Below are positions 1-64,000 of a stretch of DNA of 64,000 nucleotides, one piece after another. Each line of letters begins with the position of its first letter. Position 1 is the first letter of the stretch. The stretch spans positions 256,001 to 320,000 of the forward strand of contig CAVYES010000004.1 of NCBI GenBank assembly GCA_963767735.1, written 5' to 3'. Below the pieces are notes generated by a model. The model saw only the letters and a program-made list of their open reading frames with translations, was not told the origin of the DNA and did not search any database. This stretch comes from Candidatus Bathyarchaeota archaeon (GTDB taxonomy: Archaea; Thermoproteota; Bathyarchaeia; Bathyarchaeales; Bathycorpusculaceae). Position numbers and translations under genes: made by a program.

Positions 1-42
1 GTTGAGGATATCAATGTACGTTTCTAGTTTTGATCGTCTCAT
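1..42 (-). CDS. 5' end of a winged-helix regulator (HTH_45/COG3432-like), truncated by the window edge
   Basis: Reverse complement reads MRRSKLETYIDILN, matching the N-termini of the paralogues at 2776, 6097 and 21062. Confidence 0.75.
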   Translation of the reverse strand, partial: MRRSKLETYIDILN

Positions 43-323
43 AGGTGTTGCCTCAAGACTCTCCAGTTTCACAGGTGGTCTTTCCACTGTATAAAAAAGT
101 TTATTTTTTTTATAAGCTTTTGCTATTTTCATTTGCTTAATTCATTGTAAACTGTATTCGGAATCAAGAAATGAGTTTTAAAGCTAAATGATGAAGAGAC
201 TTATTGCCGTGCTGTTTCTGTGATTGCGCAAAGCCTATAACAACGTCTTATATGCGATGCGGGAGAAGTAGGAATCCCTTGCTCCTTTACCTATCAAAAG
301 GGGGCAAGTCTGGAGTTAGAAAT

Positions 324-605
324 ATGACAAGAAAAAGCACCCAAGAAATCAACTTCTCTTCTGGTCAAGACAGCAAAAGCAAATCTGCTGTTCGCAAAGA
401 AAGGATGCCAATTGTCAGATGCTTGTGCGGCTCCGAAATTTTGGTGGTGCCCGATTTGAAAGCCATGAACCGTGCTATAAAAAATCATGTTGCCGAACAC
501 AAGCAAGCACGTGATGGTTCAGATAGGCTTGAGTCGTTGACGGAGTTCTTGATAGAGCAGGTTCTTACAGTGGCAAGCGAAATAAATCTGCCGAATGTAA
601 AATAG
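324..605 (+). CDS. Small putative Zn-binding protein (CxC...HxxxH)
   Basis: RCLCGSEILVVPDLKAMNRAIKNHVAEH; paralogue at 3273-3614; start taken at ATG 324 after GGAG. Confidence 0.65.
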   Translation: MTRKSTQEINFSSGQDSKSKSAVRKERMPIVRCLCGSEILVVPDLKAMNRAIKNHVAEHKQARDGSDRLESLTEFLIEQVLTVASEINLPNVK

Positions 606-621
606 TCATGAACAATCTACC

Positions 622-712
622 AAGGCTTCCAAAAATTCACCCCCATAGATGGAAGAAGGTCTTCCAAGTTTCACCTTATCATCAGAACATATAAAACACA
701 ATAAATAAATTC
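622..712. repeat. ~90 bp direct repeat, copy 1 (copy 2 at 7795-7888)
   Basis: cttccaaaaatt(c/t)acccccataga..gaaggtcttccaagttt(c/t)accttatcatcagaacat..aataaataaattc is shared by both copies. Confidence 0.85.
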
Positions 713-775
713 TGGGTTCTCTTCTCCTATGCCCTCTTAACGGCGACAGACCTTTGGTCGCTCTTACTTGAAAGT

Positions 776-1516
776 TCATTTACCGTTTAGCTTTGGTGGC
801 AGACGTACTATGAAAGTTGTTCCTTTGCCTTCTTGGCTTTCGAATGTTACCGTTCCGTCTAACGCGTCAGTCAACCGCTTAACAACAGCTAAGCCAAATC
901 CTTGACCTTTAGACTTGGTGGTGAACAACGGCGCAAAGAGCATACCTTTCGCTTCCTCAGGTATGCCCACACCCGTATCCTCGACCGCTATGACATAGTC
1001 GTTTTCGTCACGGTAGGCATGTACGTTCAGTTTTCCCCCTGCAGGCATAGCTTGAATAGCGTTCATTACCAAGTTGCCCAAGATCCTCTTCAACAGGTCC
1101 GGGTCAGTCATAATCCTTTTGGCATCGTTTTCCACGCGGAAAGAGATTTTGATGCTCGATGGTGTACCATTTCTTGAAAACAAATTCTCGATAATGTCTT
1201 CCAGATTGGTTTCCCGAGCAAAAGGTTTTAGTGGTCTCGCGTAGTCTTGGAGATCCGTCACAATCTTGTTGATGTACTCTACGTTCTTTTCAACCGCATC
1301 CAAGCTTTCTTGAAGACTCGCTTTTCGCTTGCTATCGAGCATCGAATCCACCTCAAGCTTTGCCAAATACACATCCCCAGTGATCGCCTGCAACGGATTA
1401 CGAATATCATGACCAACCATCCCAGCAGTTGCACCAATAATTGCAAGCCTCTCTGAAGCCCACATACTTCCTGTTAGTAAAGGCTTCTGCAATTTAGTAA
1501 TTCCAGTAGAAGTCAT
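776..1516 (-). CDS. Histidine kinase (HisKA + HATPase_c) lacking a sensor domain
   Basis: H-box GHDIRNPL, N-box NLVMNAIQAM, G1 DTGVGI, F-box LFTTK, G2 GQGFGL; close paralogue of the core of 35214-36890. Confidence 0.9.
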   Translation of the reverse strand: MTSTGITKLQKPLLTGSMWASERLAIIGATAGMVGHDIRNPLQAITGDVYLAKLEVDSMLDSKRKASLQESLDAVEKNVEYINKIVTDLQDYARPLKPFARETNLEDIIENLFSRNGTPSSIKISFRVENDAKRIMTDPDLLKRILGNLVMNAIQAMPAGGKLNVHAYRDENDYVIAVEDTGVGIPEEAKGMLFAPLFTTKSKGQGFGLAVVKRLTDALDGTVTFESQEGKGTTFIVRLPPKLNGK

Positions 1517-1771
1517 TTAACCAAAAACTCGTTTCCCAGTTGGATGAATAAACTATTGTAGCCTTCGCTAATAAGTCAATGTCTGTATTGCCCACCATCT
1601 ACAACTTCAAAAATCTGACAGAAACCGAAATAACGCAGCGTTTAACGTTCTATTAGCACATTTGCGGCGATTATGGCCATTTTAGCTTATTGAACCTTAC
1701 AAAAGGCTTAAATCCTACTTTTGGGCATTATAACATCAGATTCCGATTTCATCGAGGCCGATGGATAAAAA

Positions 1772-2577
1772 TTGTCTGAATCGGATAAGACAGATTTGCT
1801 AATGGGGCTGGGTTTAACTCCTAATCAGGCAAAAGTATACCAGACCATCCTTAAATTAGGCAACGTTGCAGTTGGTCAGATAGCGAAATCTACTTCGGTA
1901 AGGCGAGAAGACGTATACAAGGTTTTGCCAGCACTTGAAAAGATGGGTCTAGTAGAAAAATTGCTCGGCAAACCAGCTATCATTCGGGCTACTCCTGTTG
2001 CAGGTGCTTTGACTTCCTTAATACTTGACGAAAAAGTCAAATCTGACGAAAGAATAGCCTCAATGAAAGCGAAATTCCAAGTCCTATCTAAGGCGAAGTG
2101 GGTACAACCTATTGTTGTGGGTGAAGAAGAAAGCCTCTACGCTTTAATACCAGAAGGTAAAGCAGTCGTCGCTAAGTTAACCAGTTTAATCGCCAGCTCT
2201 AAAAATGATGTTTTCTGGATTGATACCCTGAAAGAAATCTCACATATCACATCTCTTCTTGTCGCTGAAATCAAAAAAACATTTCACAACGGAGTGGAAG
2301 TTAGAGCGATTATTGAGGATTTCAAACCTGATGAATCCCAAACGAAAAAAGTGCAACCCACTATGAACATAGTCGTCTATCAGGTTTCACCATCAACCTC
2401 TGAACCGGTTCGCGGTTTTTGATGGCAGAGAGGCTATGATTTCAACCAATAGAAAAAGCGACTCTGAAGGATACTTCAGCATTGTGGACAACCGACACCA
2501 ATCTTATCGGCGTGCTGAGAGGATACTTTGAGACGGCGTGGAGTGAATCCGAAGAACTAAAACAAAGCAATAAGTAA
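1772..2577 (+). CDS. TrmB-family transcriptional regulator, frameshifted near 2390 and 2475
   Basis: LGLTPNQAKVY..RREDVYKVLPALEKMGLV HTH; C-terminus ALWTTDTNLIGVLRGYFETAW continues in other frames to TAA at 2577. Confidence 0.8.
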
Positions 2578-2775
2578 CTAAAGCAAACTATCGATAACAA
2601 CCTTTAGATCTGCAAACAACTATTAAAGATAGTTTGGTATTGGTAGGTTACGCTTTAAATCGGTTCAAACAATCCAACTTGTAAAGTTCGCCAACATCAA
2701 ATCGTCGAAAAGGTATGTCGCGTGTTAAAGAAACAATGGGTTTTCCCAATAATTTATCGCTGAGATCTGCGAGGA

Positions 2776-3108
2776 TTAAAAATATTCTTTGTGCTCATTC
2801 CAGTTAGGTTCCTTCTTTGCTTTAATTGAAGGAATTTCACTTCTAATTTTCGCCGTGGGAATCACCTGGTTCAGTTCTTTAAAGCACCTGATCAAATACA
2901 AGCCGCGCTCCGTAATCGCGTAAACAATTTTATCCCGCCCAGCGCACTTTTCTTCAACTGCGCCTTGTTTAATCAAAAAATCAAAATAATTCTTCATTAC
3001 ATTGCAGTTGAGGTTAGCCTTTTGCATTACGTGAGTTATTTTTAGAGGACCATGACTAGCCAATGTCTCAAGAATGACCAAGCAAGTTTCCAGTTTGGAT
3101 CGTCTCAA
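2776..3108 (-). CDS. Winged-helix regulator (HTH_45/COG3432-like)
   Basis: MRRSKLE..KITHVMQKANLN..YAITERG. Confidence 0.85.
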   Translation of the reverse strand: MRRSKLETCLVILETLASHGPLKITHVMQKANLNCNVMKNYFDFLIKQGAVEEKCAGRDKIVYAITERGLYLIRCFKELNQVIPTAKIRSEIPSIKAKKEPNWNEHKEYF

Positions 3109-3272
3109 ATTTTGATCTCCTTTTTTGGTGTTGAATTACTGTTTTAATGTTTGATGGCATATATGTTGTTATTCGCGCGCGCTCATAAAGGCAGGTTGAC
3201 CAATTAATGTATATAGGCTTCGAGAGTAAATACGCGTGTATGCTTATCGTTCTTCTAATCAGAATCAAAAGA

Positions 3273-3614
3273 CTAAGTATCGTTTTGTTCACTCATTTTC
3301 ATTAGTATAAGTTGGCTTAGCAGTTGACTGATGTTGCTAGACGTGGTTACATTATTCTTAGTGCTTCTTTCTTTCTTTCTGTGTTCGGCAACATGAGTTT
3401 TGAGGGCGCGATTCATCGCCTGAAGATCTGGCACCAGCAGTATTTCGGTGCCACATTCACAACTAATTATTGGTAACCGTTCCTTCAAATGCTTGTCCGC
3501 ATCAGCGCTTTTGCCTTCTAGAATGTTATCAATTCCTACTGTCTCAGTTGGTAACATTTTCTGAAGTTTCTCAACTCTAGTTCTACTCATTTGAACTCGA
3601 AAATCTCCATTCAC
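3273..3614 (-). CDS. Small putative Zn-binding protein (CxC...HxxxH), paralogue of 324-605
   Basis: SCECGTEILLVPDLQAMNRALKTHVAEH. Confidence 0.7.
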   Translation of the reverse strand: MNGDFRVQMSRTRVEKLQKMLPTETVGIDNILEGKSADADKHLKERLPIISCECGTEILLVPDLQAMNRALKTHVAEHRKKERSTKNNVTTSSNISQLLSQLILMKMSEQNDT

Positions 3615-3859
3615 TTTCCTTGGTGGATAATTGTATTCGCATTATTCCTTTTATGTTCATGTCTGTGTGCCCCCACATCTACAAGTAAAATGACTTCGGA
3701 GGCACTCGTAGTAATGCCTTTATTTTCGGTTAAGCAGGCAACTGTAACCCTTGTGGTTGCATAACTCTACTCACATGAGTTTATTATCGAAGTCAGAGTG
3801 TATTTCAAGCACGCCTTGAATCTTATTCGGGCCAAGAAAATTGTATGTAAGGAATAATT

Positions 3860-4189
3860 ATGAGACCCAGTCTCTACCTACTAAAAAAACAAAATGGGCG
3901 GACGGAAGTCACAATGAAAACAGAAGTTCAAGTAGTTGTGGTCGATCTGGATAGATCAAAAGAATATCCTCTAAATTTTGTCTGTGTCCTTCCCCAAACC
4001 GTTATATCGCTGGGAAAGCATTCAAACATTTTCGGTAAAATTTTTGGAACAAGCAGCTTGGCAGTTGCTAAAAAACTCCTTCAGAGGGCCTTGAAAAGGG
4101 AAAAAGATGCCGAAATCAGAAAAGAGCTTACGAAACGGTTAAAGGTACTGAAACCGACTCTGACTGACAAGGTTATAATAACTAGTTAA
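3860..4189 (+). CDS. Hypothetical protein
   Basis: 109 aa ORF with protein-like composition; true start may be ATG ~3914. Confidence 0.55.
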   Translation: MRPSLYLLKKQNGRTEVTMKTEVQVVVVDLDRSKEYPLNFVCVLPQTVISLGKHSNIFGKIFGTSSLAVAKKLLQRALKREKDAEIRKELTKRLKVLKPTLTDKVIITS

Positions 4190-4435
4190 GAAATTTTCCG
4201 TCCTAACAATAACATCATACTCAAATTTCCCTATTTTGTCAAATGCTTCTCCAACCGACGACGCAGTTTCCGTTCGATATGCTCCCGTCAGTTCAAGGAT
4301 TAGTTTAGAAATTCTCAGAATGCAGGCGTCACCGTCCATATGTAAAACCCGAATTGTTGATCTTCTAGTTATTCCCACAGTGCAAGAAAACGTGGAGTCG
4401 ATAATATCCATCGATGGATCCATTTTAGCGCGCAT
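4139..4435 (-). pseudogene. Truncated response-regulator receiver fragment
   Basis: IRVLHMDGDACILRISKLILE..ETASSVGEAFDKIGKFEYDVIV is the N-half of a receiver domain; similarity stops at the phospho-acceptor Asp position. Confidence 0.6.
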
Positions 4436-4442
4436 GCGTGTT

Positions 4443-6080
4443 GAGGCTGTGTGAAAAAGGTCTTTTCGTTGATGGCAGGTGACCGTTAGCCTTAAATCTA
4501 GAATAGCTTTAGAGCTACTGATGAGCCATGAGCGAACATGTAACTGGCCTCAACAGAGACCAAACAGCACTCTTTCCCAACACGCTCGAAGGATACGTGG
4601 ATAAGGAAAACCCGGTCAGGTTCATAGACGCCTTCGTAGACAGCCTCAACTTGGAGAAACTCGGCTTCAAACACTCGGTACCAACTGAAGTTGGAAGACC
4701 ATCATACGACCCTGCAGACCTTCTCAAACTCTATGTCTACGGATACCTAAATCAGATCCGTTCAAGCAGAAAGCTGGAACGCGAATGCCAAAGAAACATA
4801 GAGGTCATGTGGCTCGTGAAAAAACTGGCTCCAGACTTCAAGACCATTGCTGACTTCCGCAAGGACAACATTGACTGCGTGAAAGGCGTCTTCAAAGAAT
4901 TCGTCAAGCTATGCATCAGCTTAGATCTATACGGTGCCAAGTGCATAGCAGTGGACGGCACCAAATTCAAAGCCGTAAACTCGCTCGACAAAAACTTCAA
5001 CCGCAAAAACTTGGCCTACAGAATGAAAATGATAGACCAGCACGTAACAAAATATCTGGCTGAGATTGAAGAGGAAGACCGCAAAGAGGCACAAGCTGAC
5101 TCTAAACATGTTGAAGTGCTTCAGGAAAAAGTTCAGAAACTCATGAACCGAAAAGAAGAGTACTCAGAGCTTCTTTCCAAACTCAAAGAGTCCAAGCAGA
5201 ATGAGGTATCCCAGGTCGATCCTGATTGTAGGCTGATGAAGAATAGAGGCAGGATTGAGCCTTGTTATAACGGTCAGGTTGCGGTTGATGATAAGAATCA
5301 TTTAATTGTTGATTACAACGTGACGAATGCTCCGGCTGACAATTGCCAGCTCAGTCCTATGGCTATAGGCGCTAAGAAGATGCTCGGAGCAAAAAACCTA
5401 GATGCTGTTGCTGACAAGGGATACTTCAGTTTCGTTCAAATCAAAGACTGCGTGGAAAATGGCATTATTCCTTATGTGCCTGAGCAGAACCGGTATGGCG
5501 TTGGTTTTGTCAAGAGAAAAGGGGTTCCGACTCGAGAATTCCACGTTGATAAGTTCGTTTATGATGTGGGGACGGATACGTTTGTTTGTCCCGGGGGGAA
5601 TGAGCTTGTTTTCAGCTATTTAGATCATGCTCATCAAAAGAACATTCGGGTTTACAGGACTGATGCGTGTTTCTCTTGTGAGTTTTTTATGGTGAAGTGT
5701 ACGTTGAATAGGCATGGGCGGACGTTGTGGCGTTGGGAGCATGCTGAGGTTCTGGATGAGATGAGGGCGAGGTTGTTGCGTGAGCCTGAGAAGTTGGCTT
5801 TGAGGAAGAGGCTTGTGGAGCATCCGTTTGGAACTATGAAACGTGCGTTTAATCAGGGTTATTTGCTGCTCAAAGGTCTTAGGAAGGTTGTTGGCGAGGT
5901 AGGGTTTACTGTGTTGGCTTATAATATGAGGCGGGTTTTGAACATTCTTGGACCAGGATTCACGCGGGTTTTCTGATCAGGACGAGGAAGAAAAGAAATA
6001 GAAAGGCAAAATAATCTAGCCATGGCAAGATTGTAAGATCCCAAACACTCAAGGCAAACTACTAATTTTCACACGGTCTC
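4443..6080 (+). mobile_element. IS1182-family insertion sequence
   Basis: Imperfect terminal IRs GAGGCTGTGTGAAAA (4443-4457) and TTTTCACACGGTCTC (6066-6080) enclose one transposase gene. Confidence 0.9.
4528..5976 (+). CDS. IS1182-family DDE transposase
   Basis: GRPSYDP..SSRKLERE..PDFKTIADFR..AVDGTK..ADKGY..RKRLVEHPFGTMK. Confidence 0.95.
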   Translation: MSEHVTGLNRDQTALFPNTLEGYVDKENPVRFIDAFVDSLNLEKLGFKHSVPTEVGRPSYDPADLLKLYVYGYLNQIRSSRKLERECQRNIEVMWLVKKLAPDFKTIADFRKDNIDCVKGVFKEFVKLCISLDLYGAKCIAVDGTKFKAVNSLDKNFNRKNLAYRMKMIDQHVTKYLAEIEEEDRKEAQADSKHVEVLQEKVQKLMNRKEEYSELLSKLKESKQNEVSQVDPDCRLMKNRGRIEPCYNGQVAVDDKNHLIVDYNVTNAPADNCQLSPMAIGAKKMLGAKNLDAVADKGYFSFVQIKDCVENGIIPYVPEQNRYGVGFVKRKGVPTREFHVDKFVYDVGTDTFVCPGGNELVFSYLDHAHQKNIRVYRTDACFSCEFFMVKCTLNRHGRTLWRWEHAEVLDEMRARLLREPEKLALRKRLVEHPFGTMKRAFNQGYLLLKGLRKVVGEVGFTVLAYNMRRVLNILGPGFTRVF

Positions 6081-6096
6081 AACAGCCATGCGCGCT

Positions 6097-6402
6097 TTAG
6101 AACAGATAGGGTCTTTGGTTTCTCGCGTTGTTTCCTGTTTCTTCAACTATGGGAAGCACTTCTTTGAGTTCCCTGAACTGTTTGAGCACTGTAACGCCGC
6201 GTTGCGTGATCGCGTATACTTTTCTTTCTCTTTTATTGATTTTCACCTCAACCAGTCCCCGGTTAGTCAAGAGGTCAAGGTACTCCTCCAGCACGGTGCA
6301 GTTAACGTTAGCCTTGTACATGACGAGCGTCAGCTTCAACGGACCCCAGTGAACCAAGACCTTCAGAATAGCCACATACATTTCCAGTTTAGATATTCTC
6401 AT
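6097..6402 (-). CDS. Winged-helix regulator (HTH_45/COG3432-like)
   Basis: SKLEMYVAILKVL..LTLVMYKANVN..YAITQRG. Confidence 0.85.
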   Translation of the reverse strand: MRISKLEMYVAILKVLVHWGPLKLTLVMYKANVNCTVLEEYLDLLTNRGLVEVKINKRERKVYAITQRGVTVLKQFRELKEVLPIVEETGNNARNQRPYLF

Positions 6403-7149
6403 ACATTGTCTTTTTTTTGAAGCGCACTTCTGTTAGCAACGCTCTATGATTCCTGGCGTTAGCGTGCTTTTCTCCATGCACTATATTAGTGATACTAAGA
6501 TTATAGGCATAATGAATTAACTCATGGAGTATTATAAGAAAATATGTGCTATTTGATAATAATTCTTAAGAATATACATTTCAAATGCAAAAAAGCTGGA
6601 TATTGTAAAACGGCTTTATTGGTCTTTGTTGACAACATAACTGCACTTAGTTTTGCATTGTTAAGTAATTGGTTTTGGGGTACCAGTTTCATTGTTAGCT
6701 AAAAACATGAATTTCAAATTCATATTATTAATATACAATTTAGGCCAATGTTAATTGTAAGCGGCGAATCTTGCTCAAAACAATTATGATCCCCGTTACT
6801 CTGTATATCTCCCCTAAAAGCAAGATTCGCTGGCTTGAGGATTAGTCACATGGAGGAAGTTTCAAAAAATCTTTCCGAAATGTAACAAAGAATAGCGTCT
6901 AAAGAGAGCACAGTTTACTTTCACGGAGGTGAGAAAACGAGTTTTCAAGCTAAGAAATATGAAAAAGTCGTAAATGATGATGAACTCTACTTCATCATTC
7001 AAGAAGAACTACGACCAGAGGCCTCGAAAATGGCTATGGACTTCAATAACGTAAAGTACATATCTCAGCAAAAAAAACGCGAAGAGGCAGAAAAACCGTT
7101 ATACCTTATGAGGTATGAATAGAAATGTGCGCGCGCCTGAGGAGTTATT

Positions 7150-7560
7150 GTGGGTTATCAAAATAGTTGTCCAGAATGTAAACAATATGAGCGAAAAGAA
7201 GCTCTAAGCATTTTTAGGGAATTATGGTCTACAGGAAATTCTCCTTTACACCGAATGTATTCTTCTTGGGATGAGCTTGAAAGAAACATTGAGGTAAAAT
7301 CAGATAAAGCAACCACCATGAATAAACATAAGATTCAGTCATGCCCATATTGTGGTGCTAAGCAAGCCATAACCAAGCCGTTGGACGGAATTTTTCCGTA
7401 TCTGAATTGTGAATCATGTAAACATCCTTTTTTCGTTCAGAATAATTTGTCCGTTAGGAAACTCACAGAAGAAGAGGAAAGAGAAATTCCTGAAGCATGG
7501 ATTCGAATAGTTGAAGATCTAGCCAAAAAGAAGGTTGCAGTAGTCTTAAGATTCGAATAG
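7150..7560 (+). CDS. Zn-ribbon hypothetical protein
   Basis: CPEC, CPYC and CESC motifs; GGAG upstream of the start. Confidence 0.6.
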   Translation: MGYQNSCPECKQYERKEALSIFRELWSTGNSPLHRMYSSWDELERNIEVKSDKATTMNKHKIQSCPYCGAKQAITKPLDGIFPYLNCESCKHPFFVQNNLSVRKLTEEEEREIPEAWIRIVEDLAKKKVAVVLRFE

Positions 7561-7794
7561 CTAAAGGATGGGGCGGCGCACGCTTAGGCGAAAGCGTTTT
7601 GTATATTTTTGCTTAGGATACTATCTGGAAGTCAGACTGCCTTTTATTGCTTAGGCGGACGCACAACAAAGAATCAGAAGAGGAAACAAGCGAGTCGCGC
7701 AATGCACATTGTATAAGGCTTTGTGGCAAAATATTTTTCTATAATTTTAAAAGGCAGCATGCGAACCGCCACGAGAGGGATTCCTTGCACGCAT

Positions 7795-7888
7795 AAGGCC
7801 CTTCCAAAAATTTACCCCCATAGAGGAAAGAAGGTCTTCCAAGTTTTACCTTATCATCAGAACATTTAAAAATCAAATAAATAAATTC
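7795..7888. repeat. ~90 bp direct repeat, copy 2, immediately upstream of the integrase
   Basis: Matches 622-712; AAGGTCTTCC (7831-7840) also has an inverted partner GGAAGACCTT (7920-7929). Confidence 0.85.
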
Positions 7889-7946
7889 AAACTTTCTTAC
7901 TCTATACCCGCCAGTTTCCGGAAGACCTTAGCCCCTGCAATGTACA

Positions 7947-9028
7947 TTGTGTCGGTTTCGCCCGAATTTTTTCTGGGAAATTTTTGAAGCGCCCGCGTGC
8001 TCGAGGCTAGTGCTGGGTTCGGAAACAACATTTCTGCCCAAGTGGATTTTCTTTAGACGGATAATTGAAAGCAGCCAATTATGCGCAAAGGAAGCGAAAA
8101 AATTGACTGCAACAGAAACAAAAACTGTTGCGGGAGATGAAAGCCAAACCATAAAAGGTAAACTATTACAGTTTGCTCTCTACCTTAAACTGCAAGGATT
8201 GTCACCGGTAACTATTGAAGGCTGGAGCCAAAAACTTGAACGATTATCAAGAAATGCAAACCTAAACGACCCCGAGACCGTGAAATCTTTTCTAGCATTT
8301 CATACTATTTGCGATGCATCAAAACATTATTTCTGCACAGCTTACAACGCTTTTTTAAAATGGCAAGGAAAGACTTGGGTGCCTCCAAAATATATAGGAA
8401 CGCAGAAAATACCTGAGTTCATACCGACAGAAAAAGAAATCGATGACTTGATTGCTGGATGTGGACCCAAAACTGCAACAGTGCTTCAAACATTGAAAGA
8501 AACAGGTATGCGGATAGGTGAATGTTCACGCTTAACTTAGAGTTCCCTAAACACAGAAGCAAATACCTTAACGCTAAACAAACCTGAGAAAAACAGTTTG
8601 CCTCGAGTCTTTAAAGTATCAACCAAACTCATCGGAATGTTGCAACAAATGCCCAAGAAATCAGAACGAATCTTTCCAACCTCAAGCCGTCACATGGGAA
8701 TAGGCTTTGCTTCACAGCGGAATAAATTAGCTCGAAAACTTGGAAATCCACGACTTGCAAAATTCATTTTCACCTGATCAGACATTGGAAAGGCACGATG
8801 GAATATCACAAAACCCAAAACATAATCCATGTCCAGCGTTTGCTAGGTCATAAGAGCGTTTTGAATACACAGCTGTACGTTAATCTTGAACAAGCAATCT
8901 TTGAATTTAACGATCAATATGAGGTTAAGCTGGCTTCAACTGTGGAGGAAGCAGTAAAATTTGTAGAGGTCGGCTTTGAATACGTTACTGAAATGGATGG
9001 AAAGAAGCTGTTTAGGAAGCGCAAATAA
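7947..9028 (+). pseudogene. Tyrosine recombinase/integrase, disrupted by TAG at 8538 and a frameshift near 8760
   Basis: Catalytic motifs TGMRIGE, FHLIRHW, LLGHKS and TQLY are spread over different frames. Confidence 0.85.
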
Positions 9029-9058
9029 CAGTAAGACTTTAGCGCTTTATTAAATTCA

Positions 9059-10165
9059 TTAGCGTTTTATGTGGTATTGGTCGATTACGTCTTTGGCTTT
9101 TTCTCTGCGTTCCCTGTGTTGTTCTAGGAATTTGTTGAGTTTGTCCGCTATGTCTTTTTTGCATTCTCCGCATAGCATTTCGCCTGCGCGGCATAGCCGT
9201 TCGCGTTCGGCAAGTTTCTCGGAGTCCTCCTCGAAGAGGTAGAAGTAGTATTGGAATATGCTGCAGACTGTTGGGTCAGCTCCTGTTTTTCGTTGTTCAG
9301 CAGCGGTGCCTTTGCCGCCCGTGAAAGCGTTCCAAATCTTCTTCTTCACCACGTCAGGCGGGTCTATGGTGAATATGCTGGTTTCTGGCATAGATGCGCT
9401 CATTTTTCCTCCTGCGCCCAGCCCGGGTAGGAAACGGCAGTGGATTTGAGCAGGTTTGTAGTAGCCGAGTTTTTGGGCTATATCGCGTGTTACCCTCCAG
9501 TACGGGTCTTGATCGATGGCGGCAGGGATAAGCGCTGGCACGTTCTCGCCTGTGAGTTTTTTGTGGATGAAGCATGGCGCGGCTTGGATTGCTGGCCAGA
9601 ATACCCAGCCGATGTTGGTGCTGTCTTGGAAGCCGAAGCTGCTGCGCGCTGTGCTGTAGGTTATGCGTTTGGCCACTTCCAATGTAATGTCGTAGAGCAA
9701 ATCGATGTCTTCGGTGTCGTAGATGATGAAGGTGTTTTCTGGTTTGAATCCGAGCGCTATGAGGTCTAAGGCGTTTTCATATGCGTATTTGCGCGTTTCT
9801 TTCAGGTTGGCGTCGTCATCTATAAGGTATTTTTCGTCGTCTGTTAGCTGGAAGTATAATCGAGTATTGAATTTTTGTTGAATGTGCAGCGTAAAAATCC
9901 ACGGAACCAAGTGCCCGATATGTACAGGTCCAGACGGTCCCCTGCCAGTGTAAAGAACAAATTTTATGCCTTTATCGTAGAGGTCCAAAACGGTGTCTAG
10001 GTCTCGTTGGCTGAAGAATATTTTTCTTTCAAGTTGAACGTGCAGTTTACCGGTTTGTTTCTCTATTCTTTCAAGTTGTTGGGTTGTTATTGGTTGGGTG
10101 CCGAATTCGCGTATTAGGCGTTCGTAGTCTACCTTGCCTTTTACTTCCCAAGGTGTAACAACCAT
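9059..10165 (-). CDS. trpS: Tryptophanyl-tRNA synthetase
   Basis: VTPWEV, YTGRGPSG, HIGH, IDQDPY and KMSAS motifs. Confidence 0.97.
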   Translation of the reverse strand: MVVTPWEVKGKVDYERLIREFGTQPITTQQLERIEKQTGKLHVQLERKIFFSQRDLDTVLDLYDKGIKFVLYTGRGPSGPVHIGHLVPWIFTLHIQQKFNTRLYFQLTDDEKYLIDDDANLKETRKYAYENALDLIALGFKPENTFIIYDTEDIDLLYDITLEVAKRITYSTARSSFGFQDSTNIGWVFWPAIQAAPCFIHKKLTGENVPALIPAAIDQDPYWRVTRDIAQKLGYYKPAQIHCRFLPGLGAGGKMSASMPETSIFTIDPPDVVKKKIWNAFTGGKGTAAEQRKTGADPTVCSIFQYYFYLFEEDSEKLAERERLCRAGEMLCGECKKDIADKLNKFLEQHRERREKAKDVIDQYHIKR

Positions 10166-10390
10166 TTCATTATTGTTTTCTTCAGCATTAGATGAAGCCG
10201 TCTTTTATCACCAGTTATTGTCAAGAATGAATTCGTTTTTGAATATATCTTTTTTCACGAAGCTTACCCTTCTGGTCTGGTTATCTTTCCTTTGAGCTTT
10301 CAGTTCAAGAAAATATCAGGTTCAGATAACCTATTTGAAAAGGGTTTGCAATAGATTTTTTAATGTTTACTTTTAATCTTATTCGGGTGC

Positions 10391-11425
10391 ATGAATACGG
10401 GAGAAGAAATTTGGGTTCCGATGGATGGAGACACCTTTGTAACTAAAGACGGCTTCATACTGAACACCTTTGGATACGAGCATCCTGACGACCGCGTTTT
10501 TGCATTTCTCAAATACATTCCAGCAAAATTCAAAGAGCTCTTTAACGTGGAAATGCTGGAGCGAACATGGAAATTCGGCGAGAATCAGCTTTTCAGAGCA
10601 GAAAAACTCTACACAGCGAAAAATTACCAGACTTTTATTGAAGCCTTCCGCAAAAACTTTCCAGACTACCTTTACTATTGCCCTTTCCGCAACAAGGAGT
10701 TAATAACTGCACCGTTCGAGTTAATCCAGCAGGTTTTTGTTCCTAAAGACCGCTTGGTCTGGCTGGAGAACCTTCCGAAACGTGATAAGCTGCAACAGAT
10801 GGCTTTGGATCTTATCCATTTAATCTCTAAAGAATCAAACGTTCCCTTAAGCGACTTCGGCGTTCACGGCTCCATAGCTTTGAACATGCATGCGCCAGAG
10901 TCAGACATTGACTTTGTTATTTACGGCACAGAAAACTTCCGTTTAGTGGAAGAAGCCGTAGCAAGGCTTGTCAACGCCGCAAAATTAAGCTACATCATTG
11001 GTAACCGTATTGAAGCGGCAAGAAAATTCCAAGGAAAATACCTGGGCAAAATATTCATGTACAATGCAACGCAAAAGCCCGAGGAAGTTACAGCGAAATA
11101 CGGCGCGTACCGCTACATACCGCTTGACCCATTGCGCTTCCAAGCCACAGTTTGTGATGACACTGAAACCATGTATCGCCCATCAACATACAAAATCTCA
11201 GGCTACAAACCCCAAGACGATCAGTCAGAACTTGACTTAGACAAAGTTCCCATTCAAGTGGTCTCGAACATCGGCTGCTACAGAAACGTCGCTCGAGCAG
11301 GCAGCGAAATCAAAGTCGCAGGCAAACTAGAGAGAGTCGAATCGACAAGCTCAAGCGAAGTCTTCTATCAAGTGGTTGTTGGAACCGCAACTTCCGAGGA
11401 AGAATACATTTGGCCAACAGTTTGA
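10391..11425 (+). CDS. Predicted nucleotidyltransferase (COG1665-like, Pol-beta superfamily)
   Basis: [15 protein letters not shown]; GYEHP N-terminal motif; C-terminal GKLERV. Confidence 0.85.
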
Positions 11426-12483
11426 AACTGCGCGATCGAGACGCCATCGAAACATCTGAAGGCTTAATCTTCCGCGTCTTCGGCTACTCGCACCCGCAGG
11501 GTGCCTATGTATGCGACGCTGAATACGCCTCAGCAAAAATCTTCAACTCAGCTGACCCGCGGGCGCCCAGAACAGGCAAAGGGCAACTCTACTACAAATT
11601 CTACAACGACGAAGGCATGAAACTCGTATCTAAACGATACCCGCAGTACCTGATTTTCCACGAGATGCTTGGATTAAATCTTGTCGGCGTTAAAGACGAC
11701 GCCATGGCTGAGGCAAGAAAACCTGAGGTGCGGTTGCATGCTCTGCTGGAGGCAGGGCCAACAGACGAGCTGCTCGCGGCAATGGAACGCGTACTTATGA
11801 TATCGCTCAATAACTCGGGCTTAAAAATCGAGAACTTCGGCGTCTTCGGCTCAATGCTGCATGGATTTCATCATCCAAAATACTCAGACATAGACTTGAT
11901 AGTTTACGGCAAAAAAGAAAATACCAAAATGTGCGACACCCTCCAAGCTCTTTACACTGATAAGCAGTCTGGTTTTCACAACGAATTCAAGTCGGACCAA
12001 GCAATGGCGGGTAAGGATTGGCGGTTCAAAAATTTCACTGTAGAAGACTTCGTTTGGCATCAGCGAAGAAAACAAATCTACGGCTTATACGACGATAAAG
12101 CCAGTGGAAGAACTATAAAAGCCGAGTTTGAACCGGTGAGGGCTTGGAGCGAAATCAAATCAGAATACGATACCAAAACGAGAATTAATCAGAAAGGCTG
12201 GGTTAAACTCAAAGCCCGAATCACATCGGATGATGAAGCACCGTTCATCCCGTCAATATACGAAATTGAACCCATGGAAGTGTTAAATGGTGGTCCAGAA
12301 GCGCTTGAAGCTAAACGGGTTTTTTCTTTCATGGAAGAGTTTCGTCAGCAAGCGCAAAAAGACGAGGTAGTAATTGTTGAGGGTAATCTGGAAGAAGTTG
12401 TGTCGCCAGCTGATCGTTTTCATCAGGTTACGCTGACTTATTGCTCACGTTACTACGAGCAAACCTTGAAAGTACTGCACTAA
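11410..12483 (+). CDS. Predicted nucleotidyltransferase (COG1665-like)
   Basis: [15 protein letters not shown]; GYSHP; C-terminal GNLEEV. Confidence 0.85.
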
Positions 12484-13502
12484 ATATTTGAGAGAACCAT
12501 GTAGTCCGACGGCTTATTGCCCAGAATCAAACGGAAATGTTCGCTGCCCGTTTTCTTGTTTGTGACCAATTCAACTTTGCCCTGCGCCTCAACCGCCTCA
12601 CCGTTTGCCGCCTGCTCACAGAATCTGCCGCGGAACGAAACAATCTCCACTATTGGCGCCACTTTGGGTCCTTCAACAACCCGGACATCTTGCAATCTGT
12701 ACGTGCAGGGCGTGAAAAGCGCGTCGGTGCTGTCCGCTATGTTGGCTGTTATTTTACCGTAGCCACTGTTTTTAAAACACACGTCTCCATATTGCTCGTT
12801 TACTTCGCTCCAATCCTTCACAAAACGAATAAAATAGTCGGTTCCCATAAATTTGCCCTGAAACGCCTTTCGGCTTTCGACTAAAACGAAGTCTTCGAAG
12901 CTCATTTGGGTGTCTTTCGAACGGAAATCGAATAGCTCCTGCAGCTCCACTCGCGTGTAGGGCTTTAACCCTGAATCCTTGTCTTTGAGCAGATTCTGCA
13001 GGGCGGAGTAGGCTCTTCGGCAATTCTCAACCCCGTAAACCAGCGGGTCGATGTCTGATTTTTCAGTGGTTAATCCAGCCATTATTGACCCGGAAATGCC
13101 TATGCTGCTCCAGGGAATCTTCGCTTCTTTTTTTAAGCTTTCAGCTAGCTGCAAAGCCTTGCTCTCCAATACGTTTAGGTCCTTGGCTGTGCGCAGTGAC
13201 CAGAGTTTTTCTTCAGGCTTATAATGTTCAGCTACGTCTGAGATGGGAACTTCGCACATTGTTTCGCCAAAAACTGGGTCAAAAACTATCAAAGCGGGGT
13301 GATTTTCTTGCAGGTACTTGAACCTGTCACTTAGGCTGTAGACTTTGCCGTAAGTGGTGTCTTTGCCTTGTCTATTGCCCTGCGGAGAGGGAATAAATCT
13401 GGGAAACGCAACAATTTTGTCCGCTGGATGAACTAAGCCTTTAACATCGAACACCACACTGCTCTTAGTTTTAATTAAGTCGCCTTCACGAGCCCTCATC
13501 AA
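12480..13502 (-). CDS. Predicted nucleotidyltransferase (COG1665-like)
   Basis: GISGS..KSDIDPLVYG; GLVHP; C-terminal GKVELV. Confidence 0.85.
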   Translation of the reverse strand: MMRAREGDLIKTKSSVVFDVKGLVHPADKIVAFPRFIPSPQGNRQGKDTTYGKVYSLSDRFKYLQENHPALIVFDPVFGETMCEVPISDVAEHYKPEEKLWSLRTAKDLNVLESKALQLAESLKKEAKIPWSSIGISGSIMAGLTTEKSDIDPLVYGVENCRRAYSALQNLLKDKDSGLKPYTRVELQELFDFRSKDTQMSFEDFVLVESRKAFQGKFMGTDYFIRFVKDWSEVNEQYGDVCFKNSGYGKITANIADSTDALFTPCTYRLQDVRVVEGPKVAPIVEIVSFRGRFCEQAANGEAVEAQGKVELVTNKKTGSEHFRLILGNKPSDYMVLSNI

Positions 13503-13670
13503 ATTCGCTTTCTCCCAGCCTATGACTCTTTCAATTGCTTCTAAGTGTATTTAGCTTTTTGATATTTGTTTTTTGTTTGTCGAATAGAACAACAACAGCT
13601 GCGTTGCCATTTTTGTTCAAGTTTTTTTGGGTTGGTTTTTTGATTTAGAGGTTGAATCTGTTGTAGGATG

Positions 13671-13710
13671 TGTGCCAAAATGTGCCAAAATGTGTGGAAT
13701 TGTGAGAAAG
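13671..13710. repeat. Four tandem 10-mers (TGTGCCAAAA-type)
   Basis: tgtgccaaaa tgtgccaaaa tgtgtggaat tgtgagaaag; same unit as 46601-46670. Confidence 0.7.
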
Positions 13711-14164
13711 ACAGCTTCAGTTTTCTTTACTCGAGGGAAATTTCAGGGTGCAGTGAAGAGCCTTCGTTTGCGATTGAGCTGCTTGGTTTAGTAAAGAATG
13801 AAATTCAGAAAGATTTGGCGCATCAGAGCAGACGAGAGTTTATTGATTGTCTTTAATAGAACAACGATGGGGAGTTCTTGCTTAATTTTTGTTCTTTTTG
13901 TTTTGGCTTGCTTTTTTGAATCAAAGCTTAAATCGTTTGCAGGTTGCGTACACAGAAGCACACTAAAGCGCAAGAAAGCAAACAGAAGCACAAGGAAGTA
14001 TTTTGGTGTCCCTCGACTTATTCCAAAAAGGAGGCATTTTTGGGCTGCCGAAGGTAACCCGCGTTAATCTCAATGAATTTCGATTAGACAACGTTTAAAC
14101 TAAACAAGCCTGCCCGCATTTTTTTGTAAAGTTTAATAAACCTTCTTTTTACCACTTAAAGTCG

Positions 14165-15121
14165 GTGCATCCAATGTTCAACAATGAAAAGGGACAGCAC
14201 ATCTCCAAATGCTTACAATTGGCGATCCTGCTTGAAGTCAGCGCTGAAAAACCAGGCAACGTCAACTTGACGTCAAATTTTGAAGGAACGATATACCAGC
14301 ATTTCTTGGCTTCAGCCGTTGCCGCTGGGCCATCCTTCCAAGAAGCCGCTGGCCGAGGCATTAAAGTGGCAGAAAACAAACTTGGCGTAAGCGAGGTTGG
14401 CTTGGGACAACTCATCAAAACCTGCGCCGCCGATATTAATGCTTGGCAAAGAGGCGGAAACACGATTCTAGGCACAATAATGCTTTTTGCCCCAATCGCT
14501 GTAGCCGCAGGCATGACTCCAGCCAACAAAGATTACCTTTTTGATTTTTCCGTTTTACGCAAAAATATTGATTTAGCGGTTAAATCAACTACCGCATGGG
14601 ACTCGGTGCGTCTCTACGAGGCAGTAGATATCGCCAACCCAAGCGGTCTCAATGAAGCGCCCGACCTCGATGTCACCGACCCCAGCTCAAAAGAGCGTTT
14701 GATAAAAGAAAATGTCACGCTATTTAATGTCTTCAAAATCGCTTCAGCATACGATGATATCTGCGCCGAATGGGTAAACAATTATCCAGTAACCTTCGAC
14801 TTAGCATACCCATACTTACTGGAGCAGCTAAAAAGCAAGCCTTTGAACACAGCCGTCGTTCACACGTTCCTAAAAATCCTCTCACAGCGCCCCGACACTT
14901 TCATAACAAGAAAAGTTGGCAAAGAGAAAGCAGAGGAAGTGTCATCTGACGCCAAGGCTCTCTTGGAGCTTGGCGGGTTACAAACCGCGGAAGGCAAGAA
15001 AAGCATCAAAGAGTTTGATTTGAAATTGCGGTTATCCCAAAACAACTGTAATCCTGGAACGACAGCGGATTTAACAGCAGCTGCTTTAGCTCTTTGCACT
15101 CTCAGTGGATACAGACCTTGA
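14165..15121 (+). CDS. citG: Triphosphoribosyl-dephospho-CoA synthase-like protein (CitG family, archaeal type)
   Basis: LEVSAEKPGNV, NTILG and NPGTTADL motifs. Confidence 0.88.
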   Translation: MHPMFNNEKGQHISKCLQLAILLEVSAEKPGNVNLTSNFEGTIYQHFLASAVAAGPSFQEAAGRGIKVAENKLGVSEVGLGQLIKTCAADINAWQRGGNTILGTIMLFAPIAVAAGMTPANKDYLFDFSVLRKNIDLAVKSTTAWDSVRLYEAVDIANPSGLNEAPDLDVTDPSSKERLIKENVTLFNVFKIASAYDDICAEWVNNYPVTFDLAYPYLLEQLKSKPLNTAVVHTFLKILSQRPDTFITRKVGKEKAEEVSSDAKALLELGGLQTAEGKKSIKEFDLKLRLSQNNCNPGTTADLTAAALALCTLSGYRP

Positions 15122-15172
15122 ACTAGATTGTAAAAAGTTATCGTGAGCGTGTTTTGAGAAGGCTTTTAAAAT

Positions 15173-15721
15173 ATGCCTGTTAGTTTAGAATCTATGCATT
15201 TGAGAAACATTGCAAGCGTGCTTAGGTGCAGAAGGTTTTGGGTTTGGGAGATTGGAGGCGCCGTTATCTATGCGGTTCCCGCCGCGATTCGGCTTGCGAT
15301 AGGCAGCTCTGTTTTGCCACTATTTAGTTTGTTAGCGACTCCCAGCCTTGGCTATTATGTCCCAAGCAACTTGGTTGAGAAGATTATTGTTAACGCATTT
15401 TTCCCTGGAGGCGCGGGAGCCATTGCAGGTGAACTATATTTTTCAAGTGCCTATGCTAAAAAACTTGAGGGCAAACAGAAGTACTTTGCTCGCCTCAGCG
15501 GCGCTTTGTTGCAGACGGGTGCTTGGTCGCTGCTTCAGCTTTCGGGTGGTCTGTTAGGAATTGCTGGGTCCTGGGGCGGAAACCTCTTTGAGTACCCGTC
15601 GGTTTTTCCGTTAAATTTCCTGTTGGCTTCGCTTTCGATTTTTACTCCTGACGTGCTTGGCTTTCTCAAAAAACAAGTTGGCAAGGCGTATGGCAGGTTA
15701 AAACGTGGGGAGCAGCGTTAA
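15173..15721 (+). CDS. Hypothetical membrane protein
   Basis: Several hydrophobic segments; lies between citG and mch. Confidence 0.65.
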   Translation: MPVSLESMHLRNIASVLRCRRFWVWEIGGAVIYAVPAAIRLAIGSSVLPLFSLLATPSLGYYVPSNLVEKIIVNAFFPGGAGAIAGELYFSSAYAKKLEGKQKYFARLSGALLQTGAWSLLQLSGGLLGIAGSWGGNLFEYPSVFPLNFLLASLSIFTPDVLGFLKKQVGKAYGRLKRGEQR

Positions 15722-15774
15722 GTTAATAATATCGAAATAGTAGTCAACAATAGACGTATTTGAAGTGATAAATC

Positions 15775-16734
15775 ATGGCAGCTTTAAGTGTTAACCAAAT
15801 GGCTTGGAATATAGCCCAAAAACTTCTCGATAACCCCGAATTCTACGGCTTAACCATTTCAAAATCAACCGCGGGAGCCACAATCGTTGACGCAGGAGTT
15901 AAAGCTCCAGGTGGCTTTCAAGCAGGCAAAAAACTAACCGAGCTTTGCTTGGGCGGAGCAGGAAAAGTCCAACTTGGCTTCAAAACCTACGGAGACCTAT
16001 CCTTTCCCTCAGTAACCGTCGCCTCTGACCATCCCGCCATCGCAATGCTGGGTTCCCAGTTTGCCGGCTGGCGTATTAAAGACGGGGACTCTGTAGCTAT
16101 CGGTTCAGGTCCAGCTCGCGCGTTGGCGTTGAAGCCTAAGGATGTTTACGAAGAAATAGGCTACAAGGACTCAAGCGATAGGGCAGTGCTTACGCTGGAG
16201 AGCAACAGCTTGCCTTCTGACGCACTTATTGAAAAAGTAATGTGTGCCAGCAACGTTTCAGCGGCAAACTTGATTGTTGTGGTTGCTCCAACCGCCAGCA
16301 TCGCTGGTTTAACCCAAGTCACGGGCAGAATAGTGGAAGTTGGCATACACAAACTCAGAACCCTCGGCTTAGGCCCCAAATTGATTCGTTACGCGATGGG
16401 TTACGCGCCGATTCCGCCGCTGGGCACCGATTTTGAAGTAGCAATGGCCCGCACAAACGACGCTATCCTCTACGGCGGCACAGTCTACTGCACCGTCGAC
16501 TATGACGATGAGGCTGCGCTGCAGAAGATTATTGAGCAGGCGCCGTCTATGGCTTCAAAAGATTATGGGAAACCGTTTCTGCAGATTTTCCGCGAAGCAG
16601 ACAAAGACTTCTACAAAATAGACCACGGCTTATTCGCGCCGGCAGTGCTGATGGTAAACAACGCTAAAACTGGCAGGACATTCAAGGCAGGACAAATTAA
16701 TCCTAAGGTACTAGCTGAATCCCTAGGATTCTAA
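15775..16734 (+). CDS. mch: Methenyltetrahydromethanopterin cyclohydrolase
   Basis: LSVN, GSQFAGW, GSGPARALA, TNDAILYGG and DFYKID..LFAPA motifs. Confidence 0.95.
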   Translation: MAALSVNQMAWNIAQKLLDNPEFYGLTISKSTAGATIVDAGVKAPGGFQAGKKLTELCLGGAGKVQLGFKTYGDLSFPSVTVASDHPAIAMLGSQFAGWRIKDGDSVAIGSGPARALALKPKDVYEEIGYKDSSDRAVLTLESNSLPSDALIEKVMCASNVSAANLIVVVAPTASIAGLTQVTGRIVEVGIHKLRTLGLGPKLIRYAMGYAPIPPLGTDFEVAMARTNDAILYGGTVYCTVDYDDEAALQKIIEQAPSMASKDYGKPFLQIFREADKDFYKIDHGLFAPAVLMVNNAKTGRTFKAGQINPKVLAESLGF

Positions 16735-16746
16735 GGCTTTCTTTTT

Positions 16747-17331
16747 TTATTGTAATTTGAATCTTGAAGTTATTGGTATTGCTATTGCGATGGCGATTGG
16801 TATTGTGTACAATGCGACTGTTGCGTTGAAAAGCGCGCTCAGCGGCAGAAAAGCCAAAGCAGCAGGTTGAGTAAAAGAGAAGCCTATTGGATATGGCTGC
16901 TGTATCGAAAAGTAGTTTACAACCGTTGTAACTACGACGCGCATTATGATTCCTAATGCTGTTGCTGATATGCTTATTATTTTTATGTGCTGTTTAAGGT
17001 AGTTGCTAAAGTTTTCTGTTTTACACCCTCGAACGGCAAGCTGGTATGGTAAATAGATTCCTAAAAACATTGATAGGATTGCGATAAGGTTGTACAGTGG
17101 TCCGGCATTTGCACCGGGGTTAAAAACGGCAAAAAGAATAAGAGTGTTGATTGCTGCAACTGCGACGCCTACTTTTGGTCCTATTGCTATAAAGGCCAAG
17201 GCTATTGGAATTTCCCATAGTTGATAGTAGAGGAATGGTGAGTAAGGTGCCGGAATTTTTGGTCCTGCAATGTTTAGTGCTGCGGCTAATGCAACGAAGA
17301 CTATGATTAACGCTAGTGTTTTGGTATTCAT
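16747..17331 (-). CDS. ECF transporter S-component-like membrane protein
   Basis: Small multi-pass protein with IPAPYSPFLYYQLWEIP and GPKVG motifs. Confidence 0.7.
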   Translation of the reverse strand: MNTKTLALIIVFVALAAALNIAGPKIPAPYSPFLYYQLWEIPIALAFIAIGPKVGVAVAAINTLILFAVFNPGANAGPLYNLIAILSMFLGIYLPYQLAVRGCKTENFSNYLKQHIKIISISATALGIIMRVVVTTVVNYFSIQQPYPIGFSFTQPAALAFLPLSALFNATVALYTIPIAIAIAIPITSRFKLQ

Positions 17332-17467
17332 TTGTTTGCACGTCTGCTTGTTGATTGCCTCGTTAGCTATTTAAGAGTAACTACTCAAAAATGGGTGGTG
17401 AATCAGCATAAAATTTGGAAATAGTGATAAATAAGCCAACATAAGATAAGATATACAGGGAAGCCAA

Positions 17468-18721
17468 TTGACGGAAACAACGGTCCAGTTCACATCATCT
17501 GATGAAGTTAAGCGGTGGCTTGAAAACAAGACAAGCTCAATCCTCTCGCCTGTACATGCCCAAGCCAAAAGATTAAGGGACGATATGAACGCAGCAATCG
17601 AGGCTGTCAGAGACGTAAGCCAGATGCTTCTGGACAATAGTACACGAGAAATTGAAAGAAGAAACATGAAAGTTTACAACCGAGCCAGAGCCCTAAACAA
17701 AATTGCTCATTTATTTCTCGACCGCCTCAAAAAAATCACTCCTCCAGAAGAAATTTCCTATGACACCTTAAGTAAATATGCTCAGGAAATTCAAAAAGTC
17801 TTCATCGTAATTGATATCGACATTAAGAATTGGTTTCCGAGAATTTCACCCTTCTTTATCATGGATAGAAGAAAATTTTCAGCCATTTATGAACGATCTA
17901 AGCAAGCATATGCAACCCTCAATGACTTTGTCACTAAAGAGTACGTTAAAACTAAAACTTTGGAAGAGGCCTTCCAGCTTCTAAATGAACTTCAAAGCGT
18001 TCAACAACAATTAGCTTCAATTGGAGAAGAAAAAGGAAAAATAACGGATGAGCGCACACCGATCGACAAAGAAATCGCTGAACTGGAACAAAAAATTACT
18101 GAGTTGAAAAATAGCGGACCGATTGATAAGCTCAACGCGGTGAACGCCGAAATAGATGTGTTGAGCTGTGAATTGAAACATTCAATCAGGTATCTGCAAA
18201 AACCGTTCATAAAAATGCAGGCATTAGCCACCACGGGCGGCGGAGGCGGAATAACTCCGGACGAGCTTAGCAAGGTGAATCAGTATTTGGAGAATCCTTT
18301 TGAAGCTTTGATTGCTGAGGAGATTGGTTATCCGATGCTTAAGGAGATTTTGCAGAAGCTTGAGGGTTTAATGGCTGAGGACAAGCTTAAACTAAAATCT
18401 GATAAAGCAAGGAAAGCCGAACAGTCCATAAGCGAGATCCTGAAGACCGACGCGCTCCTAAAGCTTCAAACAAAATGCGTGGAAATGGCAACAACAAGCG
18501 AACAGTTGTCAGGTTCCCCAATGATGGATGAAGTAAAACGCAACCTATCCGTGTTTCAGGGGCAACTTGACCAGCTAAAAGCGAGAAAAACCAGCTTAGA
18601 AACACATGAAGCAGTTAAAGAAAATGCGCATAAAGAGGCTGTTGATAAAATCAGCAATCTCAAGCGGTCGATTGAAAGAAATATTTACAGCTCTATTGAA
18701 ATAAAAGTTCAAATTCCATAG
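17468..18721 (+). CDS. Long coiled-coil hypothetical protein
   Basis: 417 aa, E/K/L-rich with heptad character. Confidence 0.75.
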   Translation: MTETTVQFTSSDEVKRWLENKTSSILSPVHAQAKRLRDDMNAAIEAVRDVSQMLLDNSTREIERRNMKVYNRARALNKIAHLFLDRLKKITPPEEISYDTLSKYAQEIQKVFIVIDIDIKNWFPRISPFFIMDRRKFSAIYERSKQAYATLNDFVTKEYVKTKTLEEAFQLLNELQSVQQQLASIGEEKGKITDERTPIDKEIAELEQKITELKNSGPIDKLNAVNAEIDVLSCELKHSIRYLQKPFIKMQALATTGGGGGITPDELSKVNQYLENPFEALIAEEIGYPMLKEILQKLEGLMAEDKLKLKSDKARKAEQSISEILKTDALLKLQTKCVEMATTSEQLSGSPMMDEVKRNLSVFQGQLDQLKARKTSLETHEAVKENAHKEAVDKISNLKRSIERNIYSSIEIKVQIP

Positions 18722-19074
18722 TTGGCATGGTCAAAGTAGACAACTAAGTTTTCAATGTTGAAAAGCCATTTGTGTGGAACTGCTCAATAATAGTTGTTTT
18801 ATGTTTATCGAGTAGAAAAGAGTCAAAATTTTCAGTTCAAGCTAAATTCGCAAGCAAAACCCTTGCATGCTGATTGTTGACTTACAATAAAACGCTTTGC
18901 TTTTTTTGACGTGCGATATGCAATTACTCGAACTCAAAGCTTATGTCGAAATGCTTAATTGCTTCGTCAGCGCTAGCTGAAATTATAATTGATTGCTTCT
19001 TGCTGTAATGTTGATTAGGTTGAGGACGCATCAAGATAATAAACTATTCAAGTTAACTAAGGCAAAGAGGATTA

Positions 19075-20089
19075 ATGTTGCCAAACGAAAACGCCATTGA
19101 AACCATTAACCTAACAAAAACGTTCAAATCAAAAACTCAAGAGTCCAACGGATTCTTTAGGCGTAAAACAGTTTCCGTAAACGCGGTTGACAACCTAAAC
19201 CTGCAAATCAAGAAAGGCGAACTCTTTGGGCTTCTTGGTCCGAACGGAGCTGGAAAAACAACGCTGGTCAAAATGTTATGCACTCTTCTTCCGCCCGACA
19301 GTGGAACCGGCGTTAGTCAACGGTTACGACATAGTTAAGGAGCAAATGAAAGTTAAGCGGTCGCTTGGCACTCTTTTCAGCGTCGGAGAAAGAGGCTTTT
19401 TTTGGAGGCTGAACGGTTACCGAAACCTCGAGTTCTTTGCTTCAATTTATAATGTGCCCAGACAAAAACGGCACGAACGAATTTTGGAAGTCTTAAAACT
19501 TGTCGGTTTAGAAAACAATACTTTTCAGTTATACCAGAAGTATTCAGGCGGAATGAAAAGAAAACTCGCTCTTGCAAGAACGTTGCTTCCAGACCCGCCC
19601 ATAATTATGCTTGATGAACCTACGACCGGGTTAGACGCAATTTCCTCTCGCCACGTTCGTGACTTCGTTAAAAGCACAGTTAAGGAAACAGGCAAAACAG
19701 TGCTTTACACTACTCATTATATCGAGGAGGCAGCGCAAATCTGCACTAAAATCGGCATCCTCAAGCAGGGCAAAATAGTTGCCCTTGATACACCCGATGC
19801 CTTGCGGGCAAAAATCAAGAAGGACGAGTTAATTTACCTGACCTTTGAACAAGTAACGCAAGGTCAGATCGAAAAAATGCGTTCCCTATACGGCGTAATC
19901 GACGTAATAGAAGAAGCGGCGCCAAACCTAATGCCCGGCCAGCAAGCTTTGCGTGTTGAGTTGAAAAGCGTTGACCAGCTGCCGCTAATCTTCGATTTTA
20001 TTTTCGACCAAAAAATTAAGCTTATCAATTTTAAGCAAGAAGAACCCAGCTTGGAAGATGCGTTCATAGAGTTAACTAAGAGGGCATGA
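19075..20089 (+). CDS. ABC transporter ATP-binding protein, frameshifted near 19310
   Basis: Walker [10 protein letters not shown] is in the first ORF; YSGGMKRK and LDEPT are in the second. Confidence 0.9.
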
Positions 20090-20093
20090 GAGC

Positions 20094-20891
20094 ATGGGTG
20101 TAGAGGCTGAGCTTGAGAAAATCTGGTATTTCATGAAGCGGGACATGGTTAGCTTCTCTACTTACAAAACGAACATTCTCATCCTGATTTTCACTGCAGT
20201 TTTCGGGGCCTTATCCTTCGCTTATCTTGGACAGAGCTCCGTTAATCAAACTGTAACTCAATTATACCATACGAGCTACACAACTTACCTACTTATCGGG
20301 TTAGCCTTCAACACTTACCTTGGACAAGCCTTGACACTGGTGCAAAAAACCATTAATCCTTGGGCGCTGGAAGAAGTTTTGGTTTCGCCAACTAGCTTAA
20401 CAACATTCATCATCGGTAGCTCAATTTGGGGCTTTGTCTGGAGCACAGGCGTCGTGGCAATTTACCTTCTTATCGGCGTGTACTTTTTCGGAGTAACCCT
20501 GAGCGTCAACATCGCAGGGGCACTGATTGTTCTAGCCTTAGGCATCGGCACATTCATCGGTATCAGTATGATTGGCTCAGGCATACTGATTCTAACCAAA
20601 CAAGGCGACCCAGTGACAGCGCTAATGACCATAGCAATAAGCCTGTTTGGAAACGTGCTTTTTCCCCCACAAGTCCTGCCGCCCTTCCTGCGAATAATCG
20701 CCTACATAACTCCACCATACTACTTCATGACCTGCATCAAGCAAATGCTTACGGGATCTACTATCGCCATGATTCTGCCTAACTTGGAGATTTTGGCTCT
20801 GATGTGCGCCATCATCGTGCCCTTAGGATACGTCATTTACGCCTGGTGCCTGAAAACGGCAAGGAAAAACGGAACCCTCTCATGGTTCTAA
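20094..20891 (+). CDS. ABC-2 type permease
   Basis: Six hydrophobic segments, LEEVLVSP and FPPQVLP motifs; follows the ATPase. Confidence 0.88.
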   Translation: MGVEAELEKIWYFMKRDMVSFSTYKTNILILIFTAVFGALSFAYLGQSSVNQTVTQLYHTSYTTYLLIGLAFNTYLGQALTLVQKTINPWALEEVLVSPTSLTTFIIGSSIWGFVWSTGVVAIYLLIGVYFFGVTLSVNIAGALIVLALGIGTFIGISMIGSGILILTKQGDPVTALMTIAISLFGNVLFPPQVLPPFLRIIAYITPPYYFMTCIKQMLTGSTIAMILPNLEILALMCAIIVPLGYVIYAWCLKTARKNGTLSWF

Positions 20892-21061
20892 ATTTTTAAG
20901 GGGATCAATGAAAAATAACAGTTGCGATATTGAGCAAAGCGCATGATAATTTACCGCACCCGGAGTCTTTGCGTCCTATCATTGGTTCAAGCGGTATTGT
21001 TTTTTTATTACGCACAAATCGTTAATACTGAATTTAGTTTACCTGTAAGACGGGGTTAAGC

Positions 21062-21358
21062 ATGGCATCCAAACTAGAAATGTACGTTGATATTCTGAAC
21101 GTTTTAGAGCAAAGAGGCTCACTGAGGGTATCGCAAATTATGCATGAGGCAAACCTCAATTGCAACACTCTGAAAAGATGCTTGGATTTTCTGAGTAAAC
21201 AAGGACTGATTGAAGAGAGAATGATTGGAAAAAGCGGCGTCGTTTACGCTAATACTGCTCGCGGAGCAGCAGTGGTCAAATTCTTTATTGGATTAGATAG
21301 GACGCTTTCCGTTAAGGAAGAAGAAAGCAATATCTCGCCAGTTCCCTACAGAGACTGA
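21062..21358 (+). CDS. Winged-helix regulator (HTH_45-like)
   Basis: SKLEMYVDILNVL..IMHEANLN..YANTARG. Confidence 0.8.
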   Translation: MASKLEMYVDILNVLEQRGSLRVSQIMHEANLNCNTLKRCLDFLSKQGLIEERMIGKSGVVYANTARGAAVVKFFIGLDRTLSVKEEESNISPVPYRD

Positions 21359-21378
21359 GACTGCTATTCGTCACTCTG

Positions 21379-21672
21379 TTAGTCGATTCGGGTTATGTTG
21401 GTTCCATCAAATATTGAGTCGTTATCCTCACCATCATCATTTAATCCGAAATATTTACACAGCCTTTGTCCTCTGTCCGTGATAGAATACACTTTTTTGG
21501 TTCCAAGGGTTTTTTCAACAATCAAGTCCAACTTTACAAGAAAGTTAAGGTATTCTTTCGGCAAGGCTAAGTTGAAGTCACCTTTGCACACTATTTGTTT
21601 TAGCGTTATTGAATCCCAATTAGCTAAGACCTGGATGACGGCGAGGTACTTCTCCATTCTTGAAAGACCCAA
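21379..21672 (-). CDS. Winged-helix regulator (HTH_45-like, divergent)
   Basis: SRMEKYLAVIQVL..EYLNFLVKLDLI..YSITDRG. Confidence 0.75.
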   Translation of the reverse strand: MGLSRMEKYLAVIQVLANWDSITLKQIVCKGDFNLALPKEYLNFLVKLDLIVEKTLGTKKVYSITDRGQRLCKYFGLNDDGEDNDSIFDGTNITRID

Positions 21673-21865
21673 ATTGTTCGCCTTTCACACCAAAATTCAC
21701 CTTCACGATTATTAAGCCTTTCCTCTTGAGTCTGCTCTAATGCGAGAACGGCCGGAGGGGCACTTTCGTTTTACTGCGTTAAAAGGCCTGATTTATGTTG
21801 TTTTGATGGTGTATGTTGGTTTTTAGGTGTTGTTGTGTTTTGTTTGTTGGGTTTGGTGTTTTTGT

Positions 21866-23573
21866 TTATTTATTTTGTTTGGTTTGGAGGATTTTTTGGA
21901 GGTTAATTTCGAAGGCTGCTGTTGGGTTTTCAAGTTTCCATGCTTCGAGCACCAACGGGTTGACTTCTCCGACGATGCCGACTTCTGAGCCAGCAACGGT
22001 TATTTTGCCTGCTCTGCCTTCGATGAAGCTTGGATGAGTTGTTTCTTTTATTTGCCAATCAACCCCAAAATTGCTCATAAACGCATCTAAGGCGGATTTT
22101 ATTTCGCTGAAATTTGAGTTTGCGTGCGCTGTTGCGGCGCACAGCCATTCTTCATCCCGCGTTTTTGTTTCTTCTGCTTCGTCTGGGCGGGTTACTTTGC
22201 CGAGTTCGAATATTTTTTGTGGGAACTCTACGGATTGGTTGTTGCTGAGGAACTCCATGATACTTGGCAGCAGCCAGTTGCGCAGGCATGTCATGGTGGC
22301 GACTTTGGGGTCTGCAAGTTCCACATTGCGGGTTTTTTGTGTGTTCATTTTTTCGAAGAGACTTTCCTGATTAGTCAGCGTGTAGGTTAGGATTTCTTGG
22401 TAGCCTAACCCAACCATAAGTTCCCGTGCGATATCGATTAAATGCTGGTCTGGTTTTGGATGTCCGGTTGTGGATAGTTCGCGCCAAAGCGGCTCAATGT
22501 TGTTGTAGCCGTAGGCGATGGCGACGTCCTCAATTAGGTCAACTTGGTGCATTACGTCTACGCGGTAGCATGGAACAAGCACTTCCACGTTGTCTGCCTG
22601 CGTTTTCTGGATGCCTAAACCTGCTGTTAACAGAAGCTCAGAAATTCGGTGCGGCGAAAGCTTGAGCCCTAAAAGCTTATTCGTGTACTCAACACTCAAA
22701 GAGACGCACCTGAAGCTAAAATCAGGGGTCACGACCTCTTTGTCCGTGTACTCTGAGTTTTGTGGATAATGGATTGTCGCCGCGTAAGCTTTTCCGCCGC
22801 GGTCAATCAAAGCAGAAGTGACCAGGTTTAGGGTGTTTAGTACTGTTTTATGCATGGTGCCAGTGACTTCAACGAGGAGGTTGCGGGTTTCTTCGGTGAC
22901 TTTGCCCAGGTCGTTTGAGTTTATGATTGGCGGAAAAGACAAAGCGTTGCCTTTAGAGTCAAACAGCATTGGGTAGACCGAGTGTTTTTTGACGATGTCG
23001 CCGTACTCGATGCCTTTAGGATGACGCTCCAAAATTTCCGTTAAACTCATTTTTTCTGTAAAGCCCAACGGAACAAAGCTTACCTCGTTGGGTTTAGCAA
23101 CCGTGTACTCCAGCGGCGGAGTTATCAAGTCTATGTTGTACATGCCGATAGATGTTTTTTGCCTGCTTCTGCCGTATGTTTTGTCCAGTTTGTCTTGCAG
23201 GTGCATTAAGCCGCGGATTATTGGGTCAGTGAGGTGGATGTCTTTTACCACGGAGCAGGCGATGAATGGGCGGATGTTGTAGAGTTTTGCGTTTACGTTT
23301 ACTTCTATTGCTGGGTTGTCGGCTTCGTATTGCTTGAGCCCTTTTTGTTGGTTTAGGTAGCCGCGTAGTGCTCGTGCTTAAGCCTTCCACGCTCCAAAGG
23401 TCAGGGCGGTTGGTGTCTTTCATTTCTATGCTAACGAGGCCTTCGCGTTCGTTGTAGAGTTTGACTTCGCCTTTGATGTTGGCCAGGATTTCGTCCAGCT
23501 TTGCCATGTCACTCTGAAGGCTCATGTTAAGCAGGCGTTCAAGTTCATGGTAATCTATATCGATTGTGGGCAT
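21866..23573 (-). CDS. pheT: Phenylalanyl-tRNA synthetase beta subunit, frameshifted near 23375 (probable sequencing error)
   Basis: MPTI..DTNRPDLWSVEG in one frame; LQDKL..PPIINS..RVDVMHQVDLIEDVAIAYGY in another. Confidence 0.93.
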
Positions 23574-23574
23574 T

Positions 23575-25137
23575 TTATGTCACCTGTTTCTTTCTTAGCC
23601 AATCAAGGTCTTGGCTGAAAATCATCCGTATATCCTCGATGCCTGCGCGCATCATGAAGAGGCGGTCCACGCCAAGGCCCCATGCTATCACGGGTTCTTT
23701 TACGCCAAGCGGCAAGGTGACTTCTGGGCGGAAGATGCCTGAGCCGCCGAATTCTACCCAGCCGTAGCCTTCCTTGTAGGCGCTGAGTTCCACGCTGGGT
23801 TCTGTGAATGGGAAGTAGTCGGGTTTGAAGCATACTTTGTCTGCTCCAGCCATCTCCATGGCGAACTTGCCCAACACGCCTAAGAGGTCTTTGAGGGTTA
23901 GGTTTTCATCTATGATTATGCCTTCAACCTGGTTGAATTCTGAGAGGTGGGTTTTGTCGGTTATTTCGGGGCGATAAACGCGAGCGATGGAGAAGTGTTT
24001 GCTTGGAACACGGTAATTTTTGCTCTCCAACGTTCGGGCGCTGAGGCATGTGCCGTGACCACGCAGAATCAACCGCTGGGCTGCTAGTAATGAGTACTTG
24101 TATCCCCATCCTGTTGAGCCTGTATTCCCGCCGTTCTCATGCGTCTCAGAAACATGCTCCACCGCTTCGCCATGTTGGCCTATGTCGCCGTACTGAGGGT
24201 CTTTGACGTAGTAAATGTCGCTTGCTTCACGCGCTGGATGATCCTGCGGCACGTAGAGGGCGTCAAAGTTGAAGAAGCTGGTTTCGACGGCTGTACCAGT
24301 CATTTCTTGGAATCCTAACTGCACGAGTTTGGCTCGGACTTCATCGAGGAACTGCAGGTACGGGTGTTTTTTGCCTGGCCACACCTTAGCGACGGGAGCT
24401 TCTATGTTGTATTTTTGTAGTTTTGAGGTGTGCCATTTGCCTGTGATTATGTCTTGAGGCGTTAGTTGGGTAATAATAACTTCTGGAACTCTAACTGATA
24501 CACTGTAAAGACCTTCAGCCGATCCAGCTTTTACCAAAACTTGTTTGCCTTCTGGCGTGATTTGGAGTGTGCGGGTGGTTTTGGGCTCGATGGTTAAGAG
24601 CGTGCGTTTCTTTAGCTGTTCGGCTGCCATTTTTAGTTCTGGGCTTAGGTCTTCGAGTGCTGCTTGGTGTTTGTCGTTTAGGTAGTTTAGGAGGGTTTCG
24701 TCGCATCCTTCCTCAATGAAGGCTTGATGCAGCAGCGTCTCAACTATGCGTATCGTGTTGTCGCTCGACATGTAGAGTGCCCATTTTTTTCTTATTGTCC
24801 AGCCAAGCGCAATCTGCATGAACTGCGGTTCAATTCTCGCTTGCTGAGCCGCCACTTTGAAGTCTGCCGATCCGCCAAGCTGTGCCACGGCATGGATGAG
24901 TTTACGTTCGGGCAAGCCTTTTTTCGCGTATGCTTCTCCTTCACCCGTTAGTTTGATGACGTTTTGGTATTCGGCATGTATGGTGATTAGGTTTTTTTCT
25001 TGAAGAGTTAGTCCAGTACGCATAACTGCAGTATCTGGGAAACCGCAAGCATCAATCAGCTGTTCCACTGAGGCTTTTCCGCCAAGAGATTCTATTGCAC
25101 AGAGTAATTGTTGTTCTTGCGTTCTGAGCTCAACCAT
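23575..25137 (-). CDS. pheS: Phenylalanyl-tRNA synthetase alpha subunit
   Basis: GKKHP, FNFDALYVPQDHPAR, YFPFTEPS, GSGIFRPE and AWGLGVDRL motifs. Confidence 0.97.
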   Translation of the reverse strand: MVELRTQEQQLLCAIESLGGKASVEQLIDACGFPDTAVMRTGLTLQEKNLITIHAEYQNVIKLTGEGEAYAKKGLPERKLIHAVAQLGGSADFKVAAQQARIEPQFMQIALGWTIRKKWALYMSSDNTIRIVETLLHQAFIEEGCDETLLNYLNDKHQAALEDLSPELKMAAEQLKKRTLLTIEPKTTRTLQITPEGKQVLVKAGSAEGLYSVSVRVPEVIITQLTPQDIITGKWHTSKLQKYNIEAPVAKVWPGKKHPYLQFLDEVRAKLVQLGFQEMTGTAVETSFFNFDALYVPQDHPAREASDIYYVKDPQYGDIGQHGEAVEHVSETHENGGNTGSTGWGYKYSLLAAQRLILRGHGTCLSARTLESKNYRVPSKHFSIARVYRPEITDKTHLSEFNQVEGIIIDENLTLKDLLGVLGKFAMEMAGADKVCFKPDYFPFTEPSVELSAYKEGYGWVEFGGSGIFRPEVTLPLGVKEPVIAWGLGVDRLFMMRAGIEDIRMIFSQDLDWLRKKQVT

Positions 25138-25307
25138 AAAGCTTTCCTTCGTCAAAGTAAGTTTTGTTTATGGATAGTTCTTGCTCACAAATAAAAGCCT
25201 GCTGATTAGCTCAGGGGTCCGATGCTGGTGTGTTTGTGAAAAAAATAAACTTGGTAATTTAGCTCTTGGCTTTTATCTTAGGTATTTGCATGTGCTAGTG
25301 GTAGTTG

Positions 25308-25490
25308 CTACTCGTGTCCTTTTGTTTCATGGTGCGTTGTATCTCTGTGTCTCTCCATTTCCGAGTGACTCTTGAAGGTTTTGCCGCAATCTGGACAAGG
25401 AACTTGGCTTGGTTGTACTCCACCCACTGGCGTCTCTTGAGATGACGGGGCTCCCAACGTATGAGGCTGATGAGGTTTCTTTTTGCTCAT
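25308..25490 (-). CDS. C2H2 zinc-finger micro-protein
   Basis: CPDCGKTFKSHSEMERHRDTTH; GGTG upstream of the start. Confidence 0.75.
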   Translation of the reverse strand: MSKKKPHQPHTLGAPSSQETPVGGVQPSQVPCPDCGKTFKSHSEMERHRDTTHHETKGHE

Positions 25491-25636
25491 GACTTACACC
25501 TAAACACCCTATAAGCGGATTCAAGCTTTCTTAAACATATGTGGCTGTAACGAGACAGCAACAAATTCACAGGCACTCCGCCAGTTTTCATTGGCGTTAC
25601 CAAGAGTGAGGATAAAGCTTGAAAAATCAAGCTGTT

Positions 25637-25810
25637 TTAGGCTTTTCTTTTTGAGGCGCTTTTCTTAATCATAGGTTTGTCACAGCACATTAGTGGACCG
25701 CAGTTTGAACAGGACTCGCCAGTGCAGGCTTTGTTAAGTGTAATCTCCATGCCGCATGAAGGGTCAGCACAAACATAAACTTCACCCATTTTATAATCAA
25801 CCATCATCAT
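25637..25810 (-). CDS. Cys-rich 57 aa desulforedoxin-like or metallothionein-like micro-protein (not in the ORF track)
   Basis: Hand translation MMMVDYKMGEVYVCADPSCGMEITLNKACTGESCSNCGPLMCCDKPMIKKSASKRKA; GGAGGTGA SD directly upstream. Confidence 0.8.
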   Translation of the reverse strand: MMMVDYKMGEVYVCADPSCGMEITLNKACTGESCSNCGPLMCCDKPMIKKSASKRKA

Positions 25811-26423
25811 TCACCTCCACCGCAAACATAAAACAAAACCCTAACCTACGACCACATTAAAGCAAATCAGGTCCGGTTTATATTGATTTGTGACTGCCAA
25901 ATACCAGCAACTTTAGCGCAGCATGCTGAGAGTGAAAAGTGGTTGGGGCGTCCGGAACCTTCAGGAATAGAGAGCGAGAAGAACTCCAGACGTTTAACCC
26001 ATAACTAGCTTAGCTATCAATAGAGTTAGCATTAAAACGTTTGTATATACAGTACGCCCTTGCGCAGAACAGAAAATACTTTGCCAACCGCGCGGATAGG
26101 GCATATGCTGGATTGGTAGCTTGCAATCTTGATTTTCGGCTACTTCAGGTCTGTGCTGCTGCTACTTTACGAAGCTCGATTCTTTCTATATCCAAGCACT
26201 CATCGCAAAGATCCGAACTCGGTCTCCAAGAACGTCTTTGCATAACAACCCGTGGGTACTGTTTGCAGCTTGTGTACCAATGCCACCTGTCAGGCTCAGG
26301 ACCCTTAACATACTCGACCATTCCAATCGCCTAAATAATACTATAACGGAACAAATATTTCTAATTTGCGTACCAGAGCTTAAACTAGATTCTCAAAAAG
26401 CAGCGGCAATTATGAATTTTGTA

Positions 26424-27263
26424 TCAATTTATCGCTTGCTTTCGCGGTTTCTTCCTTAAGGTGGCGTAAACTACGGTCGCTATAACTGCGGCTGCAATGG
26501 AAACAGCTATGGCTTCGGCAATTGGTACATAATCGCTGGGCGTCGCGGAGTTGTTGGGATCACCAGGCACTGTTGCGAAGTTGGGGTAGCCACGGCTTTC
26601 CCAATATCCAAGGTAGCTTGAATCGTTTGACACGTTGATTTCCGTTACCCATTTAATCCATTTGTACCCATATTGGCTTTGAGCTACAAGCGCCAGGGGA
26701 AATCCTGCAGCGGCAGGAAGGGTGACGTTGTTTACTTTGTAAGCTAAAATTAGGTTGTTTTGCACGACGTAGCTCAAAGGAAGAGCTGTGGTGTAACCGT
26801 CGGAGCCGGTGAAGATGAGGGTTGTCGCCTTTGTGCTGGCGCCTGCTTCTTGTATGAGGTCGCTTATGGGTACACCTTGCCACAGCATTGTTACGCTCCA
26901 GCCCTCCACGCATAAAAGCTTGCCTAATTGATGGGATGAGGTGAAGTTATTGACCAAATCATCATACGTGAACTCCGCGGTTCGGTTTACTAGGCCAGTT
27001 ACGGTTAGACGATAAGTTGTCTGGTTAATGTACTGCGTTCCATCAATAGCGACATCAGGGTGTTCATCGATGTCTAAGAGGAAATTATTAACTGATGTTA
27101 AGTTTTGACCCTGATACTGCGTAACTTCTCCCGGGTAAAGATAAGATGAGGGTGTCGAGGGAGGTTTGGAAACATTCTGAACAATAATCAACGCCACAAT
27201 CAGTATAACGACTAAAAGTAACGTTATAAAAATTGGTTTTCTGTAGTCTCTGATAATTTGCAT
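26424..27263 (-). CDS. Membrane-anchored molybdopterin-dependent oxidoreductase (sulfite oxidase/MsrP-like Moco domain)
   Basis: LLCVEGWS, WQGV, DGYTT, GFPL, YGYKWIKW and GYWESRGY motifs; N- and C-terminal TM helices. Confidence 0.88.
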   Translation of the reverse strand: MQIIRDYRKPIFITLLLVVILIVALIIVQNVSKPPSTPSSYLYPGEVTQYQGQNLTSVNNFLLDIDEHPDVAIDGTQYINQTTYRLTVTGLVNRTAEFTYDDLVNNFTSSHQLGKLLCVEGWSVTMLWQGVPISDLIQEAGASTKATTLIFTGSDGYTTALPLSYVVQNNLILAYKVNNVTLPAAAGFPLALVAQSQYGYKWIKWVTEINVSNDSSYLGYWESRGYPNFATVPGDPNNSATPSDYVPIAEAIAVSIAAAVIATVVYATLRKKPRKQAIN

Positions 27264-27341
27264 TTAAACTAATACAATGATGTTTAATCTATATATTTAT
27301 GTCGCGGCTGAGTGAGCTCTGTCATTAGTAACACTTAAGCG

Positions 27342-27446
27342 CTATTTTGCTTTGCCCGCTTTCTTTGCGCAGGCATCGCTGCAATACTTCGATTTAGCAT
27401 TAAACGTAGTATAGGTTTTTTTGCAAACTGGGCATTTCTTATCCAT
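27342..27446 (-). CDS. 34 aa treble-clef/TRASH-like Zn micro-protein (not in the ORF track)
   Basis: MDKKCPVCKKTYTTFNAKSKYCSDACAKKAGKAK; GAGGCGA SD upstream. Confidence 0.65.
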   Translation of the reverse strand: MDKKCPVCKKTYTTFNAKSKYCSDACAKKAGKAK

Positions 27447-28203
27447 CCAAATCGCCTCTTAATTATTTAATACGTGTTCTTATGACCTAAAAGCTTTCTC
27501 CTAAAAAGTGGATAATTTTGACTTCCACCCTGAACTGATAAATCTAAAAACTATAAAAAAATGTGGGGAAAAAACTAAATCTCGTTAGCGAAATATTTCC
27601 TCGGTTTCTGAGTAAACTCTCAGTTAAGATAACTTCAAATCTTCTTTGGGAAAAAATTTAAAACTCTATTCTATATATTGCTCTCTATAGACTCATTATT
27701 AGGTATGCATGTTATCTGAAATTAAAGTTCTCTGAGGAGCGAAGAAAAAATAAAACCGCTAAAACAAAAAACTAAAGACCTTCTAACCGTCATAGGAATC
27801 TTAACTTTAGAATCACTATTTATTTTTGGCTCAATAAGCAATTTTTACAGGTACCTATTTTTACAAATATACCTCGACATTTATCTCGCTGTTTTCTCGA
27901 CCATTGGAGCCGCAATTTTATTTGTATTCATAATAGCGATTCTCGTAAGCTATCTGGATAAAAGAAAAGTGTTAAAGAGCTTTCAAAAACCAGCAAGAAA
28001 ACCTTGAAACTAATCAGTTTCTTATTGCAAGCATTTCACTTTGAAATAGTGTTATCGCTCATGCGAAATAACGCCGTATGTTTTGATGCTTTTATAAATG
28101 TAACAGTTTGCATGTGCCTTTTCGAAAATTTCTTAATTGCTTCGTTTTGTTTATATATTGGTTCTTTGACTATGGATGTGCAAAAAGAAGGTATATCTTA
28201 AGT

Positions 28204-28644
28204 ATGGGTTCCAAGTCTCCAAGAGGCGAATTTGCCGCAAGGCAACTGGCGAAGAAACGGAAGAATTTCCGTTGGTCTGATCGTTACTTTAACAGGCGTA
28301 TGCTTAGGCTAGATGAGAAAGTTGACCCGATGCAGGGTGCACCCCAATCTCGGGGTATCGTTCTAGAAAAAGTAGGTGTTGAATCGAAACAGCCAAACAG
28401 CGCCATCCGCAAATGCGTCCGCACACAACTCATCAAGAACGGCAGAGTCATCACCGCTTTCCTACCCGGAGACGGCGCACTCAATGTTGTTGACGAACAC
28501 GACGAGGTTGTTGTGGAGGGCATCGGCGGTACAAGAGGCGGCGCAATGGGAGACATCCCTGGAGTCCGCTGGAAAGTCGTAATGATAAACGGCGTTTCAC
28601 TAAACGAGCTCGTCTACGGACGCAAACAGAAACCAGCAAGGTAA
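28204..28644 (+). CDS. rps12: 30S ribosomal protein S12 (uS12)
   Basis: [12 protein letters not shown] and [10 protein letters not shown] motifs. Confidence 0.97.
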
Positions 28645-28649
28645 TCGTC

Positions 28650-29240
28650 ATGAGCACACAAACAATAGCGCAACCTCAAGACATCAAGCTTTTCCAAAAA
28701 TGGACATTCAAAGACATATCCGTCGTAGACATCGGGCTGCAACGCTACCTCAATCTTACCCCGATGGTTGCACCTCACAGCATGGGACGCCACGAGCACC
28801 AACGTTTCCGCAAAGCCAAACTCAACGTCGTAGAACGCTTAATCAACAGCCTCATGCGCGGCGGCAAAAACGCTGGTAAAAAAGCCAAAACAACCAACAT
28901 CGTTAAAGAAGCATTCGAAATAATTAACTTGCGTACGGGCAAAAACCCCATAGAGATCCTCGTTAAAGCCGTTGAAAACGCTTCTCCATGCGAAGACACA
29001 ACAAGGGTCAGCTATGGAGGAGTCGTTTATCACCTATCCGTTGACGTTGCCCCGCAACGCAGAATCGACCTCGCCATACGCCACATAAGCGAAGGCGCAC
29101 GAGCAGCAAGCATCAACAACCCCCGCAGCATCCAAGAAACACTCGCAGACGAACTGGTACTGGCAGCGGCAAAAGACATAAAAAGTGCAGCCATCGCCAA
29201 ACGCAACGAAATCGAACGCGTCGCACAATCAAGCAGATAA
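28650..29240 (+). CDS. rps7: 30S ribosomal protein S7 (uS7)
   Basis: KLFQKW, PHSMGRH, VDVAPQRR and ERVAQSSR motifs. Confidence 0.97.
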   Translation: MSTQTIAQPQDIKLFQKWTFKDISVVDIGLQRYLNLTPMVAPHSMGRHEHQRFRKAKLNVVERLINSLMRGGKNAGKKAKTTNIVKEAFEIINLRTGKNPIEILVKAVENASPCEDTTRVSYGGVVYHLSVDVAPQRRIDLAIRHISEGARAASINNPRSIQETLADELVLAAAKDIKSAAIAKRNEIERVAQSSR

Positions 29241-29452
29241 ACAATTTTCCTTTTCTTTATTTATCTCCAATTCAGCAAGGTTTAGAATGCAATATTTCTT
29301 AAATTCTCAATGCGGAAATCAGTTTTAAGCCATTTTTTGCTATTCAGCAAACAAAGAGCGGGATATTTGGGCTTAAATTTGAACAAACTTTAATAACTAT
29401 TTTGTACCGATACACTTCTTCATTAGAATCCACTGTTTGAAGTGAGGACAAT

Positions 29453-30427
29453 TTGAAAAAAATATTACCCGCAATTATTGTTGTAGTTTTACTGTTAGCT
29501 ATGTTTACTGTATTGGCCTCGCCGCGTGTGAGAGCGCAAACTTCACAAGCTAAAGTTCTCGATTACTATTGGTACACAGCTCCAGCAGACACGAGCCTGG
29601 CAGGATATATTGGTGATTTGATCGCTGTCGGCGAGGTACAAAATGTCGGTACATCCGTCATATCATACGTGGAACTTACAGGCGTCGCTATAAATTCTAC
29701 AGGAGAAGTATTGAATTCCAACGAAGCCCAAGCCTCCGGATTTAACCTGCTTCCAGGGCAGAAAGCTCCCTTCTACATAGATTTCAACCCTGCAAACAGC
29801 ATCACTGGAGATCAAACCTACATCACATCGGTGAGCAAAGTTAACGTTGGAGTAACGTATATCAGCGAAACTAATTCGACCCCATACCAAGGCTTAACAA
29901 TTCCAACAGCGACAACAACTGCAAGTGACGTCGCTGGAGCCTTCACTGTTACAGGAACCGTTCAGAATGCTGGCACCCAAACGGTTGGTAGCGTTTTGGT
30001 TGTCACGACGTTTTATAACGCTTCTGGGAACATTGTCTCTTTCAACTTCACAAATTATTTAACCACAAACTCTGGCAGCAGCAATTTTGCACCAGGCGAT
30101 TCCTCAACGTTCACGGCAACGCCCATGGACAATTCACCAACACTATCAAGTGAAATAGCAAACTACACTTTCCTGCTCCAGTCTCAGCCAGCATCAACTT
30201 CACCCACATCTACACCGTCGTCTTCGACTACCCCAACACCTTCGGGAGCCACCACAGCGCCTACACAAACTTCAACCCAGCTATCTTCCGCAGTCACTTA
30301 TGGCGCAGTAGCCGCCGTCGTGATAATAGTAGTCGTTCTTATCGCATTATTGTTCCTTAGGAACCGCAAAAAAACTGAGCAGTCAGAGCCACCGCCACCT
30401 CCACCACCGCCTCCACCTCCAACATAA
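29453..30427 (+). CDS. Membrane-anchored surface protein with FxLYD-like Ig domains and a poly-Pro cytoplasmic tail
   Basis: Signal peptide, GEVQNVG and GTVQNAG repeats, S/T linker, TM helix, RNRKK, then 11 consecutive Pro. Confidence 0.8.
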   Translation: MKKILPAIIVVVLLLAMFTVLASPRVRAQTSQAKVLDYYWYTAPADTSLAGYIGDLIAVGEVQNVGTSVISYVELTGVAINSTGEVLNSNEAQASGFNLLPGQKAPFYIDFNPANSITGDQTYITSVSKVNVGVTYISETNSTPYQGLTIPTATTTASDVAGAFTVTGTVQNAGTQTVGSVLVVTTFYNASGNIVSFNFTNYLTTNSGSSNFAPGDSSTFTATPMDNSPTLSSEIANYTFLLQSQPASTSPTSTPSSSTTPTPSGATTAPTQTSTQLSSAVTYGAVAAVVIIVVVLIALLFLRNRKKTEQSEPPPPPPPPPPPT

Positions 30428-30641
30428 TTTCTTTTTTTTTCTGTTACCATTTGTCATAATCATGTTTTTTGTGTATTCAAAACTTTTATCGACGAACTAT
30501 TTGGGGAATAACAGCGACTGTTTTTCGAAGTTTTTTCCTCCTAAAAAACCTATGTGCCTTATTTTAACTTGAAAAACCCGAAATGCTATGTTACAGAAGT
30601 AAGAATATCTACACTCAACAACTGTTGGAACTAAAATCTTG

Positions 30642-31829
30642 TCAGGATATTCTTGTGTGGATTTCCACTATATCTCCGTCTTCTAAGATGAAACCTAAAC
30701 CCACTTTCTTTGGGCTGAACGGCAAACGCTTAGCCCACACCATAGCGAACATGAAATTCTGAAGCATCTCCTTGTGAATATTTTTCGCCAAGTCGTTTAC
30801 TGTTGCTCCATGCTTTAAAACAAACGGGTGACCAGTGTCTTCCCTGGAGCCAGGATCCTTGGTGTAAACGCGGACAACATTTAAGCTTTCTAAAAGCGCA
30901 CGCCCCAACTCGTTAATTCCGGTTTTTTGTTCACATGACATAGCAACAATGGGTAACCGTCCATTCACGTACTGTTTTAAAAGCTTCAGGTTCGCCTCAG
31001 TACCTTTCAAATCCAGCTTGTTTGCTACAATCACCGCTGGCTTGTAGGTTGTGGTTTCAAAAATCGCGTCCTCCACATCATCAAGCCGTATCTCACCGCT
31101 AATTCTCACTATGGCATCGGTTATTTTGTAGCTGCGAAGCAAATCCTCAACATCCTGCATTGAGCAATCTAAAAGTTTACCGACAAGGATAATGCGCAAA
31201 GCTGCACCAGCGTGACGGCGGTCAATATCCACCTTTCCGCTTGGCTTACTTACGAGCACACGACTTTTCTCTAACTCAGCTAAAATCAGTTCCAACTGCT
31301 CAATCGGGTCACGAGACAAATCAACCATCAAAATAACGCCGTCAGCATTCCGCGCTAAACCAAGCGTAACATGGCCCGCTGCACGTCCATCCGCGCTGCC
31401 CTCCATTACCGCTGGGGCTTCAACAATCTGGAACTGCACATGTCCATAACTCATTATGCCCGGCACCGGCTCGTGGGTGCTGTATGGCGTCGGCGTAACT
31501 ATCACTTTTGAGTTTGTTGTGGCGGTCATTAGGCAGCTTTTGCCCACGTTGGTCATGCCGATTAACGCTATCTGCGCTGAACCCTCCTTTTCGATAAAAA
31601 GCTTCGGTCCGCCGCTGCTCTTGCCCGTGCCCATGCGCTTCTTCTTGTCCAAATCAGCGCGGATAAGAGAAATTTTCCTGTTCATTTCGCCACGTAGTTT
31701 CATAGTGCCTTTGTGGTGTGGAACATACTTTAGGAACTCAATCATAGCATCCATTTTTTCTTTAGGCGTATGGGCAGCTTCAACTAGCTCCCACTTATCC
31801 ATTGCTTCAGGCGGCAAATTCGTCGGCAT
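30642..31829 (-). CDS. DRG/OBG-family GTPase with TGS domain
   Basis: MPTNLP, PHHKGT, GMTNVGKS and ANKLD motifs; TGS end LEDGDIVEIH. Confidence 0.92.
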   Translation of the reverse strand: MPTNLPPEAMDKWELVEAAHTPKEKMDAMIEFLKYVPHHKGTMKLRGEMNRKISLIRADLDKKKRMGTGKSSGGPKLFIEKEGSAQIALIGMTNVGKSCLMTATTNSKVIVTPTPYSTHEPVPGIMSYGHVQFQIVEAPAVMEGSADGRAAGHVTLGLARNADGVILMVDLSRDPIEQLELILAELEKSRVLVSKPSGKVDIDRRHAGAALRIILVGKLLDCSMQDVEDLLRSYKITDAIVRISGEIRLDDVEDAIFETTTYKPAVIVANKLDLKGTEANLKLLKQYVNGRLPIVAMSCEQKTGINELGRALLESLNVVRVYTKDPGSREDTGHPFVLKHGATVNDLAKNIHKEMLQNFMFAMVWAKRLPFSPKKVGLGFILEDGDIVEIHTRIS

Positions 31830-31943
31830 ACAAACTACGCAAATACTATCCGCAAATCAACTTTAAGACTATTTCCGTATTCCCCAAGTCAGAAATAAGG
31901 CAAAAACCCCAAACCGAAACGTTTAAGCTAAGTCAACAGGACG

Positions 31944-32174
31944 GTGAAAAGCATGAGTAGCCGAAAAGCCCTTTTTGAGAAGCGGATTCTTGCATACCAA
32001 AGCAGTAAACGCTGGTATGATTCGATACAGTCAGAGCAAACAAGGCGCGTTTACTTAAATCGATTGAGGCACTATTGCACTTGGGCTAAAAAAACTCCAG
32101 ATGAATTGATAGGCTTAAAACTGCAAGGATTACAGAACCTAAACGGAGAAAAAGAGTTTCAAGCAGTCAGTTAG
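31944..32174 (+). pseudogene. N-terminal (SAM-like core-binding) fragment of a tyrosine integrase
   Basis: SEQTRRVYLNRLRHYCTWAKKTPDELI; no catalytic domain follows. Confidence 0.55.
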
Positions 32175-32200
32175 CCTTCTATTTCACAAGAGCTGGCGGC

Positions 32201-32587
32201 ATGACTCCTTTTGACATAGTGGAAATCCTCAAGGACACTGTCACGATTCCAACAGGATTTGCCCTTTTAGCTTATATTTGGATACCTGCTTTGATATTTG
32301 GCTACTATATGGTTTATCGTGATCCGCCCAAAACATTCAATGAACTAACCCAGAAAGCAATCGGTATAATGCTTATCTTTTTCCTTACCTATTCATGGCT
32401 CTCCGAACCATATGTCAACGTGGTAGTCGCATTTGCTCTTTTAGCTTTGCCATTGACCAAGATGAATTTCCGCAATTTCCACTTTTTATGGGTAATTACA
32501 CTATTTTTTATGATCCTCACCACTAATTTTTTTCAACTTTTTTTATCTTGTATCTCCCCCGATCCCTTGTCTCATCAGCAATTCTGA
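32201..32587 (+). pseudogene. C-terminal fragment of a polytopic membrane protein (GT-C-like)
   Basis: Hydrophobic segments with WLSEPYV; appears 5'-truncated against the integrase fragment. Confidence 0.4.
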
Positions 32588-32724
32588 TTGAACATAACAT
32601 CAGAGACTGGAGACTTATTGCGCGGTTCATAATCGCGGTAGTTTGGCAGGCTTTCGCTTGGATGTTAGCTATCAAAATCCTTTTGGTAAAGAAATTTAAG
32701 ACGCAAATTAGCCTTGTAGATTGA

Positions 32725-33909
32725 TTATTTTTTGACTACTTCGAACGTTTTCGGTTTCCTAATAAGGGCAATTATCGGTGTAGTACATTCCAGCAAGCCT
32801 ATAACAACTGAAGATATCAGAGCTAAGAAATGGAAACCTATCCTCTTTTTCAAATGAAGATATCTACCATTAAAAAAAGCCCCAATCTGATAAGAAAACA
32901 ACCACATAAGACTCGTTAAGGAAAAAAAGACTCTTAGACTAAAAGGCAAGTATTGCGGAACAAAAAATGCAGCAATAGAAATTATTCCCGAAATTAAGCC
33001 TGAAGTCCAAATTAATGCTCTGGCGCTTTGCCTAATTTTCTCTTTATAACAAAAATATTTAAAGTTCTGAATTAAACCGTAAAACCATCTTCTTCGCTGT
33101 CTAAACAGGTCTTTGAGAGTTAATGGACTTTTTTCCTCAACTACTCCGCCGTGCCACCCAAAAGCTTCCGATCCATACTTTATTTTTGCTTTAATGGCAA
33201 AGAGTGTGTCTTCAGCAAAAGTTTTTCCGTTTTCCCAGCTGACTTCTTCCTCAATGTCACTTCTCACCAGAAGATTTGACCCATGGATATAAGCTGGATT
33301 TCCAGTAGACATCATATTCAAGCATTCAAAGCAGCAGAATGGTCTAAGTGTATCCATAAGATTTGTTATTTTAATTGCTTCCTTTTCACGCACCGGATAG
33401 ACGATTAAGCTTTCGCTTATCGGTTTAGGATTACCCTCCAAATACGAAAGTATGCTGCAGAGAGTTTGTTTTGTGATTAAACTTTCATCATCAAGATGAT
33501 AAACATAAACGTCCTTGCTGCTTATTTTTTCTTTTCTGCGAAGTTCAACCGCATATTGGAGTGCTCTGCCTTTATGAACAGCGTTGCAAGAATAATCTTG
33601 GGGAACAATTATGGTTCTGCATCCTTCAAATTTTTCTTGAACGTCGGTAACAGCCCATAGAGTGTATTTTGAGTAGCCGATTGTTTTACAAACAGCGTTT
33701 ATCTGGTTAATGGTATCTTGAACAATTCCAATGTTGCCTTTGGTGGTTACTTGAAAAAGTATTTCTGGTGTTCCAAACTTTTCTTTTACTGGTTTTGCAA
33801 TCAGTTTTGAGTGATGGGTAAAAAGGTAAAAGTAAAATCTTATGAACAAAAAGGAAGACAGAACCCATATAATCCAGAGGTAATCCCAAAACACAAGCTT
33901 TAACTCCAT
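32725..33909 (-). CDS. Family-2 glycosyltransferase, egghead/BRE-3-like
   Basis: KGRALQYA, YHLDDES, HGSNLL, AED and QRRRW motifs; TM helices at both ends. Confidence 0.88.
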   Translation of the reverse strand: MELKLVFWDYLWIIWVLSSFLFIRFYFYLFTHHSKLIAKPVKEKFGTPEILFQVTTKGNIGIVQDTINQINAVCKTIGYSKYTLWAVTDVQEKFEGCRTIIVPQDYSCNAVHKGRALQYAVELRRKEKISSKDVYVYHLDDESLITKQTLCSILSYLEGNPKPISESLIVYPVREKEAIKITNLMDTLRPFCCFECLNMMSTGNPAYIHGSNLLVRSDIEEEVSWENGKTFAEDTLFAIKAKIKYGSEAFGWHGGVVEEKSPLTLKDLFRQRRRWFYGLIQNFKYFCYKEKIRQSARALIWTSGLISGIISIAAFFVPQYLPFSLRVFFSLTSLMWLFSYQIGAFFNGRYLHLKKRIGFHFLALISSVVIGLLECTTPIIALIRKPKTFEVVKK

Positions 33910-34072
33910 CTGCCAAAATAGTTTTAAATTAGTAAAAGCCTAATTGTTTAACCACTTATGGCGACTACTAATGTTAACGTGATTGTACCTATAAATATTG
34001 AGCAAACAAAACTAACCTGAAACCTGCTTCAACAAACATCAGTTTTTTATAATTTTAAAAAATTATCGGAAG

Positions 34073-34951
34073 GTGGTAAGCGTGCATTCTCTTGTAACTG
34101 ACAAGTTATATTCGAGTAATCTTCAAAACCCTATTACCATCGGCCTTGCCAACGAATTGTCAGTAAGACTCTACACAGACTCACGCCCACATTGCATGGA
34201 GACAGCTCCCCTTCAAAAAGGCTTAGTGCTAATGCTTGGTGATAAAGAGTTGATTGAAGAAGGAATTGGCTTCGGAGTTCCAGTTGTCAAGTACGAAGAC
34301 AAAACCTACTTTTCCACTTCAGCCGACGTTCAAGTTCAAAAAAACAATTCAGTCTACCGCATGAAGAAAACTTTTATTTTGGACACAGTCTCAAAAAAGC
34401 TTTGGCGAAACACGATTATCGATGATGAATTCTACTCAGTTTGGCGGAAAAAATTTGCAAAATTGTACTTAAGACGCAGGGAACTCACCCCGCTTCTAAA
34501 TAAGGTCATGGAGCTAAGAGAGGTTGCGAAAGTTAAAACTGAATTTCTGAAAGTAAAATCCAGAGGTGCAATAACCGTGAATTATGAAGTTCAACCCGCC
34601 ATCATTAATGTCAGTGTTGATTGCTCAGATTTAATGTTAAGCGCTTGTCAGGAAGTTTTGGTTTTAAACGAACAAGGCTCAACCACCTTTGGAGAATACG
34701 CTGACACAGGCGGCTTAAAACTGGTCGGTAGCAAAATAGGCGCATGGGCTGCCGTAACCGCAACTAATGCCTCATTATTAAACCCAAAAAAGCAACTGTT
34801 TTTTACTCTTCCTAAAACCAGCGGGGCTACACTATTTAGAGGATACGAAAAAACAAGAAACCGCTTCTCATGGGCGGGATTAAGTTATTCCTTGCAGCCT
34901 AGTCACGGAACTTTCAATTATCCAATTAGACTAGATTATACAGGCTATTAG
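34073..34951 (+). CDS. Hypothetical protein
   Basis: 292 aa ORF containing EEGIGFGVPVVKY. Confidence 0.7.
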   Translation: MVSVHSLVTDKLYSSNLQNPITIGLANELSVRLYTDSRPHCMETAPLQKGLVLMLGDKELIEEGIGFGVPVVKYEDKTYFSTSADVQVQKNNSVYRMKKTFILDTVSKKLWRNTIIDDEFYSVWRKKFAKLYLRRRELTPLLNKVMELREVAKVKTEFLKVKSRGAITVNYEVQPAIINVSVDCSDLMLSACQEVLVLNEQGSTTFGEYADTGGLKLVGSKIGAWAAVTATNASLLNPKKQLFFTLPKTSGATLFRGYEKTRNRFSWAGLSYSLQPSHGTFNYPIRLDYTGY

Positions 34952-35213
34952 CGGAAATCTTGGATTTCAGCGGAATTGCTTTCGCTTTTCCCATTCTTTT
35001 GGCAATCATGATTTCGCTTGCTTCAATGCAATCTATGGGGAGTTACTTGAATGTTATCGAATAATCCAGAATTTAAAAGTAAAAATCGAAGCGTCCAGGG
35101 AGGCTCTGAATTGCATTAAAAGTGACAACTGTCAACCCTCATAACGCCTCAGCCCATAATTTTATTAACACCTACGATATTGGAAAGTTTTTTATGCTCT
35201 TTAGGTCTATATA

Positions 35214-36890
35214 TTGAGGGGAGTAAATACGATAGCAAACTCTATCGACCTTACTCAATCAAAGCCCAATAAGCAGATTAATCTATTAACATCTTCTTCA
35301 AAAATCCCTTCTCCCCGAAAAAGAGGTAATGGTGATAACGGCAAGGATTTGCTTGAAGAGTTAGGAATAAGCAGTCAACAGTTCAAAATTTTATTTAATA
35401 ATCTTCCTCAAGGCGTGGGTCTGTATAAAATGGTTTGTGACGAAAAAGGCGCGCCGATTGACTTTATTCTTCTTGTGAGTAACAAAGTGTATGATGATAT
35501 TCATTCTTATAAGAGACAACGAATGGAAAAAAAAGCAACGCAGTTTAATTCCAACATAAAAAATGGCCAGATAGACTGGATAGGCGTTTATGGCAGGGTA
35601 GCCACCACGGGTGTTCCAGAGTATTTCGAAGCTTACGGTAAGTCCCAGGATAAATGGTATCAAGTTTACGTTTACAGTCCCAAGAAGACCTATTTTGTTT
35701 CAATATTTATGGATATAACTGAGGAAAAAAATAAAAATGCGAGAGAGCTTGAGAAACAAGAGAGGTGGGAGCAGCAACTTGTTATGTCGGAAAAAAAGTA
35801 CCGCAGGCTCTATGAGACATCTCAAGACGGAATTATGGCACGGGACCTGCAGGGACGAATGGTTGATTGCAACATGGCCTACGCGAGAATGCTTGGTTAC
35901 TCAAAAAAAGAACTAAGACAGATGACTGCCCATGAGTTAATGCCTGAGAGGTGGCATGAACAAAGAGAAAAAATCGTTAATAAAGTGCTACAAACTGGGC
36001 GCTCAATTGTTTTCGAAAGAGAGTACAAGCGTAATGATGGCTCGGTTTTTCCAGCTTCAGTTAGAACTTGGCGGGTGACTGACGGAAAAGGAAAAGTAAT
36101 AGGAATATGGTCCATTGTCCGAGACATAACTGAGCAGAAGGATTTTCAAAAAAATCTGTTAGATCACGCGGGAATTTTAGAAGGAATAATTGAGGACAGA
36201 ACAAAGCAGCTTAAAGATTCTGAGCGTTTAGCAACTATTGGTCAAACTGCAGGCATGGTCGGGCATGACCTTCGCAATCCACTGCAATCGATAACAGGCG
36301 AATTATATCTTGCCAGATGCGAAGTTGAATCGCTTCCTCAAAGCGGACTTAAAAGCAGTTTACAAGAGAGCATACAGATAATAGAAGAGCAATCAGAATA
36401 TATGGACAAGATCGTTTCCGATTTGCAGGCGTTCGTAAAACCAATCAGGATAGAAAAACAACCAATCAGCCTAATCGAGCTTGTTAACGCCGTCATATCA
36501 TCCGTTGCCATTCCAGAAAACATTAACGTTAACGTATGTATGAGGGCAGATTTTCCGCAGGTGAAAGCTGACCCCCAACTCCTGAGGAGGGTTCTAATTA
36601 ACCTGGTAACAAACGCGATGCAAGCCATGCCCGATGGAGGCAAACTGACTGTAAGCGCGGAAGTTAACAGCCAAGGTCGCGTAGTTTTAACGGTTGAAGA
36701 CACGGGCGTAGGCATATCTGAAAAAATTAAACCCCAAATCTTTACACCATTATTCACTACTAAACCAAGAGGACAAGGCTTCGGCTTAGCCGTCTGCAAA
36801 CGAGTAATAGAAGCCCATGGCGGCTCCATCAACTTTGAGAGCCAAGAGGGCAAAGGTACAAAATTCACAATTCAATTTCCAGCAAGTTAA
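35214..36890 (+). CDS. PAS-PAS sensor histidine kinase
   Basis: Two PAS/PAC segments (FMDITE, VRDITE); H-box GHDLRNPL; N, G1, F and G2 boxes. Confidence 0.93.
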   Translation: MRGVNTIANSIDLTQSKPNKQINLLTSSSKIPSPRKRGNGDNGKDLLEELGISSQQFKILFNNLPQGVGLYKMVCDEKGAPIDFILLVSNKVYDDIHSYKRQRMEKKATQFNSNIKNGQIDWIGVYGRVATTGVPEYFEAYGKSQDKWYQVYVYSPKKTYFVSIFMDITEEKNKNARELEKQERWEQQLVMSEKKYRRLYETSQDGIMARDLQGRMVDCNMAYARMLGYSKKELRQMTAHELMPERWHEQREKIVNKVLQTGRSIVFEREYKRNDGSVFPASVRTWRVTDGKGKVIGIWSIVRDITEQKDFQKNLLDHAGILEGIIEDRTKQLKDSERLATIGQTAGMVGHDLRNPLQSITGELYLARCEVESLPQSGLKSSLQESIQIIEEQSEYMDKIVSDLQAFVKPIRIEKQPISLIELVNAVISSVAIPENINVNVCMRADFPQVKADPQLLRRVLINLVTNAMQAMPDGGKLTVSAEVNSQGRVVLTVEDTGVGISEKIKPQIFTPLFTTKPRGQGFGLAVCKRVIEAHGGSINFESQEGKGTKFTIQFPAS

Positions 36891-37192
36891 GGTTCAACCA
36901 TTTCCTTCTGCTCTTCCGTGCCCTTCAATCTCTGCCGTAAACTGTATAGAAAAGCTATGAACCAGAATGCAACTGTTCCCCACCCGAAAACAAAACCGAT
37001 CACGTTGCCAAGCAAATAGTAAGCTACTTCAAAGCCAACGATAGATAGGAACGTTAAGAAAGATCCAATGATGCTGTATCCGCGCAGCGCGTTCCTGTTT
37101 TTCAGGACAGCTCTCAGCATTAAGAGTAAGGCGGTAAAATTGATTATGCTTGCGAAATCTAAAAATAAATTTGCTATGGCAATTGAGTCCAT
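36887..37192 (-). CDS. Small 3-TM membrane protein
   Basis: Three hydrophobic helices; size similar to PQ-loop/SemiSWEET proteins but no clear PQ motif. Confidence 0.65.
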   Translation of the reverse strand: MDSIAIANLFLDFASIINFTALLLMLRAVLKNRNALRGYSIIGSFLTFLSIVGFEVAYYLLGNVIGFVFGWGTVAFWFIAFLYSLRQRLKGTEEQKEMVEP

Positions 37193-37360
37193 TTCTCTGC
37201 TTTTTCCTCAAGCCAAAACTGCTTTCAGCAACTTAAGACTTACGCCCAGCCAAGCCCTAAGCCGTAAAATGCCTTAAATCCAATAATCACTATTCATTTG
37301 AAGATCGCGAAATGAGAGGGGTGAATTATAAAAAAATGATTTCACGCGATTGTGATGGAT

Positions 37361-37478
37361 GCGAACGGCAACAGCCATGCATTTTGCGTTACCGCCGAGT
37401 TTCTTTAGGCGAAAAGGTCTTCTGCCCAGATGGAACAGCTCATCTGGTAGACAACGCAAGTATGGCATAACCGCGCGC
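37361..37478. ncRNA. Candidate structured RNA (three-way junction)
   Basis: Nested stems GCCATGC/GTATGGC, TTGCGTT/AACGCAA, CGCC/GGCG and CCAGATG/CATCTGG; TTATAAAA at 37326. Confidence 0.45.
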
Positions 37479-37688
37479 AAAGTAAGAAGAGTAGCCTAAG
37501 TATTCTTCACCACTACCTTTTTGACTCCACTTTTTCATTATGCATGTTCCACAGTTTTCATATTTTTGACTTGTTGAAGTGGGCTGAAAATAGCAGAACG
37601 GGACGCTTGAATGTTAATTTTATTAAGTTAAGTGTAAAATGTTTTAAAACTAAATCGAGGCCCATTTTTCAGGCGTTATTCTGCAGTC

Positions 37689-38396
37689 TTAACCCATGGC
37701 CGCGCCACATTGTTTACAAAACGAGGCTTGGGCCTTGTTCTTTGTTCCGCAACAGTTGCAAGTCAACTCTGAAGAAGGCTCAGCGTTAACCGTTTCGTCC
37801 TCAAGTTTTTTACCGCAGCTCTGGCAGTAAACGGCGTCAGGTTCGTTGCTTGAGCCGCAGAACTTGCAGACAAGCGCTATGAGACTTTCGTCGCAAAGAG
37901 CATTCCATTTGCCGGCTATCCAAAGCTTATCCTTCAAGCCTTTGATCGCAGAAATAGTTTCCATCAGTTGTTGGAATTGCTCTTCATCGGGAGCAAATTT
38001 CGATTCACAGTCCTTACTCAATATCACAAACTTCGGCGTTTTTCCCCAAACCAATTTGACCTCTTCAATTTCCTCGTTAGTGTAGAAACAGCTTTTTTTG
38101 CTTAGCTTCAAAATGTCGTCTAAAGACCAGTCTTTTATTTTTTCGTCAATCGATTCGCTTTTCTTTGTCTCTTCCGTGTTCGATGCCATGGGCGGAGGCA
38201 CTCCAAACACCGAAGGCATTAAGGAAAGCGACTCTGACGTCTCAGATTCAAAACGGTCTGCCCGCCCCAAGCAAACAATCGCAACACGCCTGTCAGTAAA
38301 ATAAACATCGTACCTAGTGCTCACGTCAACCGGCAAAACGACGTCTTTAACAATTCCCCACAACCTCTCAGAACCTGACATGCATTTAATCCCCAT
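37689..38396 (-). CDS. Double zinc-ribbon domain protein
   Basis: CKFCG..YCQSCG and CNCCG..FCKQCG. Confidence 0.8.
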   Translation of the reverse strand: MGIKCMSGSERLWGIVKDVVLPVDVSTRYDVYFTDRRVAIVCLGRADRFESETSESLSLMPSVFGVPPPMASNTEETKKSESIDEKIKDWSLDDILKLSKKSCFYTNEEIEEVKLVWGKTPKFVILSKDCESKFAPDEEQFQQLMETISAIKGLKDKLWIAGKWNALCDESLIALVCKFCGSSNEPDAVYCQSCGKKLEDETVNAEPSSELTCNCCGTKNKAQASFCKQCGAAMG

Positions 38397-38601
38397 CAGA
38401 TGGTTCTGCTTTTGCTAATTCATAAGGTTTCTTATGGTTTAAACCCACGCTTCTGGTTTAAGATAAACTGGTAGATGGGGTGGAAGTTGAACCCTCAACT
38501 ATATAGATATCACCTCAAAGCCCTTTCTTCTATTTTGATTTCCAACCACACCTCAGGGTTGATTGATTTTGGTTTTGCCTAAAACCTTAATTAAATTTCT
38601 T

Positions 38602-38621
38602 ATTGGTCAATTTTGACCAAT
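38602..38621. promoter_or_regulatory. Perfect palindromic operator-like site
   Basis: ATTGGTCAA-TT-TTGACCAAT. Confidence 0.45.
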
Positions 38622-39298
38622 TTTGGGGGGACCACTTTTTTTTGGAAAAGACTTAGTTTTGGTTGTTTTTGGTCAGTGGCCTTTTTTTCGCGGCTTATTT
38701 GGTCTGTCGATCCTTGAATTTTTGCAGATTTATTATGCAGTTTTTTCATGTTTGATTTGAAGCTAAATCTTCAAAAGGCTCTAAATTTCAAGTAAGAAGA
38801 AGCTCAATTTAATGTTAGAAACGTTCAGGCGCAGTGGAGAAGGGTTAGTGTCATTTGAAGTTGTGAAGAAATCTGACGTGATTTATACGCTTTTTTGCGC
38901 TAATTATACGTGACTTTGCGCATATTTGACGCTTCTGCGCGGTTAGCCAAAAGCCCGAGTGATTTTGACCTTAAGGGAAAAAACATTCTTAGGGCAGTTG
39001 CTTTCCACATTTTTTCAGAACGTCTCAGCTCTTATTCTTGGTTCCGCAATTAGCGAAGATTTCCGTAAGTTGAGTCTCTTCAAGCCTAAATTCAAAGCTG
39101 TTTGAAATTCTGAGTTTGACTTCTTGGATTGCCCAGCAAGCGCGTTTATACAAGCGTGTACACAAGAACTTGCGCAATGGGCAATTGCATAATCGCTGCA
39201 ACAGGCCAAATAGACCATGCAAGAATACTATCAGACGACCCACATTTCGACTGCATAAAAGAAACAAAACGAGTCTGGATTTAACAATTAACAAAAAA

Positions 39299-39323
39299 TG
39301 GTGGACGAGCCGGGATTTAAACC
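39299..39323 (-). other. Isolated tRNA 3'-end fragment (att-like scar)
   Basis: Reverse complement GGTTTAAATCCCGGCTCGTCCACCA = T-loop, T-stem, acceptor 3' strand and CCA; no 5' half nearby. Confidence 0.55.
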
Positions 39324-39405
39324 ACGCTTTGAAATTTCGATTGACTTTTCAACTCTCGCGATGCATAATGCTTAAATTGTTTTTGTTCGTGCTATGTGTG
39401 GCTGA

Positions 39406-39510
39406 GGGCTGGTAGATCAGTCTGGCATGATCGCCACGTTGGCATCGTGGAGGTCGCGGGAAGCATGGCAATTTCGGCTGTGCTCGCGAATTCAAATCCC
39501 GCCCAGTCCA
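39406..39510 (+). tRNA. tRNA-Ala(GGC) with a 30-nt intron at position 53/54 (39461-39490)
   Basis: Acceptor GGGCTGG/CCAGTCC with G3:U70; anticodon arm CCACG-TTGGCAT-CGTGG; T arm GCGGG-TTCAAAT-CCCGC after splicing; BHB with CGCG/CGCG central helix. Confidence 0.93.
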
Positions 39511-40271
39511 TTCTGGAGCGGAAGGGGAGATCCCTTCCCAGCCCATCCTCCTAACTTTGCGCTGTGCTTTATTGAAGAGAAACCATGTTTTTTGCATGCA
39601 TTATGGAACTCTGCTTTTCTCAAATAGACGTGAAAAACGTCATAACTGTATTTTTTCGAATGTATATCCATAAGAGAAGAAATCCTCATGATGTTTTCCG
39701 CTAACATTGGCGAAGAAGTCGAAATGTACAATTTTTTGGTTCCACCTTCGGCATCTATGATTCCGCAGAGAAACCCAAACAAGAAATCGTCAGAATAAGA
39801 ACTGAAGTCAGCTAGGTGAACGGATTTGGATTTTCTGGTGCCTTGCCACCTGAGATATTTCTCAACAAAATAATAGAATTTCTTGTTTTTGCATCTAACG
39901 TAAACCCGTTTGCCCTCGATGGATCTCCATGTTTTTAATCCGCATTTAGAAAGGAAGAATTCGACACGTTCCACTATCATGTATTCGTTTTCGTTTAGTG
40001 CAAACTTGATGCTGTAAGAATAGTCTTGTTTCCTTAGATGGCGGCTGCCGTCACCGGCGTAACAGCCGATAAGCCAACCGAGCTCCAAATCAACCAATTT
40101 TTCTATATTCATTGTTTTTTCCCTTGGGTTCTTTGCTCTTACTTTGGCGACATGATATTGAACGGCAGACTTGGAGCGTCCCGTCTGGGCACTTATCTCA
40201 TTTAGACTTGCCCCTTTCTCTACAAGCGTTTTAATGTGGTCAAGTTCGGTGGGGGAGAAACGTTTCATCAA
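39492..40271 (-). CDS. Free-standing HTH + double-motif LAGLIDADG endonuclease-like protein
   Basis: N-terminal HTH SLNEISAQTGRSKSAVQYH; motifs WLIGCYAGDGS and FLCGIIDAEG. Confidence 0.85.
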   Translation of the reverse strand: MMKRFSPTELDHIKTLVEKGASLNEISAQTGRSKSAVQYHVAKVRAKNPREKTMNIEKLVDLELGWLIGCYAGDGSRHLRKQDYSYSIKFALNENEYMIVERVEFFLSKCGLKTWRSIEGKRVYVRCKNKKFYYFVEKYLRWQGTRKSKSVHLADFSSYSDDFLFGFLCGIIDAEGGTKKLYISTSSPMLAENIMRISSLMDIHSKKYSYDVFHVYLRKAEFHNACKKHGFSSIKHSAKLGGWAGKGSPLPLQNGLGGI

Positions 40272-40411
40272 AGGTCAATGTTAGTATATTTGGGGTTCAT
40301 TTAAAAAAACTATGACAAATAACGCATAACGCTAACTAAGCCTTGAAAAATGTCGGCGTAGCTTTTTATAATGCATTCGCAAATAGAGAAGCCAAGCAAG
40401 GTGCAAATAGC

Positions 40412-41464
40412 ATGCCTAAAGTAAAAGTTGCATTGATCGGTGTTGGAAACTGCGCTTCAGCCTTTGTCCAAGGCTTGCAATATTATGGGAAACTTGTGAA
40501 AGCGGAAGATTACGTTGGATTGCGTAATCCAGTTTTGGCGAATTTAAGCCCGAAAGACATATCGGTAGTTGCGGCTTTTGACGTGGATGAGCGCAAGGTT
40601 GGCAAAGACCTCTCAGAAGCGATTTTTGCTCTTCCCAATAATGCGCCAAAAGTCTCCGATGTACATTCAACAGGTGTAAAGGTAAGCAAGGGTCCACTGT
40701 TGGATGGTTTGGGCGAATCAAGTAAAGTTATTGTGCAAGTCAGCAAGTCGCCTGATGCGAATGTTGCCAAGGCTCTCAAAGATGTAGGCGTTGAGGTAAT
40801 GGTTAATTTGTTGCCCAGCGGAGCCTCAAAAGCTTCGCAGTGGTATGCTGAACAAGCCTTAGCGGCAGGCTGCGCTTTTGTCAATGCCACGCCGACCTTT
40901 ATTGCCAGCGATCCTGTGTGGGCTAAACGGTTTGCTGATGCAAAGCTCCCCCTCGTCGGCGATGACTTGGTTGATCAGGTTGGGTCAACTTCTTTACATA
41001 AAACGTTGCTTAAGCTGCTTTCAGACAGTGGAGTAAGAATAGATGAGACTTACCAGCTTGACGTTGGCGGAGGCACCGAATCTGTCGACACAATGGATCG
41101 CACTCGTGATGCAAAGCGTGCCATAAAAACGGAGTCAGTAGCTGCTTCAATACCTTACAAGGCTGAGATAGTGGCTGGCTCCACGGATTACGTGGATTTT
41201 CTGCAGAACAAGCGTGACAGTTACTTCTGGATAAGCGGCGTCTACTTCTGCAATGCACCCATGAAGATAGACCTTAAATTCCAAACCGTAGACGCGCCAA
41301 ACGCAGGCTCCGTACTCTTCGATGTAGTACGTGCCTTGAAACTTGCATTAAACAAAAAGCTTACTGGAGCGGTGGAGCCGGTTTGCGCCTACGCCTTTAA
41401 ACGACCGCCACAGATGGTGCCGCTTGAGGTTGCAGAAAAAGAATTCGCAAAGTTCATGGCTTAA
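40412..41464 (+). CDS. ino1: myo-Inositol-1-phosphate synthase
   Basis: VALIGVGNCASAFVQG, AAFDVD, VGDD and DAPNAG motifs. Confidence 0.9.
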   Translation: MPKVKVALIGVGNCASAFVQGLQYYGKLVKAEDYVGLRNPVLANLSPKDISVVAAFDVDERKVGKDLSEAIFALPNNAPKVSDVHSTGVKVSKGPLLDGLGESSKVIVQVSKSPDANVAKALKDVGVEVMVNLLPSGASKASQWYAEQALAAGCAFVNATPTFIASDPVWAKRFADAKLPLVGDDLVDQVGSTSLHKTLLKLLSDSGVRIDETYQLDVGGGTESVDTMDRTRDAKRAIKTESVAASIPYKAEIVAGSTDYVDFLQNKRDSYFWISGVYFCNAPMKIDLKFQTVDAPNAGSVLFDVVRALKLALNKKLTGAVEPVCAYAFKRPPQMVPLEVAEKEFAKFMA

Positions 41465-41470
41465 CGTAAG

Positions 41471-42574
41471 TCACCTAAGCTTTGCTAACTCACTTATTAT
41501 TTTTTCTTTAACGCCGTTTTCTTTCAAGGAATCTTTAAGATAGTTTACAGTTTTTACGGGCGTCGGGTCTACTCCGTGCAGAAATGCCAAATAGACGCTT
41601 GTGAAGTCGCCGATGCAAATTGTTGTCAGCATCTTTGCCAATGGACTTTTACCCTGAGCAGATACTTCAAACGTTGCCACGCCAGCTTTGCCCACCAACT
41701 CTTTTGTTATCGCAATTCTACTGCGAATCGCCGTGGGCTCCTCTTTGTCTCTGATGAAGATTGCCGAGAAGCATTTGCCGAGGTCACCAGCCCGCTCCCA
41801 ACCCACCACCTCGTTATGGTTAAGCTCCGAGAAAACCTCCCATTTAGCAGGAACCTTGGTGTTCTCATTAAACTGCTGCTTAAAACGCTCCGCTACACCG
41901 CGGTAAAAACCAAAACCGTAAATCACGGGCGAAGTCTTCCCAATGTTTAGGGCTAAGGTTTTGGCAAAGTTTTCTTTCGCTGGCTTCTCAGGTGAGTTAT
42001 CCTTGCTAACTTTTTCAAGAAGGGGCAGAGCTTCAGAGAGTTCTTCAGAGGCGTCTGAAACCAACCCCCTTTTCTCAATGCCCAAAAGCAGGGGAACAAA
42101 CAAATAGGGAAGTGCCGCTCGAGGAGGCATACCGCTTGGAATTTGTAAATAGGGCACCTTGAGTCTTTCAGAGTTCTCCAGCAGGGCGCCGCCGCTGCTT
42201 ACGCAGAAAATCATGCATTTGCGCTTCAAAGCGTCAAGAAAAGCGCCTAGAGATTCTTCTGTGTCGCCTGAATAGCTTGTTATGAACACTAAGCTTTTTT
42301 TGCCTGCATATTTTGGCAGGTCGTATTCGCGGTTAACTTCAATGGGCACAGCTGTTTTGTTTCTTGCCCAGTCCTTGAGGAGGTCTCCGCCGATTGCTGA
42401 GCCACCCATTCCCGATACAATAATGTTGTCTGGTTTAGGAAAGGCTACTTTGATTTTTTCAGCTAATTTTGCCGCTTCAAGGTAACGCTTAGCGGAATCA
42501 ACACTAAAATTAATCATGTTGCTCTTATCAATTGCTTTAAAGTTCTCAAATCCGTCTAAAATGGGTCCATTCAT
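41471..42574 (-). CDS. Bifunctional phosphoglucose/phosphomannose isomerase
   Basis: GMGGSAIGG, SYSGDTEE, PRAA, QFNENTK and ELNHNE motifs. Confidence 0.93.
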   Translation of the reverse strand: MNGPILDGFENFKAIDKSNMINFSVDSAKRYLEAAKLAEKIKVAFPKPDNIIVSGMGGSAIGGDLLKDWARNKTAVPIEVNREYDLPKYAGKKSLVFITSYSGDTEESLGAFLDALKRKCMIFCVSSGGALLENSERLKVPYLQIPSGMPPRAALPYLFVPLLLGIEKRGLVSDASEELSEALPLLEKVSKDNSPEKPAKENFAKTLALNIGKTSPVIYGFGFYRGVAERFKQQFNENTKVPAKWEVFSELNHNEVVGWERAGDLGKCFSAIFIRDKEEPTAIRSRIAITKELVGKAGVATFEVSAQGKSPLAKMLTTICIGDFTSVYLAFLHGVDPTPVKTVNYLKDSLKENGVKEKIISELAKLR

Positions 42575-42673
42575 TTATAATCCTCCGATAACCCGCAATT
42601 TTATATCTCGTCTCCCACTTTTAAGCTCAGCGACAAACGCAACGTTTAACCAAGCGACTGGAAGCATAAAGTC

Positions 42674-43520
42674 ATGGATAAAAAGAAACTTGCAATCGCC
42701 ATTCCGGCATCAGTAATCTCCGACACGCCGCATTTGCGAGAAAAAACAGCGAAGATCGGCTTGATCGGACGAACGGCCGCTATTTTCAGAGTCGACGAAA
42801 TCATAGTTTACCAAGACAACCCCAAAGCCAGGCAGGAAAGCGACTGGATTTTATTGCATTACTGCTTAATTACTGGAAACGCCTCAGTATCTTCGCAAAA
42901 GCCTCTTCAAACTTGAACCCAGCCTGCAATTTGCTGGGATTTTGCCTCCGTTGCGTACGCCTCATCACCCGTTGAGCGGTAAAACTCGGGATTTAAAAGT
43001 TGGCGAGTACCGAGAAGGAATAGTTTTGTCGAAGGCTAAGGAAGGTTTGCTTGTGGACATAGGTGTAGAGCAACCTGCGGTTTTGAGGGAAACGCAGTAT
43101 GCCATAGGCGACCGCTTAACCCTGCAAATTGTTAACGTTGGCGGACGAGTTGAGGTTCAAACAGCAAATCGCGACGATATTCCGGTATATTGGGGCTACA
43201 GAGTTCGAGTGGAAAAGCGGCCGTTTGCACAGTTTGTAACCGATGACGAGTTCGATTTGACCATTGCAACGGCAAAACTTGGCGATAAATTCATTGATGT
43301 TGCAGGTAAAATTCAGAAAAAATGGAGTAACGCCCAGCATATTTTAGTTGCGTTTGGTGCGCCACAGCGTGGTTTGCATGAGATTGCCAAAGAGGAAGGC
43401 GCAAAGCTTGAGGCAATGGTGGATTTTACAGTAAATATGGTTCCTGATCAGGGAACGGCGACGGTTCGAACTGAAGAGGCGCTTTTGGCTACGCTGGCAA
43501 TTTTCAACGTTTATTTTTAG
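42674..43520 (+). CDS. SPOUT RNA methyltransferase (DUF171/SPOUT1-like), frameshifted near 42850
   Basis: IAIPAS..AAIFRVDEIIVY, then PPLRTPHH..VAFGAP..PDQGTATVRTEEA. Confidence 0.88.
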
Positions 43521-43693
43521 TTATGCGGTTCTAATTTGTCGCTGAAAAAGGCTAGCTAAATGTAGACCATCTTTCTCGACACTAACGCAAAAAGCAGGCT
43601 ATGCACTGCGAGTTACTGTATCGCTGTATAAGTTGAGGCTTTCTTCCATTTTTGGCTAAATGCATAAATGAGTCGCTGATTATTTTGCTCTCT

Positions 43694-44854
43694 ATGCCCA
43701 CTCTTGACATTGCAATGCCACTCGCATTGTTCGCTGTAGTTATCGTTGCCTTGCTTTTGAACAAGCGCACTGAAGGAAAATTGATGTCAACGGTTGAGGA
43801 AAAAGAGTTCAAAATGAGAGACGTAGTTATCCTTGTTGTCTTCATGGCAATAATTATTACGGGATTAGCCTTCGCTGCAATGTATAATCCCGGCGGACTT
43901 TTTGAAGACGTGATACTTCTATTCTTTTTGTCATCATACACTACGCTGCTTTTCACTATTTCATATGTATTCAGCGGAATCACAAAAATCAGGGCTCAGC
44001 TCATCTCCATCGGTTTTGGCGCTGCATCAATAGTTGCAGGAGTCGTCTGCGCATTAGCTCCATTTCATGATGCCTTCACAATCTTTAGAGTTGTAGCATT
44101 CATAGGGTTGGCCGCCTTCTGCTTTGGCGTAGCTGTTTACGAGCAGATAAAGACATCGCTTAAACAACGTTGGTACGTGGCTGTGCAACCACCTGCAATA
44201 TTTGTTCTGCTATTTGTCTTCTTTAACTTCATAAATAACTCAGGGACTGCAGCAGTGTGGTCTCCTTACCTCATGGATGTTTTCGGCTTGACTTTTGCTG
44301 TTTTGATTATTTTGTATCTTAGCTCGCTGTTTAACTGGAAGACAGTGGGGCTCTTTGCTGTTCTTTTGACGTCAATGGACATTATTTTGGTTATAGGTTC
44401 AACGGCAATGCTAACTGCTGCAAATTCGTTCACCGGCTTGGGGCTTCCTGTACTGGTTATCTTGCCGAACACTCCTATCGTTACAGCAATCAATCCTGCT
44501 ACAAATATCAGTGGCATTGTGTATAGAGGGCTTGGTTTAGGCGACTTCTTCTTTGCAGGAGTATTGGCAGTGCAAACATACAAAAAGTTCGGAATGAAAA
44601 CAGCTATTATTGCTACAGTTGCGATGGCTGTATCTTTCGGCATCTGGGAAGCATTTCTGCAGGATATCATCAATGCCCTTACACCCATTCTTGGAAGAAA
44701 CATAGGAGGATGGCCCGCAACCACATGTATGCTAACGGGTTGGGCGCCAGTTGTAGCCTGGAAATTACTTAGTGACAGAAGAAAAGCAGCCAAAATGCCT
44801 GTTGTCCAGCAACCGTCTGAAGTACCCAAAGAGCAAAACTTACCAATTCAATAA
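43694..44854 (+). CDS. Presenilin/signal-peptide-peptidase-like GxGD intramembrane aspartyl protease
   Basis: TM Asp in SMDIILV, LGLGDFFF, and PAT in place of PAL. Confidence 0.8.
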   Translation: MPTLDIAMPLALFAVVIVALLLNKRTEGKLMSTVEEKEFKMRDVVILVVFMAIIITGLAFAAMYNPGGLFEDVILLFFLSSYTTLLFTISYVFSGITKIRAQLISIGFGAASIVAGVVCALAPFHDAFTIFRVVAFIGLAAFCFGVAVYEQIKTSLKQRWYVAVQPPAIFVLLFVFFNFINNSGTAAVWSPYLMDVFGLTFAVLIILYLSSLFNWKTVGLFAVLLTSMDIILVIGSTAMLTAANSFTGLGLPVLVILPNTPIVTAINPATNISGIVYRGLGLGDFFFAGVLAVQTYKKFGMKTAIIATVAMAVSFGIWEAFLQDIINALTPILGRNIGGWPATTCMLTGWAPVVAWKLLSDRRKAAKMPVVQQPSEVPKEQNLPIQ

Positions 44855-44939
44855 ACGGGTTCTTAGCGTTTAACTTCTAGATAATGTGAATAAATATTTT
44901 TTGGGAAAAAATTGGTTAAAAATAAGAGAGAGGCTTATT

Positions 44940-45263
44940 TTACCCGAATAGGGCGCCTAATCCTTCTAGTGCTGCTTCTTCTTTGGCTTTTTCTTCTTCA
45001 GCTTTCTTCTTCTTGTCTTCTGGAGCTGCGGCTGCTGGCTTTGCTTCTGCGCCTGCTGGAGCTGCAACTGGCGCGGCGGCCATCATTGTTGGTGCGGCTT
45101 TGATTGCTTCATCAATGTTTACTTCGCTGAGTGAAGCAACAAGTGCTTTTACTTGTATCGGGTCAACTGTGATTCCTGCTGCTGTGAGAACCTTTGTTAC
45201 TGAATCTTCGTCTATTTCTTTTCCTGCCTTATGAAGGAGCATCGCTGCGTAAATATTTTCCAT
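44940..45263 (-). CDS. rpl12: 50S ribosomal stalk protein aP1 (L12)
   Basis: MENIYAAMLLH..EEAALEGLGALFG. Confidence 0.97.
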   Translation of the reverse strand: MENIYAAMLLHKAGKEIDEDSVTKVLTAAGITVDPIQVKALVASLSEVNIDEAIKAAPTMMAAAPVAAPAGAEAKPAAAAPEDKKKKAEEEKAKEEAALEGLGALFG

Positions 45264-45538
45264 ACCTTTTCACCTCTTCATCGAACTATTTTAACTTTTC
45301 AGTCGGTCAGACCAGCCTCTTTTTTGTGAAGCTAAGTCGTTACCTTGAATTGGCAGTTGGTTCCGCCATTTCTTGCCGTTTACAAGAATGCCTAAGTGTT
45401 TAAGAACCTTTCGCACATGGGCTTAACGTAGGTAGCTTCAACTTTTGGTTTCAAGTTATGTTTCCAAAAACCGTGGGGTTTCATAACGCTTATCTTTAAG
45501 GCACGGCACAATACGGTGATTTACAGGTTAATGATACT

Positions 45539-46510
45539 ATGGGAAACATAACTGTCGCCCTCCTCGGCGCTTTAGATTACGGCAACAGCCTTGGCAAAAA
45601 AGGCACCTCCACAGACATAACATTCTACAACATAAAAAAAGGCGAAGCCACAGTAACCCTCATTGAACCAACACGGTACCCCGAAAGGCTAGCGCCGCTG
45701 TTCTACGCTGTCTCTTTGTCGAAAAAGGCAATAGTTGTCGTTGATGAAATAAACGCGTCTTTCGGCGAATGCCTAGTAATGCTCCAATGCGCAAACATCC
45801 AAAGCGGCTACATAATCCTAAGAAACTACATTCCTAAAGAAAAAATCGCGCCGCTTCTAAAAGGCACAAGTCTCGAAAAATTTGAATTTATCGCGGATGA
45901 CCCTACATATCTAAGAGAACAGCTCTTAGCTGAAGCGGAGAAACAAAAATCTCCCGAAGCCTCTGCGGGACAGCCCTCGACTGGAACAGTGCCGGTAGAT
46001 CACGCTTTTAACGTTAAAGGCGTAGGCGTTGTCATCTTGGGAGTAGTTACAAACGGCGTAGTCCAGAAGCATGCCACGCTAAATGTTTTGCCGGGAGGAA
46101 AATCGGCGCAGGTTCGCTCCATCCAAAAGCACGATGACGAATTCGACGTGGCAGGTGAAGGCGACCGCGTTGGGTTGGCGTTAAAAAACGTTGAAGTTGA
46201 AGAGTTAGACCGTGGGTCGGTTTTAACAAATGACCCCTCAATCAAGACTGCATCTAAGTTGGAAACGCCGGCTTCTCTGGTGAAGTATTGGCAGACGCCG
46301 ATAAAGCAGGGCATGGTCATGCATATTGGCCACTGGACACAGTTCATCACCGCCAAAGTGGATGCTGTCGCAGAAACAAGTGACCCGAAAAAGCCAACCT
46401 TAACCTTAACGCTGGATAAACCGCTTGTCTACCGCCCAAACGATAAAGGGGTGTTGATGTATTTGGAGGGCGCAAAGCTTCGAGTCGCAGGAACCGTGGA
46501 GCTGCCTTAA
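45539..46510 (+). CDS. SelB-like/EF-Tu-like protein with a degenerate G domain
   Basis: Domain II VDHAFNVKGVGVVILG..VRSIQKHD..GDRVGLALK; LGKKGTSTDIT; no canonical P-loop. Confidence 0.8.
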   Translation: MGNITVALLGALDYGNSLGKKGTSTDITFYNIKKGEATVTLIEPTRYPERLAPLFYAVSLSKKAIVVVDEINASFGECLVMLQCANIQSGYIILRNYIPKEKIAPLLKGTSLEKFEFIADDPTYLREQLLAEAEKQKSPEASAGQPSTGTVPVDHAFNVKGVGVVILGVVTNGVVQKHATLNVLPGGKSAQVRSIQKHDDEFDVAGEGDRVGLALKNVEVEELDRGSVLTNDPSIKTASKLETPASLVKYWQTPIKQGMVMHIGHWTQFITAKVDAVAETSDPKKPTLTLTLDKPLVYRPNDKGVLMYLEGAKLRVAGTVELP

Positions 46511-46600
46511 TTTAGCTATCTTTTTTGCAATTATCACGCCAAATCTGAACAGCTTGTTTTGGGTTGCTTTTTTGAATCAAAGCTTAAATCTTTAACAGAT

Positions 46601-46670
46601 AGTGTGTTTATTTGTGGCAATTTGAGCCTATTTGTGCCAAATTGTGCCATTTTGTGTCGAATTGTGTCTG
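46601..46670. repeat. Seven tandem 10-mers between a TATA box and the start codon
   Basis: agtgtgttta tttgtggcaa tttgagccta tttgtgccaa attgtgccat tttgtgtcga attgtgtctg. Confidence 0.8.
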
Positions 46671-46698
46671 GATCGTAAGTGAAGGATATGGAGTTAGG

Positions 46699-46977
46699 AT
46701 GCCGTTAAGTAGAAAAGTTAATTTTAAAACCACTTTAAAAAGAAGGAATCTCTTGCAGGTTCCAAATGTAATTATATGGGAATTCAAAATGGAGAAAGGC
46801 GAAGCCCTAAAAGTAACCGTAAACGTAGTTGGTTTATTCTCAAACACGGAAAGCTATTGGACTAAAATGAGGAAAGACGGACGCATAACAGTGCCTAAGC
46901 TGATTATAGCTTTGTTGAAGCATGAAGAGCCAAGTCTCGAAGGATACGCTATGGAAGTTACCCTTGAACCAGCATAA
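46699..46977 (+). CDS. Tandem AbrB/MazE-like (swapped-hairpin) DNA-binding protein
   Basis: RRNLLQVPNVI and KDGRITVPKLI repeats; GGAG upstream of ATG 46699. Confidence 0.7.
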   Translation: MPLSRKVNFKTTLKRRNLLQVPNVIIWEFKMEKGEALKVTVNVVGLFSNTESYWTKMRKDGRITVPKLIIALLKHEEPSLEGYAMEVTLEPA

Positions 46978-47348
46978 CACGTACCAATCAATCGCTGGGT
47001 AAAGAGCCCCAAAAACGGAAAAAGTTTCGCCTAACTTGAGCGTTGTCTTCGGATTAACTGTTATTGGCGTTATCTCTATTGTTAAAGGCAGCGAAGAACT
47101 GATAGATGGCAACCTTACTGATGCAGTAATATGCATTGTTGACGGCATCAATTCTGTCAAGCAGAATGCTCCGCAAGTAGCATAAGAAGCAAAAACTGCA
47201 ACAAGAACTCAGAATTTTCTTTTTCTTTCTTTTTTTGTTTAATAGTTTTAGATATCTATTTTTCGGCATTTAATTTATGGTTTAGGGGAAACTGTTTACC
47301 GGGTGTGTTTAACGAGCCTCGCGCTTATGTTAGGTTTTAACTTAAATA

Positions 47349-47618
47349 TCAAAGAAGCTTTGAGAAGTCATCGTACACTTTTTTTCTGTGACCGACAAAA
47401 AGCACTGTTACTTGGTTTTGCTCCACATTTATTTCGTAGATAGCTCGGTAGTCGCCTGATCTTAGGCTCCAATAATCAGAAGGATGTAAGGGTTTTCCCG
47501 CTTTAAACGGATCCGCCTCAAGCTCCCCAAGCGCCTTTTTCAATCTCGCCTTCTCTACTTCTTCGAGTTTTCTTAGAGCTTTCGCCGCATTTGGATGCAA
47601 CAAAACCTTGAAAAACAA
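47349..47618 (-). CDS. RelE/ParE-family toxin
   Basis: FKVLLHPNAAKALRKL..WSLRSGDYRAIY..FVGHRKKVY. Confidence 0.9.
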   Translation of the reverse strand: MFFKVLLHPNAAKALRKLEEVEKARLKKALGELEADPFKAGKPLHPSDYWSLRSGDYRAIYEINVEQNQVTVLFVGHRKKVYDDFSKLL

Positions 47619-47623
47619 AAACC

Positions 47624-47860
47624 TTAAGCTTCCCCTAAAGGAATCAGCTTTTCAGGATGCGCCTTAGCTTCTTCGCTGCGCTTGTGTAATAACTCATAAA
47701 ACTGACGGGTTTTCTCGCGCTCCTCATAGAGGCTTATGATAGTTTTTATGGCGTCACTGCGGCTTTTGAACCGACCCTCAGCAACCCAGCAATCAATTTC
47801 TGCAATCATCTTCTCAGATAATCTTAGCTGAACTTGAGCCATCCAAACCACTGTAAACAA
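47624..47860 (-). CDS. Ribbon-helix-helix antitoxin
   Basis: VQLRLSEKMIAEID..GRFKSRSDAIK; directly upstream of the toxin. Confidence 0.85.
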   Translation of the reverse strand: MFTVVWMAQVQLRLSEKMIAEIDCWVAEGRFKSRSDAIKTIISLYEEREKTRQFYELLHKRSEEAKAHPEKLIPLGEA

Positions 47861-48140
47861 TACTGTTTACAATAACACTTAAATATTTTCCCCGTGAAAT
47901 CAGAAAAACCATTACGCCCACTTGAGGAAAAATCGTTGCCCAAGAAACAATCCAACAGCCTCTTGATAAATCTTAGAAAGCTACGATGAAAAAACTGGAT
48001 TATCTGACAGATGGAAATCCTAAATGGAATAAAGATGACGAAAAAACAATCAAACAGCGCGCTTTGCATAGACGTAGGAAAATGTGTCTGCAGAAATAAG
48101 ATTAGGGAAGCTTAGGGTTTACTGTTCTTGTGAAGCTTTG

Positions 48141-48911
48141 TCATGAAATTGTGCTGTTGCCGGGTGGTGCATAAACGTATGCATTAATGTTTTGACCTGA
48201 AATTGTGCTATTACCTGCGGGTGCATAAACGTATAAACTGCCTGCGTAGTAGGTGCCGCCAAATTCAATGTCGCCGATTCCCTGATTGAAGCTTACGGTT
48301 ACGTTGTAAGTATGCTCGTTTTGAAGAGTTATGGAGTAATCGCTTGCACTATTGTCTATGGAGATAAACGGAAAAGTTACAGTGTAAATTGCCTTTGTTT
48401 GTGCATCTTGGAACTGAACTGAATCGAGATACCCATCAGGATATACTAGGTACACCTCTAATCTTCCTGATACCTCAACGTTAGCACTTAGCACCGACAC
48501 AATGCAAGATGCATTTTCTACTGCTTCACCCCTTGATGCGGTAACAGTCAAAGAGTAATTACCCGTTGGAGTCGAATCTGGTACATGCACTGTTAGAACA
48601 CTCATAAAGTTAGATGCGCCCGTTGCAGGTTCAAAACTGCATCCTAAACCACTATCACCCGTGTCACCGCTTAAGGTAACATTCTCAAGATTTCCTTTTG
48701 AAGTCACATCAACTTCTGCTTGCAAATTGTTTCCTTGTATTACATTTGTTTGATTAAAAGAAACACGAAGATCAAGTGATGTAGACGTTTGCTTTTCTAC
48801 TGATGGTTGATAATAGAATATAATCACCGCTACAGACGAAATAACCAGCACGGCTATTACTATGACAGCAATGGTCATATTCTCTTGTTTCTTGGTTGAG
48901 GTTTGAGCCAA
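48141..48911 (-). CDS. N-anchored surface protein with Ig-like domains
   Basis: N-terminal TM, TPTGNYSLTVTA, duplicated C-terminal YVYAPxGNSTIS. Confidence 0.75.
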   Translation of the reverse strand: MAQTSTKKQENMTIAVIVIAVLVISSVAVIIFYYQPSVEKQTSTSLDLRVSFNQTNVIQGNNLQAEVDVTSKGNLENVTLSGDTGDSGLGCSFEPATGASNFMSVLTVHVPDSTPTGNYSLTVTASRGEAVENASCIVSVLSANVEVSGRLEVYLVYPDGYLDSVQFQDAQTKAIYTVTFPFISIDNSASDYSITLQNEHTYNVTVSFNQGIGDIEFGGTYYAGSLYVYAPAGNSTISGQNINAYVYAPPGNSTIS

Positions 48912-48951
48912 ATAGCATCAATTCTCTTAACTGTTTAATTTTATTTGGCGA

Positions 48952-49608
48952 TTATGGCGTATTTGTCCACACGGGCGTTATAGTCCAATTAGAAACAACT
49001 CCCTCGTGAAAAATAGCTATTTCAAAGTTAGCTGTCTGCCCTACATCTAAACTTCCAAGTTGCAACGAACCAATGGTGCCAAGGTGCAACGCAGCAAATT
49101 CACCTTCCGAAATGGTCGAGCGAGGATTGCCTAAAATTAAAGCGTCAGTTGCACTATCTGTTCCAAAAATTCCGTTAGCCAAAGGAACAGTCATGTTTAT
49201 TTCCAATGTACCATCGGTGGCATAAGCAACAACATGAAATCCTGCGCTGAATGCTGTGACGTGTCCTGAATTGGTTACTGAACCATTAATGCATAGATTA
49301 TCATATGGAATATTAACGGCTAAAGTGGGGAACATTTGTACTAGAGGTGCATTATTCGGCTCTTCAGTTACGGAAAATGAGGTAATAAGGTTCGCAGATG
49401 TTAAATTTGTTATTTGGCTAGTAAGGTTTGAAATTTGGCTGTTTAAGCTTGCTATTTCAGCGGTTAGATTGGTTATGTCATTGTTTAGCGAAGATATTTT
49501 AGAATTTTCACTGCTTACTACACTGTTGTAATAAAATATCGTTCCAGCAATTGCACTTACAAAGAGTATAGCTATCAAAACTGATACGGCTATTATCTTT
49601 TTGTTCAT
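48952..49608 (-). CDS. MNKKII-family membrane-anchored coiled-coil/FxLYD-like protein, copy 1
   Basis: TM, coiled coil, GSVTNSG..AGFHVVAY..INMTVP..NWTITPVWTNTP. Confidence 0.8.
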   Translation of the reverse strand: MNKKIIAVSVLIAILFVSAIAGTIFYYNSVVSSENSKISSLNNDITNLTAEIASLNSQISNLTSQITNLTSANLITSFSVTEEPNNAPLVQMFPTLAVNIPYDNLCINGSVTNSGHVTAFSAGFHVVAYATDGTLEINMTVPLANGIFGTDSATDALILGNPRSTISEGEFAALHLGTIGSLQLGSLDVGQTANFEIAIFHEGVVSNWTITPVWTNTP

Positions 49609-51047
49609 TCAATCACTACATTTCTATTTACGCTATTTACGCTATTTCTCTTTCTTGCAAATACAATTGACAGCAGTATTGCTGATGTAAAAAGTGGCAG
49701 AATTATCCATGTTGGAAATTCTGGAACAGAGGGGGAAGGTGTGCCACTGAACCCTGAAACAGAAGGGGAAGGTACAGTGTTTTGGCTGGTGCCGATGGCG
49801 TAGACTTTTCCGTCGTTTGAGCCCACGTAAACCACACCGTATGCCACGGCGGGAGAAGAATACACTGGTCCGCCTGTTCTGTATGTCCAAATCGTTGCAC
49901 CCGTAGTGACGTTCAAAGCGTAGATGCTATGCCCTTCCGTTGCTCCTAGCGGAGAGGAAGAATTGTCGGAGCCGACGAAGACTACGCCGCTAGCAACTGC
50001 TGGAGAAGAATACTGAATTGAACCCACCGAATTGTTCCAGAGCAACGATCCCGATTCTGCGTTTAAGGCGGTGACTCCTGGAGGTTGGAGAGTGCCTTTT
50101 GTTCCGCCCCAGCTTGTAGACGCATAAATCGCGCCGTTGGCAACGGCAATCGTCGAAGAGGAAACTGCTCCTTTAATATTGCCACTCCAAACGAACAAGC
50201 CGGTGGAAGCGTTCCAAGCCTCAACTGTCTGATTAGTAGTGCCTATGTAAACTAAGCCGTCACTGATTGAAAGAGAAGAATACCCAAAATAAATTACGCT
50301 TCCACCATAGGAAGTGGGTCCGTTGCTTACGACAAAGTAGCTCCAAGATGGTTCTCCCGTGGCTGCATCCAAAGCTACGACTTCTTGACTGGTTCCAATG
50401 TAAACCATGCCGCCGAAAATGGTAGGGGAAGACGGCATATAGGCATTACCAGGAGCATATTTCCAAACAAGGTTACCCGTTGACGCATTCAAAGCGTCAA
50501 GTTCGCCGCCCACGCCATTATTGTCTATATCAACGTAGACTAAGCCGTTTGCAACGGCTGTAGAGGAGATTTCGTCGGGATAAACAGAATCGGTTGGGCT
50601 ACTCCAGATCAATGCACCAGTGTAAGCGTTTAAAGCAAAGATTGCATGACTGTGAAATCCACCAACATAAACTACGCCGTCAACTACAGCTGGCGAAGAC
50701 TGCACAGGTCCACCCGTAGAATAATTCCATATTAAAGCCCCATTCGCAGCGTTCAATGCGTACACGCAGCCGTCGTCTGAGCCAACATAAACTATGCCGT
50801 TTACGACTGCAGGAGAAGACTCAACTGCGCCTCCCGTGGTAAATGTCCAGAGGGTCTGGTTAGTCATGGGTACGGTGGAAGTTGAGTAGCCAGTGTGTGC
50901 TAAGTCATGGTTAAACATTGGCCAGTCTCCAGTTGTACCGCCTTGAGCCTCGCCGAAATGCATACTACCCACAAGAGCCGCCCAGCTAAGTATTATAGCT
51001 ATTAAGAATATACTCAAGAAGGTCTTCGATAACGCCATAGTAGTCAA
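49605..51047 (-). CDS. PQQ-like beta-propeller surface protein with PEF-CTERM
   Basis: DWPMF..HTG, SSPAV..VYVGSxDG repeats, VPEFP-TM-RKR. Confidence 0.9.
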   Translation of the reverse strand: MTTMALSKTFLSIFLIAIILSWAALVGSMHFGEAQGGTTGDWPMFNHDLAHTGYSTSTVPMTNQTLWTFTTGGAVESSPAVVNGIVYVGSDDGCVYALNAANGALIWNYSTGGPVQSSPAVVDGVVYVGGFHSHAIFALNAYTGALIWSSPTDSVYPDEISSTAVANGLVYVDIDNNGVGGELDALNASTGNLVWKYAPGNAYMPSSPTIFGGMVYIGTSQEVVALDAATGEPSWSYFVVSNGPTSYGGSVIYFGYSSLSISDGLVYIGTTNQTVEAWNASTGLFVWSGNIKGAVSSSTIAVANGAIYASTSWGGTKGTLQPPGVTALNAESGSLLWNNSVGSIQYSSPAVASGVVFVGSDNSSSPLGATEGHSIYALNVTTGATIWTYRTGGPVYSSPAVAYGVVYVGSNDGKVYAIGTSQNTVPSPSVSGFSGTPSPSVPEFPTWIILPLFTSAILLSIVFARKRNSVNSVNRNVVIE

Positions 51048-51208
51048 TTAATAATGCCGCGCATGCTCTTAAGAGCGTTTTTGTAAAAATTTATTGTCAA
51101 AAGATTTCTTGACTAATGTTTAGCTTATTCCGCACTGTGCAGATTTGAGACTTACCCTCAAGGAAACTTTAAGAAAAAGAATGAATAATGTTCTTGGCTC
51201 TATGTTGA

Positions 51209-51748
51209 TTACGGAGTGTTTGTCCACACTGGTGTTACAGTCCAATTGGTTACAGTGCCTTCGTGATAAATAGCTATAGCGATTGATACATTCTGCTCGC
51301 TGTATAAATTTCCAAGTTGTAACAAGCTTGTTTGATAAATACTTGAAACATAAGCGTTAGTTGCAGCATCGGTTCCAAAGGTAGCATCATAATCCATAGG
51401 AACAGTCATGTTTATCTCTACTTTGCCAATGGCATCATAAGCTACAACATGTAATCCTGCGTTATATGCTGTGCTTTGTCCAGTATTAGCAACTGATCCA
51501 GTAATGTAAAGATTATTAAATTTTGTAGGATTGCCCTTATTTCCAGAATTATTAGGTATAACTTCCGCAATTCCTAAGGCGGTTGTAAGATTTGCAGTTG
51601 TCAGCTTTTTCAATTGAGCTTTAAGGTTTGAAATTTGGCTGTTTAAATTGGATACTTTGTTATTATAGTAAAATATCGTTCCAGCAATCGCACTCACAAA
51701 GAGTATAGCCACTATCAAGAATGAAACAGCTATTATTTTTTTGTTCAT
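51209..51748 (-). CDS. MNKKII-family protein, copy 2
   Basis: Same N- and C-termini as copy 1 with a variable middle. Confidence 0.8.
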   Translation of the reverse strand: MNKKIIAVSFLIVAILFVSAIAGTIFYYNNKVSNLNSQISNLKAQLKKLTTANLTTALGIAEVIPNNSGNKGNPTKFNNLYITGSVANTGQSTAYNAGLHVVAYDAIGKVEINMTVPMDYDATFGTDAATNAYVSSIYQTSLLQLGNLYSEQNVSIAIAIYHEGTVTNWTVTPVWTNTP

Positions 51749-51752
51749 TCAA

Positions 51753-53686
51753 TCACACATTTCTATTTACGCTGTTTCTCTTTCTTGCAAATACAGTTAA
51801 CAGTAGTATTATTACTGCAAACAGTGGCAGAATTATCCATGATGGAAACTCTGGAACGGTTGGAGCTGGCGATACAGATGGCAAAGAGGCATCGGAAACA
51901 AACTGAATAGTCCCATTACCCATATCAAGCATTACATTCTTCCCTGAATCATAAACCATCGAATCACTATCTATTGGAACAGTTTCAATAACGCTTCTTG
52001 TCCTATCCGATATGATGTATGTGTCATACACAGCGCCGGCAAATAAGACGCTTTTCACTGGGTCATAGGCAACATTAATAGGAGAAAATTGTGGCGGGAA
52101 ACTTTCTAACGGAATAGAATCTATTACTGTATGAGTCTTATCAGAAACAACTAACACAGAACTATTAAAGGTAGGCAGGTATATCTCGCCTGTTGCTGAA
52201 TCATATGCCCCAGACCCAAGTAAAGTTATGCTTTTGTCTAATGGTATGGTTGCTATAACGGAATTAGTGGAATCCGATATAACCGAAATGTAATTTTCAG
52301 AATACTGGCCTAGAAAACCAGAACAGCTAACGTATATTTCTCCCTTAGCTGAATCGTACGTTAAGGCTCCTAGCGGGGATTGCCTCCTAAAGGTATGCTT
52401 GCCACGACTTGGTTGGTAATATCTGAGATAACTAAGACTCCTCCGAAAACCCCGCTGCTAACAAACATCTCCCCTTTGCCTGAGTCATAAACTATGTTTC
52501 CCGCGCTACTAAGGTTTGTATTCGAATCGATGGTTGCCACCACCGAATTGCTCATATCAGATATAACCACCACACCATTTCCATTTGTTGTAACATAAAC
52601 TTCATGGAGAGCAGAATCATAAGCAAGACTGGTTGGATTTTGACCAACTGTAACGTTTGCAAGTACTGTATTGTCGCTGTCTGATATTGCTAAAACCGTG
52701 TTGCTTGGTAGATATATTGGCATTCCCATCGCGCCATATCCAGATAAATAGTCAGGGTTTACCCACACTGCGCTTTTGTAGGAATCATATACCATTATAG
52801 GCTCACCGTTAAAGGGCACTGATTTGACTATTTCAACCGCGGTTAGCGAGGAAGAGGGCGTAGCGGTAGACGAGAGAGTAGGGGGAGAAGTAGGCGAAGA
52901 ACTGGGTGAAGTAGGTTGTGATGATGCAGAATTTGACAAGGTTAATGAATCAACAACTGATAAGTAACTTGTGATTTCATTTGTTAATTGCGATGTCTCA
53001 TCTGTGGGTGATGCGTAAAACTTAATCGGTGAGTCTATAGGTAATGAGCTAGTCAAATAATTCGTAAAATTCAAACCTACAACTGCCCCACCAACATTGT
53101 AAAATGTAGTAACAACCCATGGGTCTTGCGCCACTTGATTGCCATTGTTCACAACGGTTCCAATAACATAGTACGAGCCGTTACCGGGTAAATAAGAGGC
53201 ACTGCTCCCTGCTGGAATCGTCAAACCTGAATATTGAGTTGCAGTTGTTTCAGTAACGGAAGTAACTGTGACGGCGACAGTGCTAACACTGGAGACCCAA
53301 CTGAGGTCTTTGCTGATGCTGCTCTGAGCATTAAGGTCTATGTAGAAAGGTGCTTTTTGTTCAGGAAGCATGTCATACACGAATGCTTGGCTTGTAGTTG
53401 TGGCCAACTCTGTTCCAGTGGAGCTAAAAGCACTGCCTTCGACAGTTACGTTTCCTATAATGTTTGAACCAACATTTTCTACTTCACCAACAATGATTAA
53501 ATCGCCAGGTTCTGATGCTAAGACAGTTGTCGAAGGCGCAACATACGAACTGTAACTCAGAACTATAACCCCTGAAATTGCCCTTTCTGCAACAGCGTTT
53601 ACTGAGCTAACAGTATCTGTTGTTGCCAAAACCATCGCGCTAATCATTAATGCTATTAATACGATGCTTAAACGCGACTTATACAT
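51753..53686 (-). CDS. FxLYD-like + YncE/YVTN beta-propeller fusion with PEF-CTERM, frameshifted near 52375
   Basis: N-half paralogous to 29453-30427; YDS..E..V..VISD repeats continue across the shift (LTYDSAKGEIYV); ends VPEFP-TM-RKR. Confidence 0.8.
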
Positions 53687-53839
53687 CTCCTAGCTCCATC
53701 CTAAACTTATTGTTGCTTTGTTCATTATTTTATTTGCTTCTCTTTTGCTTCCACAAGGCTATTTCCGTGCTTTTCAGATTTAAGGCTTATCGTGGTTTCA
53801 AAAAGCCAAAAAAAAGAATAATATACACATAACTTATTT

Positions 53840-54925
53840 TCAGTGCTTGCGTTTCCTGCAGTAGACCAACAAACCAGAAGCCACCATTATAGTGAGCAGT
53901 AGCGGAGTTGTCCATATTGGAAACTCTGGAATAGAAGAGCTAGGCAACAGGAGCGAGGGAGCTGATATCACCGAGACCTTATTGCTTTCAGAATAGGTCA
54001 CAAATATCGCCCCTTTGCCGGCATCATAACATATGCCTTGGGGGTGGGTTTCCAGAGCTATGTTTGCAACAACAGGATTGTTACTGTTTGATATCACCGA
54101 GACCGAGCTTGAATTATAGTTCGCTACAAAGACCTGGCCATTACCAGAATCATACACCACACCGTTGGGACCGACTCCTACGTCAACGGTTGCAACAACC
54201 AGGTCTGTGCTACCTGATATTATTGATACCGAACTGGAATTGAAGTTGGCTGCGAAAATTTCTCCTTTAGCAGAATCATAAGCTAAGCTTAAGGGTTGAC
54301 TTCCCACGGTTACGTTTGCAACAACGGCGTTAGAGCTGTCCGATATCACTGAGACCTGATTGGAAGCAGCATGACCTACGAAGATTTCTCCTTTACCTGA
54401 ATCATAAGCTACTGCACAAGGTTGACTTCCGACAGTTATGTTTGCAACCACAGTATTGTTTCTGTCGGATATAACTGAGACCGAACTGGAATTGTAGTTG
54501 GCTACGAAAATTTCGCCTTTATCAGAATCATAAGCTGCAGCAATGGGCTGACTTCCTACGGCTATGTTTGCAACAACAGTATTGGTGCTATCCGATATCA
54601 CCGAGACCAAATCGGATGCATAGTTAGCTACAAATAATTCCCCATTGGCAGAGTCATAAGCTATTCCTACTGGCTTGCTTCCTACAGCTAGGTCTGAAAC
54701 GACTGTATTAGTGCTGTCTGATATTACATAGACCAAATCGAAATCCCCATTGGCTATGAAGATTTCGCCTTTATCAGAATCATAAGCTATGCCATAGTAG
54801 CCACCCGGTTTTTCCAACGTTATCGTGGCGGTTATTTCAACGGCGTGAATGGCATTGGTTGCGGATAAGACAAGAATTATAGTGATTAGAATTGAGACAA
54901 GGAAAGCTTTGTTTTGGTCTTTCAC
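53840..54925 (-). CDS. YncE/YVTN beta-propeller surface protein with PEF-CTERM
   Basis: Seven AYDSxKGEIFVAN..VSVISD repeats; IPEFP-TM-RKRK. Confidence 0.9.
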   Translation of the reverse strand: MKDQNKAFLVSILITIILVLSATNAIHAVEITATITLEKPGGYYGIAYDSDKGEIFIANGDFDLVYVISDSTNTVVSDLAVGSKPVGIAYDSANGELFVANYASDLVSVISDSTNTVVANIAVGSQPIAAAYDSDKGEIFVANYNSSSVSVISDRNNTVVANITVGSQPCAVAYDSGKGEIFVGHAASNQVSVISDSSNAVVANVTVGSQPLSLAYDSAKGEIFAANFNSSSVSIISGSTDLVVATVDVGVGPNGVVYDSGNGQVFVANYNSSSVSVISNSNNPVVANIALETHPQGICYDAGKGAIFVTYSESNKVSVISAPSLLLPSSSIPEFPIWTTPLLLTIMVASGLLVYCRKRKH

Positions 54926-56691
54926 AAATATGCCTTCCGCTTAGATTTAAGGTGCACAAAAGTAACTGCGATAACGCCCGTTGCCATCACTAAAATGAGC
55001 GCTGCACTGTTGAACTCTGGAACAGTTGGAGTAGGGGTTGGCGTTATGTTTGGAGTAAGCGTTGGCGTCAATGTTGGCGTCGGCTGACTTGAATCTATTG
55101 TGAAATAAACAGTATTAACCCAAGTGGTTTGGCTAATTAATGTGTCTGCCGTTATATTGCCGCTATAGAGTTCTTCGTCAATTCCAATACTTAATTGATG
55201 TGAACCATTAGGTAGTTGCGGTAACTGAAATGACCCATTTACCGTATAGTATTCTGGGATGGGAATGGAATTCGGATTGAGACTCCAAGGCAAGCCACCT
55301 TGATATTGTCCGTCAATGCTATAGTTTAATGAGCTTTGGACACCTTTTGGGCAATTGAATGTGCCGTTGCATTCTACAACATTAGAATTATATGTTGTGT
55401 TGACTGGTGAATAAAGGGTAAGTCCAGAAGAGAAAACAATAGAGTTGACCTTCGGTACAGGAGTGGGAGTTGGTAGGGGAGTTGGGGTGGCGGTCGGCGG
55501 TGAAGTTGGCGGCGATGTAGCATTTAACGCATAAACATCTCCATTGACTGAGCCTACGTAGACTACGCCGTTGACGACAGCAGGAGACGACTCAACCCAA
55601 TTGCCCGTATTATAATTCCAAAGTTTGGCACCTGTATTTGCATTCAAGGCATAAACGTTGCCGTCCTCAGAACCAACGTAAACTATACCGTTTGCAACAG
55701 CAGGAGACGAAACAACCACGCCACCAGTGGTGTAATTCCAAAGCTGGATGCCGTTAGCAGCGTTCAAAGCATAAATGTTTCCGTCACCCGAACCTATGTA
55801 AACTGCGCCATTGACGATTGCGGGTGACGAATCAACAAATTTGCCCGTAGTGTAATTCCATAGTTGGGTGCCGCTTGTTGCGTTCAAAGCGTAAACGCTG
55901 CCATCTTCAGAGCCCACGTAGACCGTGCCACCAATTACTGCTGGCGATGAATAAACATAGCCGCCTGTGGTGTAGTTCCAAAGTTGGGCACCCCCACTGG
56001 CATTTAGGGCATAAACGTTGCTATCATCTGAGCCCACAAAAACTATGCCGTTGATAAAGGCTGGAGATGAAACAGCCCAGTAGCCAGTTGAGTAATTCCA
56101 AAGTTGAGATCCGTCGCTGGCGTTCAAAGCGTAAATGTGGTCGTCTGCAGAGCCGAAATAGACTACGCCGTTGACTACGTTGCAGGGTGAAACTGCGTTG
56201 CTACTAAATACTCCATTGTCGACTCTGGGAGATGAAAGCCCGACTCCAGTTACGTAATTCCATAGTTCGGTACCGTCTGTTGCGTTTAGGGCGTAAATGT
56301 CTGCCACCAAAGAAACCGTTGACGGTTGGGTTGCAGTAGGTCCAAAGGAGCCGACGTAAACTACCCCGTTGACAACGGCAGGAGACGAATCATCCTCGTT
56401 GATAGTGTTGAACTTCCAAAGTTGTATGCCGTCAGCACAGTTCAAAGCATAAACGTTTCCGTCACCCGAACCTATGTAAACTACGCCGTCGACAACTGCG
56501 GGAGACGAAGTAACAGAGCTACTTGTGTTAAAGCTCCAAAACGGCACGGAATTGAAGGGCGAATTTTCCGTTCCTATGCCTGTGTGAGATGGATCTGCAC
56601 GGAACATTGCCCAGTCAGCGTTTGCAAACGGAATCAAAACTACGCTGGAAATAAAAATTATGCAAACTAATGCCCCGACGGTTTTTTTCAC
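54922..56691 (-). CDS. PQQ-like beta-propeller + Ig-like surface protein with PEF-CTERM
   Basis: DWAMFRADPSHTG, eight SSPAV-type repeats, PT linkers, VPEF-TM-KSKRK. Confidence 0.9.
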   Translation of the reverse strand: MKKTVGALVCIIFISSVVLIPFANADWAMFRADPSHTGIGTENSPFNSVPFWSFNTSSSVTSSPAVVDGVVYIGSGDGNVYALNCADGIQLWKFNTINEDDSSPAVVNGVVYVGSFGPTATQPSTVSLVADIYALNATDGTELWNYVTGVGLSSPRVDNGVFSSNAVSPCNVVNGVVYFGSADDHIYALNASDGSQLWNYSTGYWAVSSPAFINGIVFVGSDDSNVYALNASGGAQLWNYTTGGYVYSSPAVIGGTVYVGSEDGSVYALNATSGTQLWNYTTGKFVDSSPAIVNGAVYIGSGDGNIYALNAANGIQLWNYTTGGVVVSSPAVANGIVYVGSEDGNVYALNANTGAKLWNYNTGNWVESSPAVVNGVVYVGSVNGDVYALNATSPPTSPPTATPTPLPTPTPVPKVNSIVFSSGLTLYSPVNTTYNSNVVECNGTFNCPKGVQSSLNYSIDGQYQGGLPWSLNPNSIPIPEYYTVNGSFQLPQLPNGSHQLSIGIDEELYSGNITADTLISQTTWVNTVYFTIDSSQPTPTLTPTLTPNITPTPTPTVPEFNSAALILVMATGVIAVTFVHLKSKRKAYL

Positions 56692-56843
56692 GCGATTTCT
56701 CCCTCAATTTTGCGGTGATTCACAGGTGCTTTAGCTTTCAGAGAATTTTCGGTTACATCGTCAGAAGACAACGCAGGCTTAGCCACAATTACGCAAGGTA
56801 CAGTTTGGAAGACGAGAGCAAGCACTAAGGCGAGATTTTTCAC
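56688..56843 (-). pseudogene. Truncated relic of a secreted protein (signal peptide plus the start of a Kelch-like repeat)
   Basis: VKNLALVLALVFQTVPCVIVAKPALSSDDVTENSLKAKAPV..; its stop overlaps the next GTG. Confidence 0.45.
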
Positions 56844-57017
56844 TCAAGCTCATCTAACCTTACTTAAGCAAGGGTGGCGATAAAAGAGTTCTTGTAAAGA
56901 TTACTTGACACATGATTTCTTGACTTGTGGTTTAGGTCATTTCTGCGCTTTTCAGATTTAAGACTTATCTTCACAAAAACTTTGGGAAAAAGAATAATGT
57001 TCTTCTTTGATTGATGA

Positions 57018-57599
57018 TTATGGCGTATTTGTCCACACAGGCGTTACAGTCCAATTGGAAATATAGCATGAGCCAAAAACGTTTAGATTAATTTGAGCAG
57101 ATTGTCCTCCATCTAAATCTGTTAGAGAATAACTGATTAGAGAAGAAGTGCCATTGCCTAAGTACTCAGACCCAAAGCCCATAAAATCTCCTTGAGTTAA
57201 TGGAACGGTCATGTTTATTGATAGTACATTACTTACAACAGTACCATTCGTTTCAGGAAATTCACCATATGCAACTACATGTAATCCTGCGTTGTGTGCC
57301 ACACCTTCTCCTATGTTAGTTACTGTGCCATAAAGATTGAGTTGGGGAAAACCTGCTACGCCTCCAGTAGTGTTTCGCCAACCTGCGGTTTCGGTTAGAT
57401 TAGTTACAAGATTCGCAGGCATTTGGCTTTCAAGGTTTGAGAGTTGGTTAGTAAGATTTGCTATTTCAGTGTTTAGAGAAGCAATCTTAGAGTTATCACT
57501 ATTAACTATTGCTTTATAAAAAAAAGCTGTGCCAGCAATCGCACTTACAAAGAGGACAGCTATCAAAACTGATACGGCTATTATTATTTTTTTATTCAT
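57018..57599 (-). CDS. MNKKII-family protein, copy 3
   Basis: Same termini as copies 1 and 2. Confidence 0.8.
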   Translation of the reverse strand: MNKKIIIAVSVLIAVLFVSAIAGTAFFYKAIVNSDNSKIASLNTEIANLTNQLSNLESQMPANLVTNLTETAGWRNTTGGVAGFPQLNLYGTVTNIGEGVAHNAGLHVVAYGEFPETNGTVVSNVLSINMTVPLTQGDFMGFGSEYLGNGTSSLISYSLTDLDGGQSAQINLNVFGSCYISNWTVTPVWTNTP

Positions 57600-57624
57600 T
57601 CAATCACTAACATTTCTATTTACG

Positions 57625-59061
57625 CTATTTCTCTTTCTTGCAAATACAATCGATAGCAGCATTGTTGCAAAAAGTGGCAGAATTATCCAAGTTTCTAAAC
57701 CTTGAAATAATGTACAAGCACAATGAAGTAGCCGCTCCGACGGCTGCAATTATTATGGCGAGTACAAAGAAAAGCTGCCCTTTTGAAGTGTCGATGTTGA
57801 CGGATTGGGTAAGGTATGGCTGAATTAACGGATATTCGTCCGTGTTGTTGCCGCCAATAGTGTATGGGGTGTCACCTATATCGTCCCCGTTGCGGGCAGT
57901 TCCATTGTAGCTGCTCCAGTAGTTGCCTTCCTTACCATTATCCCAATAGTTTATCGACAAAGATGAATTTCCCAAAAGAAGCAAGGGTTCGGAGTCGTTA
58001 ACGAAATTGTTATGGTAGAGGGTGTTGTTGCCAAATGGGTAATCGTCGCTGGAGCCACTCACCATTACTGCGTAACTGCAATTTGCGACAGTGTTTTCGT
58101 AGATAGTGCTGTTTACGCCGCCAAGGCTTAAGCCTGATTCTGAAAAGTTGAATATGTTATTTTCGTAGATAACGCTGTAGGAACTAACTCCGATGGCATC
58201 TATTCCATTTACCATGGTGTTTCTTGCGACTGTTCCGTTGTCGCCAGCCCCTATCGGATCCACCACGTTTACTAAAACATTGTCGATTATTGTGTTCGAG
58301 TAACTAAAGCTCATGGATATGCCAGTCGTCGCGTCGCTAATGTTATTTTTGGAAATGGTGTTGCTTACTGATGGCCCAAAACCATACCAGCTAGTATAAC
58401 CTATTGCAGTCGTTGAGTTGCCAAAGGTATTGCCCGTTACTGTTGTATCATTAGCTGAGTTTACATCTACCCCAGTGTTAACGTTTGACAAAACATTATC
58501 TTGAATGATTACGCTTGAGCAGTTTTGTATCCATATGCCTTGCCAAAACAAGCTAATTTGAAAGTTCTTGATTGTGACGTTGTGTACGTCCTGAAGGTCA
58601 AAGCCTTCAAGAGCATATCTGTTGCCGTAGTTGAAACCTTGCAAGGCATGACCTGCACCGTCAATTATGATGTTGTCGCTTTGAACGTTGATGGTTTGAT
58701 TAATAATATCTTGGGTTAATGTGTAAACATCTCCATTTCGCTGAATAGGTGCCGCAGTTGAGTTTACGCTTCCGTTCGCTTCGATCGTTATGCTACTAAG
58801 GGGATTAGCAAAAAATACCTGATAACTCGATGCTGAAGAAAATGAATTTGAGGCTGACAAGAACGGCTCGATTGACAAGCTTGAAGGAATTGTTGGTAAC
58901 GTTGATTGTGCCGTCGATCCTGCCTGCGAAGGAAAGAAGCTGAAGCTTATTCCACCTAGCAGAAGCGCGGAAACTATTGCAATCGTAATAGTGATGACGA
59001 TTTTGATTTTCTGTTGACTCATATCTGCCACTTCGTGAGATTTGATAAAGGCGAGGGTCAT
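57625..59061 (-). CDS. NosD/right-handed beta-helix surface protein
   Basis: IQRNGDVYTLT, IIIDGAG, YHNNF, WDNGKEGNYWS..GDTPY..DEYPL; C-terminal TM. Confidence 0.88.
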   Translation of the reverse strand: MTLAFIKSHEVADMSQQKIKIVITITIAIVSALLLGGISFSFFPSQAGSTAQSTLPTIPSSLSIEPFLSASNSFSSASSYQVFFANPLSSITIEANGSVNSTAAPIQRNGDVYTLTQDIINQTINVQSDNIIIDGAGHALQGFNYGNRYALEGFDLQDVHNVTIKNFQISLFWQGIWIQNCSSVIIQDNVLSNVNTGVDVNSANDTTVTGNTFGNSTTAIGYTSWYGFGPSVSNTISKNNISDATTGISMSFSYSNTIIDNVLVNVVDPIGAGDNGTVARNTMVNGIDAIGVSSYSVIYENNIFNFSESGLSLGGVNSTIYENTVANCSYAVMVSGSSDDYPFGNNTLYHNNFVNDSEPLLLLGNSSLSINYWDNGKEGNYWSSYNGTARNGDDIGDTPYTIGGNNTDEYPLIQPYLTQSVNIDTSKGQLFFVLAIIIAAVGAATSLCLYIISRFRNLDNSATFCNNAAIDCICKKEK

Positions 59062-59198
59062 GTGGGGATTACCTTTGATTGTTTTTGTAGCCTCGCTTTA
59101 TTTTGTCAAGTTAACCAACTGCAGGCGGCTACTTAATTCTACATTTTAGAACAAAACGGCTTGTTTACAGGGTATCTGTTCAAAAGTCTTGAACACGG

Positions 59199-59669
59199 AT
59201 GCGCTTAAATCCACCATCCAAATTAATTGAAAGAGCAGTGGCTACCTTGGGGTCTGACAAAACCGACGATGTACTCAGAGGAACAACCCTTGAAGTCTAC
59301 CATTTCATCCTAAAAAGCGGTAAACCCGTTGGAGTTCGGGAAGTTCAAAGAGCCCTCAACCTGAGTTCACCCTCATTGGCAGTATATCACATGTCCAAAC
59401 TTGAAGAAGCTGGACTTCTTAAACGTGAAAACGGTGACTACGTAATTAACAAAGTTGTGCTAAAAGACACCGTCAAAATTAGTCACTTCTTCATACCAAG
59501 ATACCTATTCTATGCGATATTCACCGTCGCAGCCCTCATAATTGAACTAACACTGCTAAGACCACCTATTATCACAAGCGGGTACTTCTTTACAACAGTA
59601 GTCACTGGAGTGTGCGCAGCTGCATTCTGCTTTGAAACCGTGAGAACATTGATTAAGGGCAGCTTCTAA
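59199..59669 (+). CDS. Membrane-anchored wHTH transcriptional regulator
   Basis: GTTLEVY..GVREVQRALNLSSPSLAVYHMSKL followed by two TM helices. Confidence 0.85.
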   Translation: MRLNPPSKLIERAVATLGSDKTDDVLRGTTLEVYHFILKSGKPVGVREVQRALNLSSPSLAVYHMSKLEEAGLLKRENGDYVINKVVLKDTVKISHFFIPRYLFYAIFTVAALIIELTLLRPPIITSGYFFTTVVTGVCAAAFCFETVRTLIKGSF

Positions 59670-60122
59670 AACAAACTGACAGTTCTGCTCTTTACTCTCT
59701 TATTTAAAAATCCTTGTTGCCATCGATCTTCCACTTTTCATCAATCCAAAGCTGTCATGTTCTCAATTCGGTTCTTGCTTCTTTGCAGAGAAATAAGGTT
59801 TAGGCCCTCGCGGAGGGCGTCAACGAAATCTTCAATGTCGACCAGCGCCCTCTTTGTTTCCTCAACGAACACGCGGTTCTATTCGTTGATTGATACTGCG
59901 TCCTTGGCAACCTGCCGTTTATCCATAAACGTGCGATAAGCCGTCCGCACGGCATTGTAAAGTCTAAGCTCTCCTAATAACAAAGCCACGAATGAAGTCT
60001 CCTAACTGTTAGGCAAGAAACTGATGAATGAAAAAAAGGGAGAACGCAGAAGCGAAAATTCTAGCTGTCGATACGGGCTATCTCAGACAGAACTGAAAGA
60101 GACACAATTTTTCACCTAACAG

Positions 60123-61358
60123 TTGCGAAAGCTGTATAAGATAATTGAAGCAAACAAAATCTTTATGAAGAACCTAAAGAAACTCTCATCCATCTTGATT
60201 TTATTCGCTGTAGTTCTTGCGTTGTCACTAACCAATTCGGTTCACGCAGTTGGAGTAATTGGCACAATAACGGTGGGCGATAATCCTGCAGGACTCGCTT
60301 ATGATACAGGAAAAAGCGAAATTTTTGTTGCCAATTACAATGATGGAACAATCTCTATTATTTCTGACACCAGCAATAATGTGGTTGGGCAACTTGCAAC
60401 TGGCCCCTCGCAGAACGCTCTCTCTACTCCTGACGACGTAGCCTATGATTCGGTGAAAGGAGAGATCTTTGTAACTAATACTAACCTAAATAATGTGTCT
60501 GTAATCTCAGACAGCACTAACACTATAGTTGCGAATATAACTGTAGGCGAACAGCCAGTGGGGATAGCCTACGATTCTGGCAAAGGAGAGATGTTTGTGG
60601 TTAACGCTGCTTCTGGCACGGTCTCAGTTATATCAGATAGCACAAATACCGTGATTGCAAACATGACCGTTGTTGCCAACACTTCGCTCGTGCAAGCACA
60701 CGCTGAATATCCAGTTAGTATAGCTTACGACTCTGGTATGAACGAACTCTTCGTTACTACGGACCCAGGAACGGTCTATGTTATTTCGGATAGTAGCAAT
60801 ACTGTGGTTGCTAATGTGACTGTTGGAGATAGCCCTGCAGGTTTAGCTTATGATGCTAGTAAGGGGGAGGTTTTCGTTACTAATTTTGATTCCCAAACTG
60901 TTTCAGTCATTTCGGACAAATCTAATGAGGTAGTTGCAACCGTGCCCGTTGGAGGCTACCCAGAAAGTGTTGCTTTCGATTCGGGCAAAAGCGAAATGTT
61001 TGTGGTCAGCTCTGGTTCTAATACTCTCGCGCCACAAGACACTCTTGGCAGTGTTTCCGTCATATCGGACAGCAGTAATACCGTGATCGCTAACTTCACC
61101 GTGGGGGGCTGTAATGGTGTAGCCTATGATTCTGCTAAGGGCGAGGTCTTCACGACCAATGCTGGTTTCGGCACGGTCTCTGTCATAACCGATGCCTCTG
61201 ACACATCAGCGTCGCCAAGCCCAACTATATCTACAATTCCTAGTCCAACTGTTCCCGAGTTGAGCAACCAGGCTCTCATTTTGGTGGTCGTATTAATCGT
61301 GGCATTGACCTTTTGCGCGTTGTATCGGCATATAAAAAATCGACCCGACTTGCATTAG
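60123..61358 (+). CDS. YncE/YVTN beta-propeller surface protein with PEF-CTERM-like tail
   Basis: AYDSGKGEMFV..VSVISD repeats; VPEL-TM-basic tail. Confidence 0.88.
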   Translation: MRKLYKIIEANKIFMKNLKKLSSILILFAVVLALSLTNSVHAVGVIGTITVGDNPAGLAYDTGKSEIFVANYNDGTISIISDTSNNVVGQLATGPSQNALSTPDDVAYDSVKGEIFVTNTNLNNVSVISDSTNTIVANITVGEQPVGIAYDSGKGEMFVVNAASGTVSVISDSTNTVIANMTVVANTSLVQAHAEYPVSIAYDSGMNELFVTTDPGTVYVISDSSNTVVANVTVGDSPAGLAYDASKGEVFVTNFDSQTVSVISDKSNEVVATVPVGGYPESVAFDSGKSEMFVVSSGSNTLAPQDTLGSVSVISDSSNTVIANFTVGGCNGVAYDSAKGEVFTTNAGFGTVSVITDASDTSASPSPTISTIPSPTVPELSNQALILVVVLIVALTFCALYRHIKNRPDLH

Positions 61359-61525
61359 ATCATGCGCCACAATGAAACCCCGCTTAAATCTAATGAACGT
61401 TCGAAATGCAGCCTACGTTGACGAGACCTGCTTACGTCTCGCATCTTCGATGTTCTAAAGGATAGAACTAAATATTGCAGTCTTTAATCTTAGGATAAAG
61501 AAATTCCTCTGGCGGCCTGGCTTAA

Positions 61526-62224
61526 ATGGGACTCTCTAGGAAACTGGTTTTTACTGTGCTTCTGCTTGTTGCAGTTTTCCTAATATCTTTTCTTGTTGCT
61601 TTCTTTGCCTTTTCGCTTACCCCTTATGGACATGTTACCGAGCGAGTGTATTCGCCAATCTTTCCTTATTCCTATGCTGATAATGACACTTCAACTATAG
61701 GAGGCGCATGGCAAAGCCAACTTCTTTCTCCACAGCCAGAAGCTGGTTCAACTAACGTTTCACGTGATACGACAATTTTGATTATCGAACCTAGACCCAT
61801 AAAGATCGAGAATCTGACTTTAAGCCCTCCACTGCCTATAACGATAAAATCTAGCGATTACGTTTTTTCAGCATATATGGAGGCCTATCCTGCCGCGCTT
61901 TTGCAGCCGAACACAACTTACAATGTGTCAGCAATAGTGGCTGGCACACCGTCATGGTGGATTTTTACCACGTCGTCTGAACCTTCTCAGCCAACATTCA
62001 GCACTCACTTAGCACCTTACGATACATGGGTGGCGTTTACAGCAGCGATTCTTGTGACATTAACAGTCTCAGTAATTTTGATCCAAAGAAAAACGAATAC
62101 TTGGTTTCTGGGTAACTCGGTTACAAACACGAGCAAACCAACACCTGAAGCGCGTTGCCTATCCCTCTCGACCTCATTTTCGTTCTCCACATCCAATCAG
62201 CCTAAAGCTGTCATATTCACTTGA
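61526..62224 (+). CDS. Membrane-anchored Ig-like (Big_5-like) protein
   Basis: SPQPEAGSTNVSRDTTI..LQPNTTYNV..WIFTT between two TM helices. Confidence 0.7.
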   Translation: MGLSRKLVFTVLLLVAVFLISFLVAFFAFSLTPYGHVTERVYSPIFPYSYADNDTSTIGGAWQSQLLSPQPEAGSTNVSRDTTILIIEPRPIKIENLTLSPPLPITIKSSDYVFSAYMEAYPAALLQPNTTYNVSAIVAGTPSWWIFTTSSEPSQPTFSTHLAPYDTWVAFTAAILVTLTVSVILIQRKTNTWFLGNSVTNTSKPTPEARCLSLSTSFSFSTSNQPKAVIFT

Positions 62225-62359
62225 CTATTTAATGCCCCGTTAATAGACCTCACAGGTTAAAGAATAAAAGTTAAGTCCAGTTTTCTGGACATTACAAAGC
62301 CAAGTTATCTTTACAAGCAACCTTTTATCGGTCTTACTTCTTAACAGCTTATTGAAGAG

Positions 62360-63647
62360 ATGGATGGTGTGAGCAAGCGTTTAGCATTAGCAGTCACTTT
62401 TATCTTATTGACGGTTATACTGCCCTGTGCGACGGTAAACGCTCAGGCGTCTTCTGACGATTGGCCAATGTTACGTGCTGACCCGTCGCATACGGGAGCC
62501 GCCACAGGCGACACGGTGGTTACTCCCAATCTGCTTTGGAGCTATCCCACTCATGGCGGACCCGACAGCGGGGAATCTTCCCCAGCCATCGTCAAAGGCA
62601 TATTATACTTCGGTTCGACCGACGGAAACCTTTACGCTTTAAATGCAACAGACGGCATGAAGTTATGGAACTATAGCACTGGAGGCCCAGTTGAATCTTC
62701 GCCAGCAGTTGACAACGGAATCGTCTATGCTGGCTCAAGTAACGGCAGCCTTTATGCGTTAAATGCAACTAACGGTGACAAAATCTGGAGTTTCAGCACC
62801 GATATAATATATTCCTCACCGACTTTTACTAGATGACGTAGTTTACTTTGCAGGCAGCCACACTGTTTATGCTTTGAACGCCAAAAGCGGGTTGATGCTT
62901 TGGAATAACAGTATCACCTCGGCTTATTGGGGGATTTACTCATCTCCAGCCGTCGCCAATGGAGTTGTCTATATTGGCTCAGATGATCATAATCTTTATG
63001 CCCTGAACGCGACAGACGGCCGTCAACTCTGGGTTTACCCTACAGAAAACTGGGTTGAGTCATCGCCCACCGTTGCCAACGGCATAGTTTATGTCTCATC
63101 AGAAGACGAAAACCTGTATGCCTTAAACGCAGCTAACGGCCAAAAAATCTGGAACTACAACATTACACTTGACACTGCAAACGGCGAGTCTATCGCGGTT
63201 GCCAACAACGTGGTTTACGTTTTAAGCGGCCTTAACGGAGAAATTAAAGCTTTAAACGCCAAGACTGGAGAGCTAATATGGAGTTCAAGCACAACTGATT
63301 GTCAGCCATTCCCAATAATTGTAGGCAACGTGTTATATGTTGGAGGTATCGACAACCTTTTTGCTTTTAACGCTACCGATGGCAGTTGGCTCTGGAACTC
63401 TAATCAGACGGGAAATATTTTGTCTTCGCCTGCTTATGCCAACGGGGTAGTTTACGTTGACTCCACAAACGGAAACATTTACGCTTTTGGAACACCCTTA
63501 GCCACATCAGCCCAAGCAACGCCATCGCCAGCCTCAACTCAAGCCATCCCAGAGTTTTCATGGTTAGCAATTTCGCCTTTGTTTCTCTCAGTGCTGTTGA
63601 TTGCTGCCGTACTTAGGCATCGGAAAACCCTTAACCTGAAGCTTTGA
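62360..63647 (+). CDS. PQQ-like beta-propeller surface protein with PEF-CTERM, frameshifted near 62830
   Basis: DWPMLRADPSHTG; SSPAV repeats in both ORFs; IPEFSW-TM-RHRK. Confidence 0.85.
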
Positions 63648-63736
63648 CCTTTTTTCACGGATAGGTGTATAGCCCCAATCGCCTGTAAAATAAAATCTTT
63701 TAAGCAAGGTCAAACCAAATACGAAATAGAAACTAA

Positions 63737-64000
63737 ATGTGGAAACGACATAGAACAGCAATTTTGACAGTAATCATAGTTAACATTTTGTTGGTGATGT
63801 TTTTTGTTTATATCAATTACAGCGTGTGGAATTATTTTAACAGCAATTTTAACAGCAATAACAACCTCGGCACAATTCAGATGAATCCAACTTGGATTTC
63901 GGGTTACATTGCAGGTTATCTAAGCAAGGGCAACTTTATACCCACTGGTGATTTCCTTTCAGCGCCTAACCTTCCTTTCTGGCTATTCTTCGTCTCAACA
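63737..64000 (+). CDS. Hypothetical membrane protein, runs off the window end
   Basis: Hand translation MWKRHRTAILTVIIVNILLVMFFVYINY...PNLPFWLFFVST is open to the end. Confidence 0.6.
   Translation, partial: MWKRHRTAILTVIIVNILLVMFFVYINYSVWNYFNSNFNSNNNLGTIQMNPTWISGYIAGYLSKGNFIPTGDFLSAPNLPFWLFFVST

Follow-up and report, generated by a model that had tools for sequence, protein, structure and literature searches.

A tail-leader linker block marks likely gene exchange on both of its sides in a bathyarchaeal surface-protein island

Introduction

Several described systems resemble parts of the locus reported here. The closest for the protein tails is PEF-CTERM (TIGR03024), which pairs with archaeosortase C (ArtC; TIGR03762) and places a PEF motif, a hydrophobic helix, and a basic C-terminal cluster on many secreted proteins, according to the accessible part of that source (PMC5244752). 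The tails analyzed below share this layout. Unlike PEF-CTERM as outlined there (PMC5244752), however, they also mark exchange points, and they score below the TIGR03024 cut-off in a genome whose sortase is nearer thaumarchaeosortase than ArtC. A second likeness is VARTIG of the Thermococcales, in which surface proteins of archaea carry a putative sorting signal and are varied by inter-species recombination with no integrase nearby; the same report mentions mosaic Ig proteins of Methanosarcinales whose C-termini are conserved (PMC8416519). In the portion of it available, what varies in VARTIG is the C-terminal Ig domain within a single gene family, over a zone of ~600 nt, and the exchange zones of inter-species shuffling are not placed (PMC8416519). 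In the present locus, by contrast, the change involves whole unrelated passengers, within ~30 bases ahead of a constant tail, and extends to the following gene.

Three further systems resemble a dispersed element of about 33 bases that supplies part of the locus. PeSL cassettes of T4-type phages are repeated promoter-bearing intergenic elements that flank unrelated small ORFs in plastic regions and have been proposed as recombination linkers (PMC2839356). PeSLs as presented in the available text are ~100 bp long and viral, with a terminator stem-loop, and mini-circles were shown (PMC2839356), whereas the present element is archaeal and chromosomal (found also in one virus group), lacks a strong hairpin, and has a promoter role predicted from its sequence. 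The class I intergenic repeats of Halovirus HF2 are likewise archaeal, repeated, and laid out with BRE and TATA boxes, and by the accessible account they are viral and conserved in position (PMC8707807); the present element is scattered through host islands, where its flanks change, and its promoter activity is again putative. Integrons, including archaeal ones, form same-strand arrays of single genes enriched in secreted and membrane proteins (10.1101/2022.02.06.479319, as far as accessible). Here, no IntI was found in the genome, the repeat stands before the gene and is promoter-like, and predicted folding of the element consensus showed no attC-like fold. Outside subscription journals, in a literature screened mostly by title, we found no description of such exchange zones or of such an element in Bathyarchaeia.

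Results

A linker block recurs in the window and elsewhere in the genome

Bathyarchaeia are abundant uncultured archaea of soils and sediments with many surface-protein genes. The window, the whole 64,000-nt stretch analyzed, comes from one such genome; its features given below lie on the minus strand except where stated. The first-pass annotation had reported a block recurring at three sites of the window with two motifs identical in every copy. Sequence comparison recovered all three, at 49532-49727, 51669-51857, and about 57529-57693, and neither motif varies when the three are aligned. Against copy 1, copies 2 and 3 each show 84% identity (E values of 1e-49 to 1e-56). The block also occurs outside the window, with 3 more full copies in the genome at C4:330274-330455, C6:108812-108998, and C6:111734-111916, along with 2 tail-only matches and 1 partner gene without a tail.

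By alignment, copy 1 (49532..49727) consists of the end of a Pro/Thr linker, a PEF-like sorting tail, a leader remnant, and the first codons of partner 1, the tail stop codon overlapping the partner 1 start; an identical short-read contig spans the block. Copy 2 (51669..51857) is in frame with passenger 2 and is matched by an identical short-read contig over 51716-52009. Junctions 1 and 2 are both covered without difference by short-read contigs of 2 runs. Copy 3 (57529..57693), from frame analysis and orthologue comparison, retains a remnant of the tail but no PEF; it is not in frame with the upstream NosD-like gene, to which it is joined at a short stretch resembling PEF codons. The central part of the block matches the right (leader) half of the dispersed promoter-like element and aligns with the leaders of 6 element-headed genes from relatives. 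The same fused middle (RN..VSD/VIE, then the start) is common to all 6 copies of this genome and to the outside junctions. The block is chimeric, pairing a PEF-like tail with the element's leader half.

Passengers and neighboring genes

The domains upstream of the block are unrelated, as had been suggested, and have Pfam/NCBIfam matches. Passenger 1 (49605..51047) is a secreted PQQ-type beta-propeller of 480 aa (PF13360, PF13570) in frame with the tail. Passenger 2 (51753..53686) carries 2 FxLYD domains (NF038353, 38.1 bits against a cut-off of 23), a YVTN/YncE propeller, and the tail. The assembly splits its ORF at 52374, where runs X2 and X3 of two studies show one extra base; the split is therefore likely an assembly error and the FxLYD-YncE gene intact. 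Two more surface-protein genes in 53840..56691, a PQQ propeller with an Ig-like domain (589 aa) and a YVTN/YncE propeller (361 aa), were assigned by Pfam/NCBIfam matches and the tail pattern and have PEF-like tails of other subtypes without the linker block.

The third upstream gene does not fit the proposal of three passengers on one anchor. It encodes a NosD-like beta-helix protein of 478 aa (57625..59061; PF05048) that has orthologues in G020 and G019 and a C-terminal membrane helix of its own, and the copy 3 tail WIILPLF..RNV lies in another frame, without PEF and without a start. Past its hydrophobic anchor, which is retained, the NosD frame continues into the block for 19 unrelated residues, and the orthologues of NosD align as far as this anchor and end there. 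Read contigs show a relative's contig to be strongly different at copy 3. Divergent from NosD is a winged-helix regulator with a hydrophobic C-terminus (59199..59669, plus strand; Pfam match and homologue comparison), and in G019 its homologue is likewise divergent from the NosD operon.

The genes downstream of the block are of mixed ancestry. Partner 1 (48952..49608, 218 aa), by sequence analysis and a family model, has an N-terminal membrane helix, a coiled coil, and a beta-sandwich. Homologue comparison identifies a second membrane-anchored gene after it (48141..48911), whose homologue also follows the partner at C6:111223 and in G027. Partner 2 (51209..51748, 179 aa) shares 91% identity with the protein encoded at metagenome locus L202. 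Partner 3 (57018..57599, 193 aa), from the tree and comparison, is sister to a G019 gene lacking an upstream block, and the two match from the start codon onward. NF038353 reaches 18.2 bits on partner 2, below the cut-off of 23, and has E<0.01 in 5 of 27 family members. The best hit of a fold search with the partner was the Ig-like domain of a beta-galactosidase (Z 8.1, rmsd 2.9, 91 residues aligned), a value in the range of common beta-sandwich likeness from which we draw no function for the modeled partner. An ESM Atlas search gave unnamed clusters only, below 0.9.

Genes change on both sides of the block

That passengers are exchanged by recombination at the anchor is supported by related loci and by a gene order that differs in relatives. 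Three locus pairs share the block and the downstream gene at 83-92% DNA identity and have unrelated upstream genes, the likeness breaking just before the PEF codon. The copy at C6:111814 (X6) and L198 are 91% identical over 785 nt, with 22/30 identities upstream of PEF and then 3-11/30. Window copy 2 matches L202+L194 at 92% over 587 nt (15/30, then 6-8/30); here L194 and L202 were joined on a 104-base identical overlap between two contig ends. L193 and L195 are 83% identical over 1026 nt (20/30, then 6-12/30), with L193, L206, and L033 counted once as the same gene pair. Likeness is thus lost within about 30 bases ahead of the PEF codon, and the breaks cannot be placed to a single base. Blastp between the two passengers found no match within any of the 3 pairs. 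Across pairs, the L198 and L193 passengers are related, as are those of L195 and X6 (33%), which means that 2 passenger families and 2 downstream genes occur in all 4 combinations. Matches of a junction pattern scan that lacked a tail or an ORF (6/11 in metagenomes and 2/3 in genomes) were set aside as chance.

The downstream gene is no more constant than the passenger, contrary to the idea of a constant anchor and partner. First, the 6 block-bearing partners are not one clade (AU test, p 4e-49, on the 18 of 26 sequences that kept the trimming motif; the other 8 lacked it and were dropped), which rejects a single duplicated tail-partner cassette in that sample. Second, close relatives of block-bearing partners have no tail, and genes other than the partner family also follow the same junction. 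Third, the partners are themselves swapped at the start codon: X6 and G027 are 89% identical from there onward and unrelated upstream. As in VARTIG-like shuffling between species, the closest relatives of the modules are found in other species and not in this genome, namely G027/L198 for X6, G019 for partner 3, and L202 for partner 2.

Tails and sortase

The tails of copies 1 and 2 conform to a PEF motif, transmembrane helix, and basic C-terminal residues, and a pattern scan found 41 PEF-like tails genome-wide. The PEF-CTERM assignment thus stood for these two copies at the level of the motif; it failed for copy 3, which has no PEF and is out of frame, and in the TIGR03024 scores, which were 12.2 bits for gene 2 and 20.1 for the genome best against a cut-off of 23. 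Tail codons are biased yet varied, the commonest Pro-Glu codon pair occurring in 18/41 tails compared to 12% expected. The only exo/archaeosortase-family gene of the genome, at C8:164721, scores 40.8 with TIGR03762 (cut-off 100), 76.9 with the thaumarchaeosortase model (cut-off 250), and 49.7 with the family signature TIGR04178 (cut-off 23). By these scores it is nearer thaumarchaeosortase than ArtC, under both cut-offs. The tail subtype occurs alone in many genomes at 75-92% identity, and G087 has a different tail-to-leader fusion that is probably independent.

Age of the copies

The tails are 70-89% alike among copies, and on this divergence the block is old. Four-fold-site identity is 0.686 in the block compared to 0.608 in the partner body (95% interval of the difference, -0.04 to 0.20), in a low-power test of 23 columns with non-independent pairs, and within those limits there is no excess that would indicate recent gene conversion of the block. 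The first-pass annotation had envisaged a surface-diversification system and had counted similar synonymous divergence in the block and the rest of the duplicated genes among the grounds for rejecting it. The block is not distinguishable at silent sites from the partner body, and an active diversification machine is not supported. Amino acid identity is 0.76-0.81 in the block and 0.47 in the body. Two-fold-degenerate sites are conserved at 168/173 in the tail compared to 496/651 in the partner, which hints at DNA-level constraint or recent exchange below the reach of the 23-column test. Among the joints listed for 8 read runs (contig depth 2-5, except one RNA run of relatives), same-strain contigs showed no variant junction, and the joints lay within propeller repeats or reflected paralogue misplacement. 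Same-strain contigs did not bridge the NosD junction, and at this depth the outcome weighs neither for nor against exchange. Mini-circles or precise excision between neighboring elements were likewise absent among the joints listed for these 8 low-depth contig sets.

A dispersed promoter-like element

Profile searches placed the element ahead of passenger 1 (51121..51156, score 36.1), ahead of passenger 2 (53756..53791, 41.0), and at 56934..56969, an exact match and the genome's best-scoring copy (45.7). It occurs in 50 of 120 genomes of the genus (reversed control, 0) and is absent from the other genera sampled. It is also present in one virus group. Its core is nearly invariant in 123 copies. 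The arrays are on the same strand, with up to 7 copies, each ahead of an unrelated ORF; the 59 element-headed ORFs fall in 47 families, and trailer repeats are common to unrelated ones. Among the 59 ATG-led ORFs, 21 begin 38-40 bases from the element's first base, the leaderless distance from its TATA-like box, a placement like that of a promoter. Pairs of copies share the right flank only in 32 cases and the left flank only in 82. The consensus folds at -2.8 and -1.5 kcal/mol without a stable hairpin, and the PEF-like tail is joined into the element inside its imperfect dyad. At orthologous sites of a second array, with a flavin-reductase-like gene, the upstream content varies, and no clean empty/filled pair was found there. 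The element is not a casposon target scar in the two cases compared: its copies lie inside or 1.4 kb outside C5:450598-459092 and not at the TIR ends, and none lies at the ends of a second TIR-bounded Cas1 element (C5:28679-39233).

The window from 46511 to 64000 (no strand assigned) is the left part of a ~40-kb island (C4:302511-342436) whose flanking genes adjoin in relatives, the far flanking gene lying within 1.5 kb in 10 of 19 relatives examined. No match to a tyrosine recombinase, IntI, or Cas1 was found inside the island; elsewhere in the genome there are 16 tyrosine-recombinase matches and 3 Cas1 genes. The best genome-wide IntI score was 42.4 bits against a cut-off of 265 (genome 95% complete), and an integron was ruled out on the lack of IntI.

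Discussion

The best reading is that the block serves as a two-sided linker in the building of mosaic surface-protein operons. We consider it probable that flanking genes were exchanged at both of its ends, with ordinary recombination at short homologies, spread over long times, as the likely route. A single deletion would have fused a PEF tail with the leader of a gene headed by the element, with loss of the promoter core, and would have set stop and start side by side, for which translation coupling is predicted. The fused piece would then offer 30-100 bases of homology per side, because about 40 genes have a PEF-like tail and a similar MNKKII signal recurs at the start of many secreted genes. 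New genes would be grafted onto either end by general recombination, probably with DNA of related species, and most in-frame products would be retained; the out-of-frame NosD product may survive because this protein brings an anchor of its own. What this predicts is a changing repertoire of surface proteins with sortase-type anchors, each coexpressed with a stalked Ig-like membrane protein. Copies that are 70-89% identical are poor substrates for RadA-type recombination, and exchange would therefore have occurred when donors were closer or through microhomology. Against this mechanism, the breaks cannot be fixed to the base and a site-specific enzyme may have acted in trans, the genome having tyrosine-recombinase matches and Cas1 genes outside the island.

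Such an enzyme is central to the strongest alternative, a dedicated system in which a trans-acting integrase uses the ~33-base element as its recombination site to stack single-gene cassettes, the block being a secondary-site product of this enzyme. Its near-invariant core, restriction to one genus among those sampled, same-strand arrays, one-sided flank sharing, trailer repeats, and the tail fusion inside the dyad are what such a system would leave behind. However, selection on transcription can explain the conservation of an element placed like a promoter, the passenger breakpoints are at PEF codons and not within the element, the predicted hairpin is weak, and neither IntI in the genome nor an integrase or Cas1 in the island was found; we think this alternative unlikely. 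A wider form of it is speculative, and we hold it to be possible though doubtful. In it, one Bathyarchaeia lineage would have a chromosomal gene-cassette system whose promoter element and trailer repeats serve as the joint by which a trans recombinase captures, stacks, and moves single genes, also into viruses, and the tail-leader chimera would carry the principle over to surface proteins assembled at the level of domains.

In another reading, the island is unstable and underwent separate microhomology deletions and insertions, the copies exchanged nothing with one another, and each passenger brought its own similar PEF tail. This would account for the NosD junction, which resembles a microhomology join, for the probably separate G087 fusion, and for tails that occur alone in many genomes. 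The fused middle common to all copies of this genome and to outside junctions would hardly be reproduced independently, however, and we judge this reading quite unlikely. An old tandem duplication of a tail-partner unit, with DNA likeness kept by protein constraint, agrees with the similar four-fold-site identities and the higher amino acid identity of the block, but unrelated passenger folds, partners that form no clade, and passengers that differ at loci 91-92% alike downstream have largely refuted it and leave it very improbable.

On the two-sided linker reading, the locus offers base-level exchange zones for the inter-species shuffling of archaeal surface proteins, tied to a sorting signal. 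The element arrays are the more novel lead. A dispersed promoter-like element heading arrays of unrelated genes in one lineage is a candidate archaeal chromosomal counterpart of phage PeSL cassettes.

Passengers change at the anchor tail

Genome-wide blastn of the Bathyarchaeia genome G000 (3.04 Mb, 10 contigs) detected six full copies, at 80 to 87% identity, of the block, a linker consisting of a PEF-like anchor tail, a leader remnant, and the first codons of a membrane-protein ("partner") gene. Two further matches covered the tail alone, and one was a partner start without a tail; tblastn found seven partner genes. The first-pass annotation had placed the block at three sites in the window, and it is present at all three (49532-49727, 51669-51857, and ~57529-57693), with the two motifs it quoted as identical indeed invariant in the three-copy alignment. 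The upstream surface-protein genes, or passengers, encode a PQQ propeller, an FxLYD + YVTN propeller, and NosD in the window, while those elsewhere encode proteins of 308 and 209 aa, without a family assignment, and another NosD-like protein that shares 31% identity with the window NosD.

The proposal that recombination at or near the anchor swaps passengers is supported by three pairs of loci that share a block and downstream gene and carry different passengers. In the first pair, X6 (the block locus at C6:111814) matches metagenome locus L198 at 91% identity across 785 nt. In the second, window copy 2 matches L202+L194, two contigs joined by a 104-base identical overlap, at 92% across 587 nt, and in the third, L193 matches L195 at 83% across 1,026 nt. 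One exchange zone lies at the PEF codons: in each pair, 15 to 22 of the last 30 bases before PEF are identical, compared to 3 to 12 of 30 farther upstream, and the passengers within a pair gave no blastp match to one another. Across pairs, the L198 passenger resembles that of L193, and the L195 passenger that of X6; thus, each of two passenger families occurs with each of two downstream genes. A junction-pattern scan gave true junctions in 5 of 11 metagenome hits and 1 of 3 genome hits.

Copy 3 did not fit the description of its tail as the NosD anchor, since the tail is out of frame and NosD ends in its own membrane helix. The NosD orthologues in relatives G020 and G019 align as far as this helix and diverge beyond, and the window sequence passes into the tail at a few bases that look like PEF codons. 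By eye, intergenic positions 59690-59730 resemble the sequence after the NosD stop in G020 and may be what is left of the original NosD end. For passenger 2, the FxLYD + YncE identity held up; the break at 52374 is likely an assembly error, as contigs of two runs, from separate studies, lack it. The tail of copy 1 shows a nine-base tandem duplication (49624-49633) in run X1 and not in run X2, which reflects either variation between strains or collapse of a repeat. Another gene for a PQQ propeller with a PEF-like tail (62360-63647) is split into two ORFs, possibly by a further assembly frameshift.

Partners change at the start codon

The partner is a genus-level family, found in 18 of 36 same-genus relatives, with one weak match among 24 others. 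Its ancestry within G000 is mixed, and the "constant partner" of the earlier reading had to be abandoned: a clade of the six block-bearing partners was rejected (AU P = 4e-49; 18 of 26 sequences in the test), and partners themselves change at the start codon, the second exchange zone. For example, X6 and relative G027 share 89% identity beginning at the start codon and are unrelated upstream of it, and partner 3 matches G019 likewise. Flanking genes thus change on both sides of the block. A full-length block match was seen in G000 alone among 120 genus genomes; others matched just the tail or just the partner start, and in three (G085, G084, and G087) the tail runs into a different gene.

A promoter-like element matching the block middle

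Relatives often have an ~33-base element at the head of their partner genes; it combines a BRE/TATA-like core with an imperfect dyad. The block middle is chimeric, aligning with the right half of this element. A profile, trained on the same G000 copies it scored, gave 30 hits in G000, 26 of them above the best reversed-sequence control. Three lie in the window (51156, 53791, and 56969), each at the head of a transcription unit. The exact pattern was present in 50 of the 120 genus genomes, against 0 for the reversed control; across 151 class genomes, no other genus had it. Within the genus, the element is confined to one lineage; it was present in 11 of 11 relatives at ≥81% marker-gene identity and in 0 of 32 at ≤70%.

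Some trends were apparent. First, 59 of 125 copies head an ATG-led ORF of at least 50 aa, in 47 families, and 21 of these 59 start at +38 to +40, the leaderless distance. Second, the element forms same-strand arrays ahead of unrelated ORFs (G000 C4:249444-250890; L104, L114, L100, and L116). Third, flanks change at the element, with 82 pairs sharing only the left side and 32 only the right. Fourth, unrelated element-headed ORFs share trailer repeats. Finally, in three near-identical viral contigs, the element precedes a single inverted gene among virion genes. Most simply, by analogy with PeSLs, the promoter-bearing recombination patches of T4-type phages (PMC2839356), the element would be a promoter moving together with accessory genes and doubling as a recombination patch. 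The arrays carry the case for something novel, a dedicated chromosomal gene-cassette system, which we consider doubtful.

The trailer repeat is a mosaic of 50 to 130 bases following the ORFs (G000 C4:330944-331010, C5:170798, C5:451664, and C6:474288; L106, L109, and L114), and by eye, its first part looks like the right end of the element in inverted orientation. Before several surface-protein genes (56890-56935 and 51075-51120; L034, L009, L071, and L114), the element is followed by another conserved stretch that contains inverted-repeat boxes, likely operator sites. Positions 59199-59669 encode a membrane-tethered winged-helix protein.

Genomic setting and mechanism

The array sits inside an ~40-kb island (C4:302511-342436), and in 10 of 19 relatives examined the left-edge gene has the C4:342437 gene within 1.5 kb downstream. 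We favor, with reasonable confidence, a linker born by deletion. A single deletion would have brought the tail and the element's leader together, so that stop and start abut or overlap; genes would then have been grafted onto either side by recombination of the general or microhomology type. The donor DNA probably came from related species, because the closest copies are found in genomes other than G000.

A site-specific system acting in trans is unlikely. Within the island, there was no match to a tyrosine recombinase (16 matches elsewhere in G000) and no mapped Cas1 (3 elsewhere) or integron integrase; archaeal integrons differ from the G000 system in both enzyme and site. Independent deletions fit worse than the single-deletion linker and are less probable still. 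Plain duplication also fits worse and is very improbable, even if silent divergence in the block is not distinguishable from that in the rest of the duplicated genes, the outcome expected of simple duplication: agreement at 4-fold sites was 0.69 (tail), 0.64 (partner start), 0.61 (partner middle), and 0.60 (partner end), with saturation at 0.32, and the block-minus-partner-body difference had a 95% interval of −0.04 to 0.20. This weak test gave no sign of ongoing homogenization, though 2-fold sites in the tail agree to a striking degree (168 of 173). Pairwise tail likeness is 70 to 89%.

In run contigs (eight runs, depth 2 to 5), junctions 1 and 2 were unchanged, and no passenger switch appeared among the joints listed for same-strain contigs. 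A relative's contig from an RNA run extends from NosD into partner 3; of its 34 substitutions, 21 fall within 57615-57686, as do likely most of the 21 gap letters, and the tail remnant in this interval is either replaced or decaying.

At the left edge of the island (46512-46980), a repeat precedes a small AbrB-like-looking ORF, and loose ends of three runs cluster at 46558-46590; a ParE/RHH toxin-antitoxin pair (47349-47860) comes next. The other partner loci (C6:100948-115421 and C7:305904-315883) adjoin tRNA-Arg genes, with a terminase-like gene in one and an integrase in one, which suggests integrated-element remnants as vehicles. Two casposon-like, Cas1-bearing elements (C5:450598-459092 and C5:28679-39233) have long terminal inverted repeats of 305 and 153 bases.

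Relation to known systems and predicted products

The closest published systems to the block and element, as far as the cited accounts go, are VARTIG, the hypervariable Ig module of Thermococcales surface proteins, described as recombining between species without an integrase (PMC8416519), PeSL cassettes (PMC2839356), and HF2 promoter repeats (PMC8707807). Block recombination is now better supported than before, and the finding is a variant of known linker-mediated mosaicism, not a new machine.

G000 has 41 PEF-like tails and one sortase-family gene, which scores below the archaeosortase C and thaumarchaeosortase cutoffs. The tails score below the TIGR03024 cutoff and are therefore called a lineage variant rather than PEF-CTERM members by score; they likely work like PEF-CTERM. 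The partner model (pLDDT 90) predicts a single long helix, comprising a membrane segment and a coiled coil, and a beta-sandwich whose fold matches only generic Ig-like domains. We infer that the products are anchored surface proteins coexpressed with a stalked Ig-like membrane protein, which may plausibly serve adhesion or envelope variation.
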